NCBI GenBank assembly: GCA_018649885.1
Contig: JABIHA010000076.1
Span: forward strand, 1 to 64,000
Length of the DNA: 64,000 nucleotides
From: Bacteriovoracaceae bacterium
GTDB taxonomy: Bacteria > Bdellovibrionota > Bacteriovoracia > Bacteriovoracales > Bacteriovoracaceae
Reading direction: 5' to 3'
Shown here: positions 1 through 64,000 of the stretch, piece by piece
Layout of the letters: every line of letters begins with the position of its first letter
Position numbering within the stretch: the first letter of the stretch is position 1
Made by a program: the position numbers and the translations under genes
The notes under the pieces: generated by a model
Told to the model about the DNA's origin: nothing
The model's input: only the letters and a program-made list of their open reading frames with translations
Database searches by the model: none

Positions 1-156
1 GCAATGTTTTTTAGATCATCAAATGACATGTTAAAATATTGGCAGAAAAATTACGATTGGCCAAATAATATAAATGACATAGGGCCGCACCGGCAAAAAG
101 ATAGAAGGGCCCGACAACTTATTGGGCAGTTACCCTTTTGCGGTGGAAGGTGCTAG
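1..156 (+). CDS. possible 3' end of a gene entering from the left edge (unknown product)
   Basis: Frame 1 is open from base 1 to TAG at 154-156 (AMFFRSSNDMLKYWQKNYDWPNN...). No recognisable motif. An alternative minus-strand start at 30 (MSFDDLKNIA) also exists. Confidence 0.3.
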   Translation, partial: AMFFRSSNDMLKYWQKNYDWPNNINDIGPHRQKDRRARQLIGQLPFCGGRC

Positions 157-210
157 CAGCACCTTCTAGCGCTATGAGGTATGTGACTGAGTCGGACTTC
201 CCAGTCCGAC
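146..210. repeat. two GC-rich REP-like hairpins
   Basis: GAAGGTGCT-agc-AGCACCTTC (146-166) and GTCGGACT-tccc-AGTCCGAC (191-210) are perfect stems in an AT-rich background. Confidence 0.5.
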
Positions 211-436
211 AGGCATCAAGCGCCAAAAACACCCAACATCTTTAAACCAAGAATCCGAAAAAACGTTAAATCCATCTCAGTGTTCGCCCTAAGACGCATG
301 CCTGCCGATTGTTTTGATGTAAATGAAGTCGATTTCCCTAAGCATAGAGCCCAGTCAACAGAGAATCAAACACCTAACCCCCCAAAAAATTCCCCCCTCA
401 AAAGCCTAACAACCAATGAAAATTTTTCAAAACCCC

Positions 437-464
437 ACAAGTTTCCAACAAAATTTTCCGATAA
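437..464 (+). promoter_or_regulatory. candidate sigma28 (FliA) promoter
   Basis: ACAAGTTT-N12-TCCGATAA versus consensus TAAAGTTT-N11-GCCGATAA, about 50 nt upstream of the ATG at 515. Confidence 0.4.
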
Positions 465-514
465 CCCTTACAATAAAACATACATAATAAAGATACACCG
501 TGGGGTCCTAAAAA

Positions 515-889
515 ATGTACTATCAAAGCAGCCTTCAATTCACTGATTTCCTTTCACCTGAGCACTTTTGCAATATAATCAATCGCGGAGAATCCATTGA
601 TTTTGATTTTATCTGCAGAGGATTTTCTAAAAATGAGAAGGGAATTGTGGTTACTGGTAGTTCAACAGATTTTAACTCCGAAATAACAATAACCCTGACC
701 GGTAAAACAATGGTTATCACTACAAACGATGGCACTCAACTTGTTGATTTTACATACAACACTGAGAAAAGCATACGAGATGAAATTAACAAGCTAGGTT
801 CTAGCATTCTCAGTAGAATTTATTTAAAAACCTCTTTTGCTCCCTTTGGAAATGATTCAAAACTTCAGATCCGAGTGCAAAAAATTTAG
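515..889 (+). CDS. hypothetical protein (124 aa)
   Basis: ATG ORF with a GGGG SD-like element upstream, protein-like composition, convergent with radA. Confidence 0.65.
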   Translation: MYYQSSLQFTDFLSPEHFCNIINRGESIDFDFICRGFSKNEKGIVVTGSSTDFNSEITITLTGKTMVITTNDGTQLVDFTYNTEKSIRDEINKLGSSILSRIYLKTSFAPFGNDSKLQIRVQKI

Positions 890-896
890 AAACTCC

Positions 897-2270
897 TCAA
901 AAAAGAATATTTTCCAACTCGTTGGCGCTTTTGATGCCTACAATTTCCATGGGAAATTTGTCTTTGAACTCATCGGCCATTTTCTCGCCTGTTATGACTT
1001 TTTTATAATTCATCATGGCCATTTCCTTGAGCCTCATCTCCATTCGTGGAACCGGTCGAACTTCGCCAGTCAAACCGACTTCACCCAGAAAAATTGTATC
1101 CTCGTCGAGGGGAACTGCTCGAAGAGAGCTCATAATGGAAGCTATTATTGATAAGTCAGATGCCCTTGCCGGCATCTTAACTCCGCCCACGACATTGAGA
1201 TAAATATCATTAAATTGTAGAGGAATTCCAAGATACTTTTCTATAACAGCAACAAGCATTGCAAGCCTATTACCATCAATTCCTTGAGTTGTTCTTCTAC
1301 CATTCCCATATTTATTTTCTACCACTAATGCTTGGACCTCAACAAAAAGGCTGCGAGTTCCCTCTACAATACATGTAAGCGAGCGGCCGTATGATTCATT
1401 ATTTGAAAAATCCAAAAAATATTGTGAGGGATTTGAAACTTCAGCGAGACCATTTTCTTTCATTTCAAAGATCCCTACTTCATTGGCATTTCCGAATCGA
1501 TTTTTAATTACTCGAAGCATCCGGTATTGCCCAAATTGATCACCTTCAAAATAAATAACGGTGTCAACCATATGCTCTAATGCTTTTGGCCCTGCGATGG
1601 CACCCTCTTTAGTAATGTGACCTATAATAAATGTTGTCACACCGAGGGCCTTACTCCAGTTCATAATTTCATATGTTACTTCTCGAACTTGAGAAATCGT
1701 TCCAGGAGCACCCTGAATGTCATCTGATAATGTTGTTTGAATAGAATCAATTATTAATAGACTTGGTTTCATTGATTTAACGACACTGAGGATACTCTGC
1801 CATGATGTTTCATTAATAATGAATATATTCTCTTCTGTGACTCCTAGCCTTTTCGCCCTCGCTGCAATTTGGCCCTCAGACTCCTCTCCGCTTACGTAAA
1901 GAATTTTTCCGTTTTTTAAACTACTCGCTACTTTTCCAGCAATATTGAGAAGAAGAGTTGATTTTCCAATTCCCGGCTCACCACCAATTAATGTAAGAGA
2001 TCCTATGGCAAGGCCCCCTCCTACAACCCTATCAAATTCAGAAATTTTCGTCTGAATCCTCTTTAAATTTTCTTCACTAATTTCTGCAACTGAAATGGGT
2101 CTATGTGAGAGATCGCTTGAGTGTGAGCGTCTTTTTTCTACGGCTGAATCATTTGAAGTTTGTTCTGAGAAGGTATTCCATTCATTGCACTCGGGACATT
2201 TACCCATCCATTTAATTTCTTTACGTCCACATCCATTGCAAAGAAAAAGAGATTTCTCTTTCTTTGCCAT
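897..2270 (-). CDS. radA: DNA repair protein RadA/Sms
   Basis: N-terminal CxxC..CxxC zinc finger, Walker A GEPGIGKST, KNRFG motif, Lon-like C-terminus. Confidence 0.98.
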   Translation of the reverse strand: MAKKEKSLFLCNGCGRKEIKWMGKCPECNEWNTFSEQTSNDSAVEKRRSHSSDLSHRPISVAEISEENLKRIQTKISEFDRVVGGGLAIGSLTLIGGEPGIGKSTLLLNIAGKVASSLKNGKILYVSGEESEGQIAARAKRLGVTEENIFIINETSWQSILSVVKSMKPSLLIIDSIQTTLSDDIQGAPGTISQVREVTYEIMNWSKALGVTTFIIGHITKEGAIAGPKALEHMVDTVIYFEGDQFGQYRMLRVIKNRFGNANEVGIFEMKENGLAEVSNPSQYFLDFSNNESYGRSLTCIVEGTRSLFVEVQALVVENKYGNGRRTTQGIDGNRLAMLVAVIEKYLGIPLQFNDIYLNVVGGVKMPARASDLSIIASIMSSLRAVPLDEDTIFLGEVGLTGEVRPVPRMEMRLKEMAMMNYKKVITGEKMADEFKDKFPMEIVGIKSANELENILF

Positions 2271-4165
2271 TAAAGCATGTCCTTTAGATCATTTTCAGTA
2301 ATTATTTTGATATTCAACTCTTTTGCCTTTTTAAATTTTGAAGATTTTGAATCGGTTTCGTTTGTTAAAAGAACATGTGTATTCTTTGAAACGCTTCCAA
2401 CAACCTTGCCTCCCACAGAGCGAATCCACCCTTCGACGACGGTCCTCTTCTCAGAAAGTGCTCCTGTTATACAGATACTCATACCTGACAGTTCCCCCTC
2501 TACTACTTGTGGTTTTTCAAATTTAAAACCTTTTTTCAATAATTCATTAATTAATTTCTTCTTCTTCTTAATTGATTCAACAAACTCAAATGATGATTTC
2601 TCAGCAAAGGAATCAAGTTGCATTAAATCTTCTATCTTCAGGGACATCACTTTTTCAATGGTATCAAACCCACCGTCTACAACTTTTTCACATTTGTTAT
2701 AAGCTCCGCCTGTAATTCCCAGTGCCGATAGGAATCTTTTTAAATCACTCTTTTTGCTTCCTTCAATACTGGCATGCAACTTAGTGGCCAATTTTTCCTT
2801 TGTTTTATCCAAAGTTAATAGTTTTTCGACCGTTAGGTCATAGAGATCAGAAGATGAAGCGACTAGCTCTACCCTGATCATCTCTTCTAGTCTTTTTGAA
2901 CTTAAATCATCAATACCAATTTTTTGGATGAAGTTTAATATTTCTTCTTTAACTTTATCCGGGCAGCTTTGGTTTTCACAGCGAAGTCGTATATCATCTA
3001 TTAACAACTCACCTAAACAGCTAGGACAATGCGTAGGAATGATAAATTCATTGCCAGAGCTTTTAACGACTTCTAAAAATTTGGGGATCACTTCTCCAGA
3101 GCGAATAATTTCAATTTCATCACCCTCTTTGAGCTGATGACTTTCTACAAGTCCATAATTGTGAAGGGTCACCCTCGAAATCATCGCTCCACTTAACTCT
3201 GTTGGTACAATTTCAGCAACAGGAGTTAGCACTCCATTTCTTGAAACGGACCAAAGAATTTTTTTAATCTTTGTTTTTTTGGATTCACCGGCAAATTTAA
3301 ATGCCAATTTGTAGCGTGGGTGGTGAGCAGTTGAGCCCAGCTCTTCGTGTAAGTTTAAATCATTATATGAAAAAACAAGACCATCTATTAAATAGTCACC
3401 CTCAGACATAAATTCTCTTGATTCCTCAATAACACCATCTATTTTTTTTGGATTTTTATGAAGTGTGAATTCGGGAAGCTCAAACCCCATTTTCTCTAGA
3501 ACTAAAATCCTCTCCCACTCTGTTTTCGATTTTTCTTTTAAATCTATTATTCCAAATGCCTTAAATTTTAAAAATTTGCATAAATCTAAATTTTCTTTTC
3601 TTCCCATAAGCCCAGCAACAATATTTCTCTGGCTAGTTGGTTTTTCAAGCCCCCTGGACACCATCTCCTTTGCCAGGTGAAAAAAGCTTTGTTCGTCACA
3701 AAAAATTTCTCCCCGAACTTCAACTTCCTTTGAAGCTTTAATTTTTAACTTTTGGGGTACACATTGAATCCAGCAAACCTTTGGAAAAATATCCTCTCCA
3801 AATGATCCATCCCCTCTCGTCTTGGCAATTTTTAAACTCATATTTTCATAGACAAGCGAGCAGCTTACTCCATCGATTTTGAAAGTACTTACAACTTCCT
3901 TTTCATCGATCCACTTTATTAAATCATCTTTTTTGTAAGTCTTACCCAGGGATAACATTTTAGTATCATGTTTTATTTTTTTACTACCCTTGATGATTGT
4001 CCCAACTAAATCGAGGACAGGGCTTTCGGGATTAAGCTTTTCAAGCTCAGCTTCTAACCCATCAAAGTCTTGGTCTGAAATCTCTGCTCTTCCACTGTAA
4101 TAAAGGGACTTGTGCTTCTTAATTTCTTCTTCAAGATACTTTACACGATCCAAAACAACCTCCAT
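2270..4165 (-). CDS. ligA: NAD-dependent DNA ligase
   Basis: KIDG adenylation motif, TRGDG, EVRGE, RSGEVIP, C4 zinc finger (CPSC..C..C), C-terminal BRCT. Stop overlaps the radA start. Confidence 0.97.
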   Translation of the reverse strand: MEVVLDRVKYLEEEIKKHKSLYYSGRAEISDQDFDGLEAELEKLNPESPVLDLVGTIIKGSKKIKHDTKMLSLGKTYKKDDLIKWIDEKEVVSTFKIDGVSCSLVYENMSLKIAKTRGDGSFGEDIFPKVCWIQCVPQKLKIKASKEVEVRGEIFCDEQSFFHLAKEMVSRGLEKPTSQRNIVAGLMGRKENLDLCKFLKFKAFGIIDLKEKSKTEWERILVLEKMGFELPEFTLHKNPKKIDGVIEESREFMSEGDYLIDGLVFSYNDLNLHEELGSTAHHPRYKLAFKFAGESKKTKIKKILWSVSRNGVLTPVAEIVPTELSGAMISRVTLHNYGLVESHQLKEGDEIEIIRSGEVIPKFLEVVKSSGNEFIIPTHCPSCLGELLIDDIRLRCENQSCPDKVKEEILNFIQKIGIDDLSSKRLEEMIRVELVASSSDLYDLTVEKLLTLDKTKEKLATKLHASIEGSKKSDLKRFLSALGITGGAYNKCEKVVDGGFDTIEKVMSLKIEDLMQLDSFAEKSSFEFVESIKKKKKLINELLKKGFKFEKPQVVEGELSGMSICITGALSEKRTVVEGWIRSVGGKVVGSVSKNTHVLLTNETDSKSSKFKKAKELNIKIITENDLKDML

Positions 4166-4270
4166 CAAATTGAACCGAATATATACCCATCACCCTAAAC
4201 TTTTCAAGGTAATGGCTTTGTTTAAGGGAAAAAGGTAGGCAACCAGCAACGAATATGTCGCAAGGGGGCA

Positions 4271-5737
4271 TTAAAAACTGTAGCTTGCTCCGGCTCCAAG
4301 ATTCATATTATTATGGGATAATTCTTTACTACCATCAAACTTTGCTTTGGCATTTATCATTTCAAAATAACCCCTAAATGCGACATTGAAGGTGTACTCA
4401 TATGATCCGCCAAGCTTTAAGGTATAAATATTGCTCGACTTATCGTCTCCGTAGACCTCCTCCTCCTCACCCATACCCGCAAGAGGCACAGCTTCAAACA
4501 AGGCAAAAATTCTAAGTGACTTCATTATAGGCATACTACCTTTCACTCCCAGCAGTATTCCTCTGATCGCAGTTTCCCCAATTCCTTCCGAGTTTTTAGC
4601 ATCATAGTTAAAGCTATATCTTCTGTAGCCAGTGTAGACATCTACTTGCGGACCGTAGAAAAAACCCATCGGGAGCCATTTATAACCCCCTGCAAACTTG
4701 TACCGTCCAACCGCAACTCCATTTGTTGTTAAATCTGATGTGCCCTCTGATTTTGAATAAGTTCCAAAGGTCCGACCAATTTCTAGCCCGCCCCAGAAAT
4801 TTCGAGTTGCCCACACCTCTGCATAAAGATTAATACCAAAGTGAGTCCCAGAGAATTTTCTAGAATTAGTAAAAAGAGTTGTATGACTTCCCATTCCAAA
4901 AATTATATCTGCATCGACAAACCCGATTTTTCCAAATTGTTCTTTTTTTAACTCCGGATAGGTTGTCTTTGGATCATATTCTCCTGGTAAGATTTTCTCT
5001 AACCTAACCCAATCGCCCATGCGAAGCTTCTTATCAGTGACATATTTGCTAACCGTACCAAAAGCTTGAAATTCAGAAACCTTGAAAACTTGCCCTCTGG
5101 CAACAAGTTCAGACTCCCAATCAACGATCTCTTTTAAAAGTGGATGATGTTTTTTTCTGAGTGGCCTTCTGACAACAATTTTTCTGCCTATTTTTACCGA
5201 TGAAGCCTTACCAATATCAACTGTAATCTGATCACCTAGTATACCTACGATTTTTCCATCATAGGGAATGACTTTATCGTAAGCCTCAAGCCAATTTATA
5301 ATTTTTTGAGGAATTGAATTATATTCCCTTTCATCTACACTATCTTTTTCTTTAAAATAAAGATCTATTCCATTTTGCCCATACACTTTTAAATCAACGT
5401 CAATACCGCCATCTTGGTTTTGTGTTAGATGGACTTTAATGAGAGAGCCCGTTTTAGTTTTTCTTGCAACGAGAGAAAGGACTTCCTTACTTGCCAGATG
5501 CTTTTCAAGATTTTTACTATAGCCTTTCAAAATATTAATTACCCCGGAGTTGTGTTTGTAATAACACCAGCTGCAATCTTTTAAATATCTTTCGAGCTCA
5601 ACGAATACCTTATATGAATAAGCACCTTTCATATTATCTGTAACAGGAAGGAGCATACATCTTCTCATACTCAAATCTGCATGAGCGGATGATACCAACT
5701 GAATTAATAGAAATAAGTAAACAATGCCAGCTTTCAT
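4271..5737 (-). CDS. exported protein with FlgT_C-like middle domain and C-terminal outer-membrane beta-barrel
   Basis: Signal peptide (..SAHA-D); 'GKIVGILGDQITVDIG' beta motif; alternating aromatic beta-strands ending in terminal Phe (GASYSF). Confidence 0.65.
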   Translation of the reverse strand: MKAGIVYLFLLIQLVSSAHADLSMRRCMLLPVTDNMKGAYSYKVFVELERYLKDCSWCYYKHNSGVINILKGYSKNLEKHLASKEVLSLVARKTKTGSLIKVHLTQNQDGGIDVDLKVYGQNGIDLYFKEKDSVDEREYNSIPQKIINWLEAYDKVIPYDGKIVGILGDQITVDIGKASSVKIGRKIVVRRPLRKKHHPLLKEIVDWESELVARGQVFKVSEFQAFGTVSKYVTDKKLRMGDWVRLEKILPGEYDPKTTYPELKKEQFGKIGFVDADIIFGMGSHTTLFTNSRKFSGTHFGINLYAEVWATRNFWGGLEIGRTFGTYSKSEGTSDLTTNGVAVGRYKFAGGYKWLPMGFFYGPQVDVYTGYRRYSFNYDAKNSEGIGETAIRGILLGVKGSMPIMKSLRIFALFEAVPLAGMGEEEEVYGDDKSSNIYTLKLGGSYEYTFNVAFRGYFEMINAKAKFDGSKELSHNNMNLGAGASYSF

Positions 5738-6057
5738 TTTGAAAACGTTGGCAAGGCCGGAGGTTGGTCTGATGGAGCACTACCTTTTGATTCATATATC
5801 TGAACTAACATTTTTAGTTCCATATTTTCGTTTTGCAGTTCCACAATTTGTGTTTCAAGCCTTTGAATCTTAAGTTTCATCTCAAGATCCTCTCCACTCA
5901 GATCATTTTGAGGGTGGTCATGGCGGATCAGGTACTTTCCATTTTCGAACTTGAATATGGCCTTTCCAGACTTTATCCTTCTACGAATAGTAGAAATAGA
6001 TATACCTTTTGAACTTGAATATTCGGTAATAGATAACCAAGTAACATTGTCAGACAT
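5734..6057 (-). CDS. small HTH (excisionase/MerR-like) DNA-binding protein with C-terminal coiled coil
   Basis: WLSITEYS...GISISTIRRRIKSGK helix-turn-helix pattern; heptad repeat LETQIVELQNENMELKML; SD GAGGTG before the ATG at 6057. Confidence 0.75.
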   Translation of the reverse strand: MSDNVTWLSITEYSSSKGISISTIRRRIKSGKAIFKFENGKYLIRHDHPQNDLSGEDLEMKLKIQRLETQIVELQNENMELKMLVQIYESKGSAPSDQPPALPTFSK

Positions 6058-6158
6058 TTTCACCTCGTCTTTCCTGCTTTAATAATAAAGAAAATACTCG
6101 ATTTCTGCAAAACATTATTTTTCAAAACACAGTAAATACCCTAGAATTTTATTCTAAT

Positions 6159-7334
6159 ATGCTAGATTTAAGTCCCATGAAAAATAAAAAGATCTCCTTC
6201 GTTTGTTCAGGAGGTGTCGCAAAGGCGGCTGCCTGGCATTTAGGCGTTGCTTTGGCCTTAGATGACATGGGTTTTTCCTTTAAACACAATAATTCTGATG
6301 CTGACTCCCCTTCATCTCTAGAAATATCCTCATTTGTTGGCTCCTCTGCTGGGGCCATGGTTTGTCTTTATCTCACCTGCGGATATAGTCCTCAAGATGT
6401 GATCAATTCAACACTTCGGATGGAAAATGCTCTTTTTCCGGCCTTTACCTATAAAGACTTCTTCACCATGCGAAGGCCTGGTAAAGCTAAGCTAAAAAAA
6501 GAGCTTGCCTCATCATTTGATGGATTTCCAGCACTCATTCAAAAAATGATTAGTCCCATTACTCAAATCTCAGGGCTTTTTAGCACAGCAGGCATTGCAG
6601 ACTATATTCGCAACCATATAATCCATTCAGAAAATTTTGAGGATTTTGATGCAGATCTCTTTATTGTGGGCACGCAGTTAGATCACTCAAGGAAGGTAAT
6701 ATTTAGTAAGTACAATTACCCAAATCCCAATCATGACTCAACTGCAGAGTATTACACTGGAATTTCGGTTGTTGATGCAGCTTGCGCTAGCATGGCAGTC
6801 CCCCCATTCTTTTGCCCTCATCCCATAAAAAACCCTGTCAACGACGATTTAGAATATTATATTGATGGTGAAATAAGAGAAACACTCTCAACACACGTAG
6901 CAAAAGATAATGGGGCCAATTATATAATTAGCTCGTGGACCCATACGCCCTATCACTACCACCATGAAGTAGGCTCTCTAGTAAACTATGGTATCCCCTC
7001 AATATGCCTACAGGCCATTTATCTGATGATACAAAAAAAGATTGTCGCTTCAAGGGCAAGGGAAGCCACCTCAAAGGATATTGTTGATAGTGTTAGTACT
7101 TATATGATTTCAGAGAAGTTTAATGATAAGAATAGAAAGGACATTCTCACCATTCTTGAGAGAAAATTAAATTATAATGCCAACGTTAAGTACATTGATA
7201 TTTTCCCTTCTCACACAAACTATCAACTTTTCTTTGGGAACTCATTTTCACTTAATCCAAAGCTTCTCTCACAAATTGTTCGAACTGGTTACAAGCGAAC
7301 TTTTCATAGTTTAAAAAATTATAAATGGGACTAG
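6159..7334 (+). CDS. patatin-like phospholipase
   Basis: SGGxxK oxyanion loop, GSSAG nucleophile elbow, ASMAVP, YIDG catalytic Asp. Confidence 0.9.
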   Translation: MLDLSPMKNKKISFVCSGGVAKAAAWHLGVALALDDMGFSFKHNNSDADSPSSLEISSFVGSSAGAMVCLYLTCGYSPQDVINSTLRMENALFPAFTYKDFFTMRRPGKAKLKKELASSFDGFPALIQKMISPITQISGLFSTAGIADYIRNHIIHSENFEDFDADLFIVGTQLDHSRKVIFSKYNYPNPNHDSTAEYYTGISVVDAACASMAVPPFFCPHPIKNPVNDDLEYYIDGEIRETLSTHVAKDNGANYIISSWTHTPYHYHHEVGSLVNYGIPSICLQAIYLMIQKKIVASRAREATSKDIVDSVSTYMISEKFNDKNRKDILTILERKLNYNANVKYIDIFPSHTNYQLFFGNSFSLNPKLLSQIVRTGYKRTFHSLKNYKWD

Positions 7335-8725
7335 TAAAATATCTAACCCTCCTATTGTGTCCACTGCTCGCCCATGGATTTGATGTCCATCGATCACTCA
7401 ATAATGATTTTTCCCAAATAGAAGAAATCATTAAGGAAAATACGATTTCTCCAGAGTTCAAGCCTAAGCATTCTTTTTTAACAATTCCCGTTGTGGATAA
7501 GATTCTTTCTGATCCACTCAATATTGTTCATAAGGATTTAAAAGTTGATCCTTATTGGTATATCCCAACTCGCTTCTGGTTTTCGATTTACACTCAATAC
7601 ACTACTCGCCACGTTGTTTTCCATGACAAAAACAACCTGGGCCTTGTGTATGAAGTTATAGACTATTCAGACTTAAGTTATGCTCCTCTTAATTCTTTTG
7701 TGAGAAGAAAAATTCAAAACAGGCACAATCGAATTAAAAAAAGAAAGATCATTAAAAATCTGGAAAACCTGAGGGATCGAAAAAAATTAAATAACCCATC
7801 CACAAAGCAGCTAAAGTGGTTAATTCAAGCCAGTAATCTTTCCATTCCAAGAAAAAAATCAGCCCGCTACAAGTTTTTTAACAAACTCATTGGTAATTTG
7901 AGAGCTCAAACGGGGCAAAGAGAGCAAATTTTCCAAGGAGTTATTAACTCTCTCCCCTATAGAGACTATATGCTCAAATTGGCCGGGCAATTTAGAATTC
8001 CAAGGGATTTACTGGCCATCCCTTTTTTAGAATCAAGTTTCAATACCAAAGCTGTATCCAAAGTTGGGGCTTCCGGAATCTGGCAAATCATGCCAATTAT
8101 TGGGCGAAGACTGTTTCCTAAAGAAAAAAAGGTATTAGATTTTAGAAGGAATGTATTTTTTGCAACAGTTGGGGCCATGCACCTTTTAAAACAAAATCAC
8201 CGTATTCTTAAGAGCTGGGATCTTGCCATTACTGCATATAATTCTGGAACCAAGCATCTACTTCGGGCAAAAAGAAAACTGAAGCTTAAAAAAATGAAAC
8301 TAAAAGATGTGTTTGAGGGATATAAACACCCACACCTAGGATTTGCCAGCAAAAACTTTTTCGCTGAGTTTCTGGCCCTTGCACATGTCCTAGCATACAA
8401 GGACATCATCTTTCCTCTCGAGGGCGTCTCTGACATAGAGGACCAACCCAGTTTTAACACGAAAGATTTGGGGTTTTACATCTCACTATGTGGCTACTAT
8501 CCAAAAAAACTCTTTAATGCCGTTAAAGCTAATTCAAAAGATATTTTCCAAATTAATAATCATATTAGAAATATAAAAATTCCTTTCAAGAGAGGCTCTC
8601 TTCTCGTCTCTGATGTCCCACTAGACTCCAAAAGGTATTACAACGTAAGTTTTAGAAAAATCGCCAGACACTTTCCTAGGCATTGGAAAAAATTCATTTC
8701 AAATCAGAGTTGTTCGATGAGATAG
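7325..8725 (+). CDS. lytic transglycosylase (SLT domain, MltD-like), exported
   Basis: Signal peptide; PFLESSFN catalytic Glu, GASGIWQIMP, WDLAITAYNSG. Confidence 0.9.
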   Translation: MGLVKYLTLLLCPLLAHGFDVHRSLNNDFSQIEEIIKENTISPEFKPKHSFLTIPVVDKILSDPLNIVHKDLKVDPYWYIPTRFWFSIYTQYTTRHVVFHDKNNLGLVYEVIDYSDLSYAPLNSFVRRKIQNRHNRIKKRKIIKNLENLRDRKKLNNPSTKQLKWLIQASNLSIPRKKSARYKFFNKLIGNLRAQTGQREQIFQGVINSLPYRDYMLKLAGQFRIPRDLLAIPFLESSFNTKAVSKVGASGIWQIMPIIGRRLFPKEKKVLDFRRNVFFATVGAMHLLKQNHRILKSWDLAITAYNSGTKHLLRAKRKLKLKKMKLKDVFEGYKHPHLGFASKNFFAEFLALAHVLAYKDIIFPLEGVSDIEDQPSFNTKDLGFYISLCGYYPKKLFNAVKANSKDIFQINNHIRNIKIPFKRGSLLVSDVPLDSKRYYNVSFRKIARHFPRHWKKFISNQSCSMR

Positions 8726-10938
8726 GTTTCGTCAGAGCAAAATGACTGTAAGTAGTCTACTGAAGTATCAAGATATTTAATTTTCATGGAAATGCTACCT
8801 TGCTTAAGGCCAGCAATGAAGATTTTTTCTGTTAACTCTGTAGGTTCATCACCAAAAGTTCCGTCCTTATCAAGATAAAGCTTTTCAAGGTTCAAGAATC
8901 CATTTGAAGCGCTACCTTCGATATTAACAGATTCGATTCCCTTGCTTGCGTTGATCTGAACTAAACATTTTCTAGTAAGGTCTGTGAATTTAAAGACTCG
9001 AAGCATTTCTTCGATATAGTCTCTACTTGGAAGCTCAACTTTTTTCTTGTTCCAAGTTCCAAGAAAAATTTCATTTCCTAGATGATTAAACTCAATATAT
9101 TTTCTAGAACCGATTGGAGTATCTAGCTCCATAATTTCAATTCTATTTCTTCCTCTATTAATTATTTCAGAATCAGAGTTGAAGAATTTGATTTCGGACT
9201 CACTGACTTTAAGAGGAATCGTTTTCTTGCCCATTAGATTCGATTCAAAAACTTCCACAATTTGGCTATCTTCGGCAATATATCCATTTATCTCGTAAAG
9301 GGTTTCACCTTCTTTGATATTGATAATTTTCCTGGCGAAACGATCACCTTTATATCTATAACTCAGTAAGCTATTTCCTGGAGCAATTCCAGTAATTAAA
9401 ACGAAGCTGTAATCTCTCGATTCACTAACTTCTTTAAAATTGTCATCAAGATAAATTTTCGCCTCATATTTTGAGTGATTTTCAACTTCAACTTCTTCCG
9501 TATCTTTATCGAGATCGATCAACAGATTTCCACCAATCCCACTTAACCCTTTGATCTCAAAGAATTCATTAAGTGAATTGGTATCAATTAAAGGGATGAT
9601 TATTTCATCATCTGATTTACCAAAAAATAGATCTATATTAGTAGGAACTCTACCTTTTTTAAGTATAGAAACTGGCATAACGGCCACGTCATTATTAAGA
9701 TTTGAAGTAAATGCAATATTCCCTTCACCATAGTCTGTTAGAAAGTCATCTGACGAATGATGGGGCCTTAGATCAAAGTTCTTAAGATAATCCCCAAAAC
9801 CAATACCCAGCTTGGCTGAAATCACCTTTATATTTAATGTGGAGTTAATACCATTTCGAACTAGGCCACTACTTGTTGAAGTAACATCATCAATAACTGA
9901 TTGCCTAGGTATGGCTTGGGTATTCACAACTTGACTAGCCAATTTCTTCTTGGCTTTTTTCTTTGAACCCTTAGCCTTGGAAAACTTGAATCCAGCAAAA
10001 CGATTAGTCTCTCTAGCAATAGCCTTACTTACACTATTTGAAATCTTTTTTGAGTATCCATTTGAATAGTCAGCCTTTCTGGCGGGAACTTTTTTACCCC
10101 CAACAATATCTATCTCTAATATTGGTGCTTTCTTTTGGATTGTCTCATCCCCATTTAACTCGTCAATAACCTGGTTATTCAAACTGATGAGATCGATTTC
10201 CTTATGCGGAGTAGGTGGGTTTTTATTGGCCTTAGGTTTTTCAATTTCAAGAAGTTTTAAATCAAGGGGGGTATTCAGTGGCTCGCTCTCTACGGAACTT
10301 AAGGCTTCACTTTCTATTACCCTGGGTGACAAGTTAGCCATTCCAGCAGCGGGTATCTTCATATTGACTAAGTTTGCGGCTACTAGGGCTGCATCTTTTA
10401 TTTCGTACTTCAGCCTGGCATTCTCTCTTATATCTTCATTTTTATTTTCATGGGCCAGATATCCCTGGATATCCATTCCCTGATATTTGAAGCTCTCGAG
10501 ATGTGCCATCCAACTTTCAACCTTTAACTCATGATCAATTTTGATGGCGCCTAAATGAACCAGCTCACTATTATCAATTGAATAGTCAGTGTTACTGTCA
10601 GCAAGAATAATTTTCTGAACCTGAACTCTAGATACTAAGGCCTTGGTAATTTTTGGCTTAGAAGTTGAAACCAAAACTCGAAGAGCAGTAGTCCTCTCTA
10701 TTTTATTAAAAACAACTTCAAGGTCTTCAGAAATTTCATTGCGATTACCTAAATGAACAGCTGATGTGAAACTTTTTGCCGAATTTATGTGAGCAGTAAC
10801 AATTGAAAAGTCTAAATTTGTAAATGTAGCAAAGCTTAAATAGATATTTGCAACTACCACCAAAGGTGCTGAAACAAGCACTGAGAGGAGGGTTTGAATG
10901 GGAAAGTTTAAGTTCTTAAGTCGCATAAATCTTTTCAA
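8704..10938 (-). CDS. large hypothetical membrane-anchored/exported protein
   Basis: 744-aa ORF with hydrophobic N-terminus, low-complexity middle and beta-rich C-terminal half. Start may be the ATG at 10926. Confidence 0.75.
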   Translation of the reverse strand: MKRFMRLKNLNFPIQTLLSVLVSAPLVVVANIYLSFATFTNLDFSIVTAHINSAKSFTSAVHLGNRNEISEDLEVVFNKIERTTALRVLVSTSKPKITKALVSRVQVQKIILADSNTDYSIDNSELVHLGAIKIDHELKVESWMAHLESFKYQGMDIQGYLAHENKNEDIRENARLKYEIKDAALVAANLVNMKIPAAGMANLSPRVIESEALSSVESEPLNTPLDLKLLEIEKPKANKNPPTPHKEIDLISLNNQVIDELNGDETIQKKAPILEIDIVGGKKVPARKADYSNGYSKKISNSVSKAIARETNRFAGFKFSKAKGSKKKAKKKLASQVVNTQAIPRQSVIDDVTSTSSGLVRNGINSTLNIKVISAKLGIGFGDYLKNFDLRPHHSSDDFLTDYGEGNIAFTSNLNNDVAVMPVSILKKGRVPTNIDLFFGKSDDEIIIPLIDTNSLNEFFEIKGLSGIGGNLLIDLDKDTEEVEVENHSKYEAKIYLDDNFKEVSESRDYSFVLITGIAPGNSLLSYRYKGDRFARKIINIKEGETLYEINGYIAEDSQIVEVFESNLMGKKTIPLKVSESEIKFFNSDSEIINRGRNRIEIMELDTPIGSRKYIEFNHLGNEIFLGTWNKKKVELPSRDYIEEMLRVFKFTDLTRKCLVQINASKGIESVNIEGSASNGFLNLEKLYLDKDGTFGDEPTELTEKIFIAGLKQGSISMKIKYLDTSVDYLQSFCSDETYLIEQL

Positions 10939-11120
10939 AAGGTTAACCTACCTACTATTTTAATTAATAAATGCTTATCTACCAAGCGGAAAAAAAGATT
11001 TGTCTGTCAAAAGATGTGGACCATTGTTTGAAAATTGTTAACTTGTTTAAAACAACGTCAACTTTTGTTGAAAACCTTAAATTAATTGGTGAAAACTTTG
11101 ATTAATCAAATGAGTAGTTA

Positions 11121-11152
11121 CAAAAAAACCCTCATTTTCAGAGGGCTTTTTG
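11121..11152 (-). terminator. intrinsic terminator of the atp F1 operon
   Basis: Minus strand AAAAAGCCCTC-tgaaaat-GAGGGTTTTTTT, about 30 nt after the atpC stop. Confidence 0.85.
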
Positions 11153-11180
11153 ATTATTCAATAGGTGAGTATCTAAAAAT

Positions 11181-11591
11181 TTATTTTCCGAGAACCGAAA
11201 GTTTTAGTCTTACATAGGCACGGTCTCTTTTTCTACGATACTTAATCACTTCTTCCTCAGAGAGTGTCTCATCCCCAGAAAGTTTACCTTCAGCTTGATC
11301 AAGTGCTGCTTGGGCACGTTCACGATCAATTTCTTTAGAGTGTTCGCAGACATTTGCAAGTATTACAATCTTGTCTTTGAGCACCTTACAAATTCCGGTA
11401 GTGATTAAGTAGTTATCTTGAACGCCATTACTTACAAGGGTTAAAACCCCTGTATCTAACTTTGAAACAATATGAGTATGATCCTCTAAAATATTTATTT
11501 GCCCGCGAACAGTTGGAACAAGTAGTTCCGCTGCATTCAAATTTTGAGCAATAACTTTAGAGGGCGTTAATATATCAACAACAAAACTCAT
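11181..11591 (-). CDS. atpC: ATP synthase epsilon subunit
   Basis: VDILTPSK, GQINILEDH, IDRERAQAA; last gene of the F1 operon. Confidence 0.95.
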   Translation of the reverse strand: MSFVVDILTPSKVIAQNLNAAELLVPTVRGQINILEDHTHIVSKLDTGVLTLVSNGVQDNYLITTGICKVLKDKIVILANVCEHSKEIDRERAQAALDQAEGKLSGDETLSEEEVIKYRRKRDRAYVRLKLSVLGK

Positions 11592-11599
11592 AATTTCTC

Positions 11600-13012
<1,413 letters not shown>

Positions 13013-13023
13013 CTATATACTCC

Positions 13024-13896
13024 TTAACCATTCAAAGACTCAGCACCAGATACAACTTCAATTAATTCAGTTGTAATCGCTGCTTGTCTCAATTTATTTG
13101 CTTTTAGTGTTAATTTTTGAACCATTTCTTTACAATTTTGCGAGGCACTTTCCATTGAGCTCATTCTGGATCCATGCTCAGATGCTTGAGCATCTAAAAC
13201 GCAGGTATATAAAGTCGTGAGGTAAGCCTCAGGAATTATAGTATCCAAAATATCTTCAGAGGAAGGGTCGTATTTAAAATCAAAAGGGTAGTCTGCTTGT
13301 AGTTTTTCTTTTTCTTCTTCTGGAAGTGACATTGGAAGAGTTTGTGTAACCAGTGAATCAAAAGACATTGCCGACTTAAAATTATTATAGGCAACAAAAA
13401 CTTTGCCCACTTCACCCACAGCAAATTGCCGTGACAATGTATCAGCAACCTTTCTCATATCATCAATAGTTGGCTCAAGACCTGGAAATGTAAAAGTTTC
13501 TCCAGAATTTACTTCTTTCGAAATCATACCTTTTACTTTTTTCCCAATATAGACAAATTTCAAGTCTAGATCTTCATTCTCAGCTATAAATTTTTTAACG
13601 GCCTTCGCTAAGCTTGAGTTATAAGCACCACATAGACCTTTGTCTGAAGAAATAACAAGACAAATGGCTTGTTTATTCTCGGGTTTTTCAACAAGAAACT
13701 CATGACTGTAATCTTTAACAAGTGCAGAGATCGTCTTAATCGTCGTTCCCAACTCACTTGCATAAGGTCTAGTCGCTGTAATTGCTTGTTGCGCTCTTGC
13801 AAGTTTAGCGGCCGAAACTAATTTCATCGCCATTGTAATTTTCAGCGTGTTCTTAGTTGATTTAATTTTTACTTTTAAATCTTTAATATTGGCCAT
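13024..13896 (-). CDS. atpG: ATP synthase gamma subunit
   Basis: KITMAMKLVSAAK, SDKGLCGAYN, NKLRQAAITTELIE. Confidence 0.98.
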   Translation of the reverse strand: MANIKDLKVKIKSTKNTLKITMAMKLVSAAKLARAQQAITATRPYASELGTTIKTISALVKDYSHEFLVEKPENKQAICLVISSDKGLCGAYNSSLAKAVKKFIAENEDLDLKFVYIGKKVKGMISKEVNSGETFTFPGLEPTIDDMRKVADTLSRQFAVGEVGKVFVAYNNFKSAMSFDSLVTQTLPMSLPEEEKEKLQADYPFDFKYDPSSEDILDTIIPEAYLTTLYTCVLDAQASEHGSRMSSMESASQNCKEMVQKLTLKANKLRQAAITTELIEVVSGAESLNG

Positions 13897-13903
13897 GTCT
13901 CAC

Positions 13904-15418
13904 CTAATACTTATTTGTTTCAACGAAACTTTTAAGTGCTTCATTAAGTTTTGTAGCTGTGTCTTTGGTTACTTCTTTTTTCTCTCGGATATCAGAAACA
14001 ATGTCTGCATGACGCGAGCCCATATAGTCCAAAAGATCTTTCTCAGCATTTCCAACTTTATCAGTTGGAATTTTATCAAAGTAGCCATTTGTAGCTGCGT
14101 AGATTGCGAGAGTTTGATCAATAACATCTACAGGAACATATTGGCCTTGCTTAAGGAGCTCAACAAGTCTTTCACCTCTTGCAAGCTGTCTTTGAGTTGC
14201 TTCATCAAGGTCTGATCCGAACTGAGCAAAAGCTGCAAGTTCACGATATTGAGCAAGATCAAGTCGAAGCGTTCCCGCAACTTTTTTCATGGCCTTAATT
14301 TGAGCAGAACCACCAACCCTAGAAACTGAAAGACCAACATTCACAGCGGGTCTAACACCAGAGTTAAAAAGATCTGTTTCTAAATATATTTGCCCATCTG
14401 TAATTGAAATAACATTTGTAGGGATATAAGCCGAAACATCACCTTCTTGAGTTTCAATAACTGGAAGTGCTGTTAATGAGCCTGAACCTTCTGCTTCAGA
14501 CATTTTAGCAGCTCTTTCGAGTAGTCTTGAGTGAAGATAAAAAACATCACCTGGAAATGCTTCTCTTCCTGGAGGTCTTCTTAGAAGTAATGATAATTGT
14601 CTGTAAGCCTGAGCTTGTTTAGTCAAATCATCATACACAACCAAAGCATGCTTTCCACTATCTCTATAGTATTCGCCCATTGTACAACCTGTATAAGGAG
14701 CTAAAAATTGTAGAGGGGCTGCTTGAGATGCTGTAGCAGATACAATGATTGTGTAATCAAGAGCGCCAGCTTCTTTTAGCTTTTGATATAGCTGAGCAAT
14801 AGTAGATTGCTTTTGGCCAATGGCCACATAGATGCAAACAACATCTTTGCCTTTTTGATTAATAATTGTATCCACAGCAACCGCAGTTTTCCCGGTCTTT
14901 CTGTCTCCAATAATAAGCTCTCTTTGGCCTCTACCAATTGGAATCATGGCATCAATTGCTTTAATACCTGTTTGAAGTGGCTCGTGAACTGACTTTCTAG
15001 CAAGAATACCAGGAGCCTTGATTTCAACTTTCCGAGTTTCGTTAGTTGCAATCCCACCCTGACCATCAATTGCTTCGCCAATGGCGTTAACAACTCTACC
15101 AAGTAGAGCATCACCAACTGGAACTTCAACAATTTGCTCAGTTCTTTTACAGCTTGAACCCTCTGTAATTTTAGGATCGTCACCAAAAATTGCGACACCC
15201 ACATTATTTGTCTCAAGGTTCAGAACCATTCCCTTAGTACCAGTCTCAAATTCAACTAGTTCTCCGGCCATCACATTTTTTAAACCAAATACCCTGGCAA
15301 CACCATCACCGACAGTAATAACAGAACCAACTTCGTCTACTTTAAGGCGAGTTTCAAAATTCTCAATTCTGTCTTTAATAATCGACGTAATTTCCTCAGG
15401 TCTCATACTAGTACTCAT
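13904..15418 (-). CDS. atpA: ATP synthase alpha subunit
   Basis: [30 protein letters not shown]. Confidence 0.99.
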
Positions 15419-15423
15419 AGTAA

Positions 15424-15963
15424 TTATTCTCCAATGATAGAGTGCTTTAAACTTTCTAATTGATTATCTACTGAAGCATCAAGCTGTAAGTCTTCAACTG
15501 TTACTCTATATCCAGCTGTGACTCTTGGGCTTTTTTGATACTCTAGTTCCAATTTTTTACCGATTTTTTTTTCAAGATAGGTAAGAAGCTTCATTTTCGC
15601 TTCTTCATTGATTGAATCATCTGTCCCTTCAATATAACCCTTGAGAAAACCTCTTCTGTGATCATCAATCACAATTAACTCTTTATATATCAGGGGGAAA
15701 ATTCCAACTCTTTTTTCTTCGATCAGGAAAAAGACAAAGTTCTGTATCATTTTATCGAAGCTTAGCTTTCCGAAAATATCACTCAGGACAGCTTTTTTCT
15801 CATCTTGAGTGAATAAATCTAAAAACAAAACATTTTCTAAATTATTGCTCTCATTAATTATTTGATTAAACTCTGTAAGCTGTGTTGCAATATCAACAGA
15901 GACTTTATCTCCAAGCTCAATAAGTGATTTTGCATAAGCCTTAGCAATTATCTGCTCTTTCAT
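15424..15963 (-). CDS. atpH: ATP synthase delta subunit
   Basis: [10 protein letters not shown]-terminus, [16 protein letters not shown]-terminus; operon position. Confidence 0.93.
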
Positions 15964-16511
15964 TATCTAACACCTTCAAGTAGCTTTTTGGTGACCAATG
16001 ATTTTGTTTGGTGGTCATCTCCAATAAGCATTTTTGTTTTCGATACCACGGCCTCTGCAGTTTTTTTATTGAGTTGATTTACAAGGCTATTTTTTTCAGC
16101 GAGAGATCTTTGAATTGAATCTTGCTTACTCTTTTCTATTCTACCATTTACTTCGCCCATATATTTATTTTCAAATTCGTTGGCCTGGGCATTGGAGTCA
16201 CTCATTATTTTTTCAGCTTCTTTTGATACATTTCTGAGTTTTTCTTCAAGCGCTTCATACTTTACTTGAGCTTCTTTTGATTTCACTTGAGCGCGATCAA
16301 AAGTTTCTGAAACAGACTTAGCTTTTTCAATAAAATGATTTCTTACTGGCGTCTTGAGCTTATAAACAAGAAAGGAAAAAAACAGTGCTGCATTAAAAGC
16401 AGGAAACATTAAACTAGACCAGGTTGAAGCCTCGTGCTCACCGCCTTGTCCACCTGCCAATACGAGAGAGGGGAGTAGGGCTGTTAGTAATACAAACCAA
16501 GTTTTATTCAT
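15963..16511 (-). CDS. atpF: ATP synthase subunit b
   Basis: Signal-like N-terminus, TM 'AFNAALFFSFLVY', long charged coiled coil; position before delta. Confidence 0.88.
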   Translation of the reverse strand: MNKTWFVLLTALLPSLVLAGGQGGEHEASTWSSLMFPAFNAALFFSFLVYKLKTPVRNHFIEKAKSVSETFDRAQVKSKEAQVKYEALEEKLRNVSKEAEKIMSDSNAQANEFENKYMGEVNGRIEKSKQDSIQRSLAEKNSLVNQLNKKTAEAVVSKTKMLIGDDHQTKSLVTKKLLEGVR

Positions 16512-16516
16512 CAAAT

Positions 16517-16960
16517 CTACCTTGTTAATTTACTCACTAAACCAGATGCAAGGTTGTCCACTTGTGACAACACATCTTTTTCTTTTTTCTGTAGTTCTAC
16601 TTGAAAAGTTTCAACTTCTCTTTCACCCAACTTTGTAGCTTCTTCTTCTGCTTCTTTAAATTTAGAGTCTTCTCTTTTTACAACTATATCTTTTTTCTGT
16701 AAGAGATTATCTTGGGCCTTGGAAAAAGCATCTTCAATTTTTTGATTATACTTATTAGAAAGCACAGTAACTTTTTCAAAAGTTCCCTCTGCACTCTTTT
16801 CAAGTGAAGTTGTTTTCTCTTCTCTAGTCATTAATACGGACTTTAATTTATCGAGGAATAAAAATTTCAAGACGATCCAAGTTCCGACTACAAAACCAAA
16901 CTGGACAAAAAAAGTTTCGTCCACATTGAGTGCTTTACATATTGAGTTAAAAAGTTCCAT
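16517..16960 (-). CDS. ATP synthase subunit b'
   Basis: TFFVQF..LKFLFLDK TM segment followed by coiled coil; first gene of the F1 operon. Confidence 0.85.
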   Translation of the reverse strand: MELFNSICKALNVDETFFVQFGFVVGTWIVLKFLFLDKLKSVLMTREEKTTSLEKSAEGTFEKVTVLSNKYNQKIEDAFSKAQDNLLQKKDIVVKREDSKFKEAEEEATKLGEREVETFQVELQKKEKDVLSQVDNLASGLVSKLTR

Positions 16961-17068
16961 CTAGGATTTCCGTGATTTGTTCTTTAATAGTTTTCTTTTA
17001 AGCATTCTTAAATAAAATTAGAAGGTTAATGTGTCAATGCAAGGTGGGCAAAAGGATGAAAATATAAG

Positions 17069-17091
17069 CTGTTCCGCAAGGCGGTGAACAG
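17069..17091 (-). terminator. possible terminator hairpin after parAB-bactofilin
   Basis: CTGTTCCGC-aag-GCGGtGAACAG bulged stem followed on the minus strand by CTTATATTTT. Confidence 0.4.
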
Positions 17092-17102
17092 TGTCGTTTT
17101 TT

Positions 17103-17116
17103 GGTCCTATAGGACC
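17103..17116. promoter_or_regulatory. perfect palindrome GGTCCTATAGGACC (same motif as the 21833-21958 array)
   Basis: 14-bp palindrome 4 nt past the bactofilin stop codon. Confidence 0.8.
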
Positions 17117-17120
17117 GCAG

Positions 17121-17459
17121 TTATGAAGATTTATCCCGCATTTTTGTAGTGCCGTGAAAAATAACGCCTTCCTCAACAATTAGAGAAGGGGAGATGATGG
17201 TCCCTTCAAATCTTGCGGGTTTTTTTATCTCTACACGTGAGCTGGCTTTGATATTGCCTTTAACTGAACCGGAAATGAGAATTACATTGGCATTGATGTC
17301 TGCGTTAATTACAGCACCCTCTGAAATTATCAATGTGTCGTTAGAAAAAATCGATCCATTGATAATGCCAGCAACTCTTGCAACACCATTGAAGGACAGG
17401 TTGCCTTCAAACTTACAACCCTTTTCAATTACTGCAGAAATTTCATTTGAATTACTCAC
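17121..17459 (-). CDS. bactofilin (polymer-forming cytoskeletal protein)
   Basis: Beta-helix repeats FEGNLSF..GIINGSI..ISGSVKGNI..LIVEEGVIFHG. Confidence 0.95.
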   Translation of the reverse strand: MSNSNEISAVIEKGCKFEGNLSFNGVARVAGIINGSIFSNDTLIISEGAVINADINANVILISGSVKGNIKASSRVEIKKPARFEGTIISPSLIVEEGVIFHGTTKMRDKSS

Positions 17460-17461
17460 GG

Positions 17462-18388
17462 CTACCTATTGGACATTAAATATTCGTAAATATCATTGAA
17501 TTCAGCTTCATCATTATACTTAATAGTGATGTGGCCCTTTCCATTTTTCTTAGAATTTAGATCAAAATGAAAACCTGTTTTTTTCTCAAGCTGACCTTTG
17601 AAACTATCAAGCCTTTCATCAAAAAATGGATTACTTTTTTCGCTTACTGGCTTTGCCCTTTTTTTGATTAATGCCTCAAGCTCTCTTACGGAGTAGCCCT
17701 CTGAAGCAGTCTCAGAAGCAAGTCTACTGGCCCTTTCAGGCTCTTTTACTGCTGCTAGTACCTTGCCATGTCCAAAGCTTAGTTCTTCTTTTTGTAAAAG
17801 CTCAACCACCGCTCTAGGAAGTTTTAAAATTCTTAGAAAGTTAGCAATTGTGGATCTTTCTTTACCTATTTTTTTAGCGACTTCTTCTTGAGTCAGCCTA
17901 AACTCTTCCATTAATTGGTAATAAGCCAGCGCTTCTTCAACACAATTAAGATCTGATCGTTGGACATTTTCAATAATCGCAAGAACAAGCTTTTCTTTGT
18001 CGGTCACATTCTTAAGTATGACTGGAACTTGCTCTAATCCGGCTCTCCTGGAAGCCCTAAGCCTTCTTTCGCCTGCAATCAGCTCAAAGCCTACGTCTAT
18101 TTTCTTAACAACTAGAGGTTGTATTATACCGTTCTCTTTTATGGATCTAGCTAGCTCGTCTAATTCTCTTTCTTTAAAAATTTTTCGAGGTTGCAGCTCG
18201 TTAACTTTAATATCACTCACGGCCACCATTAATGGCCCATGCTCTATAACGGGAGCTCTCTGAGGAACATTCACTGGAGGAAGTATTTTATCGATATCCA
18301 TCTTGCCTTTTAAAGATTCAGACGAAGTCGATTGAATAAGTGAAGCGATACCTTTTCCTAATCTACTCTTAGCTTGTTTTTGTGCCAT
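17462..18388 (-). CDS. parB: chromosome partition protein ParB/Spo0J
   Basis: QPRK, GIIQPL, AGERRLRA box II, ENVQRSDL, HTH TQEEVAKKIGKERSTIANFLR. Confidence 0.97.
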   Translation of the reverse strand: MAQKQAKSRLGKGIASLIQSTSSESLKGKMDIDKILPPVNVPQRAPVIEHGPLMVAVSDIKVNELQPRKIFKERELDELARSIKENGIIQPLVVKKIDVGFELIAGERRLRASRRAGLEQVPVILKNVTDKEKLVLAIIENVQRSDLNCVEEALAYYQLMEEFRLTQEEVAKKIGKERSTIANFLRILKLPRAVVELLQKEELSFGHGKVLAAVKEPERASRLASETASEGYSVRELEALIKKRAKPVSEKSNPFFDERLDSFKGQLEKKTGFHFDLNSKKNGKGHITIKYNDEAEFNDIYEYLMSNR

Positions 18389-18398
18389 GACTACTCAC

Positions 18399-19229
18399 CT
18401 ACAATTGGGGTTGATTTTGTGAATCTGCTGGGGGAGGGGGCGGCGCAGCCATTTGACTTCTCGCTCTCTCGTTTACCAAAATTTCTTTTGCCACTGAAAA
18501 GTAAGCCTCGCTACCTTTCGATTCAATATCATATAATATTATTGGCTTACCGAAGCTTGGGCTCTCGGAAAGCTTTACATTTCGAGGAATAACGGACTGA
18601 AATACTTTCTCTTGAAAGTGCTTTCTAATCTCTCCAGCCACTTGCTTGTGCAAGTTTGACCTGCCGTCATACATAGTCAAAAGAACACCCTCTAGCTCAA
18701 TTTCAGGATTCAACGAACTTTTTATGAGTCTTACGTTAGCAAGAAGTTGTGTGAGTCCTTCCATTGAAAAGTATTCTGTTTGCATTGGTATTAGGTAACT
18801 GTCAGCACTATTGAGCGCATTTACAGTAAGAAGCCCCATCGAAGGTGGGCAGTCTATTATAATATAATCATATTCTTCCCGAAGACCTGCAATGGCTGTT
18901 TTGAGTTTTGATTCTCTGGCCAGAGCTCCCACAAGTTCAATTTCTGCACCTGCAAGATTGTTATCGGAGGGACAAATTTTCAAATAGGGGAGTTCGGTAT
19001 CATAGACAACGTCCCGCAACTGTTTTTGGCCAATCAAAGCGTGGTAAATATTAGCATTCAGAAAATTTTCTTTCTCTAGCCCTATTCCTACGCTTGCATT
19101 TCCCTGGGGGTCCAAATCAATTAGAAGGGTTTTCTTCTCAGCAACCGCTAAGCAAGCTCCTAGATTTATTGAAGTCGTCGTTTTACCAACTCCGCCTTTT
19201 TGATTTGCAACTGCAATTACTTTTGCCAT
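18399..19229 (-). CDS. parA: chromosome partition ATPase ParA/Soj
   Basis: NQKGGVGKTT, DLDPQGNA, IDCPPS, IPRNVKLSESPSFG; SD GGAG precedes the ATG at 19229. Confidence 0.97.
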   Translation of the reverse strand: MAKVIAVANQKGGVGKTTTSINLGACLAVAEKKTLLIDLDPQGNASVGIGLEKENFLNANIYHALIGQKQLRDVVYDTELPYLKICPSDNNLAGAEIELVGALARESKLKTAIAGLREEYDYIIIDCPPSMGLLTVNALNSADSYLIPMQTEYFSMEGLTQLLANVRLIKSSLNPEIELEGVLLTMYDGRSNLHKQVAGEIRKHFQEKVFQSVIPRNVKLSESPSFGKPIILYDIESKGSEAYFSVAKEILVNERARSQMAAPPPPPADSQNQPQL

Positions 19230-19297
19230 GTACACTCCATATATTATTTGTGTCACTAATAAAGTTACAAGGGTGAATGTCTCTTATCAAGGGTTAT

Positions 19298-19963
19298 TTA
19301 TGTTCTACGTGGAACAAATTGAGATAATTTCTTCAGATTTTTACCAAATGTTCCACATGGAACATTTTTTGGCTTAAAAGCAAGTAATAGTCTTTTTTCT
19401 GTGCCTGGAATATCAACGCATGACTCTTCAATTAGCTTCCATTTACTTTCAATGATTGAAAGCCCTTCCTTTTCTTGTTCTAGGAAATTAGGACCCTTGA
19501 AAAAAAATACGGTTAAATCTTTGGTCGTGCTTATTTTGGGAAGAAAATCGCCAACTTTTCCGACTGCTTTTAACGTTACTATGGCGGGCATATCAAATTT
19601 CACTTCTTCTAGGCGTTGATGGTGTAAAAATACATTTTTTAAACCTAATTCCCCTGCAATCTGTGAGACTGTTTTAACTTTTTTATTTCTCGCTTCAAAA
19701 CCAATGAAATTTACTTCCGGATACAAATAGGCAAGAGGAAGTAATGGAAATCCCCCTCCGAATCCAACATCAACCACTGTATTTGTTCCACGTAGAACAT
19801 TTTGAAATAATTCGCTCTCAACCAGAGGTTTAACTGAATCTAAAATTTGTTTATTGAAAAATTCATCAGGATCTAAAATTCTTGTTAGATTAATCCCTGC
19901 ATATGGACCCGTCAGGAGATCAAGAAGTTTATCACCAAAATTTCTGAGTTCATTCAAGTCCAC
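19298..19963 (-). CDS. rsmG: 16S rRNA m7G527 methyltransferase
   Basis: INLT, QILDS, DVGFGGGFP SAM motif; canonical position between mnmG and parA. Confidence 0.9.
   Translation of the reverse strand: MDLNELRNFGDKLLDLLTGPYAGINLTRILDPDEFFNKQILDSVKPLVESELFQNVLRGTNTVVDVGFGGGFPLLPLAYLYPEVNFIGFEARNKKVKTVSQIAGELGLKNVFLHHQRLEEVKFDMPAIVTLKAVGKVGDFLPKISTTKDLTVFFFKGPNFLEQEKEGLSIIESKWKLIEESCVDIPGTEKRLLLAFKPKNVPCGTFGKNLKKLSQFVPRRT
19301..19316. promoter_or_regulatory. parS site
   Basis: TGTTCTACGTGGAACA, 1 mismatch to TGTTCCACGTGGAACA. Confidence 0.88.
19349..19364. promoter_or_regulatory. parS site
   Basis: TGTTCCACATGGAACA, 1 mismatch to consensus. Confidence 0.88.
19784..19799. promoter_or_regulatory. 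parS site
   Basis: TGTTCCACGTAGAACA, 1 mismatch to consensus. Confidence 0.85.
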
Positions 19964-21806
19964 TTGCTACCACCGCCAATGAAGCAGGCCTTATGCCATT
20001 CATTCTTCTAAGCTGACCAAAGTTTTCAGGCTTAATGGCCATAACTCTCTGTCTACACTCATTGGAAATATTGCTCGATTCTACTATTTTTTCCCAGTCT
20101 ATTTTCATTCTATCAAGCCTAGCTGACTTCTTTAGTTGCTGGTCTGAGCGTTGAATATAGCCTTCGTACACTTTTGAAATGGCAACACAATATACAACCT
20201 TGTCGTCAAAACAAACTCCAGCCTCTACCAACTCTTTAGCTAGAACACTGTATGGGCTTTTGCTATGTCTCTTTAAGAGCTCAGATAAGCTCATGCTTTG
20301 CTTAATACTTCCGTAATTACTCTCAGAAAAGTATCTCCGAGTTTCTTCATCGGGCAAATAGCGCTTCATTTCACAAAGTTTATTTAGGAGCTGGTGCTCT
20401 ATCGAAAAATTATCTATGTACTCATCTATTTTTTTCTGCAGCTCGAAAGCCTTTCTATAAGGGGCCATTCGAAAAATCACATTATCTTCACGAATAAAAA
20501 GTCTGTTTTCTGATCTGGCAGTAAACAATCTGTAGGGTTCATCTCGTAAGTTTGAAACCAAATCCTCTACCATCACACCAATATAACTTTCTTCTCTCTT
20601 GAGAATCAAAGGCGGTTTCCCCGTCAGTGAGCAAGCTGCATTTGCTCCAGCAACCAAACCCTGCCCCGCGGCTTCTTCGTATCCAGAGGTCCCATTAATC
20701 TGTCCGGCAAAGTACAAACCCGGAATTTCTATATATTCTAAGCAGCTCGAAAGCTTCGTTGTATCGACAACATCGTATTCTACAGCGTAACCGGGAACTG
20801 CAACTTCTACATTTTCAAAGCCTTCAATTGTCCTTAAAAAATCGATCTGAACATCTATAGGTAGAGATGTAGAAATACCATTGGGATAAAAAGTGTCTAA
20901 TTCAAGCCCTTCTGGTTCAACAAAGACATGGTGAACATTCCTGTCTGGATAACGAAATGCCTTATCTTCAATGCTGGGACAATACCTAGGCCCCACTCCA
21001 TCAATTTGCCCATTAAAAATTGGTGAGCGATCCTTATTTGCACGAATTATTTCTAGGGTCGCCTCGCTAGTCTTTGTTAAAAAACAACTAACCTGCGCCA
21101 TATGCCGCTCATGGGTCTCATTACCAAAATGAAAGTTTCTGGCCTCAGCACAAGAAGGCTGCTCGATCATTTTCTCAAAGTTTATACTACTGCGATTTAC
21201 CCTAGGGGGTGTGCCTGTCTTAAACCTTTTCTTAAGTGAAATAACGTCCGTTAAAAGGCTTTCAAGCACAGGAGCACTATCACAGGCTAACCTTCCCCCA
21301 ACCTTCTGATCAGGGCCCACATGAGTTTTAGCACCCAGAAAAGTTCCTGCAGTTACAACCACTTTTTTTGAAGTAAAACTCCCCAAATCTTGTGTTGAAA
21401 TTTTAAAATGATCATCAATTGTAGAAATATTTGTAACTTTGCCTCTAAGGACCTGCACATTGGGTAACGAGGCTATTTTTTCTTCAACTAAATCTGCATA
21501 TTTGTCCTTATCTATCTGAACCCTAGTAGACATGACTGCATGACCCTTTGATTCATTAAGAACTCTATATTGAATGGCAGCTTTATCAGCAAGCATTCCC
21601 ATCAATCCACCAAGCGCATCGATTTCTCTAACCACCTGGGCCTTACCAACACCGCCGATGGCCGGGTTGCATGGAGCTGAGCCAAGTTTGATGCCTTTCA
21701 TGCTAAATAAGCCGACCTTTAGGCCAAACTGCTGGGCCATAAAACACGCCTCAATTCCAGCGTGCCCACCCCCAATAACTACAATGTCGAAATCAGTGAA
21801 TCCCAA
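19950..21806 (-). CDS. mnmG: tRNA uridine-5-carboxymethylaminomethyl modification enzyme MnmG/GidA
   Basis: GGGHAG, CNPAIGG, RFKTGTPPR, GPRYCPSIEDK, AGQINGTSGYEEAAGQG. Confidence 0.98.
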   Translation of the reverse strand: MGFTDFDIVVIGGGHAGIEACFMAQQFGLKVGLFSMKGIKLGSAPCNPAIGGVGKAQVVREIDALGGLMGMLADKAAIQYRVLNESKGHAVMSTRVQIDKDKYADLVEEKIASLPNVQVLRGKVTNISTIDDHFKISTQDLGSFTSKKVVVTAGTFLGAKTHVGPDQKVGGRLACDSAPVLESLLTDVISLKKRFKTGTPPRVNRSSINFEKMIEQPSCAEARNFHFGNETHERHMAQVSCFLTKTSEATLEIIRANKDRSPIFNGQIDGVGPRYCPSIEDKAFRYPDRNVHHVFVEPEGLELDTFYPNGISTSLPIDVQIDFLRTIEGFENVEVAVPGYAVEYDVVDTTKLSSCLEYIEIPGLYFAGQINGTSGYEEAAGQGLVAGANAACSLTGKPPLILKREESYIGVMVEDLVSNLRDEPYRLFTARSENRLFIREDNVIFRMAPYRKAFELQKKIDEYIDNFSIEHQLLNKLCEMKRYLPDEETRRYFSESNYGSIKQSMSLSELLKRHSKSPYSVLAKELVEAGVCFDDKVVYCVAISKVYEGYIQRSDQQLKKSARLDRMKIDWEKIVESSNISNECRQRVMAIKPENFGQLRRMNGIRPASLAVVASGLE

Positions 21807-21832
21807 TGTACAACCTTGTCTTGATCATTTGT

Positions 21833-21958
21833 GGTTCCATAGGACCAACAAAATTAACCATGGTTCTATAGGACCGCTTTTCAGCTTTGGTTCTATAGGA
21901 CCGACAAAAATAAGGGTGGTTCTATAGGACCATTTTTAGCTTTTGGTTCTATAGGACC
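21833..21958. repeat. array of five 14-bp near-palindromes GGTTCYATAGGACC
   Basis: Copies start at 21833, 21862, 21889, 21918 and 21945 (spacing 29/27/29/27) and fill the mnmE-mnmG intergenic gap. Confidence 0.95.
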
Positions 21959-21967
21959 AAAAAAGTG

Positions 21968-23341
21968 TTATTTTCCAATGCAAAAATTGCTAAAAATTGA
22001 GCCCAACACATCGTCTGGACGTACAACCCCTACCAACTCTTCAATAACACTGCCCAAGACATATAATTGGGAGCTTAAAATGGCCACATCATTTTGGCTC
22101 TTCGCGGAAACAAGAAATTCTTCAGACAATTTATGGGCCCTAGAAATAAGACTTCTTTGTCTTTCAATAAGAATTGGTTTTGACTCAGATAGTCTTTTAA
22201 ACTTATCACTAACAAGCTGCATAATTTGATCTACACTCATCTCTGAATTGGCTTCACTGGTATTTGAAAATTGAACTGTTGTCTCTGCCTTGAAAGGAAA
22301 TTCAAAATTGGGACACTCCCCATTTTTTACATCACTGTGCGTAACAACTACCAAGTCAAATTCTTCACCTTTGAGTTGATCAAATTTTTGACCGAGGTAG
22401 TCACAGGGGTTCACTACAAAAATTTTGTAAAAACTATCCTTTAAAACTTCTAGAGATCTTTTTATCCCCTCACGCTCAATATCACTTTCACCGTGCCTTA
22501 GGCCTGCTGTATCCACTATTTTATAGTGCGTTCCGTCAAAATTTATATACTCAGAAATAAAATCCCTGGTGGTCCCTTTCTCAGAAGACACAATTGAGCG
22601 GTTGGTATTAAGAAAATTGTTAAAAAGCGAGCTTTTGCCTGCATTAACAGGACCTACAAGAGCAATTTGGGGAGACAAAATATTTTTTATGGGTGAGCTT
22701 ACCCTCGATTTCAGCCCCGAAAGTAATTTATTAAGACTAGCAGACCAGTTTGCGATCTCTTTCGACACTGCTTCCTCACCCACATCCTCAGAAAAATCAA
22801 TCGAAAGCTCAAGCGCTGCCCTAAGCTTTAAGTAGTTGTGATGAAGTGATGATAGTTCAGAGTTTAGTGATCCACTTAGAATTGATTGACCTTGATCAAG
22901 TGCGAAGTTGCTTTGAGCATTTAATAAAAGGTCTAGACCTTCTACTTGCGTGAGAGTCATTTTCTTATTTTTCAAAGCTCGGTAAGTAAATTCACCAGGA
23001 CAGGCGACTCTAAAATTTAAATTTTGCTCAAAAAAATCAATAATTCTTTGAACGTTTAATAGGTTTCCATGAACACCTATCTCTAAAATATTTTCACCTG
23101 TATAAGAATGGGGAGCCTTAAAAAAGTTCACCACGACTTCGTCGAGAACACTCCCCTTAAGGTTGTAAAGTTTTTTAAATTCTGCCATTTTGGGAGTTGG
23201 TTTAAAGCTTTCGCTTCCAAAGCAATTATTGAAGCAAGACAACTCTTCAAAACCGCTAATTCTAATTAAGGAAATGGCCGCATTGGAATATTGCCCCGTA
23301 CTACAAGCAATAATTGGTCCATCATCAAATAAAAATTCCAT
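21968..23341 (-). CDS. mnmE: tRNA modification GTPase MnmE/TrmE
   Basis: IRISG, APHSYTGE, GPVNAGKSS, GTTRD, DTAG, C-terminal FCIGK. Confidence 0.97.
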   Translation of the reverse strand: MEFLFDDGPIIACSTGQYSNAAISLIRISGFEELSCFNNCFGSESFKPTPKMAEFKKLYNLKGSVLDEVVVNFFKAPHSYTGENILEIGVHGNLLNVQRIIDFFEQNLNFRVACPGEFTYRALKNKKMTLTQVEGLDLLLNAQSNFALDQGQSILSGSLNSELSSLHHNYLKLRAALELSIDFSEDVGEEAVSKEIANWSASLNKLLSGLKSRVSSPIKNILSPQIALVGPVNAGKSSLFNNFLNTNRSIVSSEKGTTRDFISEYINFDGTHYKIVDTAGLRHGESDIEREGIKRSLEVLKDSFYKIFVVNPCDYLGQKFDQLKGEEFDLVVVTHSDVKNGECPNFEFPFKAETTVQFSNTSEANSEMSVDQIMQLVSDKFKRLSESKPILIERQRSLISRAHKLSEEFLVSAKSQNDVAILSSQLYVLGSVIEELVGVVRPDDVLGSIFSNFCIGK

Positions 23342-23343
23342 CT

Positions 23344-24867
23344 CTAAGCTTTTGCTGCATCAATTTTCTTGTACACAAGAAGTTGTTGAACAATACCCAT
23401 TAGCATTGAAACAAAAATATAAAGATTTAATCCAGCAGGAAGATCTTTCATGATGAAGCCAAAAACAATAGGCATTACCATCATGACTTTTTGCTGAACA
23501 GGATCTGCTGATGGGCTTGGAGTCAGTTTTTGATTCACAAGCATGACGGCCCCTACAAGAACGGGAAGCACATAGTATTGATCCTTAATACTTAAATCAG
23601 TAATCCAAAAGTAAAATGGAGCTCCAACTAACTCTACGGCTTCGTACAATACCTTGTAAAAAGCAAAGAAGATTGGCATTTGAAGAATCATAGGCAGACA
23701 TCCACCCAGAGGGTTCACCCCCGCCTTTTTAAATAAGGCCATCGACTCTTGCTGCATCTTCGGCTGATCATCTTTATATTTCTCTTTGATTTTTTGAATT
23801 TGTGGAGTCAAATTTTGCATTTTTTTCATACTAGCAAATGATTTGTACTGAAGTGGGAATGTCACGAGTCTCATTAAAAAAGTTAAAATAATGATGGCAA
23901 TGCCGTAATTGGGAATCATTTTATAGGTAAACTGTAATCCTCTCAAAATAGGAACTGAAATAAGTCCCAGAATACCGAAGTCAACCGCCAGATGAAGGTT
24001 ATTTCCGTAGCCCAGTAGATCGTCGTAATTTTTCTTCGTGAACAAAGTATCTGAAGAAAAGCTATTTGAAGCTTCCTTTAATGTAATATAAATATTTCCA
24101 TCTTCTAGTGTCTTAAAAGCACCCAATCTAGATTGATCAAAACTTATTGCAAAAAGGTGATGATTAAAATCCATTCCAAACCATGAAATTGACCCTTCAC
24201 CATTTTCATCTTCTCCTACAGTTGCTCTCTCAACATCGTCGGGAAAATTCACGAGAAGCTCTCTAAACTTTCTACCGGAGGCTTCTTCTTCTTTAGAATT
24301 AATCTTATATCTAAGCTTAAAGATATTTCCGTTGTTAACATTTAAATTTAATCTTCCATCTTCACCAATGACTGCTACAAATTTAAATCCAAATTGAGGG
24401 TTAACCCCTTCAAGTCTATTCTGTGAAGGCTGAGAAACATTAAATGGAAGAGAAGAAAAACCATTTGTAGTAAGAAGCTCTAATTGAATTTGGGCATCTT
24501 CACCAATGGTGTTCTTGAGTGTGTAGACTGCTTTATCAGTCGTTATATCCTTTAAAGTGAGATAATTAGATAGCACATATCTAAAACTCCCTTGCTCAAT
24601 AACATAGTCTTGTTCTTCTAATTTATTAACGGCTCCAGCTTCCGCACTTGATGTTGTAGCTGAGCTTTGAGTGGTACCCGTCTTTGACGTGATTTCAGAT
24701 TTTGTTGCAGCCACTCCGCCTTTTGTTGTTACGGCTGCTTGTTCGGCTGTAGTCTCAGAATTAGTTGCTGTATTCTGCAGTTTTGGAGCTAAAAATGTTT
24801 GCCATCCAAAAAGAATAAGCGCAGATAGGCCGATGGCCATGAATAGATTTTTTTGTTCTGAGCTCAT
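23344..24867 (-). CDS. yidC: membrane protein insertase YidC
   Basis: NYGIAIIILT, NPLGGCLPMILQMPIF, WITDLS, PAGLNLY. Confidence 0.97.
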   Translation of the reverse strand: MSSEQKNLFMAIGLSALILFGWQTFLAPKLQNTATNSETTAEQAAVTTKGGVAATKSEITSKTGTTQSSATTSSAEAGAVNKLEEQDYVIEQGSFRYVLSNYLTLKDITTDKAVYTLKNTIGEDAQIQLELLTTNGFSSLPFNVSQPSQNRLEGVNPQFGFKFVAVIGEDGRLNLNVNNGNIFKLRYKINSKEEEASGRKFRELLVNFPDDVERATVGEDENGEGSISWFGMDFNHHLFAISFDQSRLGAFKTLEDGNIYITLKEASNSFSSDTLFTKKNYDDLLGYGNNLHLAVDFGILGLISVPILRGLQFTYKMIPNYGIAIIILTFLMRLVTFPLQYKSFASMKKMQNLTPQIQKIKEKYKDDQPKMQQESMALFKKAGVNPLGGCLPMILQMPIFFAFYKVLYEAVELVGAPFYFWITDLSIKDQYYVLPVLVGAVMLVNQKLTPSPSADPVQQKVMMVMPIVFGFIMKDLPAGLNLYIFVSMLMGIVQQLLVYKKIDAAKA

Positions 24868-24881
24868 TAAATTAACCTCAA

Positions 24882-25106
24882 TTATTTGTTGCTGGGAGGC
24901 ACGGGATCGTAACCACCTTTAGTATATGGAGCACACTTTATTATTCGCATGAAGGAATACCACACTGCCTTAAAAAAAGGCAAACTCTCAAAGCACATTA
25001 TTGAGTATTGAGAACATGTTGGGGTATATCGACAGTTGCTTCCCAAAACGGGGGAAATGCTCACTTGGTAAACCTTGATGAGAAGTATGGCCAATTTCTT
25101 TAACAC
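24882..25106 (-). CDS. yidD: membrane protein insertion efficiency factor YidD
   Basis: YQVSISP..CRYTPTCSQY..RIIKCAP..GGYDPVP. Confidence 0.95.
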   Translation of the reverse strand: MLKKLAILLIKVYQVSISPVLGSNCRYTPTCSQYSIMCFESLPFFKAVWYSFMRIIKCAPYTKGGYDPVPPSNK

Positions 25107-25543
25107 TTAAGATCTCTTTCAATTCTTTCAAAACTCGCGTGAATACTCTCTTCCAGAGATTCCATGCTTAGTTTTTTAGTTTTTCTCCAATTAACAACAA
25201 ACAACATATCATTTGGAAAATCCCTAAGAGATTCAGAATTTCTATATTTTTCTCTCAAAATTCTTTTGATTCTATTTCTCACATTAGCCTTGCCAACCTT
25301 TTTAGAAATAGAAAAAGCGACTCTAGAGCCGTTAGAAGGTACTAATGAATCTTTATAATAGAGATTTAGAACACCGGAAGACAAACGTTTAGCCGCTTCT
25401 CTTAAATAAGAAAAATCATTTTTCAGCCTTAAACGATTTTCAGGCCTAAATGTTTTTGAAATTGGGTAAGATGAAGAACTATTTTGTACCTGTTGTAACT
25501 GTAAGTTCTTTTCTACCTTTAGCTCGTCGATTTTTGATAACAT
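25100..25543 (-). CDS. rnpA: ribonuclease P protein component
   Basis: [25 protein letters not shown] (RNR motif). Start uncertain; the only ATG lies inside rpmH. Confidence 0.92.
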
Positions 25544-25631
25544 TTTTACCGCCAGCAGTAGACATTCTTTTGAGGAACCCGTGGACTCTAAGTCGCTTCA
25601 ATTTTTTAGGTTGCCATGTTCGCTTGCTCAT
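25479..25631 (-). CDS. rpmH: 50S ribosomal protein L34 (50 aa; below the ORF-track cutoff)
   Basis: Hand translation [56 protein letters not shown]; divergent from dnaA. Confidence 0.97.
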
Positions 25632-25675
25632 TATCTAGTCCTCGATATTATTTTTTACACATTGCAGAGTGCTAC

Positions 25676-25704
25676 GTTTTACCTATTTAGAAAAAACTCG
25701 TCAA
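25676..25704 (-). promoter_or_regulatory. candidate sigma70 promoter of the rpmH operon
   Basis: TTGACG-N17-TAAAAC on the minus strand. Confidence 0.55.
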
Positions 25705-25862
25705 CCTATTTTCGGTAGCGATATTTAACGCATAACCTCCGCTAGCACTGGCACCACGATTTAATGGCGATGTAAGAAACTGTAAGATAGACTTCTAATC
25801 AGCTTTCATCCATAATCGCAAATCTTCGAGACTAAAAATTATAACCTTTGGGGTAGCTGCTA

Positions 25863-27500
25863 ATGGAAAAAGAATTCCCTTTTAATGCCTTTTTTGATCC
25901 TGAAAACTCCAACAACACAAATGATTTCAACAGCTTACATTCTGACTTTAATGAGCTTCCAAAGCATGGAAATGACTCAACAAACAGTCCAACCACTGGA
26001 AATCAGGACCTTGAGGGTAACGACCTTGAGCAACTCAATAAATTCTTTTCAGAAGAGCTCGAAAAGACCATATCTCCTCAAAAATACAACACTTTTTTCA
26101 AATCTACCTTTTGCATCAGCGCTGTAAAAGATAACAACATTGAATTTTCCGTTACTACACCCTTCATTAAAACAATGATTGAAAACCACTACCTTTCAAT
26201 TCTTAAATCTCTTATATTACAGGTACTTGGAGAAGAGTATGAGGTTTCGGTAGAGGTTGTGATACCTACAAAAATGAGCCTCAGCTCTAATAAAAACAAT
26301 ATATTAGACTCAATCAATTTGAACAAATCTAAGAGTTTGGCTGATGAAATAAGGAGTGAATCACTCAAAAGATCTGATTCTGTGAAAGATCACACATTTA
26401 GACTAGACCTTCACCCTTCTGCTGATGATCTTCAAAAGAAAGTTGAATCTAAAGTTCTAGCTCATTTAAAAGATATTCATTTTGGACAATTAATTGACCC
26501 CAATAAAACGTTTGATAATTTTGTTATTGGGCCTTCCAATAATATGGCCTATGCCACAGCAGTAGCCGTTTCCAAAAACCCTGGAAAAGCCTATCCATGT
26601 TTATATTTATATTCAAGATCAGGGCTAGGTAAGACTCACCTTCTCCACTCTGTTGCTAATAACATTAAGCGCTTTCATCCCCAACTAAAAATCTGCATTA
26701 CTACTGCAAGAGATTTTATGACTGAGATGATCGAAGCCATGCAGCAAAAGAAAATTAATGATTTCCGTAAAAAATATTCAGAAAGCATTGATGTTCTCAT
26801 GGTTGATGATGTTCATGAATTAAAAGACAAGCCATCAACTCAAAATGAATTTTTCCATGTATTTAATGAACTTCACAATAAAGGCAAACAGTTAATATTC
26901 ACTTCGGATAAAGAGCCAAAAGAAATTGTCGGTATAGAAGAGAGAATTAAAACTAGACTCAGCTGGGGACTTGTTCAAGACATGCAACCACCAGATCTTG
27001 AAACAAGAATCGCTATTTTAAAGCAAAAAGCACTGAAGGAAGATATCTATATTCCCGATGAGGTTATTAACCTTGTTGCTTCTGCAATAAAAAATAATAT
27101 TAGAGAACTTGAAGGGTCACTGATCAAACTTGCTGCCTACTCTTCGGTTTTTCAAGTAGATATCGATACTGAAATTGCCAAAGAGCAACTCAAGTTAAAT
27201 GATTTCTACGATCCAAAATGCATCAATCTTGAATCTGTTATTAAGGCCATATCTTCGTTTTTTAAGATACCTATAGCTGATCTTAAATCAAAATCAAGAT
27301 CTAAAGATATTGCTACCGCAAGACACATTGGTATGTATCTTTCCTATAAAGTAGTCCAATCAACATATAGCGAAATTGGATCTTTCTATGGGAAAAGAGA
27401 TCATACAACTGCGATGCATGCTGTCGAAAAAATTAAAAAGCAACTTAAGACCGATGCGCGTCTTTGTTCTTCAATTCTCGAAATAGAAAACTCGCTTTAA
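25863..27500 (+). CDS. dnaA: chromosomal replication initiator DnaA
   Basis: TFDNFVIGPSN, SGLGKTHL, QNEFFHVFN, NIRELEG, RDHTT. Confidence 0.99.
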   Translation: MEKEFPFNAFFDPENSNNTNDFNSLHSDFNELPKHGNDSTNSPTTGNQDLEGNDLEQLNKFFSEELEKTISPQKYNTFFKSTFCISAVKDNNIEFSVTTPFIKTMIENHYLSILKSLILQVLGEEYEVSVEVVIPTKMSLSSNKNNILDSINLNKSKSLADEIRSESLKRSDSVKDHTFRLDLHPSADDLQKKVESKVLAHLKDIHFGQLIDPNKTFDNFVIGPSNNMAYATAVAVSKNPGKAYPCLYLYSRSGLGKTHLLHSVANNIKRFHPQLKICITTARDFMTEMIEAMQQKKINDFRKKYSESIDVLMVDDVHELKDKPSTQNEFFHVFNELHNKGKQLIFTSDKEPKEIVGIEERIKTRLSWGLVQDMQPPDLETRIAILKQKALKEDIYIPDEVINLVASAIKNNIRELEGSLIKLAAYSSVFQVDIDTEIAKEQLKLNDFYDPKCINLESVIKAISSFFKIPIADLKSKSRSKDIATARHIGMYLSYKVVQSTYSEIGSFYGKRDHTTAMHAVEKIKKQLKTDARLCSSILEIENSL

Positions 27501-28174
27501 TTTTTTCGGCTTTATGCAGCTGAGTTATCCCCACCTTTCACCTTTTTCTTCCACAAATTGTTAATAACATTTTGACTAGCCAATACTTTATCCACAAGGC
27601 CTTGGTGAATAACTTTTTTAGCCTGGGGATAAATAAGTTTTCCACATAGTTACTAAGGTCTTTTCCACATCTAGAAAAGATTAGCCATAGGCTTTAACAC
27701 CTTAATATCAGAAGGGTCTCAAGGATGCGTTAGAGTTATCCCCATTATCCACATTAGAATTTGTCCACATTTTGAAATGATTAGAAGAAAGTTATCCACT
27801 TGTGGAAAAAAAAGTGGATAAATATTGAGATTTTCAGCGTATTCATCCAATTAACGCTACCCCCATTTTTACTGTGAAAAACTATGTGAATAAAATTGTG
27901 TATAAAGTTTTTTTTGGGGATAAATTCAATAATCTACGAAGTTGACTTTGGTTTACCCCAGAACTTATCCCCGAGGGTGTGAATAAAAAAATGGCCCAAC
28001 TTATTAAGATTAAAGAAATAGGCCTATTTTTCCACTTTTCCACACTATTTATAATAGTATTTATTTATTTAAGTATATTAATAAAAAAAAGGAATTTCTT
28101 AGCATCTGCATAAAACTTGATTTACTTGTGCAACAGCGATAAAACATCTTCACTAGTTTGCACACAGAGGTTTC
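27501..28174. other. replication origin oriC
   Basis: Non-coding dnaA-dnaN gap with many DnaA boxes. TTWTNCACA matches at 27588, 27638, 27661, 27745, 27801(rev), 27873(rev), 27885(rev), 27897(rev), 27978(rev), 28036, plus one-mismatch boxes. AT-rich unwinding element at about 28045-28090. Confidence 0.93.
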
Positions 28175-29299
28175 ATGAAGGTACGAGTTCAAGTCAATGT
28201 CTTAAAAGATGCCGTCAACAGGATGGTTTCTGTTGTCGACAAAAAGACAACAAGACCTGTGCTAACCTACACGCTGATCAAAGCCAGCTCAGATAACACT
28301 CTAACTCTTTTCGGAACAGACCTAGAAGTTTCAGCAAAAATAAAAATACCTGCAGACATTCAATCCGAGGGTGCATTTTGTATAAACCCTAAAAGCTTGT
28401 CTGACATACTTCGTGAAATGCCCAATGAACAACTTGATTTAGAAATTGTGGAAAACCAGAATATTTTAAAATTAAGTATGGGCCAAATAAAATTTTCACT
28501 TTTGATTTCATCGACAGAAGACTTTCCCACACTTTCATTTGAAAATATTGGGAATAAGTTTGTACTAAAAAGTGAACAAATCCAAAAAATAATTTCTAAA
28601 ACGTCACATGCCATTTCCAATGATGAAACGAGATTATTTTTAAATGGAATATTTCTTCAAAAAGTTAAATCAAAGCTTAACTCTGTTGCTACAGATGGTC
28701 ATAGATTAGCTTTATTTGAAACAAATGAATTTGATACTGACAGTGGTGTTCTTGAGGAAGGTATTATTCTTCCCAAAAAAGGTGTTGTTGAGCTTAAGAA
28801 GTTGGCTGAGAATTTTGCTAATGAAGAATTGCAATTTTCTGTAGATGAGTCATTTTTCTATGTAAATGCTCAGGACAAGTACTGCTTAGGAATTCGTTTG
28901 ATCGCAAGAGATTTCCCGCGTTATCAAACAAATATTCCTTCAAAAACAGCTTATGCACTTGACGTGGATAAAGAATTATTTATTACTGCTATCAAGAGAA
29001 TTAAAGTTTTAGCTAATGAAAAAACTAATGGCGTAAGATTATCGTTAACAAAAGATTCTCTTCGTATTTCATCAAACCATCCATCTCTAGGTGATGCTAC
29101 AGAGACAATTGCTGTTAAATATAGCGGAAAGGAAATGGATATTGGTTTTAATGCTAAATACCTTTTGGATAGCTTTTCTGTAATCGATGTAGACTCCATA
29201 AGACTTGAATTCAACAATGAGTTAAGTCCGGTTATTTTAAAGACTCCAGCGCTTCCAGAATACTTTGGCGTTATCATGCCACTTAGACTTCAATACTAG
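28175..29299 (+). CDS. dnaN: DNA polymerase III beta clamp
   Basis: GTDLE, ATDGHRL, IGFNAKYLLD, VIMPLRL. Confidence 0.98.
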   Translation: MKVRVQVNVLKDAVNRMVSVVDKKTTRPVLTYTLIKASSDNTLTLFGTDLEVSAKIKIPADIQSEGAFCINPKSLSDILREMPNEQLDLEIVENQNILKLSMGQIKFSLLISSTEDFPTLSFENIGNKFVLKSEQIQKIISKTSHAISNDETRLFLNGIFLQKVKSKLNSVATDGHRLALFETNEFDTDSGVLEEGIILPKKGVVELKKLAENFANEELQFSVDESFFYVNAQDKYCLGIRLIARDFPRYQTNIPSKTAYALDVDKELFITAIKRIKVLANEKTNGVRLSLTKDSLRISSNHPSLGDATETIAVKYSGKEMDIGFNAKYLLDSFSVIDVDSIRLEFNNELSPVILKTPALPEYFGVIMPLRLQY

Positions 29300-29304
29300 C
29301 CGCA

Positions 29305-30417
29305 ATGTCGGACTACAAAATCTCAAAAATGCAATTGACCAATTTTAGAAATCTCGGAGGAGAGACAATATCTTTTTCTAAGGGTATAAATTGTATATTG
29401 GGTGAAAATGGTAACGGTAAAACAAATTTATTAGAGGCCATATATTTTTTAATTAATCGAAAATCTTTTCGTAAAAACGCAGCTTTTCCACAAATACTTA
29501 GTATAGATGGGGAGAACCAGGAAATATATTTTTCTTCCACGATAGAGAATGTGAATGAAGATGTTGTTCACTCTGTATCAGGGAAATGGAATAAAGATGG
29601 TGGCAGTTGGTATATAGATGGGAGGCCTTCTAAAAGAAAAATGCCAATAGGCTCGATTTTAATTAATCCATTCGATTCTTTTAATTTCCACAGCAAACCT
29701 CAATTTAGAAGAAAGCTAATTGACCAACTGGCAGGAGATCTGTCTAAAGAATTTAAAAAAGTACTAAATAGGTATCAAAAATCACTCATTTTTAGGAATG
29801 GGCTTCTTTCTAAAAAACCCTCCAAGTATTTAGAGCAAATTAAAATTATAAGCGTAGAGCTTGCAGAGGTATCTGCCCAGTTAACGAGAATGCGCCTAGA
29901 GTTTCTTAACAAGTTAAATGAAAAAGTGGGGGAAACCTTTAAAAATATTTTTTCAGAATCACACATTATGTCACTCGAACTAGAGACAAAGTGTGGTGGG
30001 TGGAAAAAAGAAGATTTTATAAATAAGTGGGAACAAGACCTACAAAAAGATTTAATCCTAGGTTTCACTAAAAGTGGAGTTCATAAAGATGATTTCCATT
30101 TCTATATGGACGGTTTTAATTCATTTGATTATTGCTCGCTAGGCCAACAAAAAATGAGCTTTTTAAGCCTTATATTTTCCTATGTAGAGCTTTTTAATGA
30201 AGGAGTGGGTCATTATCCTGTTCTTTTAATAGACGACGTATCAGGGGAGCTTGATAAGGAACGGTGGAGAAAACTTGTTTCTTTTCTCGAACGGCGCAGC
30301 TTTCAAATTTTTATTACCACAGCAAATGAAGAATTTAGGCGTGAATTGGCAAGAATTCCGCTAGCACAAAAATTTCATATCAAGTCGGGTCATATCAGCA
30401 ACGAAACATTCATTTAG
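29305..30417 (+). CDS. recF: DNA replication/repair protein RecF
   Basis: NFRNL, GENGNGKTNLLEAI, SLGQQK, LLIDDVSGELD. Confidence 0.95.
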   Translation: MSDYKISKMQLTNFRNLGGETISFSKGINCILGENGNGKTNLLEAIYFLINRKSFRKNAAFPQILSIDGENQEIYFSSTIENVNEDVVHSVSGKWNKDGGSWYIDGRPSKRKMPIGSILINPFDSFNFHSKPQFRRKLIDQLAGDLSKEFKKVLNRYQKSLIFRNGLLSKKPSKYLEQIKIISVELAEVSAQLTRMRLEFLNKLNEKVGETFKNIFSESHIMSLELETKCGGWKKEDFINKWEQDLQKDLILGFTKSGVHKDDFHFYMDGFNSFDYCSLGQQKMSFLSLIFSYVELFNEGVGHYPVLLIDDVSGELDKERWRKLVSFLERRSFQIFITTANEEFRRELARIPLAQKFHIKSGHISNETFI

Positions 30418-30463
30418 AAGCTAAAAATAAGCTGTTTTGAGCAATTAATAGGTTCGCAAATAG

Positions 30464-32971
<2,508 letters not shown>

Positions 32972-32991
32972 AAATAACGGATGATATAAAA

Positions 32992-35457
32992 ATGGATGAA
33001 AATACGACCCCAAAAGATATAAGTCCCGTTTCTATTCAAACAGAAATGAGAGAGTGTTACCTAGATTATGCAATGTCTGTGATAATAGGAAGAGCACTTC
33101 CTGATGTTAGAGATGGACTTAAGCCTGTGCACAGAAGAGCACTTTTTTCTATGCATAAACTAGGTAATTATCACAATAAAGCATTTGTTAAATCAGCAAG
33201 AGTTGTTGGTGATGTGATAGGTAAATACCACCCACACGGTGATTCTGCTGTTTACAATACTATTGTTAGACTAGCTCAGCCATTTTCTATGAGATATACG
33301 TTAGTAGATGGGCAGGGAAATTTTGGCTCAGTTGATGGTGATAACCCTGCGGCTATGAGGTACACAGAAATTCGGATGAAAAAATTATCCGAAGAAATGC
33401 TTAAAGATATAGATAAAGAAACTGTTGAGTGGCAGCCTAACTATGACGATTCACTTGTTGAGCCTGTAGTTCTTCCAAGTAAAATTCCTAATTTATTAAT
33501 CAATGGTTCTGCGGGTATTGCTGTTGGTATGGCCACAAATATTCCTCCTCATAATCTTACTGAAGTTATGACCGCTTTAATCGGACTCATTGATAATAAA
33601 GAGATGAGTATCGCTGAATTAATGGAGATTATTCCTGGACCAGATTTTCCTACAGGCGGAAGTATTCACGGGATTGAAGGTATTAGATCAGCCTATCACA
33701 CCGGAAAGGGGATTATTCAAATCCGGGCGAAAGCTGAAATTGAACCATTTGGAAAAACTGGAGATAGAGAAAGAATTATTATTCACGAAATACCTTATCA
33801 AGTGAATAAAGCTAGATTTATTGAAAAGGTTGCTGAATTAGTAAATACTAAGGCCTTAACAGGTATCTCAGATATTAGAGATGAATCAAATAAATTAGGT
33901 ATAAGAGTTGTTATTGATCTTAAAAGAGGAGAAATGGGACAGGTTATTCTCAATAAACTCTATAAGAATACACAGCTTCAAGTTTCATTTGGAATTATTT
34001 TTCTTTCAATTTACCATGGTCAGCCAAAGGTCATGGATTTAAAAACTCAGCTTTTGGCATTCATGGATCATCGTCGTGAAGTCGTAATAAGAAGAACAAT
34101 TTTTGATCTAAAAAAGGCGAAAGAAAGAGCTCACCTTTTAGAAGGTTTGAAAATTGCGGTTGAAAATATCGATGCGATCATTGAAATGATTAAGGCTTCA
34201 GAAGGTCCAAATCAAGCTCGCGCTTCATTAATGTCCGGTTACTCTTTATCAGAAAAACAAGCACAAGCTATTTTAGATATGAGACTACAAAGGCTTACTG
34301 GTCTAGAGCGGGATAAGATTTTAAAAGATTACAAAGATATTTTAGCCGAAATTGGCCGATTAGAGGGAATTCTTAGTTCTGATAGTGAAGTTAGTAATAT
34401 TATTAAAGATGAATTTCAAACCATTCTTGAATCTTATGGTGATGAAAGAAAAACAGATATCGTTGGCAAGGCCAATGAAATTCAGATGAAAGATTTGATT
34501 AAAAATGAAGAGGTAATCGTCACTATAACCCATAAAGGTTATATCAAAAGGATGAGCCTCGATACTTACAAATCACAAAGAAGAGGCGGAACAGGAGTTA
34601 AAGGGGCTGCAGCAACGGACGATTGGTTCACTAATCTGTTTACAGTATACACACATTCAAATATTTTAATTGCGACCAGCAGGGGATCAGTATTTTCTCT
34701 TCCTGTTTATCAAATTCCTGAAGGAACAAGGACGGCCAAAGGTAGAAACCTTGTGAATCTTGTTAGTGTTGCTCCAGGCGAAACAATTAAAGCGATTATC
34801 CCACTACCAGACGATTACACAGAAAAATATCTCATCTTTTGTACAAAAAGAGGGGTCGTAAAAAGATCAGAGTTAAGCCAGTACAAAAATATAAAAAGCA
34901 GTGGTCTTAAAGGTATTAAGGTTGTCGATGGTGATGCCATTGTCGATGTAAGAGTATCAAATGGTAAGCACGATATATTGATTGCAGCATCTTCTGGTAA
35001 GAGTATCCGTTTTAGTGAAGATGACTGTCGGGCAATGGGTAGAGTTTCTCAAGGCGTAAGGGGAATAACTTTAACTACAAAAGAGCATGTCATTGGTATG
35101 GAAATTATTACTGATGATGATCAAATACTTTCTGTGACAGAAAATGGTTATGGTAAACGAACTGAAGCTAAAGAATATAGGCAACAAAGTAGAGGTGGTA
35201 AGGGGATACTAGCTATGAAGCTTACCTCTAAAACAGGTGACATCATTCAGATGCTTCCTGTTAGTGATAAAGATGATCTAATGATTATCACTGATAAGGG
35301 CCAGGTAATTAGAACAAATATTTCTGGAATCTCCTTAATGGGAAGAACAACTCAGGGTGTGCGTCTTATTAATCTGAAAACCGAAGAGAAAGTTGTCTGT
35401 GTTGAAAAAATTGTTGATCCAGCTGAGGAGCCGGCAATAAATGAAGAAGAATTATAG
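32992..35457 (+). CDS. gyrA: DNA gyrase subunit A
   Basis: [22 protein letters not shown], GyrA-box QRRGGTG. Confidence 0.99.
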
Positions 35458-36262
35458 ATTAAATAAGACCAGCGGCAATATATACAAAGTAATATGTATT
35501 GCCATTCTGGGCCTAGTTTTAGGCTGTGACTTTTCCGCTAGAATAAATAAAGAAATCATTCTTGCTCAGACAGCTTTTAATAATCAAAATTATAAAAGAG
35601 CTGCCTTTATCTATGAGCAAATTTTAAAAAGAAATCCTCCCATTCAAGTGAAAACCAAAATTCATTATCAATTGGGTGATTTGTACAGCTTGCACCTGGG
35701 GTTATGGGACAAATCGATTGTTCATTTCAAAGAAATTATTGCAAAAGCTAATATACCGCTTTGGAAGGTAAAGGCCGAGGAAAAGCTTGGGGAAATTTAT
35801 TTTTCACACACAAAAGATTTCAATGCTTCCGCTGAAATTTATAGAGAATTGTCAGAGTTTGTTCCAAAGCTAATGGGCCAAGATTTTTATGAGTTAAGGT
35901 TAGGAGTGTCCCTGCTCTATGCAAATAAATTTACACGAAGTGAATCAGTTTTTAACAATATTAGAAGCAACGTAGGACATACGTACTACATTCGTTCAAA
36001 ATATTTTCTAGGACTCAATTATTTTCACCAGAAGCTTTGGAAGGGTGCAATAGTTGAATGGAAGACCTATATCATTGAAGAAAAGCGCTCTGACTATGTG
36101 GTCCAAACAAAATTCTTATTAGCTAATACTTATGAATCCACTGAAGATTTAAAAAAAGCCTACAATATCTATTACAATATTCTGAATGAGTACCCCAACC
36201 CCCAAGTGATTAAAAATCGTCTAAAGTCTTTATATTCGAGACGGGTTGCACGAAAAAGATGA
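35441..36262 (+). CDS. TPR lipoprotein (BamD/CpoB-like repeats)
   Basis: Lipobox VLG-C after a hydrophobic stretch; TPR-like helices ([24 protein letters not shown]). Confidence 0.75.
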
Positions 36263-36462
36263 TCAGGCTGACCCGTAAATCAGCTAGACTCATCGGGTTA
36301 GTTTTGGGTTTTCCATCAGGGCTTCTTTGCTTGTCATGGATAGGGTATGGTTTTGTTCAAAATGGAACGATTTCTACAAATATGTATGTTGGAATCGTAC
36401 TTTCTGTAATATTTGGTTTTTTGGTAACTTTGATTGTTTATGGACTTAAAAGAAAAAATTAA
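36259..36462 (+). CDS. small two-TM protein, AtpZ/AtpQ-like
   Basis: Two hydrophobic helices with IGY motif; positioned before atpI-atpB. Confidence 0.6.
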   Translation: MIRLTRKSARLIGLVLGFPSGLLCLSWIGYGFVQNGTISTNMYVGIVLSVIFGFLVTLIVYGLKRKN

Positions 36463-36820
36463 TTTCAAAAAATATTTTACTATTTCCCTCCTTGTGACAG
36501 GAAGCATTAGTCTATTTTTCCGCGAAGACCAAAATATACTAATCGCCATTTGGGTGATGTATGCGGGTACGGTTGCAAACCATCTTCTTCTTGTAAAAGG
36601 TATTTTGCTATTAACAGATAGCGAAAAACACAAAGTTAGCACCGCAAAAAAAAATATGCTGGTAAAAGTGCTAATTAGTCTTGCAAGTAAGTTTGGCGTT
36701 ATGGTTCTAGCTATATTCATAAGTGTACAATTTGTGCAATCTGCGATAATAATTCCCATTACTAACTACTTGATTCAAATAGCAGTTTTAGGACTTTGCC
36801 TAAAAAAGGCTCATGAGTGA
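36440..36820 (+). CDS. atpI: ATP synthase protein I-like membrane protein
   Basis: About four TM helices, 'SKF' before TM3; immediately precedes atpB. Confidence 0.65.
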   Translation: MDLKEKINFKKYFTISLLVTGSISLFFREDQNILIAIWVMYAGTVANHLLLVKGILLLTDSEKHKVSTAKKNMLVKVLISLASKFGVMVLAIFISVQFVQSAIIIPITNYLIQIAVLGLCLKKAHE

Positions 36821-37611
36821 AAAAGACAATTTTTTCGACGTTTTTATTTTTTAACTTGATCCCGAATTTATATGCAAGTGAAGGGGCTTTTACCTGGATT
36901 TCAGCTATCTCTGGGAAGCTTGGCTACCATTATCCTGAACATGTAATGACCTTTTCATTAATTACTATTATTTTGGTGTCAGTAGGGCTCGTTTACAGAG
37001 CAAAGCTTGCAAGTGCCAAGAATGTAATTATTCCAGATTCTGGAACAACGACTAGAAATATAATTGAAGCTTTCGGTGATTTTATTATGAATCAGTGTAA
37101 AGCAGTTATTGGTGAAAAAGACGGACCTAAATATTTTTCAACAATAGCCTTTTTCTTTATTTTTATTTTTCTTTCAAATGTCATTGGTTTGATCCCAGGA
37201 TTCTTGCCACCCACTGAAAACTTGAATACGACATTTGCTTTAGGTATTTTTTCGTTTGTTTATTATAATGTTCAAGGTTGCAGAGCTCAGGGAGTTGTAA
37301 ACTATATAAAGCACTTTGCAGGTCCACTTTGGTATATGGCCATTTTAATTTTTCCAATTGAAATTCTCTCAAGTCTTTTTAGACCTATGTCTCTTGGTTT
37401 GAGGTTGTTTGGGAACATGATGGGTGACCACAGAGTTTTGAGTACATTTACCGAATTGTCTGAGCCAATGTGGATTCCAATTCCTGTAATTTTTCTAGCT
37501 CTTGGACTGCTTGTTTGTTTTATTCAAGCTTATGTTTTTACAATGTTATCGATGGTTTATATTTCATTGGCCGTAAGTCACCAAGATCATGGTGATGATC
37601 ACGGGCATTAA
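36817..37611 (+). CDS. atpB: ATP synthase subunit a
   Basis: NVIGLIPG, RPMSLGLRLFGNM (essential Arg), IQAYVFTMLSMVY. Confidence 0.97.
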   Translation: MKKTIFSTFLFFNLIPNLYASEGAFTWISAISGKLGYHYPEHVMTFSLITIILVSVGLVYRAKLASAKNVIIPDSGTTTRNIIEAFGDFIMNQCKAVIGEKDGPKYFSTIAFFFIFIFLSNVIGLIPGFLPPTENLNTTFALGIFSFVYYNVQGCRAQGVVNYIKHFAGPLWYMAILIFPIEILSSLFRPMSLGLRLFGNMMGDHRVLSTFTELSEPMWIPIPVIFLALGLLVCFIQAYVFTMLSMVYISLAVSHQDHGDDHGH

Positions 37612-37650
37612 AATTTAACTGTTTTAATTTAATAAATACGAGGTATTTTG

Positions 37651-37953
37651 ATGAAAAAATTATTATTTGTTTTAGTATGTTTAACAGCTTCTGCTTCAGT
37701 TCTTGCAGAAGGAACTGCTCCTTCAACTGGTGGCGAACTTAGATATTTCGCTTACTTTTTTGCTGTCGCTATTGCTGCTCTTGGTGGAACTCAAGCTCAA
37801 TCACGTGCTGCTTCTACTGCACTTGAAGGAATCGCTAGAAACCCAGCTGCTGCTGACAAGCTTCAAACACCAATGATTCTTGGTCTTGCACTTATGGAGT
37901 CACTTGTGATTTTTACTTTGATTTCAGTTTTCCTTACAGGATCACTTAAGTAA
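37651..37953 (+). CDS. atpE: ATP synthase subunit c
   Basis: EGIARNP loop, LALMESL carboxylate; SD GAGG before the ATG at 37651. Confidence 0.96.
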
Positions 37954-37979
37954 TTTTAAATTTAAAAGTTTTTATAATC

Positions 37980-38012
37980 GGCCCGCTCTAGTTCATTGGA
38001 TGCGGGCTTTTT
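37980..38012 (+). terminator. intrinsic terminator between convergent atpE and uvrA
   Basis: GCCCGC...GCGGGC stem followed by TTTTT. Confidence 0.8.
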
Positions 38013-40821
38013 ATTTTTTGAGCATTTTTTTAAGATATTTACCTGTATGCGACTTAGTTAGCTTAGAAATTTCTTCAGGAGTGCCCTTAGCAACAACTTC
38101 TCCGCCTTTATCACCTCCCTCGGGACCAAGATCAATTATCCAGTCAGCGCATTTTATCACGTCTAGGTTGTGCTCAATGACTAGTACTGTGTGTCCTTGA
38201 TCAATTAATGCTTGAAGAGAATTTAGTAGCAACATAATATCTTGAAAATGTAGACCTGTAGTGGGTTCATCTAAAACGTAGAAGCAGTGGCCCTTGGGTC
38301 TCTTGGCCAATTCTTTTGAAAGTTTAAGCCTTTGCGCCTCTCCGCCAGAAAGAGTTGTAGCAGGCTGACCTAACTTCATATAGCCCAACCCAACACTATA
38401 TAATGTGTTAAGAACTCGATAGATTCTAGGTTGGTTTACAAATAAATCTCTGGCCTCCTCGATTGTTAGATCGAGTATTTCAGCAATATTTTTGCCCTTG
38501 TATAAAACGCAGAGAGTCTCATTGTTGTACCTATTACCATTGCATATTGTACAAGTGACAAATACATCGGGGAGAAAATGCATTTCGATTTTTTTTACGC
38601 CATTACCTTCACATTCATCGCACCTTCCTCCTTTGACATTGAAGCTAAAGCGTCCTGGTTTGTAGCCTCTAACTTTAGACTCATTGGTTTGAGAAAATAA
38701 TGTTCTAATTGGATCAAATAAACCGCTGTATGTTGCGGGGTTTGAGTTTGGAGTTCTACCTATGGGCGATTGATCTAGCTCAATAACAGATTGAATTTGA
38801 TCTACACCTGTTAAAGAGTTGTAATAGATATTCTTTGGCTGAGGATTTCTCTTTAAGCTAGCCTTTACTCCGGGAACTAATATTTCATGAATAAGTGTTG
38901 ATTTACCAGAGCCTGAAACACCTGTAATACAAAGAAAGCCCCCTAATGGAAATTCAATACTTAAATCTTCAATATTATTTTTAGTGGCACCACTAATTTT
39001 TAAACTCTGATGGAGTGTCCTTCGACTTGCAGGAATCTCAATTCTTTTTTTATGTGAGAGGTATTTTCCTGTTAGCGATTTTGAATTGTTGCAAATTGAT
39101 TTAAAATCTCCCTTAGCTACAATATTACCGCCATGTATTCCTGCCCCAGGCCCCATATCAAAAATAAAATCAGCGGCCTTCATGGTTTCCTCATCATGCT
39201 CCACAACTATAACTGTGTTTCCAAGATCTCTAAGGTGCTTCAATGTCCTTATGAGTTTATTATTGTCACGTTGATGAAGGCCAATTGAAGGTTCGTCCAG
39301 AACATATAAAACCCCAGAAAGAGCAGATCCAATTTGTGTTGCAAGCCGGATCCTTTGTGCTTCTCCTCCAGATAGGGTGGTGGCAGATCTACCTAAATTT
39401 AAATAGTGAAGGCCTACATCCATCATAAAAATTAAGCGGCTATCGATTTCTTTGAGTAATTTGCTGGCAATGACATTTCGCTCCCCTGTGAATTTTAAAC
39501 TTGAAGAGAACTTTAATGAGTTTTCAATAGTCATATCATTAATGTCCATAATGGACTTATCATTAATAGTGGTTCCAAGTGCAAATGCATTTAGTCTTTG
39601 GCCTTTGCAGCTGGTACAGGTATTAATATCCATTAGTTTTTCAAGTTCAATTTTTTTGTTGTCTGAAGAAGTCTCTTTATATTTTTTATCGATCCAATTT
39701 ATTAGCCCGGGAAACTTTTTCTTGAAATTGAAATTAGAGTTTTCTGATTCAAAAGAATAATTATAAACTTTGCTTGATCCTTCAAATAAAGTAGTAAGGA
39801 ATTTCTTAGGAAGCTCTTTTAATGGCAAATTAAGATCAGCACCATCTTGCTCAGCAATACATCGAATCATTTGCATTAGAAATCCCATCTTAGTAACTTT
39901 GGGATTGAATCCTCCGCTTTGCAGAGGAAGAGAGGGGTCAAATATCACTTTGTCTTTGGTGAACTCTCTTGTGACTCCAAGGCCGTTGCACTTTTTACAG
40001 GCACCAAGTGGGGAGTTGAAAGAGAATAATCTTGGCTCTAATTCTGGAAATGAGATATCGCATTTTCCACAGTAATTGTGCTCACTATAGTATTTCTCTT
40101 CATTGTCTAAAAGGAGTATTAGGTGGCCACTACTCATTTTTAAGGCTGTTTCGATTGAGTCTACAAGTCTTGATTTAATTCCTTTTTTTACAAGGATGCG
40201 ATCAATAATAAGCTCTATATTGTGAAATTTATTTTTGTCGAGTTTTATAGAATCGTCGAGAACAGTTGTTTCTCCATCTATTCTTGCCTTGGTAAACCCG
40301 AGAGATAAAAATTTAGCAATTAGCTCTCTATGCTCACCCTTTTTGTTTCTAATAACAGGGGAGATTATTTGAATTTTTGTTTTTTCTGGTAATCGGATAA
40401 CCTTCGCCACAATTTTTTGAGGGCTTTGTTTTTGTACTTTGATCTTGCAGTCAGGACAATGAGCGTCCCCTACTCGTGCGAAAAGTATTCTTAAATAGTC
40501 GTAAATTTCTGTAACTGTGCCTACCGTAGACCTTGGGTTTCTTGTGGTTGATTTTTGGTCAATAGCAATTGCTGGCGATAATCCTGTTATACTTTCAACT
40601 TCTGGAGGTTGGAATTGACCCAGAAATTGCCTTGCATAACTTGAAAGAGATTCAATATATCTTCTTTGCCCTTCAACATAGATGGTGTCAAAGGCAAGAG
40701 AGGATTTTCCTGAACCCGATGGCCCGGTTATGACAGTCAGTGTATTTTTTGGAATTTCGAGTGAAATACTGTTGAGGTTATGAACCTTTGCTCCACTAAT
40801 CGTAATGGTATTTATTGTCAT
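38011..40821 (-). CDS. uvrA: excinuclease ABC subunit A
   Basis: Two ABC cassettes ([22 protein letters not shown]), LSGGEAQR twice, zinc fingers, FSFN motifs. Confidence 0.99.
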
Positions 40822-40827
40822 ATTAAT

Positions 40828-41721
40828 TTATCCCTCATGAAGCTTTAGGGTCTTGTCTAATAAACTTAGGCATCCAGAATAATTGGAGGTATTTTTTCCA
40901 TACTTTTCAAACGCTGTTCCATGATCAACGCTTAGTCTTGTAAAAGGAAGACCTAGAGTAATATTATATCCATTAAGACCATTTACACCTTTAAATGCAG
41001 ATAGACCCTGATCATGTGAAGAATAAACTAAAAGCTCATCTTCAAATTGTGAATGATGGTACAGAAAGTCTCCTGAGAAGGGGCCCAGAAACTCAACTAG
41101 AGGAAAATCTTTTCTTAGAGTCTCCATGGCAGTTGTAATGGTGTTTTCATCATTTCCAAGTAGTCCATTTTCTCCGCAGTGTGGATTTATTCCAGAAAAG
41201 ATTACTTTTCTAAATTTTTTAAAGACTCCACTTTTGTCATTAAGAACAAGTGACACTTTTTTTAAAATGAGATCAATGGTTATTGTTTTAGTGATTTCAT
41301 CTATTGGAATATGGTCTGTTAAAAGGAGTAGGCTTTTTGGACCAAAGTTAAATAGCATAGATATATTTTGGTTACCATAGAATGCTCTAAAAAACTCAGT
41401 GTGGCCTTTTTGAACAACGCCTTGATGGAAGAGTTGGTCTTTTGAAGTTGGCAGCGTGATTAAAAGATCACCTTTACTAATATTGTTAATACATGATTTT
41501 AAGCTGTGATCACTAAATGTGTGGTCACTATTTGAGATATTGGTAATATTCAGCTCAAGCTCTTCACGACTGATTTTTGTTGTGATTAGATTTTGCTCTA
41601 ACGAATTTTGGTCAATATAGAGATGGAATTTTTTCTGATCTTTTTTTGATAAACAAAGAATAGATTTTAAAAAAACCTCAATTCCAATTCCATGTTCATG
41701 TCCTTGTGAAACATAAATCAT
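40828..41721 (-). CDS. pdxA: 4-hydroxythreonine-4-phosphate dehydrogenase family
   Basis: GHTEF, NPHCGE, HDQG, NITLGLPF, SVDHGTAF. Confidence 0.9.
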   Translation of the reverse strand: MIYVSQGHEHGIGIEVFLKSILCLSKKDQKKFHLYIDQNSLEQNLITTKISREELELNITNISNSDHTFSDHSLKSCINNISKGDLLITLPTSKDQLFHQGVVQKGHTEFFRAFYGNQNISMLFNFGPKSLLLLTDHIPIDEITKTITIDLILKKVSLVLNDKSGVFKKFRKVIFSGINPHCGENGLLGNDENTITTAMETLRKDFPLVEFLGPFSGDFLYHHSQFEDELLVYSSHDQGLSAFKGVNGLNGYNITLGLPFTRLSVDHGTAFEKYGKNTSNYSGCLSLLDKTLKLHEG

Positions 41722-41722
41722 T

Positions 41723-42625
41723 TTAGTTAAAGGTATTGGTATAGTACTTATTCTTTTCTCTTAAGATCCAATTTTCTGCAATTGATCTTGCTCTACCTTC
41801 AAAGATTCTTGCCTTGATTCTTGGTTTTGCTTTTTGATAAATATCTGTTTCAGCAAGGTCTTTCTTAGAGACAAAGAAAACATTAACCAAGTCGTCACTA
41901 ACAACAGGCAGGCTGAATGAGCCTTCTTCAGTCGATTTGACGGCCTTAAGAATATCTTTAGTTAACCCCTCTTCGGTAACATCGCCAAGGTCAGTTGTTT
42001 CTATGGTTTTATAACTATCGGGAAGGATTCCTGTTAGTTTGTATTGCTTCATTACTTCTGGAAAGCGCTCAATTTCTTTTTGAGTAAGAAGACCTTTTTT
42101 AAGCCCAAACACTACAAGTTTAAACTTCATGGCCACAGTTTGATCGCCAACGAAAGATTTAAAGAACTCATTTTTCACTTCTTGATCAGTAATTGAAATT
42201 AGAGGTGAAATTACTTGCTGGTAGAAATAAATATACTCAATCGAGTTTCGAATCATTTCAAAGTAATCATCGTATTTAAAACCCTTAGTACTTAGGATGG
42301 CCATAAGGGTTTGCCTAGGTACGCCAAGCTGCTTTATTCGATTTTCTACTTCTTCATCGCTGATTATATAGCCAAGTTTGTTCAGTGATTTTTTAATAAT
42401 TATTGAATCAACCTTGAGCTTGGTAATTTCTCTTACGCTATATTTAGTTTTAGTATAAATTTGTGGAAGAATTTCTCTTCTTTCTTGGATTGTATTTTGA
42501 ATTCGTTTGATTTCAGAAAGAGTGACAACTTGGTCATCAATAACGGCTATGATTTTATCTAATAATCTTGCGTGTACTCCGGTGCAAATCAAAAAAGTAA
42601 AAATAGTTCCAATGAGCGTTCTCAT
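41723..42625 (-). CDS. SurA-like periplasmic chaperone
   Basis: Signal peptide then LLDKIIAVIDDQVVTLSE (SurA N-domain); degenerate parvulin region; precedes pdxA. The ATG at 42625 has SD AAGGA. Confidence 0.8.
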   Translation of the reverse strand: MRTLIGTIFTFLICTGVHARLLDKIIAVIDDQVVTLSEIKRIQNTIQERREILPQIYTKTKYSVREITKLKVDSIIIKKSLNKLGYIISDEEVENRIKQLGVPRQTLMAILSTKGFKYDDYFEMIRNSIEYIYFYQQVISPLISITDQEVKNEFFKSFVGDQTVAMKFKLVVFGLKKGLLTQKEIERFPEVMKQYKLTGILPDSYKTIETTDLGDVTEEGLTKDILKAVKSTEEGSFSLPVVSDDLVNVFFVSKKDLAETDIYQKAKPRIKARIFEGRARSIAENWILREKNKYYTNTFN

Positions 42626-42683
42626 GTGGGCTTCCTTGTTAGAGGCACCCATGACTATGGCAAATGGGTGCTAATAAGTCAGG

Positions 42684-43508
42684 CTATTTTAAGTACTTTT
42701 TCTCGATTTTGATAGTGGCACCATTTCTTAGGTCCGCGTAATAGTTTTCTATAATTTTGTCTCGTTTTTGGTCATATAGAAGCTTTTTATAGAAATCCAT
42801 GTTGATATTCTTGTAACCCTTGGTGCCGAGCACCTTGATTATGTGCCAGCCAAACTGACTTTTTACAGGCTTACTTATGAAGCCCTTTTGCTTGCCACTG
42901 ATTGCATTATAGTAGTTAGGGTCAAGCCTAACTTTTGGTTGGTATCCTATATCTCCACCATTGGGGGCGGTAGAGCCTTGGGTAAACTTGTTGGCAAGTT
43001 GTGAAAATTTCTTTGGACTTTTTCTTACTTTAGAATAGATTTTATCGATTTGTTTTTTGGCCTTAGTGAAGACAGCGTCCCCTCCAACAGTTGGAACTTT
43101 TATTAAAATATGTGCCGTTCTGTACTCTGCATTTTTCTTATAATATTTTTCTACTTCACCATCGTTCACAGTTATTTTTTTTAACTCAGGTTCTAGATCT
43201 TTTGAAACTTGTGCGTGATAGAGAACATCTTCCATCTTCTGCCTTACAAGCCCATCTTTATGAAGCTTAGCTTTGTAGGCCCTATCAATTCCTAAAACTC
43301 GATTGATAATTTGATTTAAAAGTCTTTGTTTTGTTACCTTGTGGGTAGTGAGAACAAGCTTTGATTGTTTAAATTTTTGATCAAGTTCTGCATAATAAAT
43401 GGGCTTTCCATTTACTCTCGCAATAACATCATTTGGGCTGGCTTTAGCAAATAAAATTGCCGGAAAAAGCACTAAACTTAAGAGGATTAGTAGTCTCTTG
43501 TATTTCAT
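42684..43508 (-). CDS. PpiC/parvulin-type peptidyl-prolyl isomerase (PrsA-like)
   Basis: Signal peptide, IARVNG, AHILI, GGDIG, SKPVKSQFGWHIIK. Confidence 0.92.
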   Translation of the reverse strand: MKYKRLLILLSLVLFPAILFAKASPNDVIARVNGKPIYYAELDQKFKQSKLVLTTHKVTKQRLLNQIINRVLGIDRAYKAKLHKDGLVRQKMEDVLYHAQVSKDLEPELKKITVNDGEVEKYYKKNAEYRTAHILIKVPTVGGDAVFTKAKKQIDKIYSKVRKSPKKFSQLANKFTQGSTAPNGGDIGYQPKVRLDPNYYNAISGKQKGFISKPVKSQFGWHIIKVLGTKGYKNINMDFYKKLLYDQKRDKIIENYYADLRNGATIKIEKKYLK

Positions 43509-43550
43509 CTTTCCATCCTAGAATAAAAAACAATTTCTCTAGTTAAAACG

Positions 43551-46500
43551 CTAACATGGAAAGATTTTTGACGCAATAAGTTTTGAAAAAACCAACAAGT
43601 CTTCTTGGTTAATACTAGACTTGTGAGTATAGGTGACTGAGTAGTCAGGTTTCATTTTATAAACCTTGGGTCTCTCGAGAAAGGTTTCTATAACGCTATT
43701 TTTCAATTCTTTGTTTTTATCTAGCAATGCTTGATCAAACTGTAAGTATACTTTGTTATTTGAAACTTTAACTGACTTAATTCCACTGTTTTTCAAGATT
43801 AACCTGACCTCTAAGACTGTGTACAAGCTTGTAAGCTCTAAAGGAGGAGGTCCGAACAGATCCATAACTTCATCTTTTAAGTTTTCTAATCTCGCAAATT
43901 CACGACAGTTTGATAATTTTTTATAATATTTAAGTCTCTCTGATGGGCTGTCCATATAACTATTAGGTATATATGCCGGCTCTGGAGTTTGGATTTCCAT
44001 ATCAACATGAAAATCTTTGGTTTCACCTCGAATTTCATCAATGGCATCTTTTAAAAGTTCCATGTAGAGCTCAAGGCCAATTTCTTCGATGTGTCCACTT
44101 TGCTCTCCGCCTAAGATATCACCAGCCCCTCTAATTTCAAGGTCACACGAGGCAATATTAAAACCGGATCCCATTTCAGCATATGTTTGCAAGGCCTTTA
44201 ATCTCTTGGTTGCGATATCTGTAAGTTTTTGTGTGTTTGGAATGACAAAGTATGCGTAGGCTTTTCTTTCGGACCTTCCAATTCTTCCTCTTAGTTGATG
44301 AAGTTGGGACAGGCCATATGTGTTGGCCTTATCAATAATCATAGTGTTTGCTGTAGGGATATCGATGCCTGATTCGATAATTGTTGTAGATAGCAGTACA
44401 TTGTATTTCCCAGCATAAAAATCTTTCATTCTTTGTTCGAGTTCTCTTTCTTTTAATTGGCCATGGCCTATAATAATTTTTGCAGCAGGAACAAGTTCTC
44501 TAATATATGCACTGTGCTCTTCAATATCTTGAACTCTATTGTGAACATAAAAAACTTGGCCTCCCCTTGCCAATTCTTTTTCAATTGCGGCTTTAATGGT
44601 TTTATCATCTTTTTTTACAATATAAGTTTTAATTGACTGCCGTTTTGGGGGAGCAGTTTGAATTAGTGAAAGGTCCCTTATTCCTAGGAAGGCAAGTTGC
44701 AAGGTTCTAGGGATGGGAGTCGCCGTGAGAGTTAAAACGTCGACACTTGTCTTTAATAGCTTTAATTTTTCTTTGTGTGCTACACCAAATCGTTGTTCTT
44801 CATCGATAATAACGAGACCCAGCGACTTAAAAGAAATTTTTCCGGACAGTATTTTATGTGTCCCTATAACGATGTCTATTTTTCCATCTTCGAGATCCTT
44901 GATAATTAATTTTGATTCAGTAGGTGTTTTAAAACGAGACAAAAACTCAATATTAATTGGGAATTTTTTAAAATGTTCACAAAATGAATGAAAGTGCTGT
45001 AGGGCAAGTACCGTTGTAGGCACTAGAACGGCCACTTGCTTTTTATCAACAACGGCTTTAAATGCCGCTCTCATTGCAACCTCTGTTTTGCCGAAGCCAA
45101 CATCACCACAAACTAACCGATCCATAGGCACTGGTTTTTGCATGTCCTCTAGAACATCATCAATAGCAGCAGCTTGATCATTTGTTTCAACAAAAGGAAA
45201 AGATAATTCAAAGTCTTTGTACAGGTGACCTGGTTCTGAAAATGAGAAAGCGCTTTTAGATGCTCTTTCAGCCTGTAGTCTAAGTAGATCAAATGCAAGG
45301 GTCTTGACTGCTTTTTTGGCACGGGCCTTAGCCGTTTCAAATTTCTTGGAGCCAAGGTTCGCAACTCTAACTTGTGCACCACCATCGGCATGTTTTTGAA
45401 TTTGATTCAGTTTATAAACAGGAACGTAGACCTTGTCCCGATTTTGATATTCTATGACAAGAAAATCAGAGGTCTTTCCTCCTGCAGTGATGGATTCGAG
45501 ACCCAAGTATTTTCCGATACCAAATTGCCCATGAATAACAAAGTCGCCATCTTTTAATGTAGAGATTTGTTCAGCAAATAGATCGATGGACTTTTTTGTA
45601 GGTTTTTTAGTTTTACTTTTTTTAGAAGAAAAAAGATCCGAATCTGAAATGACGATTGTTTTTTCAGAATCGTAATAAAACCCTTGGTCTAGTGGGAATT
45701 GTATAAATTTAATTCTTGAGGCGAGTTGTCTTGTCCCAGCATCGGTTTCAAGAAGATAAATAAATTCTTTTTTGGCACTATCATTTCGATATGTGAAGAG
45801 AATGAGGCCTGAACGCGTGAAGTTTTCTTTAAGATATTCAATTGTTTGAGCGATATTTTTTTTGAAAGTAGTAGGAAGGGCGCCTGATTTTTTAACAAGA
45901 TAGTTGTGTGCTAAATTTAGATGCAAGTTATTAGACAGCGTTTCATTAAGATTGGTTTCTATATTGATAACATTGTAATTAATTTTGCTAAACTCACCCA
46001 ACTTTGACTCTATCTCTGTGTCAAGAATTTCACCGGGCCCAGGCAGTATATTTTCGTCCTCAGAATCTTTAAAAACTTCATCAAATTCCACTTTTAATTC
46101 TTCAAGGAACTCTAAATGTGTATGGAAATTATTTTGAGATTCAAAATGATGAATAATAATTTCTTCTTTTTCAACAACATCTAATAAAGTAAAAGATTCT
46201 TCGAAAAAAAATGGTGTGTAGACGGGATAATTATCAAAAAGATTACCATTAGATAAATTTGTGAAAATCGAGCGTCTTAACTCATATTTACTTTTGAACC
46301 TGGTTTCAGGCATTGGAATATTTGATCTTAAATTGCTTGCAAAATTTTCTTTGGAAAAAATTCGTGGAGTTGGACCAATTTTAACTGATTTTAAATTTTG
46401 ATCTCGAATTGTTCGGTTTGTTGTAATATCGATAGGAAATATTTCTTCAATCATGTCGTCAAAATAGTGCAGCCTCACGGCTGAACAGTTGACGGGATAA

Positions 46501-47057
46501 ATATCAAAAATTTCACCTTTTCTAGAAAATGTACCTGGCTCTTCAACCGTTACATTATGTTGAAATCCAATATCGACTAATTTTCTAGCAAGATCCTCAG
46601 GGGAGATTATGTCGCTTAGTTCTATTGTTAACTGATTGTTTTCAAAAAACGACAGGGCCGGCATCTTAAGACTTATAGCGTCCAGAGTCGTTAGGATGAA
46701 ATTTCCGCCTTCGCTGCTTTTTTTGAAGTGGAGGTAATTATATAGACAGTAAAATCTTCTGAATAAGTTATTTTCTGAATGCAGGGCCTTTGAGTAGGGA
46801 GATATTTCAAGGCCAGGATAAATGGAAATATTGAAGTGGGCGCAGTGACTCAATTTTTCAGAAAGGATCTCACAATCTTCTATAGAGGGTAAGATCACCA
46901 CTTGGGTTTTCGCCAGAAATTGCTTTTCACCGCCTTCGGAAAATAGCTTGAAAAGTAGTGCCCAAGTATCAAAGTCAAGGCCAGTAACGTTCAGCTCGCT
47001 ATTGCCTTCGGAAGAGAGCTCTTTAAATTTATTTAAAATAGAACTAAAAACAGACAT
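43551..47057 (-). CDS. mfd: transcription-repair coupling factor
   Basis: CarD-like RID domain, DRLVCGDVGFGKTE, DEEQRFG, TATPIPRT, QLRGRIGR, DLEIRGAG. Confidence 0.98.
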   Translation of the reverse strand: MSVFSSILNKFKELSSEGNSELNVTGLDFDTWALLFKLFSEGGEKQFLAKTQVVILPSIEDCEILSEKLSHCAHFNISIYPGLEISPYSKALHSENNLFRRFYCLYNYLHFKKSSEGGNFILTTLDAISLKMPALSFFENNQLTIELSDIISPEDLARKLVDIGFQHNVTVEEPGTFSRKGEIFDIYPVNCSAVRLHYFDDMIEEIFPIDITTNRTIRDQNLKSVKIGPTPRIFSKENFASNLRSNIPMPETRFKSKYELRRSIFTNLSNGNLFDNYPVYTPFFFEESFTLLDVVEKEEIIIHHFESQNNFHTHLEFLEELKVEFDEVFKDSEDENILPGPGEILDTEIESKLGEFSKINYNVINIETNLNETLSNNLHLNLAHNYLVKKSGALPTTFKKNIAQTIEYLKENFTRSGLILFTYRNDSAKKEFIYLLETDAGTRQLASRIKFIQFPLDQGFYYDSEKTIVISDSDLFSSKKSKTKKPTKKSIDLFAEQISTLKDGDFVIHGQFGIGKYLGLESITAGGKTSDFLVIEYQNRDKVYVPVYKLNQIQKHADGGAQVRVANLGSKKFETAKARAKKAVKTLAFDLLRLQAERASKSAFSFSEPGHLYKDFELSFPFVETNDQAAAIDDVLEDMQKPVPMDRLVCGDVGFGKTEVAMRAAFKAVVDKKQVAVLVPTTVLALQHFHSFCEHFKKFPINIEFLSRFKTPTESKLIIKDLEDGKIDIVIGTHKILSGKISFKSLGLVIIDEEQRFGVAHKEKLKLLKTSVDVLTLTATPIPRTLQLAFLGIRDLSLIQTAPPKRQSIKTYIVKKDDKTIKAAIEKELARGGQVFYVHNRVQDIEEHSAYIRELVPAAKIIIGHGQLKERELEQRMKDFYAGKYNVLLSTTIIESGIDIPTANTMIIDKANTYGLSQLHQLRGRIGRSERKAYAYFVIPNTQKLTDIATKRLKALQTYAEMGSGFNIASCDLEIRGAGDILGGEQSGHIEEIGLELYMELLKDAIDEIRGETKDFHVDMEIQTPEPAYIPNSYMDSPSERLKYYKKLSNCREFARLENLKDEVMDLFGPPPLELTSLYTVLEVRLILKNSGIKSVKVSNNKVYLQFDQALLDKNKELKNSVIETFLERPKVYKMKPDYSVTYTHKSSINQEDLLVFSKLIASKIFPC

Positions 47058-47254
47058 AGCTTATGACCTTAGCTGCTTTGCGATTGGATTCAAAATATTG
47101 ATCCTACTCATTGACAGAACTTGGTTTGTTTAATTGCTTGAGTCTTTTACACCCTTCTTTTTTATTTTCATTACTTAATACCTTGTGTAATATATCTTGG
47201 ACAGCATAGAAATACCTATCCCGTTTAAATAACAAGCCTTTTAAGGGTGGAGTG

Positions 47255-47665
47255 ATGGCTAATAATAGTATCAATGTATTGATTCCAATCGCAGTTTGTC
47301 TTGGTTTTGCAGTTATTATTTACCTGGTGGTCATGTTGGCGTCAAAGATATTGAGGCCACATGAACCTAATGAATTAAAAAATTCTGCTTATGAGTGTGG
47401 TGAGCAACCAATTGGAACAGCTTGGTCCATGTTCAATGTAAGGTTTTACGTTGTAGGTCTCATTTTTATAATCTTTGATGTTGAGTCAGTTTTAATGTTT
47501 CCCGTTGTTTCTGTGTTTAAGAAATTAAATGCCATGGGAATGGGTGGAGTCGTTTTAATCGAGATTCTTTTATTTATAGGAATCTTGGTTGCAGGCATTG
47601 CTTATTGCTGGAGCAAGGGCGACTTAGATTGGGTAAAGAGTTATCAGCCAGCTAAAAAAAAATAG
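47255..47665 (+). CDS. nuoA: NADH-quinone oxidoreductase subunit A
   Basis: AYECG, FIIFDVE, KGDLDW. Confidence 0.97.
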
Positions 47666-47691
47666 AATTTGAATTTTGACCAGGATGAGGA

Positions 47692-48846
47692 ATGAATTCC
47701 ACAGTTGCTAATTATTTTTCTGAATTTGAAAGTTACCAAAAAATGGTGGATTGGTTATCTGGAATTGCAGGTTTTGATACTGCCACGCTTGTAATGGTCG
47801 TTGTTATCTCATTGATGGCTTTTATTGTTATTAATGCAATGATGCTTGTCGGGGGTCTTGGAACATATGCTGAAAGAAAAATTTCAGCCGATTTACAAGC
47901 AAGGATCGGACCAAACCGAGTTGGACCATATGGAATTCTACAGTTTTTAGCAGATGGCCTTAAGATGACGATGAAAGAAGATGTCACCCCTGCTAAGGCT
48001 GACAAAGTTCTTTTTAATCTCGCTCCTTTTTTGAGTTTATTTGGAATCTTTGGAACGTTAGCTGTTTTGCCAATAAGTAGCGGGCTTGCCTTGTCTCACT
48101 TGAATGTAGGCGTCTTTTTCTTAATTGCCATTTCCTCAATCGTTGGAATCGGGATTTTTCTCGGTGGTTATGCCTCTAATTCAAAATGGTCTATGTTGGG
48201 TGGAATGAGAGGGGCTTCTCAGATCGTAAGTTATGAAATACCAGTAACTCTTTCAGTTTTATCTATTGTTTTGCTCGCGGGATCTTTAAATTTTAAGGTA
48301 ATCGTTGGTGGCCAAACAGGTATGCCTACTGGCTGGTTTATATTCCATAATCCTTTTTCTTTTATGGCATTTTTTGTTTATTCAATTGCAGCCCTAGCTG
48401 AAGCTAACAGGGCTCCCTTTGATTTGCCAGAAGCCGAATCAGAATTGGTATCTGGTTACCATACTGAGTATACCGGAATGAAGTTCGGTATTTTTGCACT
48501 AGCTGAATATATAGAGGTCTTTGTCCTTGCTAGTGTTGCAGCGGCAATGTTCCTTGGTGGATACAATGTTCCTTTTCATTTAGGTGGAGACGGGATCATA
48601 GGCCAGGTCCTACAGCTTGGTGCATTTGTTACTAAGTCATTATTAATTTACTACGTAGTTATCTGGATAAGATGGACTTTTCCTCGGCTTAGGGCAGATC
48701 AGTTAATGGTAGTTTGCTGGAAGTACCTAACTCCTATTGCCATTTTTAATCTTGTTGGAAGTGCCGTGTGGCTATATGCCTTTAAAGGCCAGTCTATTTT
48801 ACAATTAGTGTTGCACTCAGGCGGATCATCTGCGGGTGGTCACTAA
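47692..48846 (+). CDS. nuoH: NADH-quinone oxidoreductase subunit H
   Basis: ERK..Q.RIGPNRVG, ADGLK, SYE, EANRAPFDLPEAESELVSG. Confidence 0.98.
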   Translation: MNSTVANYFSEFESYQKMVDWLSGIAGFDTATLVMVVVISLMAFIVINAMMLVGGLGTYAERKISADLQARIGPNRVGPYGILQFLADGLKMTMKEDVTPAKADKVLFNLAPFLSLFGIFGTLAVLPISSGLALSHLNVGVFFLIAISSIVGIGIFLGGYASNSKWSMLGGMRGASQIVSYEIPVTLSVLSIVLLAGSLNFKVIVGGQTGMPTGWFIFHNPFSFMAFFVYSIAALAEANRAPFDLPEAESELVSGYHTEYTGMKFGIFALAEYIEVFVLASVAAAMFLGGYNVPFHLGGDGIIGQVLQLGAFVTKSLLIYYVVIWIRWTFPRLRADQLMVVCWKYLTPIAIFNLVGSAVWLYAFKGQSILQLVLHSGGSSAGGH

Positions 48847-48866
48847 AGTGATGAGGGGTTAAGTAA

Positions 48867-49400
48867 ATGTTTCATAAAGTTTTGATAATTCTCTCTTCAG
48901 CGCTCACTGTTGCATCGGCAATTGGGGTTCTTGTAACAAAAGATATTGTGAGAGCATGTATATTTTTATTTTTTAGTTTGTTTGGTGTTGCCGGGATCTA
49001 CGCTTCACTTGGTGCAGACTTTGTCGCTGTTACTCAAATAATGGTTTATGTTGGTGGCGTTGTTATCTTGATGCTTTTTGCAGTGATGCTTACGGGTGGC
49101 CCCGGAAAAGAAAGTGCTGGTAGCAAGGGCTATTTGTTGATTCCAATGATGGGAAACAAAATCACCTTTGGTTTTGGAATCTTTTCGGGATTAGTTTTGC
49201 TTCTAACAATGGCAAAAATTACAAAGAGTGTAATTGCATCGGTAACGATATCTGAAGTAGAGGGCTTTGCTTCAACAGTAGAAAGAATTGGAAGCTTGCT
49301 AGTAAGCGAGCATGTATTAGCTTTTGAAATTTCGTCTATATTATTATTGGGAGCTCTCGTAGGAGCAGCGATGATAGCAAGACCTAGAAAGAATGTTTAG
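48867..49400 (+). CDS. nuoJ: NADH-quinone oxidoreductase subunit J
   Basis: QIMVYVGGVVILMLFAVML, FEISSILLL. Confidence 0.96.
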   Translation: MFHKVLIILSSALTVASAIGVLVTKDIVRACIFLFFSLFGVAGIYASLGADFVAVTQIMVYVGGVVILMLFAVMLTGGPGKESAGSKGYLLIPMMGNKITFGFGIFSGLVLLLTMAKITKSVIASVTISEVEGFASTVERIGSLLVSEHVLAFEISSILLLGALVGAAMIARPRKNV

Positions 49401-49413
49401 GTAAGAGGGTAAG

Positions 49414-49719
49414 ATGTTTGGACTGGCCTGGTATTTAGGAATTGGATTTGTTTTATTTTGCACTGGAATAACAGTGATGATTGCAAGGAAGAGTATCGTT
49501 GCAATACTAATCGGAATTGAGTTAATTCTAAATGGAGCGGCCATAAACTTTGTGGCTTACTCTAAATTTGTTACTCAAGATCTTGATGGTCACATTTTTC
49601 CACTCTTTATAATAATCGTGGCAGCAGCTGAGGCAGCTGTCGGTCTTGCAATTGTAATTAGATTTTATCAAATTCGAGAAACGATTCATATTGATGAAGC
49701 AACTCAATTACAAAGTTAG
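49414..49719 (+). CDS. nuoK: NADH-quinone oxidoreductase subunit K
   Basis: IELILN and VAAAEAAVGLA with both conserved Glu residues. Confidence 0.97.
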   Translation: MFGLAWYLGIGFVLFCTGITVMIARKSIVAILIGIELILNGAAINFVAYSKFVTQDLDGHIFPLFIIIVAAAEAAVGLAIVIRFYQIRETIHIDEATQLQS

Positions 49720-49737
49720 GGTGAGGTAGAAAATATT

Positions 49738-51921
49738 ATGGATTATACAATTGGTACTGTCGCCCCTATTCTCTTGTTTCCTTTAGCAGCATTTGTAATT
49801 AATGCATTTATTGGAAGAAAATTGCCCAGACAGGGTGATTGGGTTTCAATTATAGGAATACTTCTTTCTTTTGGTTGGTCTGCAAGAATTTTTAACGATT
49901 TTGTCTTTGGTCACTATTCTTCTGATTATTATGTTCACAAAGTTTTTACATGGATTGATTTATCTTATGGTGATTTTCCGTTTCAAATAGATCTTGGAAT
50001 TTATATCGATAATATGACTGCCATGATGCTCTTGATGGTAAGTGGCGTTGCTGCTTTAATTCATATCTTTTCATCTTTTTACATGAAAGGTGATCCTCGC
50101 TACGGCAGATTTTTTACATATTTGTCTCTGTTTACAACGGGGATGCTTGGCCTCGTATTATCTGAAAATTTACTTTCAGTTTTTATCTTTTGGGAATTGA
50201 TGGGATTTTGTTCATACTCCCTTATTGGTTTTTACTATGAAAAAGAGGAGGCGGGTAACGCTTCCATGAAAGCATTTATGACCACTAGGGTAGGGGACGT
50301 CTGTTTCTTGCTCGCGATTCTTGGAATTTGGTCAGTAGTTGGAAGTGTTAGCTTTGTCGATATATACAACCACTTAGCATCTGGAGCCTTTGAAGGACAA
50401 GTTGCGATACTGGGAATACCACTAGCAAGCTTTTGTGCTTTTATGATTTTTGCAGGAACAATTGGAAAGTCCGCACAATTTCCACTTCAGGTTTGGCTAC
50501 CCGATGCCATGATGGGCCCTACACCATGTTCGGCACTAATTCATGCAGCTACAATGGTTGCAGCCGGAGTTTATCTTTCACTAAGAATGTATCCACTAAT
50601 GGAGGCGGGTCATTTGACGACCTTCATCGCCTATATTGGTGCCATAACTGCCTTTGGCGCAGCAACGATTGCTCTGATACAAACAGATATAAAAGCAGTG
50701 CTGGCCTATTCAACAATTTCTCAGCTTGGTTATATGGTTTTGGGGATTGGGGTTGGCTCATACAATGCAGCCTTTATGCATTTGATCACACATGCTGTTT
50801 TTAAAGCATGTCTGTTTTTATCGGCTGGATCAGTTATTCACTCACTACACGATCACCATACTCATGGTCATGTTCAAGAAATGCCTCGAATGGGCGGACT
50901 TAGAAAGAAAATGCCATATACTTTTCTTGCAATGGCCTGCTGTACGCTAGCGATTTCTGGCGTGCCATTTTTCTCAGGATTTGTCTCAAAGGATAGAATT
51001 TTAGGAGATGCACTTTATTGGGGGATCACAGGACACCATGCCCATTGGTATCAAGCCATTCCACCCATATTAGGATTTGCAGCTGCATTCTTAACAGCTT
51101 TTTATATGTGCAGAATGATGTTCTTAACATTTTTTGGAGAGCCAAGAGATAAAGAGCTTTATGAGCACTGTCATAAAGAGAAACTGTCATTAAATAGAAA
51201 TATACCTCTACTCTTACTTGCTGTTTTTACACTTGGGGTTTGGTACTCGGGTTCTCTCACTGGCCAAGGCAAAGTTAAAGTCGCAGGTGATAGATATGAA
51301 TGGTTTTCAACTCTAATTGAAAAGCCTAATACTTCTAATTTTAGAGAGTACACAAAAGAGCCCTTTGGACTAAAAGACACTAGGGGAACTGTTCACTTTG
51401 AAAAATCTCACTATGATCCATCACACGGACTTAGTGAAGAAGAGGCTCATCATGTGCATACTGCTCACAATATTGGTGCTGGGCTATCTATCTTGGTTGC
51501 ATTCCTTGGAATATTCATAGCCTTTCTAATGTATATAAGAAAATCAATGGATCCGGGATTTTGGGTTCGAACATTCCATCGTTGGAATAAGGCACTAAAG
51601 GAAAAATATTATTTCGATCATCTTTATATTGATGTATTGATACAAAAAGTATTATTGACTGTGAACCGTTTGCTCGCAGCATTTGATATGGGTGTTTACG
51701 ACCGCTTTGCCATTGATGGTATGGCTTCCGTAAACAGGTGGCTGTATAAGGCGGCAAACTTTTTTGATAATTTTATTGTCGATAATTCAGTAGATCTTAC
51801 TGGTGTGTCCGTGAAGTTTTTAAATGTAGCTTCAAGAACGGTTCAGTCAGGAAAGGTTCAGTTCTATTTTATGGTACTGATACTTGCTGTAAGTTTTTAT
51901 ATATTAAAAATTAGCTTTTAA
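49738..51921 (+). CDS. nuoL: NADH-quinone oxidoreductase subunit L
   Basis: FWE, KAF..RVGD, GKSAQFP, WLPDAM, HAATMV, HAVFKA, SKD. Confidence 0.98.
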   Translation: MDYTIGTVAPILLFPLAAFVINAFIGRKLPRQGDWVSIIGILLSFGWSARIFNDFVFGHYSSDYYVHKVFTWIDLSYGDFPFQIDLGIYIDNMTAMMLLMVSGVAALIHIFSSFYMKGDPRYGRFFTYLSLFTTGMLGLVLSENLLSVFIFWELMGFCSYSLIGFYYEKEEAGNASMKAFMTTRVGDVCFLLAILGIWSVVGSVSFVDIYNHLASGAFEGQVAILGIPLASFCAFMIFAGTIGKSAQFPLQVWLPDAMMGPTPCSALIHAATMVAAGVYLSLRMYPLMEAGHLTTFIAYIGAITAFGAATIALIQTDIKAVLAYSTISQLGYMVLGIGVGSYNAAFMHLITHAVFKACLFLSAGSVIHSLHDHHTHGHVQEMPRMGGLRKKMPYTFLAMACCTLAISGVPFFSGFVSKDRILGDALYWGITGHHAHWYQAIPPILGFAAAFLTAFYMCRMMFLTFFGEPRDKELYEHCHKEKLSLNRNIPLLLLAVFTLGVWYSGSLTGQGKVKVAGDRYEWFSTLIEKPNTSNFREYTKEPFGLKDTRGTVHFEKSHYDPSHGLSEEEAHHVHTAHNIGAGLSILVAFLGIFIAFLMYIRKSMDPGFWVRTFHRWNKALKEKYYFDHLYIDVLIQKVLLTVNRLLAAFDMGVYDRFAIDGMASVNRWLYKAANFFDNFIVDNSVDLTGVSVKFLNVASRTVQSGKVQFYFMVLILAVSFYILKISF

Positions 51922-51942
51922 TTAAATGATAAGGAGTTGGTC

Positions 51943-53460
51943 TTGGAGAATTTATTAAGCTGTATTTTGTGGCTTCCTGTAGTTGGAATCGTAGCCGTAC
52001 TATGCACGCCAAAAGGAAAGGACAACGCTGTAAGGTGGATATCACTTGCAGTGACAACCATTACTTTTGTATTGACTCTCGTTTTATACTGTAATTTTGA
52101 TACCAGCATGTCTGAGATGCAATTTGCCATAAAAGTCCCTTGGATTAAGGCCTTTCACATCTTTTATAGTCTGGGTGTAGATGGAATATCTCTTCCAATG
52201 ATTATATTAACGAGCCTCTTATTTGCTATTTGTATAATGAGCTCATGGACAATTACCAAATCAGTGAAGGGTTACTTTGCACTTCTTTTAATGCTTGAGT
52301 CATCTGTTTTTGGTGTATTCATGTCACTGGATTTTTTCCTCTTTTATGTATATTGGGAAATTATGCTTCTGCCTATGTTCTTTCTTATCGCTGTATGGGG
52401 TGGAGAGAATAGGGAATATGCTGCGATTAAGTTCTTTCTCTATACTTTTTTTGGATCAATTTTAATGCTTGTTGGTATGGTTGCTCTTTATTATGTAACA
52501 GGTCAGTCTAGCTCTTCATTTGATATTTTGGCCCTGCAGGGAGGAAATTTTACAAACGAGATGGTTAGTATTTTTGGATATGACTTTCACTTTAATAAAT
52601 TATTCTTTTGGTTCATGTTTATTGGCTTTGCTATCAAGGTGCCAGTGTTCCCTTTTCACACTTGGCTTCCGCACGCACACGTCCAGGCGCCAACTGCTGT
52701 TTCAGTCATCCTGGCAGGGGTGCTGTTAAAAATGGGAACCTATGGATTTTTAAGAATCAGCTTTCCCATTTTCCCTGAGGCCAGTGTTCATTACTCAACT
52801 GCAATCGCAGTACTCGGAGTGGTGAATGTTATCTATGGTGCGATGTGCGCGATGGCCCAGACAGATGTTAAAAAACTTATTGCATATTCATCGGTGTCCC
52901 ACATGGGTTTTGTTATGTTGGGGCTTGCGGCCATGACTGTTCAAGGTATGAACGGAGCAGTTCTTCAGATGTTTAACCACGGAACATCTACTGCAATGAT
53001 GTTCCTACTAGTAGGGATTTTATATGAAAGATCTCACCACAGGTGGATTATCAGACCAGATGGAACAAAAGGTTTTGGCGGTTTATTCACTCAATTACCT
53101 AATTATTCAATAATCTTTATTATTGGTATGTTTGCCTCTCTTGGTCTTCCTGGATTGTCTGGATTTATCTCAGAAGCCTTAATCTTTTTAGGTATCTACG
53201 AAAGATTTACAACAATTACAGTTATAGCCGTATTTGGACTTTTGCTTGGAGCCGCATATTTACTGTGGATGTTCAAAAGAATGTTCTTTGGTGAAGTGAT
53301 TGAAGAGTGTAAGAGCTACACTGATGTGAACGCACGAGAAATATTTTATATGCTGCCTCTTTGTATTGCAGTTGTTGTATTTGGTGTTTACCCAACCCCG
53401 ATATTGGATATTATGAGAGCTTCGGTTGGTGAGCTGGTTACACTACTTTCTAGATTTTAA
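51943..53460 (+). CDS. nuoM: NADH-quinone oxidoreductase subunit M
   Basis: LGVDGIS, YWE, KVPVFPFHTWLP, LLKMG, GLPGLSGFISE; the TTG at 51943 fits SD AGGAG. Confidence 0.98.
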   Translation: MENLLSCILWLPVVGIVAVLCTPKGKDNAVRWISLAVTTITFVLTLVLYCNFDTSMSEMQFAIKVPWIKAFHIFYSLGVDGISLPMIILTSLLFAICIMSSWTITKSVKGYFALLLMLESSVFGVFMSLDFFLFYVYWEIMLLPMFFLIAVWGGENREYAAIKFFLYTFFGSILMLVGMVALYYVTGQSSSSFDILALQGGNFTNEMVSIFGYDFHFNKLFFWFMFIGFAIKVPVFPFHTWLPHAHVQAPTAVSVILAGVLLKMGTYGFLRISFPIFPEASVHYSTAIAVLGVVNVIYGAMCAMAQTDVKKLIAYSSVSHMGFVMLGLAAMTVQGMNGAVLQMFNHGTSTAMMFLLVGILYERSHHRWIIRPDGTKGFGGLFTQLPNYSIIFIIGMFASLGLPGLSGFISEALIFLGIYERFTTITVIAVFGLLLGAAYLLWMFKRMFFGEVIEECKSYTDVNAREIFYMLPLCIAVVVFGVYPTPILDIMRASVGELVTLLSRF

Positions 53461-53478
53461 TAAACGAAGGAAATACCT

Positions 53479-54945
53479 GTGATGTTAAAACTTCTTTCAA
53501 ATATGTCTTTTTATGTACCAGAGTTGGTATGTATTTTGACCATGTGTACACTGCTGTTTATGGAAGCATTTTATGGCGACAAGTCTAAAGGCAGAACTTT
53601 CGTTTATATCACGGCCATGATTGGCCTTGCTATAGCCTTTGCAGTGCTCGCTTGTTCTGTTGGAAATAAGCCTCAGCCAATTTTTTACAATGCACTCATA
53701 ATTGATTCATTTAGCACAGTGATGAAAATGATTATGGTTCTTGGAACATTGGGTGTTTTTTATCTATGCTCTCAATCAACTGACATATATGAAGATTTGA
53801 AAACAGAGTTTCTTGTTATGACTATTGGTGTGCTTATTGGGGGGATGCTTTTATCATCGGCCAATAACTTACTCACGGTTTATCTAGGAATTGAAACTCT
53901 CTCTATACTGTCTTATGTTCTTGCAGCTTTTAAGAAAAGAGACGGCCGCTCATCTGAGGCTGGTTTAAAATATGTTCTCTATGGCGGGATTACTGCAGGG
54001 GTAATGCTTTACGGAATTAGTCATATCTATGGTATTTTGGGAACAATTCAATTTTCTGAAATTCCAGGATTGATTAAGGCCTTAGATTCTCAGCAAACAC
54101 TTCTGCTCTTGCCTGCATTTGTATTATTCTTCGTTGGCATTGGTTACAAAATTGCTTGTGTGCCTTTCCATATGTGGAGTCCGGATGTTTATGAGGGCTC
54201 TCCTGTTCCTGTAACAACTTTTTTCTCTATCGTGCCAAAGCTTGCCGGAATGGCAGTTTTGATTCGAGTGACTTTAGTTTTTTTCAATCACGATGGAGTT
54301 TTACAGACGGCTTGGGTTGGCTTGATGCAAGTTCTTGCTGCTCTTACAATGTTTGTCGGTAATATTACTGCAATAAATCAAAAGTCAGTAAAAAGAATGC
54401 TGGCATTTTCATCCATTGCTCACGCTGGTTTTATGATGTGCGGGATATTGGTTTTGAATGCAACAGGTATTCGGGCCATTTTGTTCTACGGAGCGACATA
54501 TCTATTTATGACCTTGCTGGCTTTCTATGTGACCTCATTTATTATTGATAAATATGGCACTGATGATCACGAGCGCTTTACTGGACTTATTTCCAAGCAT
54601 CCCCTTGTTGCAATTAGTATGTCAGTGGCCCTTTTCTCCCTGGCGGGACTTCCTCCTTTCAGTGGCTTCATAGCGAAATTTAATATTCTTTCTGCCCTTA
54701 TTGAATCAGAGAAATATAGTCTTGCTCTAATCGCTGTGTTGAATTCGGTAATTTCACTTTATTACTACCTTCGGTTGGTTAAAACCATGTGTGTGAATGA
54801 AGCTGACAGTAGTGAGCCTATCGAGGGCCTGGGATTTGTAAATCAAGCAGTAATAGTAGGGCTTGGTATTCCGGTAATACTGCTAGGCGTTTTCTGGGAA
54901 AAGCTAATGCTCGTTGCTGATGGTGCAAAGATTTTTATTCAATAA
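53479..54945 (+). CDS. nuoN: NADH-quinone oxidoreductase subunit N
   Basis: GIE, EAGLKY, KIACVPFHMWSPDVYEGSP, PK, SLAGLPPFSGFIAK. Confidence 0.98.
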   Translation: MMLKLLSNMSFYVPELVCILTMCTLLFMEAFYGDKSKGRTFVYITAMIGLAIAFAVLACSVGNKPQPIFYNALIIDSFSTVMKMIMVLGTLGVFYLCSQSTDIYEDLKTEFLVMTIGVLIGGMLLSSANNLLTVYLGIETLSILSYVLAAFKKRDGRSSEAGLKYVLYGGITAGVMLYGISHIYGILGTIQFSEIPGLIKALDSQQTLLLLPAFVLFFVGIGYKIACVPFHMWSPDVYEGSPVPVTTFFSIVPKLAGMAVLIRVTLVFFNHDGVLQTAWVGLMQVLAALTMFVGNITAINQKSVKRMLAFSSIAHAGFMMCGILVLNATGIRAILFYGATYLFMTLLAFYVTSFIIDKYGTDDHERFTGLISKHPLVAISMSVALFSLAGLPPFSGFIAKFNILSALIESEKYSLALIAVLNSVISLYYYLRLVKTMCVNEADSSEPIEGLGFVNQAVIVGLGIPVILLGVFWEKLMLVADGAKIFIQ

Positions 54946-54974
54946 TCGACCTTCCAGTCTCCTAATTATATAAT
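54946..54974 (+). promoter_or_regulatory. candidate sigma70 promoter for the divergent cassette
   Basis: TCGACC-N17-TATAAT in the 61-nt gap after nuoN; SD GGGGAG before the TTG at 55007. Confidence 0.4.
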
Positions 54975-55006
54975 TTTAGTATGTTGAACACTTCTGGGGA
55001 GATGGA

Positions 55007-55291
55007 TTGTCTGTTTTAACATTATTATTTATTGCTATTGTCCTGGTGATTTTGGCTGACCTAATCCTGGGTTCATTCACAGAGAAAAGTCTTGCGGCCA
55101 ATTCTGTTTTTTTTTCCAAGAGGTCTTTCTCAACTAGCCTAGGTAGTATTTTAACTGCCCTTCTGAGGCTTTCTCTTTTTGCTGTGATAGTATCGGTTTA
55201 TCTTTTCGGAGGGTTAAAAATAGAACCAAGCCAGCTTGTTTTGCTTTTTGGAATTTTGGCAATGATTTTATTTTTGATGCATAGAGGATAG
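55007..55291 (+). CDS. divergent NuoA-like membrane protein (3 TM)
   Basis: TM-loop-TM-TM topology, size and first position in the cassette. Lacks YECG and FDVE. Confidence 0.5.
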   Translation: MSVLTLLFIAIVLVILADLILGSFTEKSLAANSVFFSKRSFSTSLGSILTALLRLSLFAVIVSVYLFGGLKIEPSQLVLLFGILAMILFLMHRG

Positions 55292-55294
55292 TAA

Positions 55295-56140
55295 ATGGTT
55301 ATTGCGGGAACACTGTCTTTTTTATTAGTAAATATTTTGGCAGCAATTTTTGGCTTATGCGATAGATTTCTATTTAATTCAAAAAATTTTGGTTTCGGTA
55401 GCGCTAGCTCAAATAAAATTACAAATAAAGAAAATTCAATATTTCTGCTGAGAAACAAAGCCAACTGGGAAAAAATGCATCCCATTGTATTGATGTACAC
55501 TCATCTTTTAGTGCATTTCGTTCTGATTTTCACATTACTTGTCAGCTCGCAGGGATGGAATACCTATCTCTATTTGAGTATTGCGAGTCAAATTTTAGTA
55601 GAGGTTTTATTTTTGGCCTTTAGTTTTAAAGGGCAGGGACAAAGTATTTCAAAGCTTTGGGAATTGTCCGCAGTGACATTTAGCTATGGCGTTTTATATA
55701 TAGCACTTTTTTCATATCTAATGTTTTTTTACATAGAAAATATTGGCAATGTAGATAAGGTTTTGTGTAGCCTTTTCCTGGTAGTCTTAATTGGAATTGA
55801 GGATAAATTTTGGCGCAATTATTTGGGAACTATTAGCCCCTTTAAATATGAAAGTATGACTCAAAATTTAAAGTTAGTGCTAAAACTCTTTTTGGTAGCA
55901 ATTTCTGCAACAGCTCTACTTACACTGGATGGATCGGTTTTAGATCAATCAATTTCCAGTTTTTTAACACTAGGTAATATTGTTATTTCCACTATGCTTG
56001 TGGTTTTGTTTTTTCCTCTTATTTCGGTTGTTCACTTATGGGCCGATAAGATGAGTAGAAAAAATGCACTCGATCTCGCGAATTTAATTGCTTGGCCGGT
56101 GATATTTTTGGGCCTACTGATTGGAGGTCTCCTTGCATAG
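55295..56140 (+). CDS. divergent NuoH-like membrane protein
   Basis: About 8 TM; CDR aligns with AER, FSYG with VSYE; C-terminal VHLWADKM..WP aligns with IRWTFPRL..TP. Confidence 0.55.
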   Translation: MVIAGTLSFLLVNILAAIFGLCDRFLFNSKNFGFGSASSNKITNKENSIFLLRNKANWEKMHPIVLMYTHLLVHFVLIFTLLVSSQGWNTYLYLSIASQILVEVLFLAFSFKGQGQSISKLWELSAVTFSYGVLYIALFSYLMFFYIENIGNVDKVLCSLFLVVLIGIEDKFWRNYLGTISPFKYESMTQNLKLVLKLFLVAISATALLTLDGSVLDQSISSFLTLGNIVISTMLVVLFFPLISVVHLWADKMSRKNALDLANLIAWPVIFLGLLIGGLLA

Positions 56141-56594
56141 TATATTTTTAGAAGTAGCAATTTGGATATTTACAATTGTTTCTCTTTTGTATTTTTTATT
56201 AAATAAAAACTCAATTAATCAGATCAAATCACTACTCGTAGTCCTGCTTTCAATCGCAATCTTATTTGTTAGTGCAAAACAATATCAGGCATTGATTGTT
56301 TTTCTTTTTGTTAACTTGTTGGCCCTATTCTTAATAACCCTTTTCCACCTTAGTTTTGATGGATTTAAAGAAAAGGTGAAATTCTATAGGGGGATGAGGT
56401 TAGAGTCACTTATTAGTGTTGTGATTTGTTTAGGTCTACTTGGCCTATGTCTTCTTCTTTCAGAAAGATTTCCTGAGGATTACAACATAGATGTTTCAAC
56501 ATTAAGCTTAAAATTTGAATTAATAGAAATAGCACCAATTTTTCTTTTATCAATTATGGGAATGGGATTAGTAGTCAAACATGGAAGTAAGTAG
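56133..56594 (+). CDS. divergent NuoJ-like membrane protein
   Basis: Ungapped by-eye alignment of about 59 N-terminal residues to local NuoJ; FE retained near the last TM; SD GGAGG before the TTG at 56133. Confidence 0.65.
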   Translation: MHSIFLEVAIWIFTIVSLLYFLLNKNSINQIKSLLVVLLSIAILFVSAKQYQALIVFLFVNLLALFLITLFHLSFDGFKEKVKFYRGMRLESLISVVICLGLLGLCLLLSERFPEDYNIDVSTLSLKFELIEIAPIFLLSIMGMGLVVKHGSK

Positions 56595-56877
56595 CGAACT
56601 GACAATAGTGCGGTCATTCTGGGTTCTATATTTTGTAGGAATTGTAGGGTTTATTACAAAAAAAACTATTTCACAAAAATTGATGGCAGCTTTTTTAATA
56701 CTGCTCGCTAACTCGGCTTTATTGCTTTCAAATGTTGACAAGGCTCAATCTGGAAAAGAAGCATTTGTTTTTTCCATAATTTCAGTTGTGTCACTTTTAA
56801 CTCTTTTATTGTTTTACTTAATATCGAATAAAATATTGTTCAAATATAAAACCTTAGATTTGGATACTTTAGAATAG
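56581..56877 (+). CDS. divergent NuoK-like membrane protein
   Basis: VLYFVGIVGFITKKTISQKLMAAFLIL versus NuoK VLFCTGITVMIARKSIVAILIGIELIL; C-terminal KTLDLD versus ETIHID. Confidence 0.75.
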   Translation: MEVSSELTIVRSFWVLYFVGIVGFITKKTISQKLMAAFLILLANSALLLSNVDKAQSGKEAFVFSIISVVSLLTLLLFYLISNKILFKYKTLDLDTLE

Positions 56878-58509
56878 ATGATTATATTTTTATACTTTAC
56901 CCTATTTAATCTTATGAAAAGCCTTCTTACAAAACAGCGTTATTTGTTGTTTGGGTTTGGCATGTTTTTCTACGTTTTCTATTCAGCATGGTTAAATTTT
57001 GCAGGAGAAGTTAATTTAATAGGTTTTGATTCAATAGTGGGGGCAAGCTCACTTTGGAGTATTCAATCAATTTTGACAAGAAGTGATATCTTGCTTTTAA
57101 CGTTTGTTACAACTGTTCTTGGCCTCGTTGGAATTGGTTCCACAAATCGAAATTGGATTTTAAAAAGAGAAACACACTATCTGTTTCAGTTCTTACTTTT
57201 AGTATTTCTTATTGGCGCCAAAAATGTCTTGTTTGTACCAGTCGTTTTGGGTGCAAAAATTCTTGCAGATGAATGGAAAAAAGAAGATTTTGGTATTGGG
57301 GTAACGGATTGGATTTTAGCAATTTCACTTTTAGCAGTTTTAATTAGTGACAAAATGACTCTATTTGGTGAGATTCAGGTGGATGGTGTTAGCCGTGTAG
57401 TGTTGTATGCCATTTCAATTGTTTTTTCTCTGCACTCAGCAATCAAGGTATTTCTTGCCTCGCGAAACTTTACACATCGTCATATTGAAAGAGCCTTTTT
57501 TGATCTGATGGTTCTTCTGATTTGTCTTGGCAAATTATCAGCTGTTGATATTGCTGCTTATGGAGTGGCCTTTGATTTTATCGCCCTTGTATTTTTGGCG
57601 CTATCACTAGTTCAAGTTATGAGTTGGAAAAAAGGCGCAAAAAATACCTTTCAAAGGTTTGTCCTTCTAAAAGTTAGCCTTTATTTATTCTTTCTATTCT
57701 CCACGAGAAGTAGTGGTGTTACTCAGCTCTTTATAGGGGATATATTCTTTCTCTGTTCAGTAAATAGTCTTTTTTTCTTAAACAAGAAAGATCATCTGGC
57801 TTTTAAGGTGGTTCCATTCTTATTAACATTAGTATTTTTGGGAATACCTTTTGTTGGACTGACCTCTCTTGAAACCTTTTTCTATAAAGAGATGTTACTT
57901 TCTAAGAGTCTCACTTTAGGATTGATTGTATTGTTACTCAACTTATCTTCAAATCTATACTTTATTATTTTTATTAAGAAAAAAGCACTGGAGAGGCGAG
58001 ATCAAAAATTTGACAACAAAAATATCATCTTTGCAGTAATGCTACTCACTTTGAATATTGGGATGCTTCCAATGATTCAATACATTTCGGGAGTTAACTT
58101 TAGTTATTCAGAAAATCCGTGGGAAATAGTCGCAATCGTTTTCTTCTTGTTGCTGAAAGCCTTTTTCGTAGTGTATTTCTTAATTATACCGGCCCAATTT
58201 AACAAAGAAGTAAAAGGTGAGGGGATGCCACTGCTTGTCTTGGGTAAATTTAGATTAAAAAATGACTATGGTTTGGAGAAGAGATTATTCCCAATATATT
58301 ACCTATTCACCGCTTGTGCCAAAGCAATATCCTCGGCATTTGTGGTCTTTGAATTAGGAATTAGGCAGTTAGGAACTCTTTTTCTCGAGCTAACGGTACT
58401 AGCTGAGGGAAGAGGAAGCTATATTTTCAATAAGCAGCTTACATATATTTTATTAATTTTTTTATTTCTAATCCTTAGTTTAGCAAGTGGGATTAATTTA
58501 TGGGCCTAG
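56878..58509 (+). CDS. divergent NuoL-like antiporter-fold protein
   Basis: TLVFLGIPFVG..FFYKEMLL versus TLAISGVPFFSGFVSKDRIL; C-terminal amphipathic helix plus terminal TM. Confidence 0.65.
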   Translation: MIIFLYFTLFNLMKSLLTKQRYLLFGFGMFFYVFYSAWLNFAGEVNLIGFDSIVGASSLWSIQSILTRSDILLLTFVTTVLGLVGIGSTNRNWILKRETHYLFQFLLLVFLIGAKNVLFVPVVLGAKILADEWKKEDFGIGVTDWILAISLLAVLISDKMTLFGEIQVDGVSRVVLYAISIVFSLHSAIKVFLASRNFTHRHIERAFFDLMVLLICLGKLSAVDIAAYGVAFDFIALVFLALSLVQVMSWKKGAKNTFQRFVLLKVSLYLFFLFSTRSSGVTQLFIGDIFFLCSVNSLFFLNKKDHLAFKVVPFLLTLVFLGIPFVGLTSLETFFYKEMLLSKSLTLGLIVLLLNLSSNLYFIIFIKKKALERRDQKFDNKNIIFAVMLLTLNIGMLPMIQYISGVNFSYSENPWEIVAIVFFLLLKAFFVVYFLIIPAQFNKEVKGEGMPLLVLGKFRLKNDYGLEKRLFPIYYLFTACAKAISSAFVVFELGIRQLGTLFLELTVLAEGRGSYIFNKQLTYILLIFLFLILSLASGINLWA

Positions 58510-59633
58510 GTTGGTTTAGTATATTTTTACTGGTCATAGTGAGCGGGATGTCTTTTTTAAAAAGAAAAAGTACCGTTGGGCTAATAGTTTCACAGGGCCT
58601 AATTTTAACACTAGGAGCATCTCTTTTGATTGGATCGGTATGGAACATTGATCTTGCAACGGGGTTGATCCTTCTTGCTGGAGCACAGGTCTTCTCATAT
58701 TCAATTAATCGCATGTTGGATGTTGAACAAAAATTGTTATCACTGTTACAATTTACTCTTCTTTTACTTCTATCCTCCTCACAAATTTTTTTACATAGCT
58801 TATTATTATATGAAGGGGTTCTCATTTTTCTTTTATATGGAGCCCTAGGGAGTGCTGCGAGTTCTAATTTAAGTATTTTACGTAGATATGCATTTTTTCA
58901 AGGTTTGTTGATATTCCTTGGAACAATAGTGCAGTTTTACATGCAGGAGAAAATTTCTTCTGGCGCTAGTCTTTCACAGAGTGAGTCAGGTGCAAATGCT
59001 CTTAGCTATTTAATGCTATTTTGTCCTCTTTGGATCCTCGGTATTGGGGTTGAGCGGGTTTTTTCGAATACAAGAGGTATCATTCAAGTTCATATTCTAA
59101 GTACAATTGTATTTTTACAATTAATTTTGCTTGGAAAAGTTAACATTGAATCTCTTTATTTTTATTCTCATGAGATTTTTTGGGCCATTCCATTTTTACT
59201 AATGGTGATATTTTCATTTTCTAGAATTTTTCTTGGGCTAAATTCATTTTATTCTGGAGTCAGAATATTTGTGGCCCTAATAGTATTATCTTATATATTT
59301 AGCCCACTTAAAATGAGAGTTGAGATCATGTCATACCTACCGTTTTGGGTGATAACATATTCTATGGCCACTATTTTCCTTGAGGAAATTTGGCATCAGC
59401 AGTTATTTGGGCCCTGGAGGGGAAAGTTAAAGTTATGTGTATTGGTAGTTCTAGTCGGGTTACCTATCACACCATTTTTTAATATTGTAAAACTATCATT
59501 TTATTTTACAAAAATTGATGCAATTAGACCTCTAGGGGTTTGTGTTTTAACAGGATGGATAATTGTTGTACTTGGGCTGGGTCTTGAGAGCATTTATGGA
59601 GTATATGCAGATGATAAAGAGATGAGGGTATAG
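58500..59633 (+). CDS. divergent NuoM-like antiporter-fold protein
   Basis: LLLYEGVLIFLLY versus YVYWEIMLLPMFF; LVGLPITPFF versus SLGLPGLSGF. Confidence 0.65.
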   Translation: MGLGWFSIFLLVIVSGMSFLKRKSTVGLIVSQGLILTLGASLLIGSVWNIDLATGLILLAGAQVFSYSINRMLDVEQKLLSLLQFTLLLLLSSSQIFLHSLLLYEGVLIFLLYGALGSAASSNLSILRRYAFFQGLLIFLGTIVQFYMQEKISSGASLSQSESGANALSYLMLFCPLWILGIGVERVFSNTRGIIQVHILSTIVFLQLILLGKVNIESLYFYSHEIFWAIPFLLMVIFSFSRIFLGLNSFYSGVRIFVALIVLSYIFSPLKMRVEIMSYLPFWVITYSMATIFLEEIWHQQLFGPWRGKLKLCVLVVLVGLPITPFFNIVKLSFYFTKIDAIRPLGVCVLTGWIIVVLGLGLESIYGVYADDKEMRV

Positions 59634-59635
59634 AG

Positions 59636-60838
59636 ATGCTACAGCTAGTATTTGCTATATGTGCACTAGTATTAATTGTTGAAAGGTACCAAGGTGTTGA
59701 TAGGATTCGCTTGGGCCTAAATGCCATTTTCTCTACGGCCTCATTTTTTATTTGTATTTATTCAATTTTTAGACCGGAGATATTTAATCTTCAGCTTGGG
59801 ATTAACTCATTTTTTATCACTGCGCTATTTGGAATGAGTGGTGTCTGTTTTTTAAGTCTTCTGATACAAAATAGTCGTCTGAGCCCATCTTTTTTAATTA
59901 TGATCACCTCATTTTTTTATTTCTTATTTTCATTTGATTCCATCATTCCTTTGTATATTTTATTGTCAATGATCTTACTCTTTAGATCCTCTCTTTATAT
60001 TACAGCAAAATCATACTCTCAAAAGCTGGTGATGAATACGGTGCTACTTGATTTACTTTCGTTTGTATTTTTGAGCATGTTTACAACCTTTTTTATTATT
60101 TCCACTAATAGTTTTAATATTTTTGATTTTCAAGTTGTCGGTAGAACAACCTTTATCATTTCTCTCATAAATCTTGTTCTAGCATCCTTGGTTGTACTAC
60201 GCTTGCCACCGTTTCATACTGGGATATTAAATTTATATCGAGTGAATAGTCACATTGTAAGTTTGGAATCTTTGATTGTTAGGCCTTTTTTGGGTCTGTT
60301 TTTCTTTAGAGTCGTGTCTAATATTTTAAGAGAGATTGACCCAGAGTATTTTGCCCTGATTCAAGATTCATTATTTATAGTAATGGCTGCATCACTATTT
60401 TTTAATTTTGTGATTTTCAATTGGAAGAAAAGCATTGAATCATTTTTATTTAATTCATTTAGTCAAAATGTCTTACTTCTTTATATGTTACTCATTGTAG
60501 GGAGTAACGATTTACAAAATGATTCTCTGTTTTTTATTATACCCATGGGGAGCCTTCTGCTTTTTATTGGATGGAATTCATATATTGGATATACCGCAAG
60601 TGATGAGTATCAAAATAAAGGAAGTGAGAGGCTAGGCTTTGTGTTCCTCTTCTATGCTAGCTTTGCACTTCAGCTATTTCTGCCATTTTGTTTTGATGTT
60701 ACAAGATCGTATATTTCGGAGCTTTCAATTGAAAAACTATTTGTTTTTAGTATCGCTGTGGCCATAAACAAGGCTGCTATAATTAGTAAGACCAATTTGT
60801 CGGCAAGAAGTGAAATGACTGCCAGGGTAAAGAGTTGA
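59636..60838 (+). CDS. divergent NuoN-like antiporter-fold protein
   Basis: SFDSIIPLYILLS versus SANNLLTVYLGIE; LPPFHTGILNLY versus CVPFHMWSPDVY. Confidence 0.68.
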   Translation: MLQLVFAICALVLIVERYQGVDRIRLGLNAIFSTASFFICIYSIFRPEIFNLQLGINSFFITALFGMSGVCFLSLLIQNSRLSPSFLIMITSFFYFLFSFDSIIPLYILLSMILLFRSSLYITAKSYSQKLVMNTVLLDLLSFVFLSMFTTFFIISTNSFNIFDFQVVGRTTFIISLINLVLASLVVLRLPPFHTGILNLYRVNSHIVSLESLIVRPFLGLFFFRVVSNILREIDPEYFALIQDSLFIVMAASLFFNFVIFNWKKSIESFLFNSFSQNVLLLYMLLIVGSNDLQNDSLFFIIPMGSLLLFIGWNSYIGYTASDEYQNKGSERLGFVFLFYASFALQLFLPFCFDVTRSYISELSIEKLFVFSIAVAINKAAIISKTNLSARSEMTARVKS

Positions 60839-63800
60839 AAAAGTATAGAATTAAACTAGAAAATGGAAGAGTTATAGGTCCATTTGCCAAGGAGCAGGTA
60901 GGTGAGCTCTATATAAAAGGCCATATATATGGGCAGGAAGATTGTCAGGAGTTTCCCGCGGGGAAATGGCAAGATCTTGAATCATTTAGTGAGTTGTCTG
61001 AGCTTATTGTTGATATTATTGCAGGAAAAGTCTCTTTGGAGGTGTTGCAAGATAGGCAGAAGACTGTTTTTAAGAAAATATCAATTAAGAAAATTCATGA
61101 ACTTCCAGATTCACTAAAAAAAGAAGATAAGAAATTTGACTTGAAAGAGTTTGATTTTGATTCAGATGAAGAATTTAATTTTGAATCTGTTGATGAAAGT
61201 AAAAAAGATTCCGAACTAAATTTGAGCAAATTATTTGAAGCTCATAAAGACGATGAAACGACTCCTTCAAAAGAAATGGTAAATCCTCAGCATATTGAAG
61301 AAACTCATGTTGAAAAGGATATTGGTGAAATTCCGTCCTTTGATGATGAAGATGATGAATTGAATAAAACCGTTATTAATAAATCATTTGAAAACTTTCC
61401 GCTGAAACAAAACGAAGAGGAAAAGGTTGAAGAGGATACTCCAAGCATAATTGAAGAGGTGTTAGAAAAAGCTAAAACCGATGGGCCAAGTAGTGAGGAG
61501 CAAGATGATATTGCTCCCGCGGTCTCCGATACGGAAATTTCTTCAGATGATCATACTGTAGTGGGTTCGTTAAAAGACTTTAAGTCTGATTTAATTAAAA
61601 AGGCTTCAAAATTTGAAGCAAATTTAGTTAGAGTAGAAAAAAAAGATCGTGCTGAAAAGAAGGCAAAATCAGAGACACCTCAAATTGCACCGCCAGAAGA
61701 AAAAAAAGAAGTTAAGAAACAAAAACCGATTTTTAAGATGGCAGCACTTTTAGTCGTTCTTGCAGTTATATACCAAGTGTTTTTAGGTGGAGAAGATAAG
61801 CAGAAAAATTTTAAGCCGATTTTTCCCGACATTGCCTTTCCTTTCCCCTTTGAAAAACCAAACCCAAAGGCTGCTTTAAAATATTTGAGAGAAGGCCTAG
61901 AATTATATAAGTTGGGAAGCTATAAGCATAAGGCTTTAGCTGCTAGAAAATTCAAAGATTCTCTCGACAATTCTTTTGAAAAAAACAAAGCACTAGGACA
62001 TCTACTATTAACTTACGCAGAGTTGTTGGAAAATGCCAAAGATAGAGAAAAGGCGAATCTTAAAGTTTACCAATTAGTCGAAGTTTCTAAAGGTCGTGTT
62101 TTAACGGATCAAAAGATTGCCATGGGCTCTGCCATTTTTTTCTTAAAATTGGGAAGACCAAAAGCTGCGTTGAAATTTCTTAATGATTTTTTGAGAGTAA
62201 ATAGCAGCTCGGATATTAAGGCTGAAGACAAAGCTAAAATCTCGCTTAAGTTCTATGCTGTGTATCTAAGTGTTTTGATTGACCTTGGCGAAATGGCTGA
62301 CGCTAGAAAAAAGCTCAATGGCTTAGAGCCCATACCGGATGATAAAAAGTCACTTGAAGTATATTCATCAATTGTACAATTTCATTTGAAAAATGATGAT
62401 TACAATAAGGCAAAGGACGTAATTGAAAAGGGGCTGAAGTATTTCCCTTGGTCTGTAAGTTTAAGACTAACCCTGTGCCAAATTTATTCATATTTTGAAG
62501 AATATGATTTATTAAACTCAGAGTTAAAAAGAGTCAAAAAATTAAATTCGGAATTTTCAGTCGTTTACTATGCAAAATACCTTGAATTTATGGGGATTTT
62601 AAACGCTGTAAAGAAAGAATATAAAAATGCGGCAGTATTTTTTAAAGCAGCTCTAAAGTTAAGAGAAAATGATTCACTTAGATCAAAGCTCGCTCTACTA
62701 GAGGAATCCTCTGAAGCCAACTCAGATCCTGACATTGGAGCTCTTGTTAAAGAAAGTAAAGCACTTGATCTCATTAAGAAGTCGAAAGTAGAGGCATCTA
62801 ACGGAAATTTTAATAAGGCCCTGATACTAGCTCTTGAGGCCAGGGAGGGGTTCCCGAATTATGTGCCTGCGATTATTTACCTTTCCGACTTGCAAATTCG
62901 AAGAGGATTTTTTGACGATGCAATTGAGACTCTTATTAAAGCTAAGAAAGCGAGCAAGTTGAATCAGCATATTATTTATGCACTAGTAAGAGCTTACGCT
63001 GAGTCATTCAAGGTGTCCGAGGCGAAGAAGACGCTTTCGATTTTAAGAGAAACAGAACACCGAAATAGTTACCAATTTGCCAGCGCTCTTGGACATATTT
63101 ATTATAAATCAAACGAATTTCTACAGGCAGTTAAATGGCTCAGAGAAAGTACCAATCTAAACCCTCTTAATGAAAAAGATTTTTTTAAGCTGGGAAGCCT
63201 GTTCTTAAGATATAGACGATATGATAAGGCAAAAATACTTCTATGGAAGGCGATCAGTCTTGATCCTTCGAATATTAAATATCAAATCGCCTATAGTAGA
63301 ATTTTATATGAGCTTGATAGTGTTGATGTGGCGATCGGATACCTGCGGGATATTTTGAAGGAATATAACGATAGCGGCTTAATTCTATCTCAAATTTCGA
63401 TTTATTATTATAAAAGTGGTCAGGTTAAAGCCTTTGAACAGTATAAAGAAAGGGTCATGAAATCTCTACATATTGGAAAAGATCTTTTTGATTTTCTTAT
63501 TAAGGCATCTAAGCTTGAAGATAAAAAAGAAGAAATCATTAAAAATTATGAAGCCTATATAAAAGTTGAACCAGGAGATTTAGCTAAGCAACTCGAATTT
63601 GGAGAATACCTTCTTAGTGAGTCTGATCTGACCGCTGCCGAAAAAGTATTTACTAAAATTGAAACTAAGTTAAAAAGTTACCCGAAGGTGAAGTTTTTCT
63701 TGGCAAATATTAAACTGATGAGTGGTAAGGAAGATGAGGCCCTTATTTTAGCTCAAGAAGAGATAAAACTTAATCCAAATATTGAGTACGGCTATACACT

Positions 63801-64000
63801 TCTTGGTCATATTTATACAAAAAAAGAAGAATATAATAAGGCCTTAAAAAACTATAAACATGCTCAAACTATCAATCAGAACTCAGTCGATGCTCTTCTT
63901 GGTTTGGCCTGGATTAAATATCAGCAGAATCAGATTGAGTCGGCACTTGATCTTTATGAGAAATGTGCCAAGCTCGATCCAAATAATTCATTTGTCAGAA
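60835..64000 (+). CDS. large bitopic TPR protein with GYF_2-like N-terminus (3' end beyond the window, absent from the ORF track)
   Basis: Frame 1 appears open from TTG 60835 to the window end. N-terminus MKKYRIKLENGRVIGPFAKEQVGELYIKGHI..W, acidic linker, TM MAALLVVLAVIYQVFLG at about 61738-61790, then many TPR-like repeats (e.g. YTLLGHIY, ALLGLAWI, LDPNN). Confidence 0.85.
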   Translation, partial: MKKYRIKLENGRVIGPFAKEQVGELYIKGHIYGQEDCQEFPAGKWQDLESFSELSELIVDIIAGKVSLEVLQDRQKTVFKKISIKKIHELPDSLKKEDKKFDLKEFDFDSDEEFNFESVDESKKDSELNLSKLFEAHKDDETTPSKEMVNPQHIEETHVEKDIGEIPSFDDEDDELNKTVINKSFENFPLKQNEEEKVEEDTPSIIEEVLEKAKTDGPSSEEQDDIAPAVSDTEISSDDHTVVGSLKDFKSDLIKKASKFEANLVRVEKKDRAEKKAKSETPQIAPPEEKKEVKKQKPIFKMAALLVVLAVIYQVFLGGEDKQKNFKPIFPDIAFPFPFEKPNPKAALKYLREGLELYKLGSYKHKALAARKFKDSLDNSFEKNKALGHLLLTYAELLENAKDREKANLKVYQLVEVSKGRVLTDQKIAMGSAIFFLKLGRPKAALKFLNDFLRVNSSSDIKAEDKAKISLKFYAVYLSVLIDLGEMADARKKLNGLEPIPDDKKSLEVYSSIVQFHLKNDDYNKAKDVIEKGLKYFPWSVSLRLTLCQIYSYFEEYDLLNSELKRVKKLNSEFSVVYYAKYLEFMGILNAVKKEYKNAAVFFKAALKLRENDSLRSKLALLEESSEANSDPDIGALVKESKALDLIKKSKVEASNGNFNKALILALEAREGFPNYVPAIIYLSDLQIRRGFFDDAIETLIKAKKASKLNQHIIYALVRAYAESFKVSEAKKTLSILRETEHRNSYQFASALGHIYYKSNEFLQAVKWLRESTNLNPLNEKDFFKLGSLFLRYRRYDKAKILLWKAISLDPSNIKYQIAYSRILYELDSVDVAIGYLRDILKEYNDSGLILSQISIYYYKSGQVKAFEQYKERVMKSLHIGKDLFDFLIKASKLEDKKEEIIKNYEAYIKVEPGDLAKQLEFGEYLLSESDLTAAEKVFTKIETKLKSYPKVKFFLANIKLMSGKEDEALILAQEEIKLNPNIEYGYTLLGHIYTKKEEYNKALKNYKHAQTINQNSVDALLGLAWIKYQQNQIESALDLYEKCAKLDPNNSFVR

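What the first reader, a model, noticed from the sequence alone, without database searches (positions are those of the whole stretch)
55007..60838. Second, intact but apparently catalytically eroded complex I membrane-arm cassette (A'-H'-J'-K'-L'-M'-N') directly after nuoN
Seen: seven consecutive hydrophobic ORFs whose order and sizes (94, 281, ~153, 98, 543, 377, 400 aa) mirror the nuoA-H-J-K-L-M-N block just upstream, including the same omission of nuoI. By-eye alignments retain scaffold motifs (K' GI..I.KK.I...L..LIL and T..D tail; J' ungapped N-terminus; L' GIPF/YKE; M' YE and GLP; N' PFH..Y). Most charge-transfer residues are gone: both NuoK Glu residues (E. coli E36 to F, E72 to a hydrophobic residue), NuoA DxE, the NuoH acidic EAE loop, the NuoJ Y/GG motif, NuoN TM5 Glu to Ser, and NuoM TM12 Glu. 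Only a few appear kept (M' TM5 Glu, L' TM12 Lys). All seven frames are uninterrupted and abut or overlap, which argues against pseudogenes. Established: these residues are needed for coupled pumping in complex I. Inference: a repurposed membrane arm (scaffold, uncoupled ion conduit, assembly/regulatory module, or energiser for an envelope machine). I do not know of a description of this arrangement.
Basis: partly seen in the sequence, partly recalled or inferred. Interest (0 to 1): 0.92.

Follow-up and report, generated by a model that had tools for sequence, protein, structure and literature searches.

The report
Fast-evolving remnant of second complex I
Seven membrane-protein genes behind the respiratory nuo genes of a marine predatory bacterium are the barely recognisable, still intact descendants of a second copy of the complex I membrane arm, which offers a natural case of a large enzyme that keeps its shape while losing its known working parts.

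Summary
Seven abutting hydrophobic ORFs (94/281/157/98/543/377/400 aa) follow nuoN, and they stay open far beyond chance.

The window comes from a Bacteriovoracaceae genome. In that family and in neighbouring families, a second cassette, A2-H2-J2-K2-L2-M2-N2, sits exactly between nuoN and a conserved TPR gene.

- **State across the family:** among 50 family genomes with a readable interval, the cassette is intact in 4, non-intact with seven ORFs in 33 (20 with no recognisable subunit), truncated in 3 and absent in 10.
- **Evidence in this genome:** K' (87%), N' (95%) and J' (43-52%) match their own position by profile comparison. L' and M' have antiporter-like predicted folds. K' is predicted to dock between N' and J'.
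- **No direct evidence:** A' and H' are assigned by position only.
- **Selection:** close species pairs give dN/dS of 0.02-0.14, but protein change is several-fold faster than in NuoN.
- **Peripheral partners:** a second set, B2, fused CD2 and I2, persists on another contig with its Fe-S cysteines. E, F and G, the quinone-site tyrosine and NuoK Glu36 are gone.

Best reading: a complex-I-like assembly that has lost NADH input and most pump residues. Its present function is unknown. This is a new variant of a known kind.

The parts
47252..54945 (+). Primary membrane-arm genes nuoA (47252-47665), nuoH (47692-48846), nuoJ (48867-49400), nuoK (49414-49719), nuoL (49738-51921), nuoM (51937-53460) and nuoN (53479-54945). 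They are context for the finding, not part of the eroded cassette.
   Evidence: Pfam hits above the gathering score for all seven. Orthologues at 46-79% identity are found in family genomes.
55007..55291 (+). A' (94 aa), the positional counterpart of NuoA2
   Evidence: Assigned by position and size only. There is no Pfam or NCBIfam hit and no hhalign signal. At family level, the eroded A profile matches canonical NuoA at 72%.
55295..56140 (+). H' (281 aa), the positional counterpart of NuoH2
   Evidence: Assigned by position and size. There is no sequence signal for this genome. The eroded-family H profile matches canonical NuoH at 98.8%. The AF2 model is poor (pLDDT 59, 8 helices) and Foldseek found nothing.
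56121..56594 (+). J' (157 aa), a NuoJ-derived subunit
   Evidence: hhalign to the NuoJ profile gives 42.6-52.4%, aligning residues 17-50 with 13-46. Reversed and off-position controls reach at most 2.3% in that row. J' contacts K' in the complex prediction.
56581..56877 (+). K' (98 aa), a NuoK-derived subunit with Glu36 replaced by Phe
   Evidence: Pfam PF00420 gives E 7.6e-4 and 19.6 bits, below the 26.1 cut-off, but over the full length. It is included in the first HMM iteration. hhalign gives 84-87% to NuoK. The best PDB sequence hit is NdhE, at E 0.56 and in register.
56878..58509 (+). L' (543 aa), an antiporter-like, NuoL-type subunit
   Evidence: No homologue was found among 1.84 billion representative proteins other than itself. 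The ESM Atlas model (pTM 0.56) matches ND5/NuoL clusters at TM 0.67-0.70 over 457-475 residues. The AF2 model is poor, but it shows a long helix at 471-509 followed by a terminal TM helix at 514-536.
58500..59633 (+). M' (377 aa), an antiporter-like subunit
   Evidence: The ESM Atlas model (pTM 0.57) matches seven PF00361 clusters at TM 0.63-0.79 over 294-377 residues (six of them 0.74-0.79 over 359-377). There is no sequence-profile signal.
59636..60838 (+). N' (400 aa), a NuoN-derived subunit
   Evidence: hhalign to the NuoN profile gives 94.3-94.8% (E 9.7e-8), aligning residues 124-302 with 154-339. The PFH motif is kept. Controls stay at or below 0.9%. N' contacts K' in the complex prediction.
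60835..63999 (+). TPR-repeat protein (over 1055 aa, running off the window), which overlaps N' by 4 bp. It is a conserved downstream neighbour and is not specific to the cassette.
   Evidence: Pfam finds TPR families. An orthologue follows nuoN, or the cassette, in every family genome where the interval could be read, including the 10 genomes without a cassette.

Best explanation
**Shown.** The seven ORFs descend from the membrane arm (A2-H2-J2-K2-L2-M2-N2) of a second, paralogous complex I. That cassette sits between nuoN and a TPR gene in Bacteriovoracaceae and neighbouring families. In most genera of the family, this genome included, the cassette has diverged beyond ordinary sequence recognition and has shrunk by about 10-30%. 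It still keeps seven open, hydrophobic reading frames. In close species pairs of other genera, the same kind of cassette is under purifying selection.

**Shown.** On another contig, this genome keeps the matching peripheral genes B2, fused CD2 and I2. All 4 + 8 iron-sulfur cysteines are intact. No E/F/G genes lie beside them. The quinone-site Tyr of CD2 and the GPxHPxxHG loop motif are gone. NuoK Glu36 is lost in this genome. In the relatives whose eroded subunits can still be aligned, most conserved charged residues of the membrane subunits are lost too.

**Inferred.** The ten proteins still assemble into an 11-subunit-type, complex-I-shaped particle that carries a short Fe-S chain. This particle no longer oxidises NADH through its own module. 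It no longer reduces quinone at the canonical pocket, and it no longer pumps protons in the canonical way.

Selection now acts mainly on fold, assembly and the proximal A/H/J/K part with its Fe-S module. The distal pump subunits L and M drift fastest. What the particle does now is not known; the options are an uncoupled redox step with an unknown partner, or a structural or scaffolding role.
For: **Synteny.**
- A recognisable second cassette lies at this site in 4 family genomes and in 4 of 4 genomes of other families.
- Of 50 family genomes with a readable interval, 33 have a non-intact seven-ORF set with the same size pattern, 3 have a truncated set and 10 have none.

**Graded series.**
- 7 of the 33 have at least one subunit recognisable by BLASTP, 6 more only by iterative HMM, and 20 have none.
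- The iterative search took in 0 of 360 reversed decoys.

**This genome.**
- hhalign gives N' to N 94.8%, K' to K 87.0% and J' to J 42.6%.
- Reversed controls reach at most 4.9%. Off-position cells are at most 6.2%, except N' to M at 16%, and N and M are paralogues.
- L' and M' match PF00361 folds.
- In the complex prediction with N' and J', K' scores 0.62 against a best control of 0.42. That mark is reached by 116 of 157 solved complexes and 2 of 215 mismatched pairs. The runs agree in at least 80% of contacts, and the partner's pLDDT is at least 60. A pass of this kind may only reflect likeness to solved complex I.

**Selection.**
- G015/G131: NuoN is 100% identical and eroded subunits are 84-98% identical, with dN/dS of 0.02-0.14.
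- G009/G114: NuoN 96%, eroded subunits 53-93%.
- In the four of five close pairs with NuoN at 88-96% identity, L and M are the least conserved subunits. In the fifth, near-identical pair, L and M are also the lowest, but H (92%) falls below N (98%).

**Peripheral set.**
- B2, CD2 and I2 lie on contig C8, with their cysteines intact.
- The quinone-site motif is lost.
- Co-retention with the cassette: B2 is present in 11 of 12 cassette-bearing genomes and in 0 of 7 cassette-less ones. Both I2 cysteine motifs are present in 14 of 14 cassette-bearing genomes and in 0 of 2 cassette-less ones.
- NuoF is not found in any species of the eroded genera searched: g4 0/6, g10 0/4, g16 0/13, g55 0/10.
Against: - A', H', L' and M' of this genome have no significant sequence similarity to any Nuo subunit.
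- A' and H' have no structural support either. The AF2 model of H' is poor and Foldseek found nothing.
- Selection was measured in other genera, not in this lineage. The nearest relative has only 64% NuoN identity, and the metagenome contigs gave no variants to compare (no row in the variant tables).
- Assembly and loss of pumping are inferred, not measured.
- Expression is unknown.
- Some charged residues in hydrophobic context are invariant within genera, for example Glu163 and Lys250 in the g10 N subunit, which have NuoN-like spacing. Some ion-handling function may therefore persist.
- B2 has lost its cluster cysteines in 4 of 15 genomes, so the Fe-S chain is not kept everywhere.
- Repeated truncation and loss, in 13 of 50 genomes, shows that the cassette is dispensable in many lineages.
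Confidence: 0.72

Rival explanations
1. The cassette is a dying relic with no function of its own. The second complex I lost its purpose, and the frames are kept open only indirectly. Two indirect pressures are possible: truncated polytopic membrane proteins are harmful, or premature stops would reduce expression of the translationally coupled TPR gene downstream.
For: - The cassette is truncated in 3 and absent in 10 of 50 family genomes.
- G+C is lower in the cassette than in its surroundings: 0.24-0.31 against 0.31-0.35 in relatives, and 0.31-0.36 against 0.37-0.42 here.
- Conserved charged residues are lost.
- Subunits shrink by about 10-30%.
- N' overlaps the TPR gene by 4 bp.
- One genome, G228, carries eroding remnants of F2 and G2.
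Against: - dN/dS of 0.02-0.14 in the closest pair is far from neutral.
- Seven frames stay intact in 33 non-intact cassettes, in AT-rich DNA where the off-frame stop rate is 0.08 per codon.
- Hydrophobic character and subunit sizes are kept.
- The cassette is co-retained with B2 and with the I2 cysteine motifs.
- The TPR gene does well without the cassette in 10 genomes, so the cassette is not needed to express it.
Confidence: 0.17
2. The cassette is still an ion-translocating module (a pump, antiporter or channel) that uses non-canonical residues. It could be driven by the B2/CD2/I2 module with an unknown electron donor, or it could run as a passive, Mrp-like conduit.
For: - The antiporter-like fold is kept in L' and M'.
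- N' keeps the TM7 region with its PFH motif.
- There are possible TM5 Glu in M' and TM12 Lys in L' (alignments not significant).
- Within genera, charged residues in hydrophobic context are invariant, and two N subunits have Glu...Lys spacing like NuoN.
- The Fe-S cysteines are conserved.
Against: - NuoK Glu36 is Phe here, and it is replaced in 4 of 5 alignable eroded K subunits.
- The TM7 Lys column of N' is Val.
- L and M, the most conserved subunits of the primary complex (63-78% identity), are the fastest-evolving in the eroded one. That is the opposite of what a working pump predicts.
- The CD2 quinone-site Tyr and loop motif are lost in all 18 non-intact CD2 checked for the loop motif.
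Confidence: 0.09
3. The ORFs are unrelated, lineage-specific membrane proteins that happen to lie behind nuoN with a similar size order.
For: - No Pfam or NCBIfam family passes its threshold for any of the seven.
- L' is an orphan among 1.84 billion representative proteins.
- There is no BLASTP similarity between L' and NuoL.
Against: - The site is exactly that of the recognisable second cassette.
- A graded series of intermediates exists.
- K', N' and J' hit their own positions.
- L' and M' have PF00361-type folds.
- The complex prediction places K' between N' and J'.
Confidence: 0.02

Closest known systems
Canonical complex I membrane arm: NuoA/H/J/K/L/M/N (Pfam PF00507, PF00146, PF00499, PF00420, PF00361), as in E. 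coli and Thermus thermophilus
   Same: - The gene order is A-H-J-K-L-M-N, without I.
- The relative sizes match.
- K', N' and J' show position-specific profile similarity.
- L' and M' have antiporter-like predicted folds.
- K' is predicted to sit between N' and J'.
   Different: - No subunit reaches a Pfam gathering score.
- Subunits are 3-31% shorter than the primary copies.
- NuoK Glu36 is Phe.
- Most conserved charged columns are lost wherever alignment is possible.
- The protein sequence evolves several-fold faster than NuoN.
The second, split nuo gene set of Bdellovibrionota (PMC13147790 and PMC4758237, passages read)
   Same: The ancestry is the same. In family genomes G018, G019, G070 and G008 the recognisable second cassette sits at this very site. 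Its peripheral genes B2, CD2, E, F, G and I lie elsewhere, with C and D fused.
   Different: - Here the cassette is unrecognisable to standard annotation.
- No E, F or G lie beside B2-CD2-I2.
- CD2 has lost quinone-site residues.
- The passages I read mention neither a tandem position behind nuoN nor an eroded form. I could not see supplementary figure S2 of PMC4758237, which lists the clusters.
11-subunit complex I relatives without an NADH module ('Nuo11' type; cyanobacterial NDH-1; Fpo). This comparison rests on general knowledge plus a search listing.
   Same: The subunit inventory now kept is A, H, J, K, L, M, N plus B, C-D and I, with no E/F/G next to them.
   Different: Those enzymes keep the quinone pocket and the pump residues and are well conserved. 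This one has lost them and evolves fast.
Cyanobacterial NDH-1MS/MS' with the specialised NdhD3/NdhF3 paralogues (PMC12435202 and bioRxiv 10.64898/2026.08.03.742399; search listing and first lines of abstracts only)
   Same: Paralogous antiporter-like subunits of a complex I relative serve something other than standard proton pumping.
   Different: There, only the distal subunits are swapped, they remain clearly recognisable, and a function (CO2 hydration) is known. Here the whole arm is a paralogue, is eroded, and has no known function.
Mrp antiporters and the MBH/MBS/FHL complexes (PMC8165549, PMC7684303, PMC7733839; search listing only)
   Same: They are built from NuoL/M/N-like and NuoK-like membrane subunits, plus NuoB/D/I-like modules in MBH and MBS.
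   Different: The gene order and subunit set here are those of complex I: NuoA, NuoH and NuoJ counterparts are present, and there are no MrpE/F/G-like genes. No [NiFe] cysteine motifs were seen in the aligned CD2.

Membership tests
Complex I membrane subunits (Pfam PF00507 NuoA, PF00146 NuoH, PF00499 NuoJ, PF00420 NuoK, PF00361 NuoL/M/N) | The sequence matches the family model above the curated threshold. | tested here: not met
   0 of 7 pass. Only K' hits PF00420, at 19.6 bits against a cut-off of 26.1. 0 of 7 hit any NCBIfam model at E <= 0.01.
Complex I membrane subunits | Profile-profile similarity to the subunit of the same position, above reversed and off-position controls. | tested here: inconclusive
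   - Met for N' (94.8%) and K' (87.0%).
- Suggestive for J' (42.6-52.4%).
- Absent for A', H', L' and M' (at most 0.8%).
- Reversed controls reach at most 4.9%. Off-position cells are at most 6.2%, except N' to M at 16%.
Complex I membrane subunits | Antiporter-like fold of the three large subunits. | tested here: met
   - L' and M': the ESM Atlas models match PF00361 clusters at TM 0.67-0.79 for the best rows. These are predicted models of moderate confidence (pTM 0.56-0.57).
- N': supported by profile alignment only.
- My own AF2 model of L' was too poor to add weight.
Complex I membrane subunits | Gene order and orthologous position relative to recognised cassettes. | tested here: met
   The interval from nuoN to the TPR gene holds a recognisable A2-H2-J2-K2-L2-M2-N2 in 4 family genomes and 4 genomes of other families. 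Graded intermediates occur elsewhere.
Complex I membrane subunits | Conserved charged residues of the proton path (NuoK Glu36/Glu72; TM5 Glu, TM7 Lys and TM12 Lys/Glu of L/M/N; the acidic loop of NuoH; NuoA Asp/Glu). | tested here: not met
   - K' Glu36 is Phe, and the N' TM7 Lys column is Val.
- In the least eroded relative, G138, the kept columns are H 20/25, L 10/23, M 10/21, N 5/15, K 1/3 and A 2/5.
- Most columns of this genome's A', H', L' and M' cannot be aligned. The residue numbering is that of this genome's primary subunits.
Complex I membrane subunits | Subunits assemble in the complex I arrangement. | tested here: inconclusive
   In the prediction, K' docks between N' and J' with a score of 0.62 against a best control of 0.42. 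The mark is reached by 116 of 157 solved complexes and 2 of 215 mismatched pairs. This is the model's own confidence, it may reflect likeness to solved complex I, and it is not a measurement.
Complete complex I (NADH:quinone oxidoreductase) | A Q-module (NuoB, C, D, I) with ligands for clusters N2, N6a and N6b. | tested here: met
   B2 (4 of 4 Cys), fused CD2 and I2 (8 of 8 Cys) lie on contig C8 of the same genome. That they pair with this cassette is inferred from co-retention.
Complete complex I (NADH:quinone oxidoreductase) | Quinone-site His/Tyr of NuoD and its GPxHPxxHG loop motif (residue roles recalled from the literature). | tested here: not met
   In CD2 the DRLNY tyrosine motif reads QRVNS. 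The loop motif is lost, although one His still aligns.
Complete complex I (NADH:quinone oxidoreductase) | An NADH-oxidising N-module (NuoE, F, G) belonging to the set. | tested here: not met
   No E/F/G lie next to B2-CD2-I2 here, unlike in G018 and G019. The only NuoF-like gene of the genome lies with a NuoG-like gene on contig C56, away from other nuo genes. Its partner complex is unknown.

The most novel reading that the evidence does not exclude
This would be a 'pseudo-complex I': a whole 11-subunit paralogue of respiratory complex I that has given up NADH oxidation, canonical quinone reduction and proton pumping, yet is kept by selection across dozens of genera of predatory bacteria. It would be kept because the assembled particle, a curved membrane arm with a short Fe-S wire, has taken on a new role. 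That role could be redox sensing, organising the inner membrane or an envelope machine together with the conserved TPR protein, or passing electrons to a new acceptor.
Probability: 0.3. Interest if true: 0.85.

Novelty: new variant of a known kind. Interest (0 to 1): 0.7.

Why it matters
Complex I is among the most conserved membrane enzymes. Here a full paralogue has lost nearly all recognisable sequence and the residues thought essential for coupling, yet it keeps seven intact membrane genes under purifying selection in many genera.

- **A natural experiment.** The family provides a graded series: intact, eroded, truncated and lost. This shows which features suffice for fold and assembly of the membrane arm and which are needed only for pumping.
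- **An annotation gap.** In 20 of the 50 readable family genomes, none of the seven genes is recognisable as nuo by BLASTP or iterative HMM. In this genome, none of the seven reaches a Pfam or NCBIfam threshold.
- **Testability.** Named Halobacteriovorax and Bacteriovorax records carry the eroded cassette (loci L181 and L165). Whether the particle still forms, and what it does, can therefore be tested wherever such a strain is in culture.

Tried and rejected
**Searches for relatives of L'.**
- Direct BLASTP of L' against NuoL found nothing.
- phmmer of L' against 1.84 billion representative proteins found only itself.
- 40 relatives gave no match.
- The genome-contig scan gave no close relative.
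- PDB sequence searches for N' and L' found nothing relevant.

**Comparisons among eroded cassettes.**
- All-against-all phmmer among eroded cassettes of 8 genera gave only 4 matches at E < 0.01: two H-to-second-cassette H, and two between different positions.
- Canonical HMMs against eroded proteins were no better than reversed decoys, except for K'.
- Smith-Waterman forward-versus-reversed scores showed only a faint excess for H, J and L.
- G000 ORFs against the eroded-family profiles gave only N' 20.9% and J' 13.9%, with a control at 5.8%.
- Eroded L and M family profiles failed against the canonical profiles (0.0% and 0.9%). The likely cause is that MAFFT cannot align such sequences.

**Structure predictions.**
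- AF2 of H' with a 34-row alignment gave pLDDT 59 and pTM 0.37. Foldseek against the PDB found no match at E <= 0.001.
- AF2 of L' gave pLDDT 54 and pTM 0.41. Foldseek's best match had E 0.1. 28 of the 47 listed rows are complex I or NDH-1 antiporter-like chains, but TM scores are only 0.12-0.29, so I use this only as a weak hint.

**Expression and population data.**
- No RNA holder was listed for the stretch.
- The metagenome contigs showed no usable variants (no row in the variant tables), so no within-population pN/pS could be computed.

**Other checks.**
- The conserved 509-aa protein upstream of B2 was tried as a marker of the second complex. It was rejected because it occurs in 203 of 237 family genomes, including cassette-less ones.
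- The NuoN tree was too poorly resolved at depth to count independent erosions.
- The promoter and terminator scans were not above shuffles.
Both were rerun.

Full report
**What is in the window.**

- Positions 47252-54945 encode nuoA, H, J, K, L, M and N. All seven pass Pfam thresholds, and there is no nuoI.
- After a gap of 61 bases come seven more + strand ORFs of 94, 281, 157, 98, 543, 377 and 400 aa, at 55007-60838. They abut or overlap by up to 20 bases and cover 5827 of 5832 bases.
- The last ORF overlaps by 4 bases the start of a long TPR-repeat gene that runs off the window.
- The frames are open far beyond chance. They contain no in-frame stops, against 4-45 stops in each alternative frame. 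The off-frame stop rate is 0.082 per codon, so log10 P(all open) is -72.7. The longest open run in 500 shuffles averaged 93 codons (maximum 169), against 543 observed.
- Contigs from four marine metagenome runs of four studies carry the stretch. The 32 listed pieces have no differing letter except one 52-base piece within nuoM. The arrangement is therefore not an assembly artefact.
- G+C is lower in the cassette (0.31-0.36) than in the nuo genes (0.37-0.42).
- No terminator-like hairpin lies in the nuoN-A' gap. A promoter-like match does, but such matches are no more frequent than in shuffles.

**Standard searches almost fail.**

- Of the seven proteins, only the 98-aa K' touches a family: PF00420 (NuoK), at E 7.6e-4 and 19.6 bits, below the cut-off of 26.1, over its full length.
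- None hits NCBIfam.
- L' has no relative among 1.84 billion representative proteins except itself, none in 40 related genomes, and none in a scan of species genomes.
- BLASTP of L' against NuoL finds nothing. K' against NuoK gives E 0.041 over 28 residues.

**Synteny settles the origin.**

Searching relatives with the primary NuoN showed further NuoL/M/N-like genes directly behind nuoN in some genomes. I fetched the loci and compared their ORFs with this genome's proteins. The results were as follows.

- In four family genomes (G018, G019, G008, G070) and in 4 of 4 genomes of other families of the phylum, nuoAHJKLMN is followed by a second, clearly recognisable A2-H2-J2-K2-L2-M2-N2. In the family genomes an orthologue of the TPR gene then follows.
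- I read the interval in 53 family genomes. Three ended at a contig edge, leaving 50.
- Of those 50, 4 have the intact second cassette.
- 33 have a non-intact set with the same size pattern as here. Examples are 107/298/155/93/505/268/334 and 84/219/159/69/484/304/389. In two of them my filter listed six ORFs, and one contig ended after the fifth ORF.
- 3 have truncated sets of 5, 4 or 1 ORFs.
- 10 have nuoN followed directly by the TPR gene.
- Of the 33, 7 have at least one subunit that BLASTP still recognises as Nuo. G138 has six of seven (for example H at 2e-64). G170 and G243 still have H at 1e-12 to 1e-15. Six more are recognised only by an iterative HMM search, and 20 not at all.
- That iterative search started from primary and intact second-cassette sequences. 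It took in no reversed decoy out of 360, and it included K' of this genome in its first round.
- Record titles of relatives place the family in the Bacteriovoracaceae, with Bacteriovorax and Halobacteriovorax.
- A named Halobacteriovorax marinus record (L181) and Bacteriovorax sp. BSW11_IV (L165) carry eroded cassettes. Two Bacteriovorax stolpii MAGs carry none.

**Direct evidence for this genome's ORFs.**

- I compared single sequences with position-specific profiles. The profiles held primary, second-cassette and recognised intermediate sequences, without this genome's own proteins.
- N' matches N at 94.8% (E 9.7e-8; residues 124-302 on 154-339; PFH motif kept). K' matches K at 87.0%. J' matches J at 42.6-52.4%.
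- Every other cell of the 7 x 7 table is at most 6.2%, except N' to M at 16%, and N and M are paralogues. Reversed controls reach at most 4.9%.
- A', H', L' and M' give nothing.
- For L' and M', the ESM Atlas holds language-model structures (pTM 0.56 and 0.57). These superpose on PF00361 clusters: ND5/NuoL at TM 0.67-0.70 over 457-475 residues for L', and seven PF00361 clusters at TM 0.63-0.79 over 294-377 residues for M'.
- My own AF2 models of H' and L', built on alignments of positional orthologues, were of low confidence (pLDDT 59 and 54) and gave no significant Foldseek match.
- A three-chain complex prediction placed K' between N' and J'. The score was 0.62 against a best control of 0.42. 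That mark is reached by 116 of 157 solved complexes and 2 of 215 mismatched pairs. The runs agree in at least 80% of contacts, and the partner's pLDDT is at least 60. This supports the likeness to the NuoN-NuoK-NuoJ arrangement. It may partly be the model's memory of complex I, and it does not show binding.

**These are genes, not pseudogenes.**

This lineage has no close relative; the best NuoN identity is 64%. I therefore measured selection in other genera.

| Pair | NuoN identity | Eroded subunit identity | dN/dS |
|---|---|---|---|
| G015/G131 | 100% | 84-98% | 0.02-0.14 |
| G009/G114 | 96% | A 93, K 81, H 76, N 72, J 69, L 55, M 53% | 0.04-0.14 where dS is finite |
| G003/G120, G003/G121 | 90-92% | L 34%, M 37-40%, N 40-44% | not summarised |

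- Once NuoN falls to about 80% identity, the eroded proteins are at 20-35%. This explains why genera cannot be linked by sequence.
- Constraint is inverted relative to the primary complex. There, M and L are the best conserved subunits (63-78% between this genome and family members).
- In the eroded set, L and M are the least conserved, and A, H, J and K the most, in the four close pairs with NuoN at 88-96% identity. In the near-identical fifth pair, L and M are also the lowest.
- Cassette G+C is 4-10 points below its surroundings in seven relatives.

**What has been lost.**

- Where alignment is possible, the conserved charged columns are largely gone.
- K' Glu36 is Phe. The Glu36 column is replaced in 4 of 5 alignable eroded K subunits.
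- The least eroded cassette (G138) keeps 20/25 columns in H, but only 10/23 in L, 10/21 in M, 5/15 in N and 1/3 in K.
- In N' the TM7 Lys column is Val.
- Possible survivors in this genome are a TM5-type Glu in M' and a TM12-type Lys in L', but these rest on non-significant alignments.
- Within genera, some charged residues in hydrophobic context are invariant, for example Glu163 and Lys250 in one N subunit. Residual ion handling cannot be excluded.

**The cassette has a peripheral partner that decays with it.**

- The genome has two NuoD-type genes.
- Contig C69 carries nuoB-C-D-I. These are well conserved (56-89% identity to G018) and lack E, F and G.
- Contig C8 carries an unknown 509-aa gene followed by B2, a fused CD2 and I2.
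- In G018 and G019, which have intact second cassettes, the same cluster reads B2-CD2-E-F-G-I.
- Here E, F and G are missing, and B2, CD2 and I2 are only 30-37% identical to those of G018.
- B2 keeps 4 of 4 cluster N2 cysteines and I2 keeps 8 of 8. CD2 has lost the GPxHPxxHG motif, and its tyrosine motif reads QRVNS instead of DRLNY.
- I chose 20 further genomes for their long contigs, and this genome and G001 are added. B2 is present in 11 of 12 genomes with a seven-ORF cassette and in 0 of 7 without one.
- CD2 is present in 12 of 12 against 4 of 7, and I2 in 11 of 12 against 2 of 7.
- Both I2 cysteine motifs are intact in 14 of 14 cassette-bearing genomes and in 0 of 2 cassette-less ones. 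The B2 cysteines are lost in 4 of 15 genomes.
- NuoF was not found in any species searched of the genera with eroded cassettes (g4 0/6, g10 0/4, g16 0/13, g55 0/10, g14 0/2, g43 0/3). It was found in 25 of 29 species of the intact genus g20.
- Some genomes also have a third, complete 14-gene nuo operon (G017, G199, G144). That explains NuoF in some cassette-less genomes.

**Most likely reading.**

- Identity is well supported. This is the membrane arm of a paralogous complex I, eroded in sequence but kept as seven genes.
- The mechanism is inferred. The ten gene products probably still form an 11-subunit-type, complex-I-shaped particle with a short Fe-S chain. That particle lacks its own NADH module, the canonical quinone pocket and most pump residues. 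It is unlikely to work as a coupled NADH:quinone pump.
- Selection seems to act on fold, assembly and the proximal part. I put about 0.9 on the descent and about 0.45-0.5 on 'assembled but non-pumping, with a changed or reduced role'.
- The main rival is a relic on its way out, kept open for indirect reasons. It fits the 13 truncations and losses, but not the low dN/dS or the co-retention of Fe-S ligands.
- A still-working ion module is less likely, because L and M evolve fastest.

**Comparison with what is known.**

- A conserved nuoAHJKLMN cluster at one site in all Bdellovibrionota, and a further nuo set that is split in some genera with C and D fused, are in print (PMC13147790, passages read). 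'Split' Bdellovibrio clusters are also mentioned in PMC4758237 (passages read).
- My five literature searches on this question found no description of a tandem second cassette that has eroded beyond recognition while staying intact. Subscription journals and supplements were not searched.
- The closest functional analogy is the cyanobacterial NDH-1MS complexes with specialised NdhD3/F3 paralogues (search listing only). There the paralogues stay recognisable and their role is known.
- I therefore class the finding as a new variant of a known kind.

Noticed in passing
window 60835-63999 (runs off the window): A TPR-repeat protein of more than 1055 aa has an acidic N-terminal region, a weak GYF-domain hit (E 0.14) and one hydrophobic stretch near residue 300. 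It overlaps N' by 4 bp. Its orthologue follows nuoN, or the cassette, in every family genome where the interval could be read, including the 10 with no cassette. It therefore belongs with the primary nuo genes and not with the cassette.
   Followed up: partly
L100:6438-7967 (G000 contig C8): A conserved 509-aa protein with no Pfam or NCBIfam family lies directly upstream of B2-CD2-I2. It is 40-42% identical to its G018 counterpart. It was found in 203 of 237 family genomes, including cassette-less ones.
   Followed up: partly
L107 (G017:C5), L108 (G199:C1), L111 (G144:C36): A third, complete nuo operon in a single cluster (A-B-C-D-E-F-G-H-I-J-K-L-M-N, with C and D unfused) exists in some family genomes. 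It is closer to the second set than to the primary set.
   Followed up: partly
L109:7974-12226 (G000 contig C56): A NuoF-like gene (521 aa) and a NuoG-like gene (896 aa) lie together, away from all other nuo genes. They could be the NADH, formate or hydrogen input module of some other enzyme, or of the primary 11-subunit complex.
   Followed up: no
L047/L067 (G015 vs G131): Synonymous divergence is 0.19 in nuoN but 0.23-0.94 in the adjacent eroded genes of the same species pair. Possible causes are codon-usage constraint on nuoN, recombination, or a locally raised mutation rate. It remains unexplained.
   Followed up: no
L037:9689-12143 (G036) and L039:11664-14103 (G027): In two genomes of another family, about 2.4 kb lies between A2 and H2 of the second cassette. 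I did not examine its content.
   Followed up: no
L121:5085-7492 (G228): Strongly diverged remnants of NuoF2 (369 aa, 26% identity) and NuoG2 (434 aa, 25%) still sit between CD2 and I2 in a genome whose membrane cassette is unrecognisable. This looks like a snapshot of N-module decay.
   Followed up: no
L104:8086-9654 (G001): A lone CD2-like gene (522 aa, 25% identity to G018 CD2) survives in a genome that has lost the cassette. No B2 or I2 was detected in the 18 kb fetched around it.
   Followed up: no
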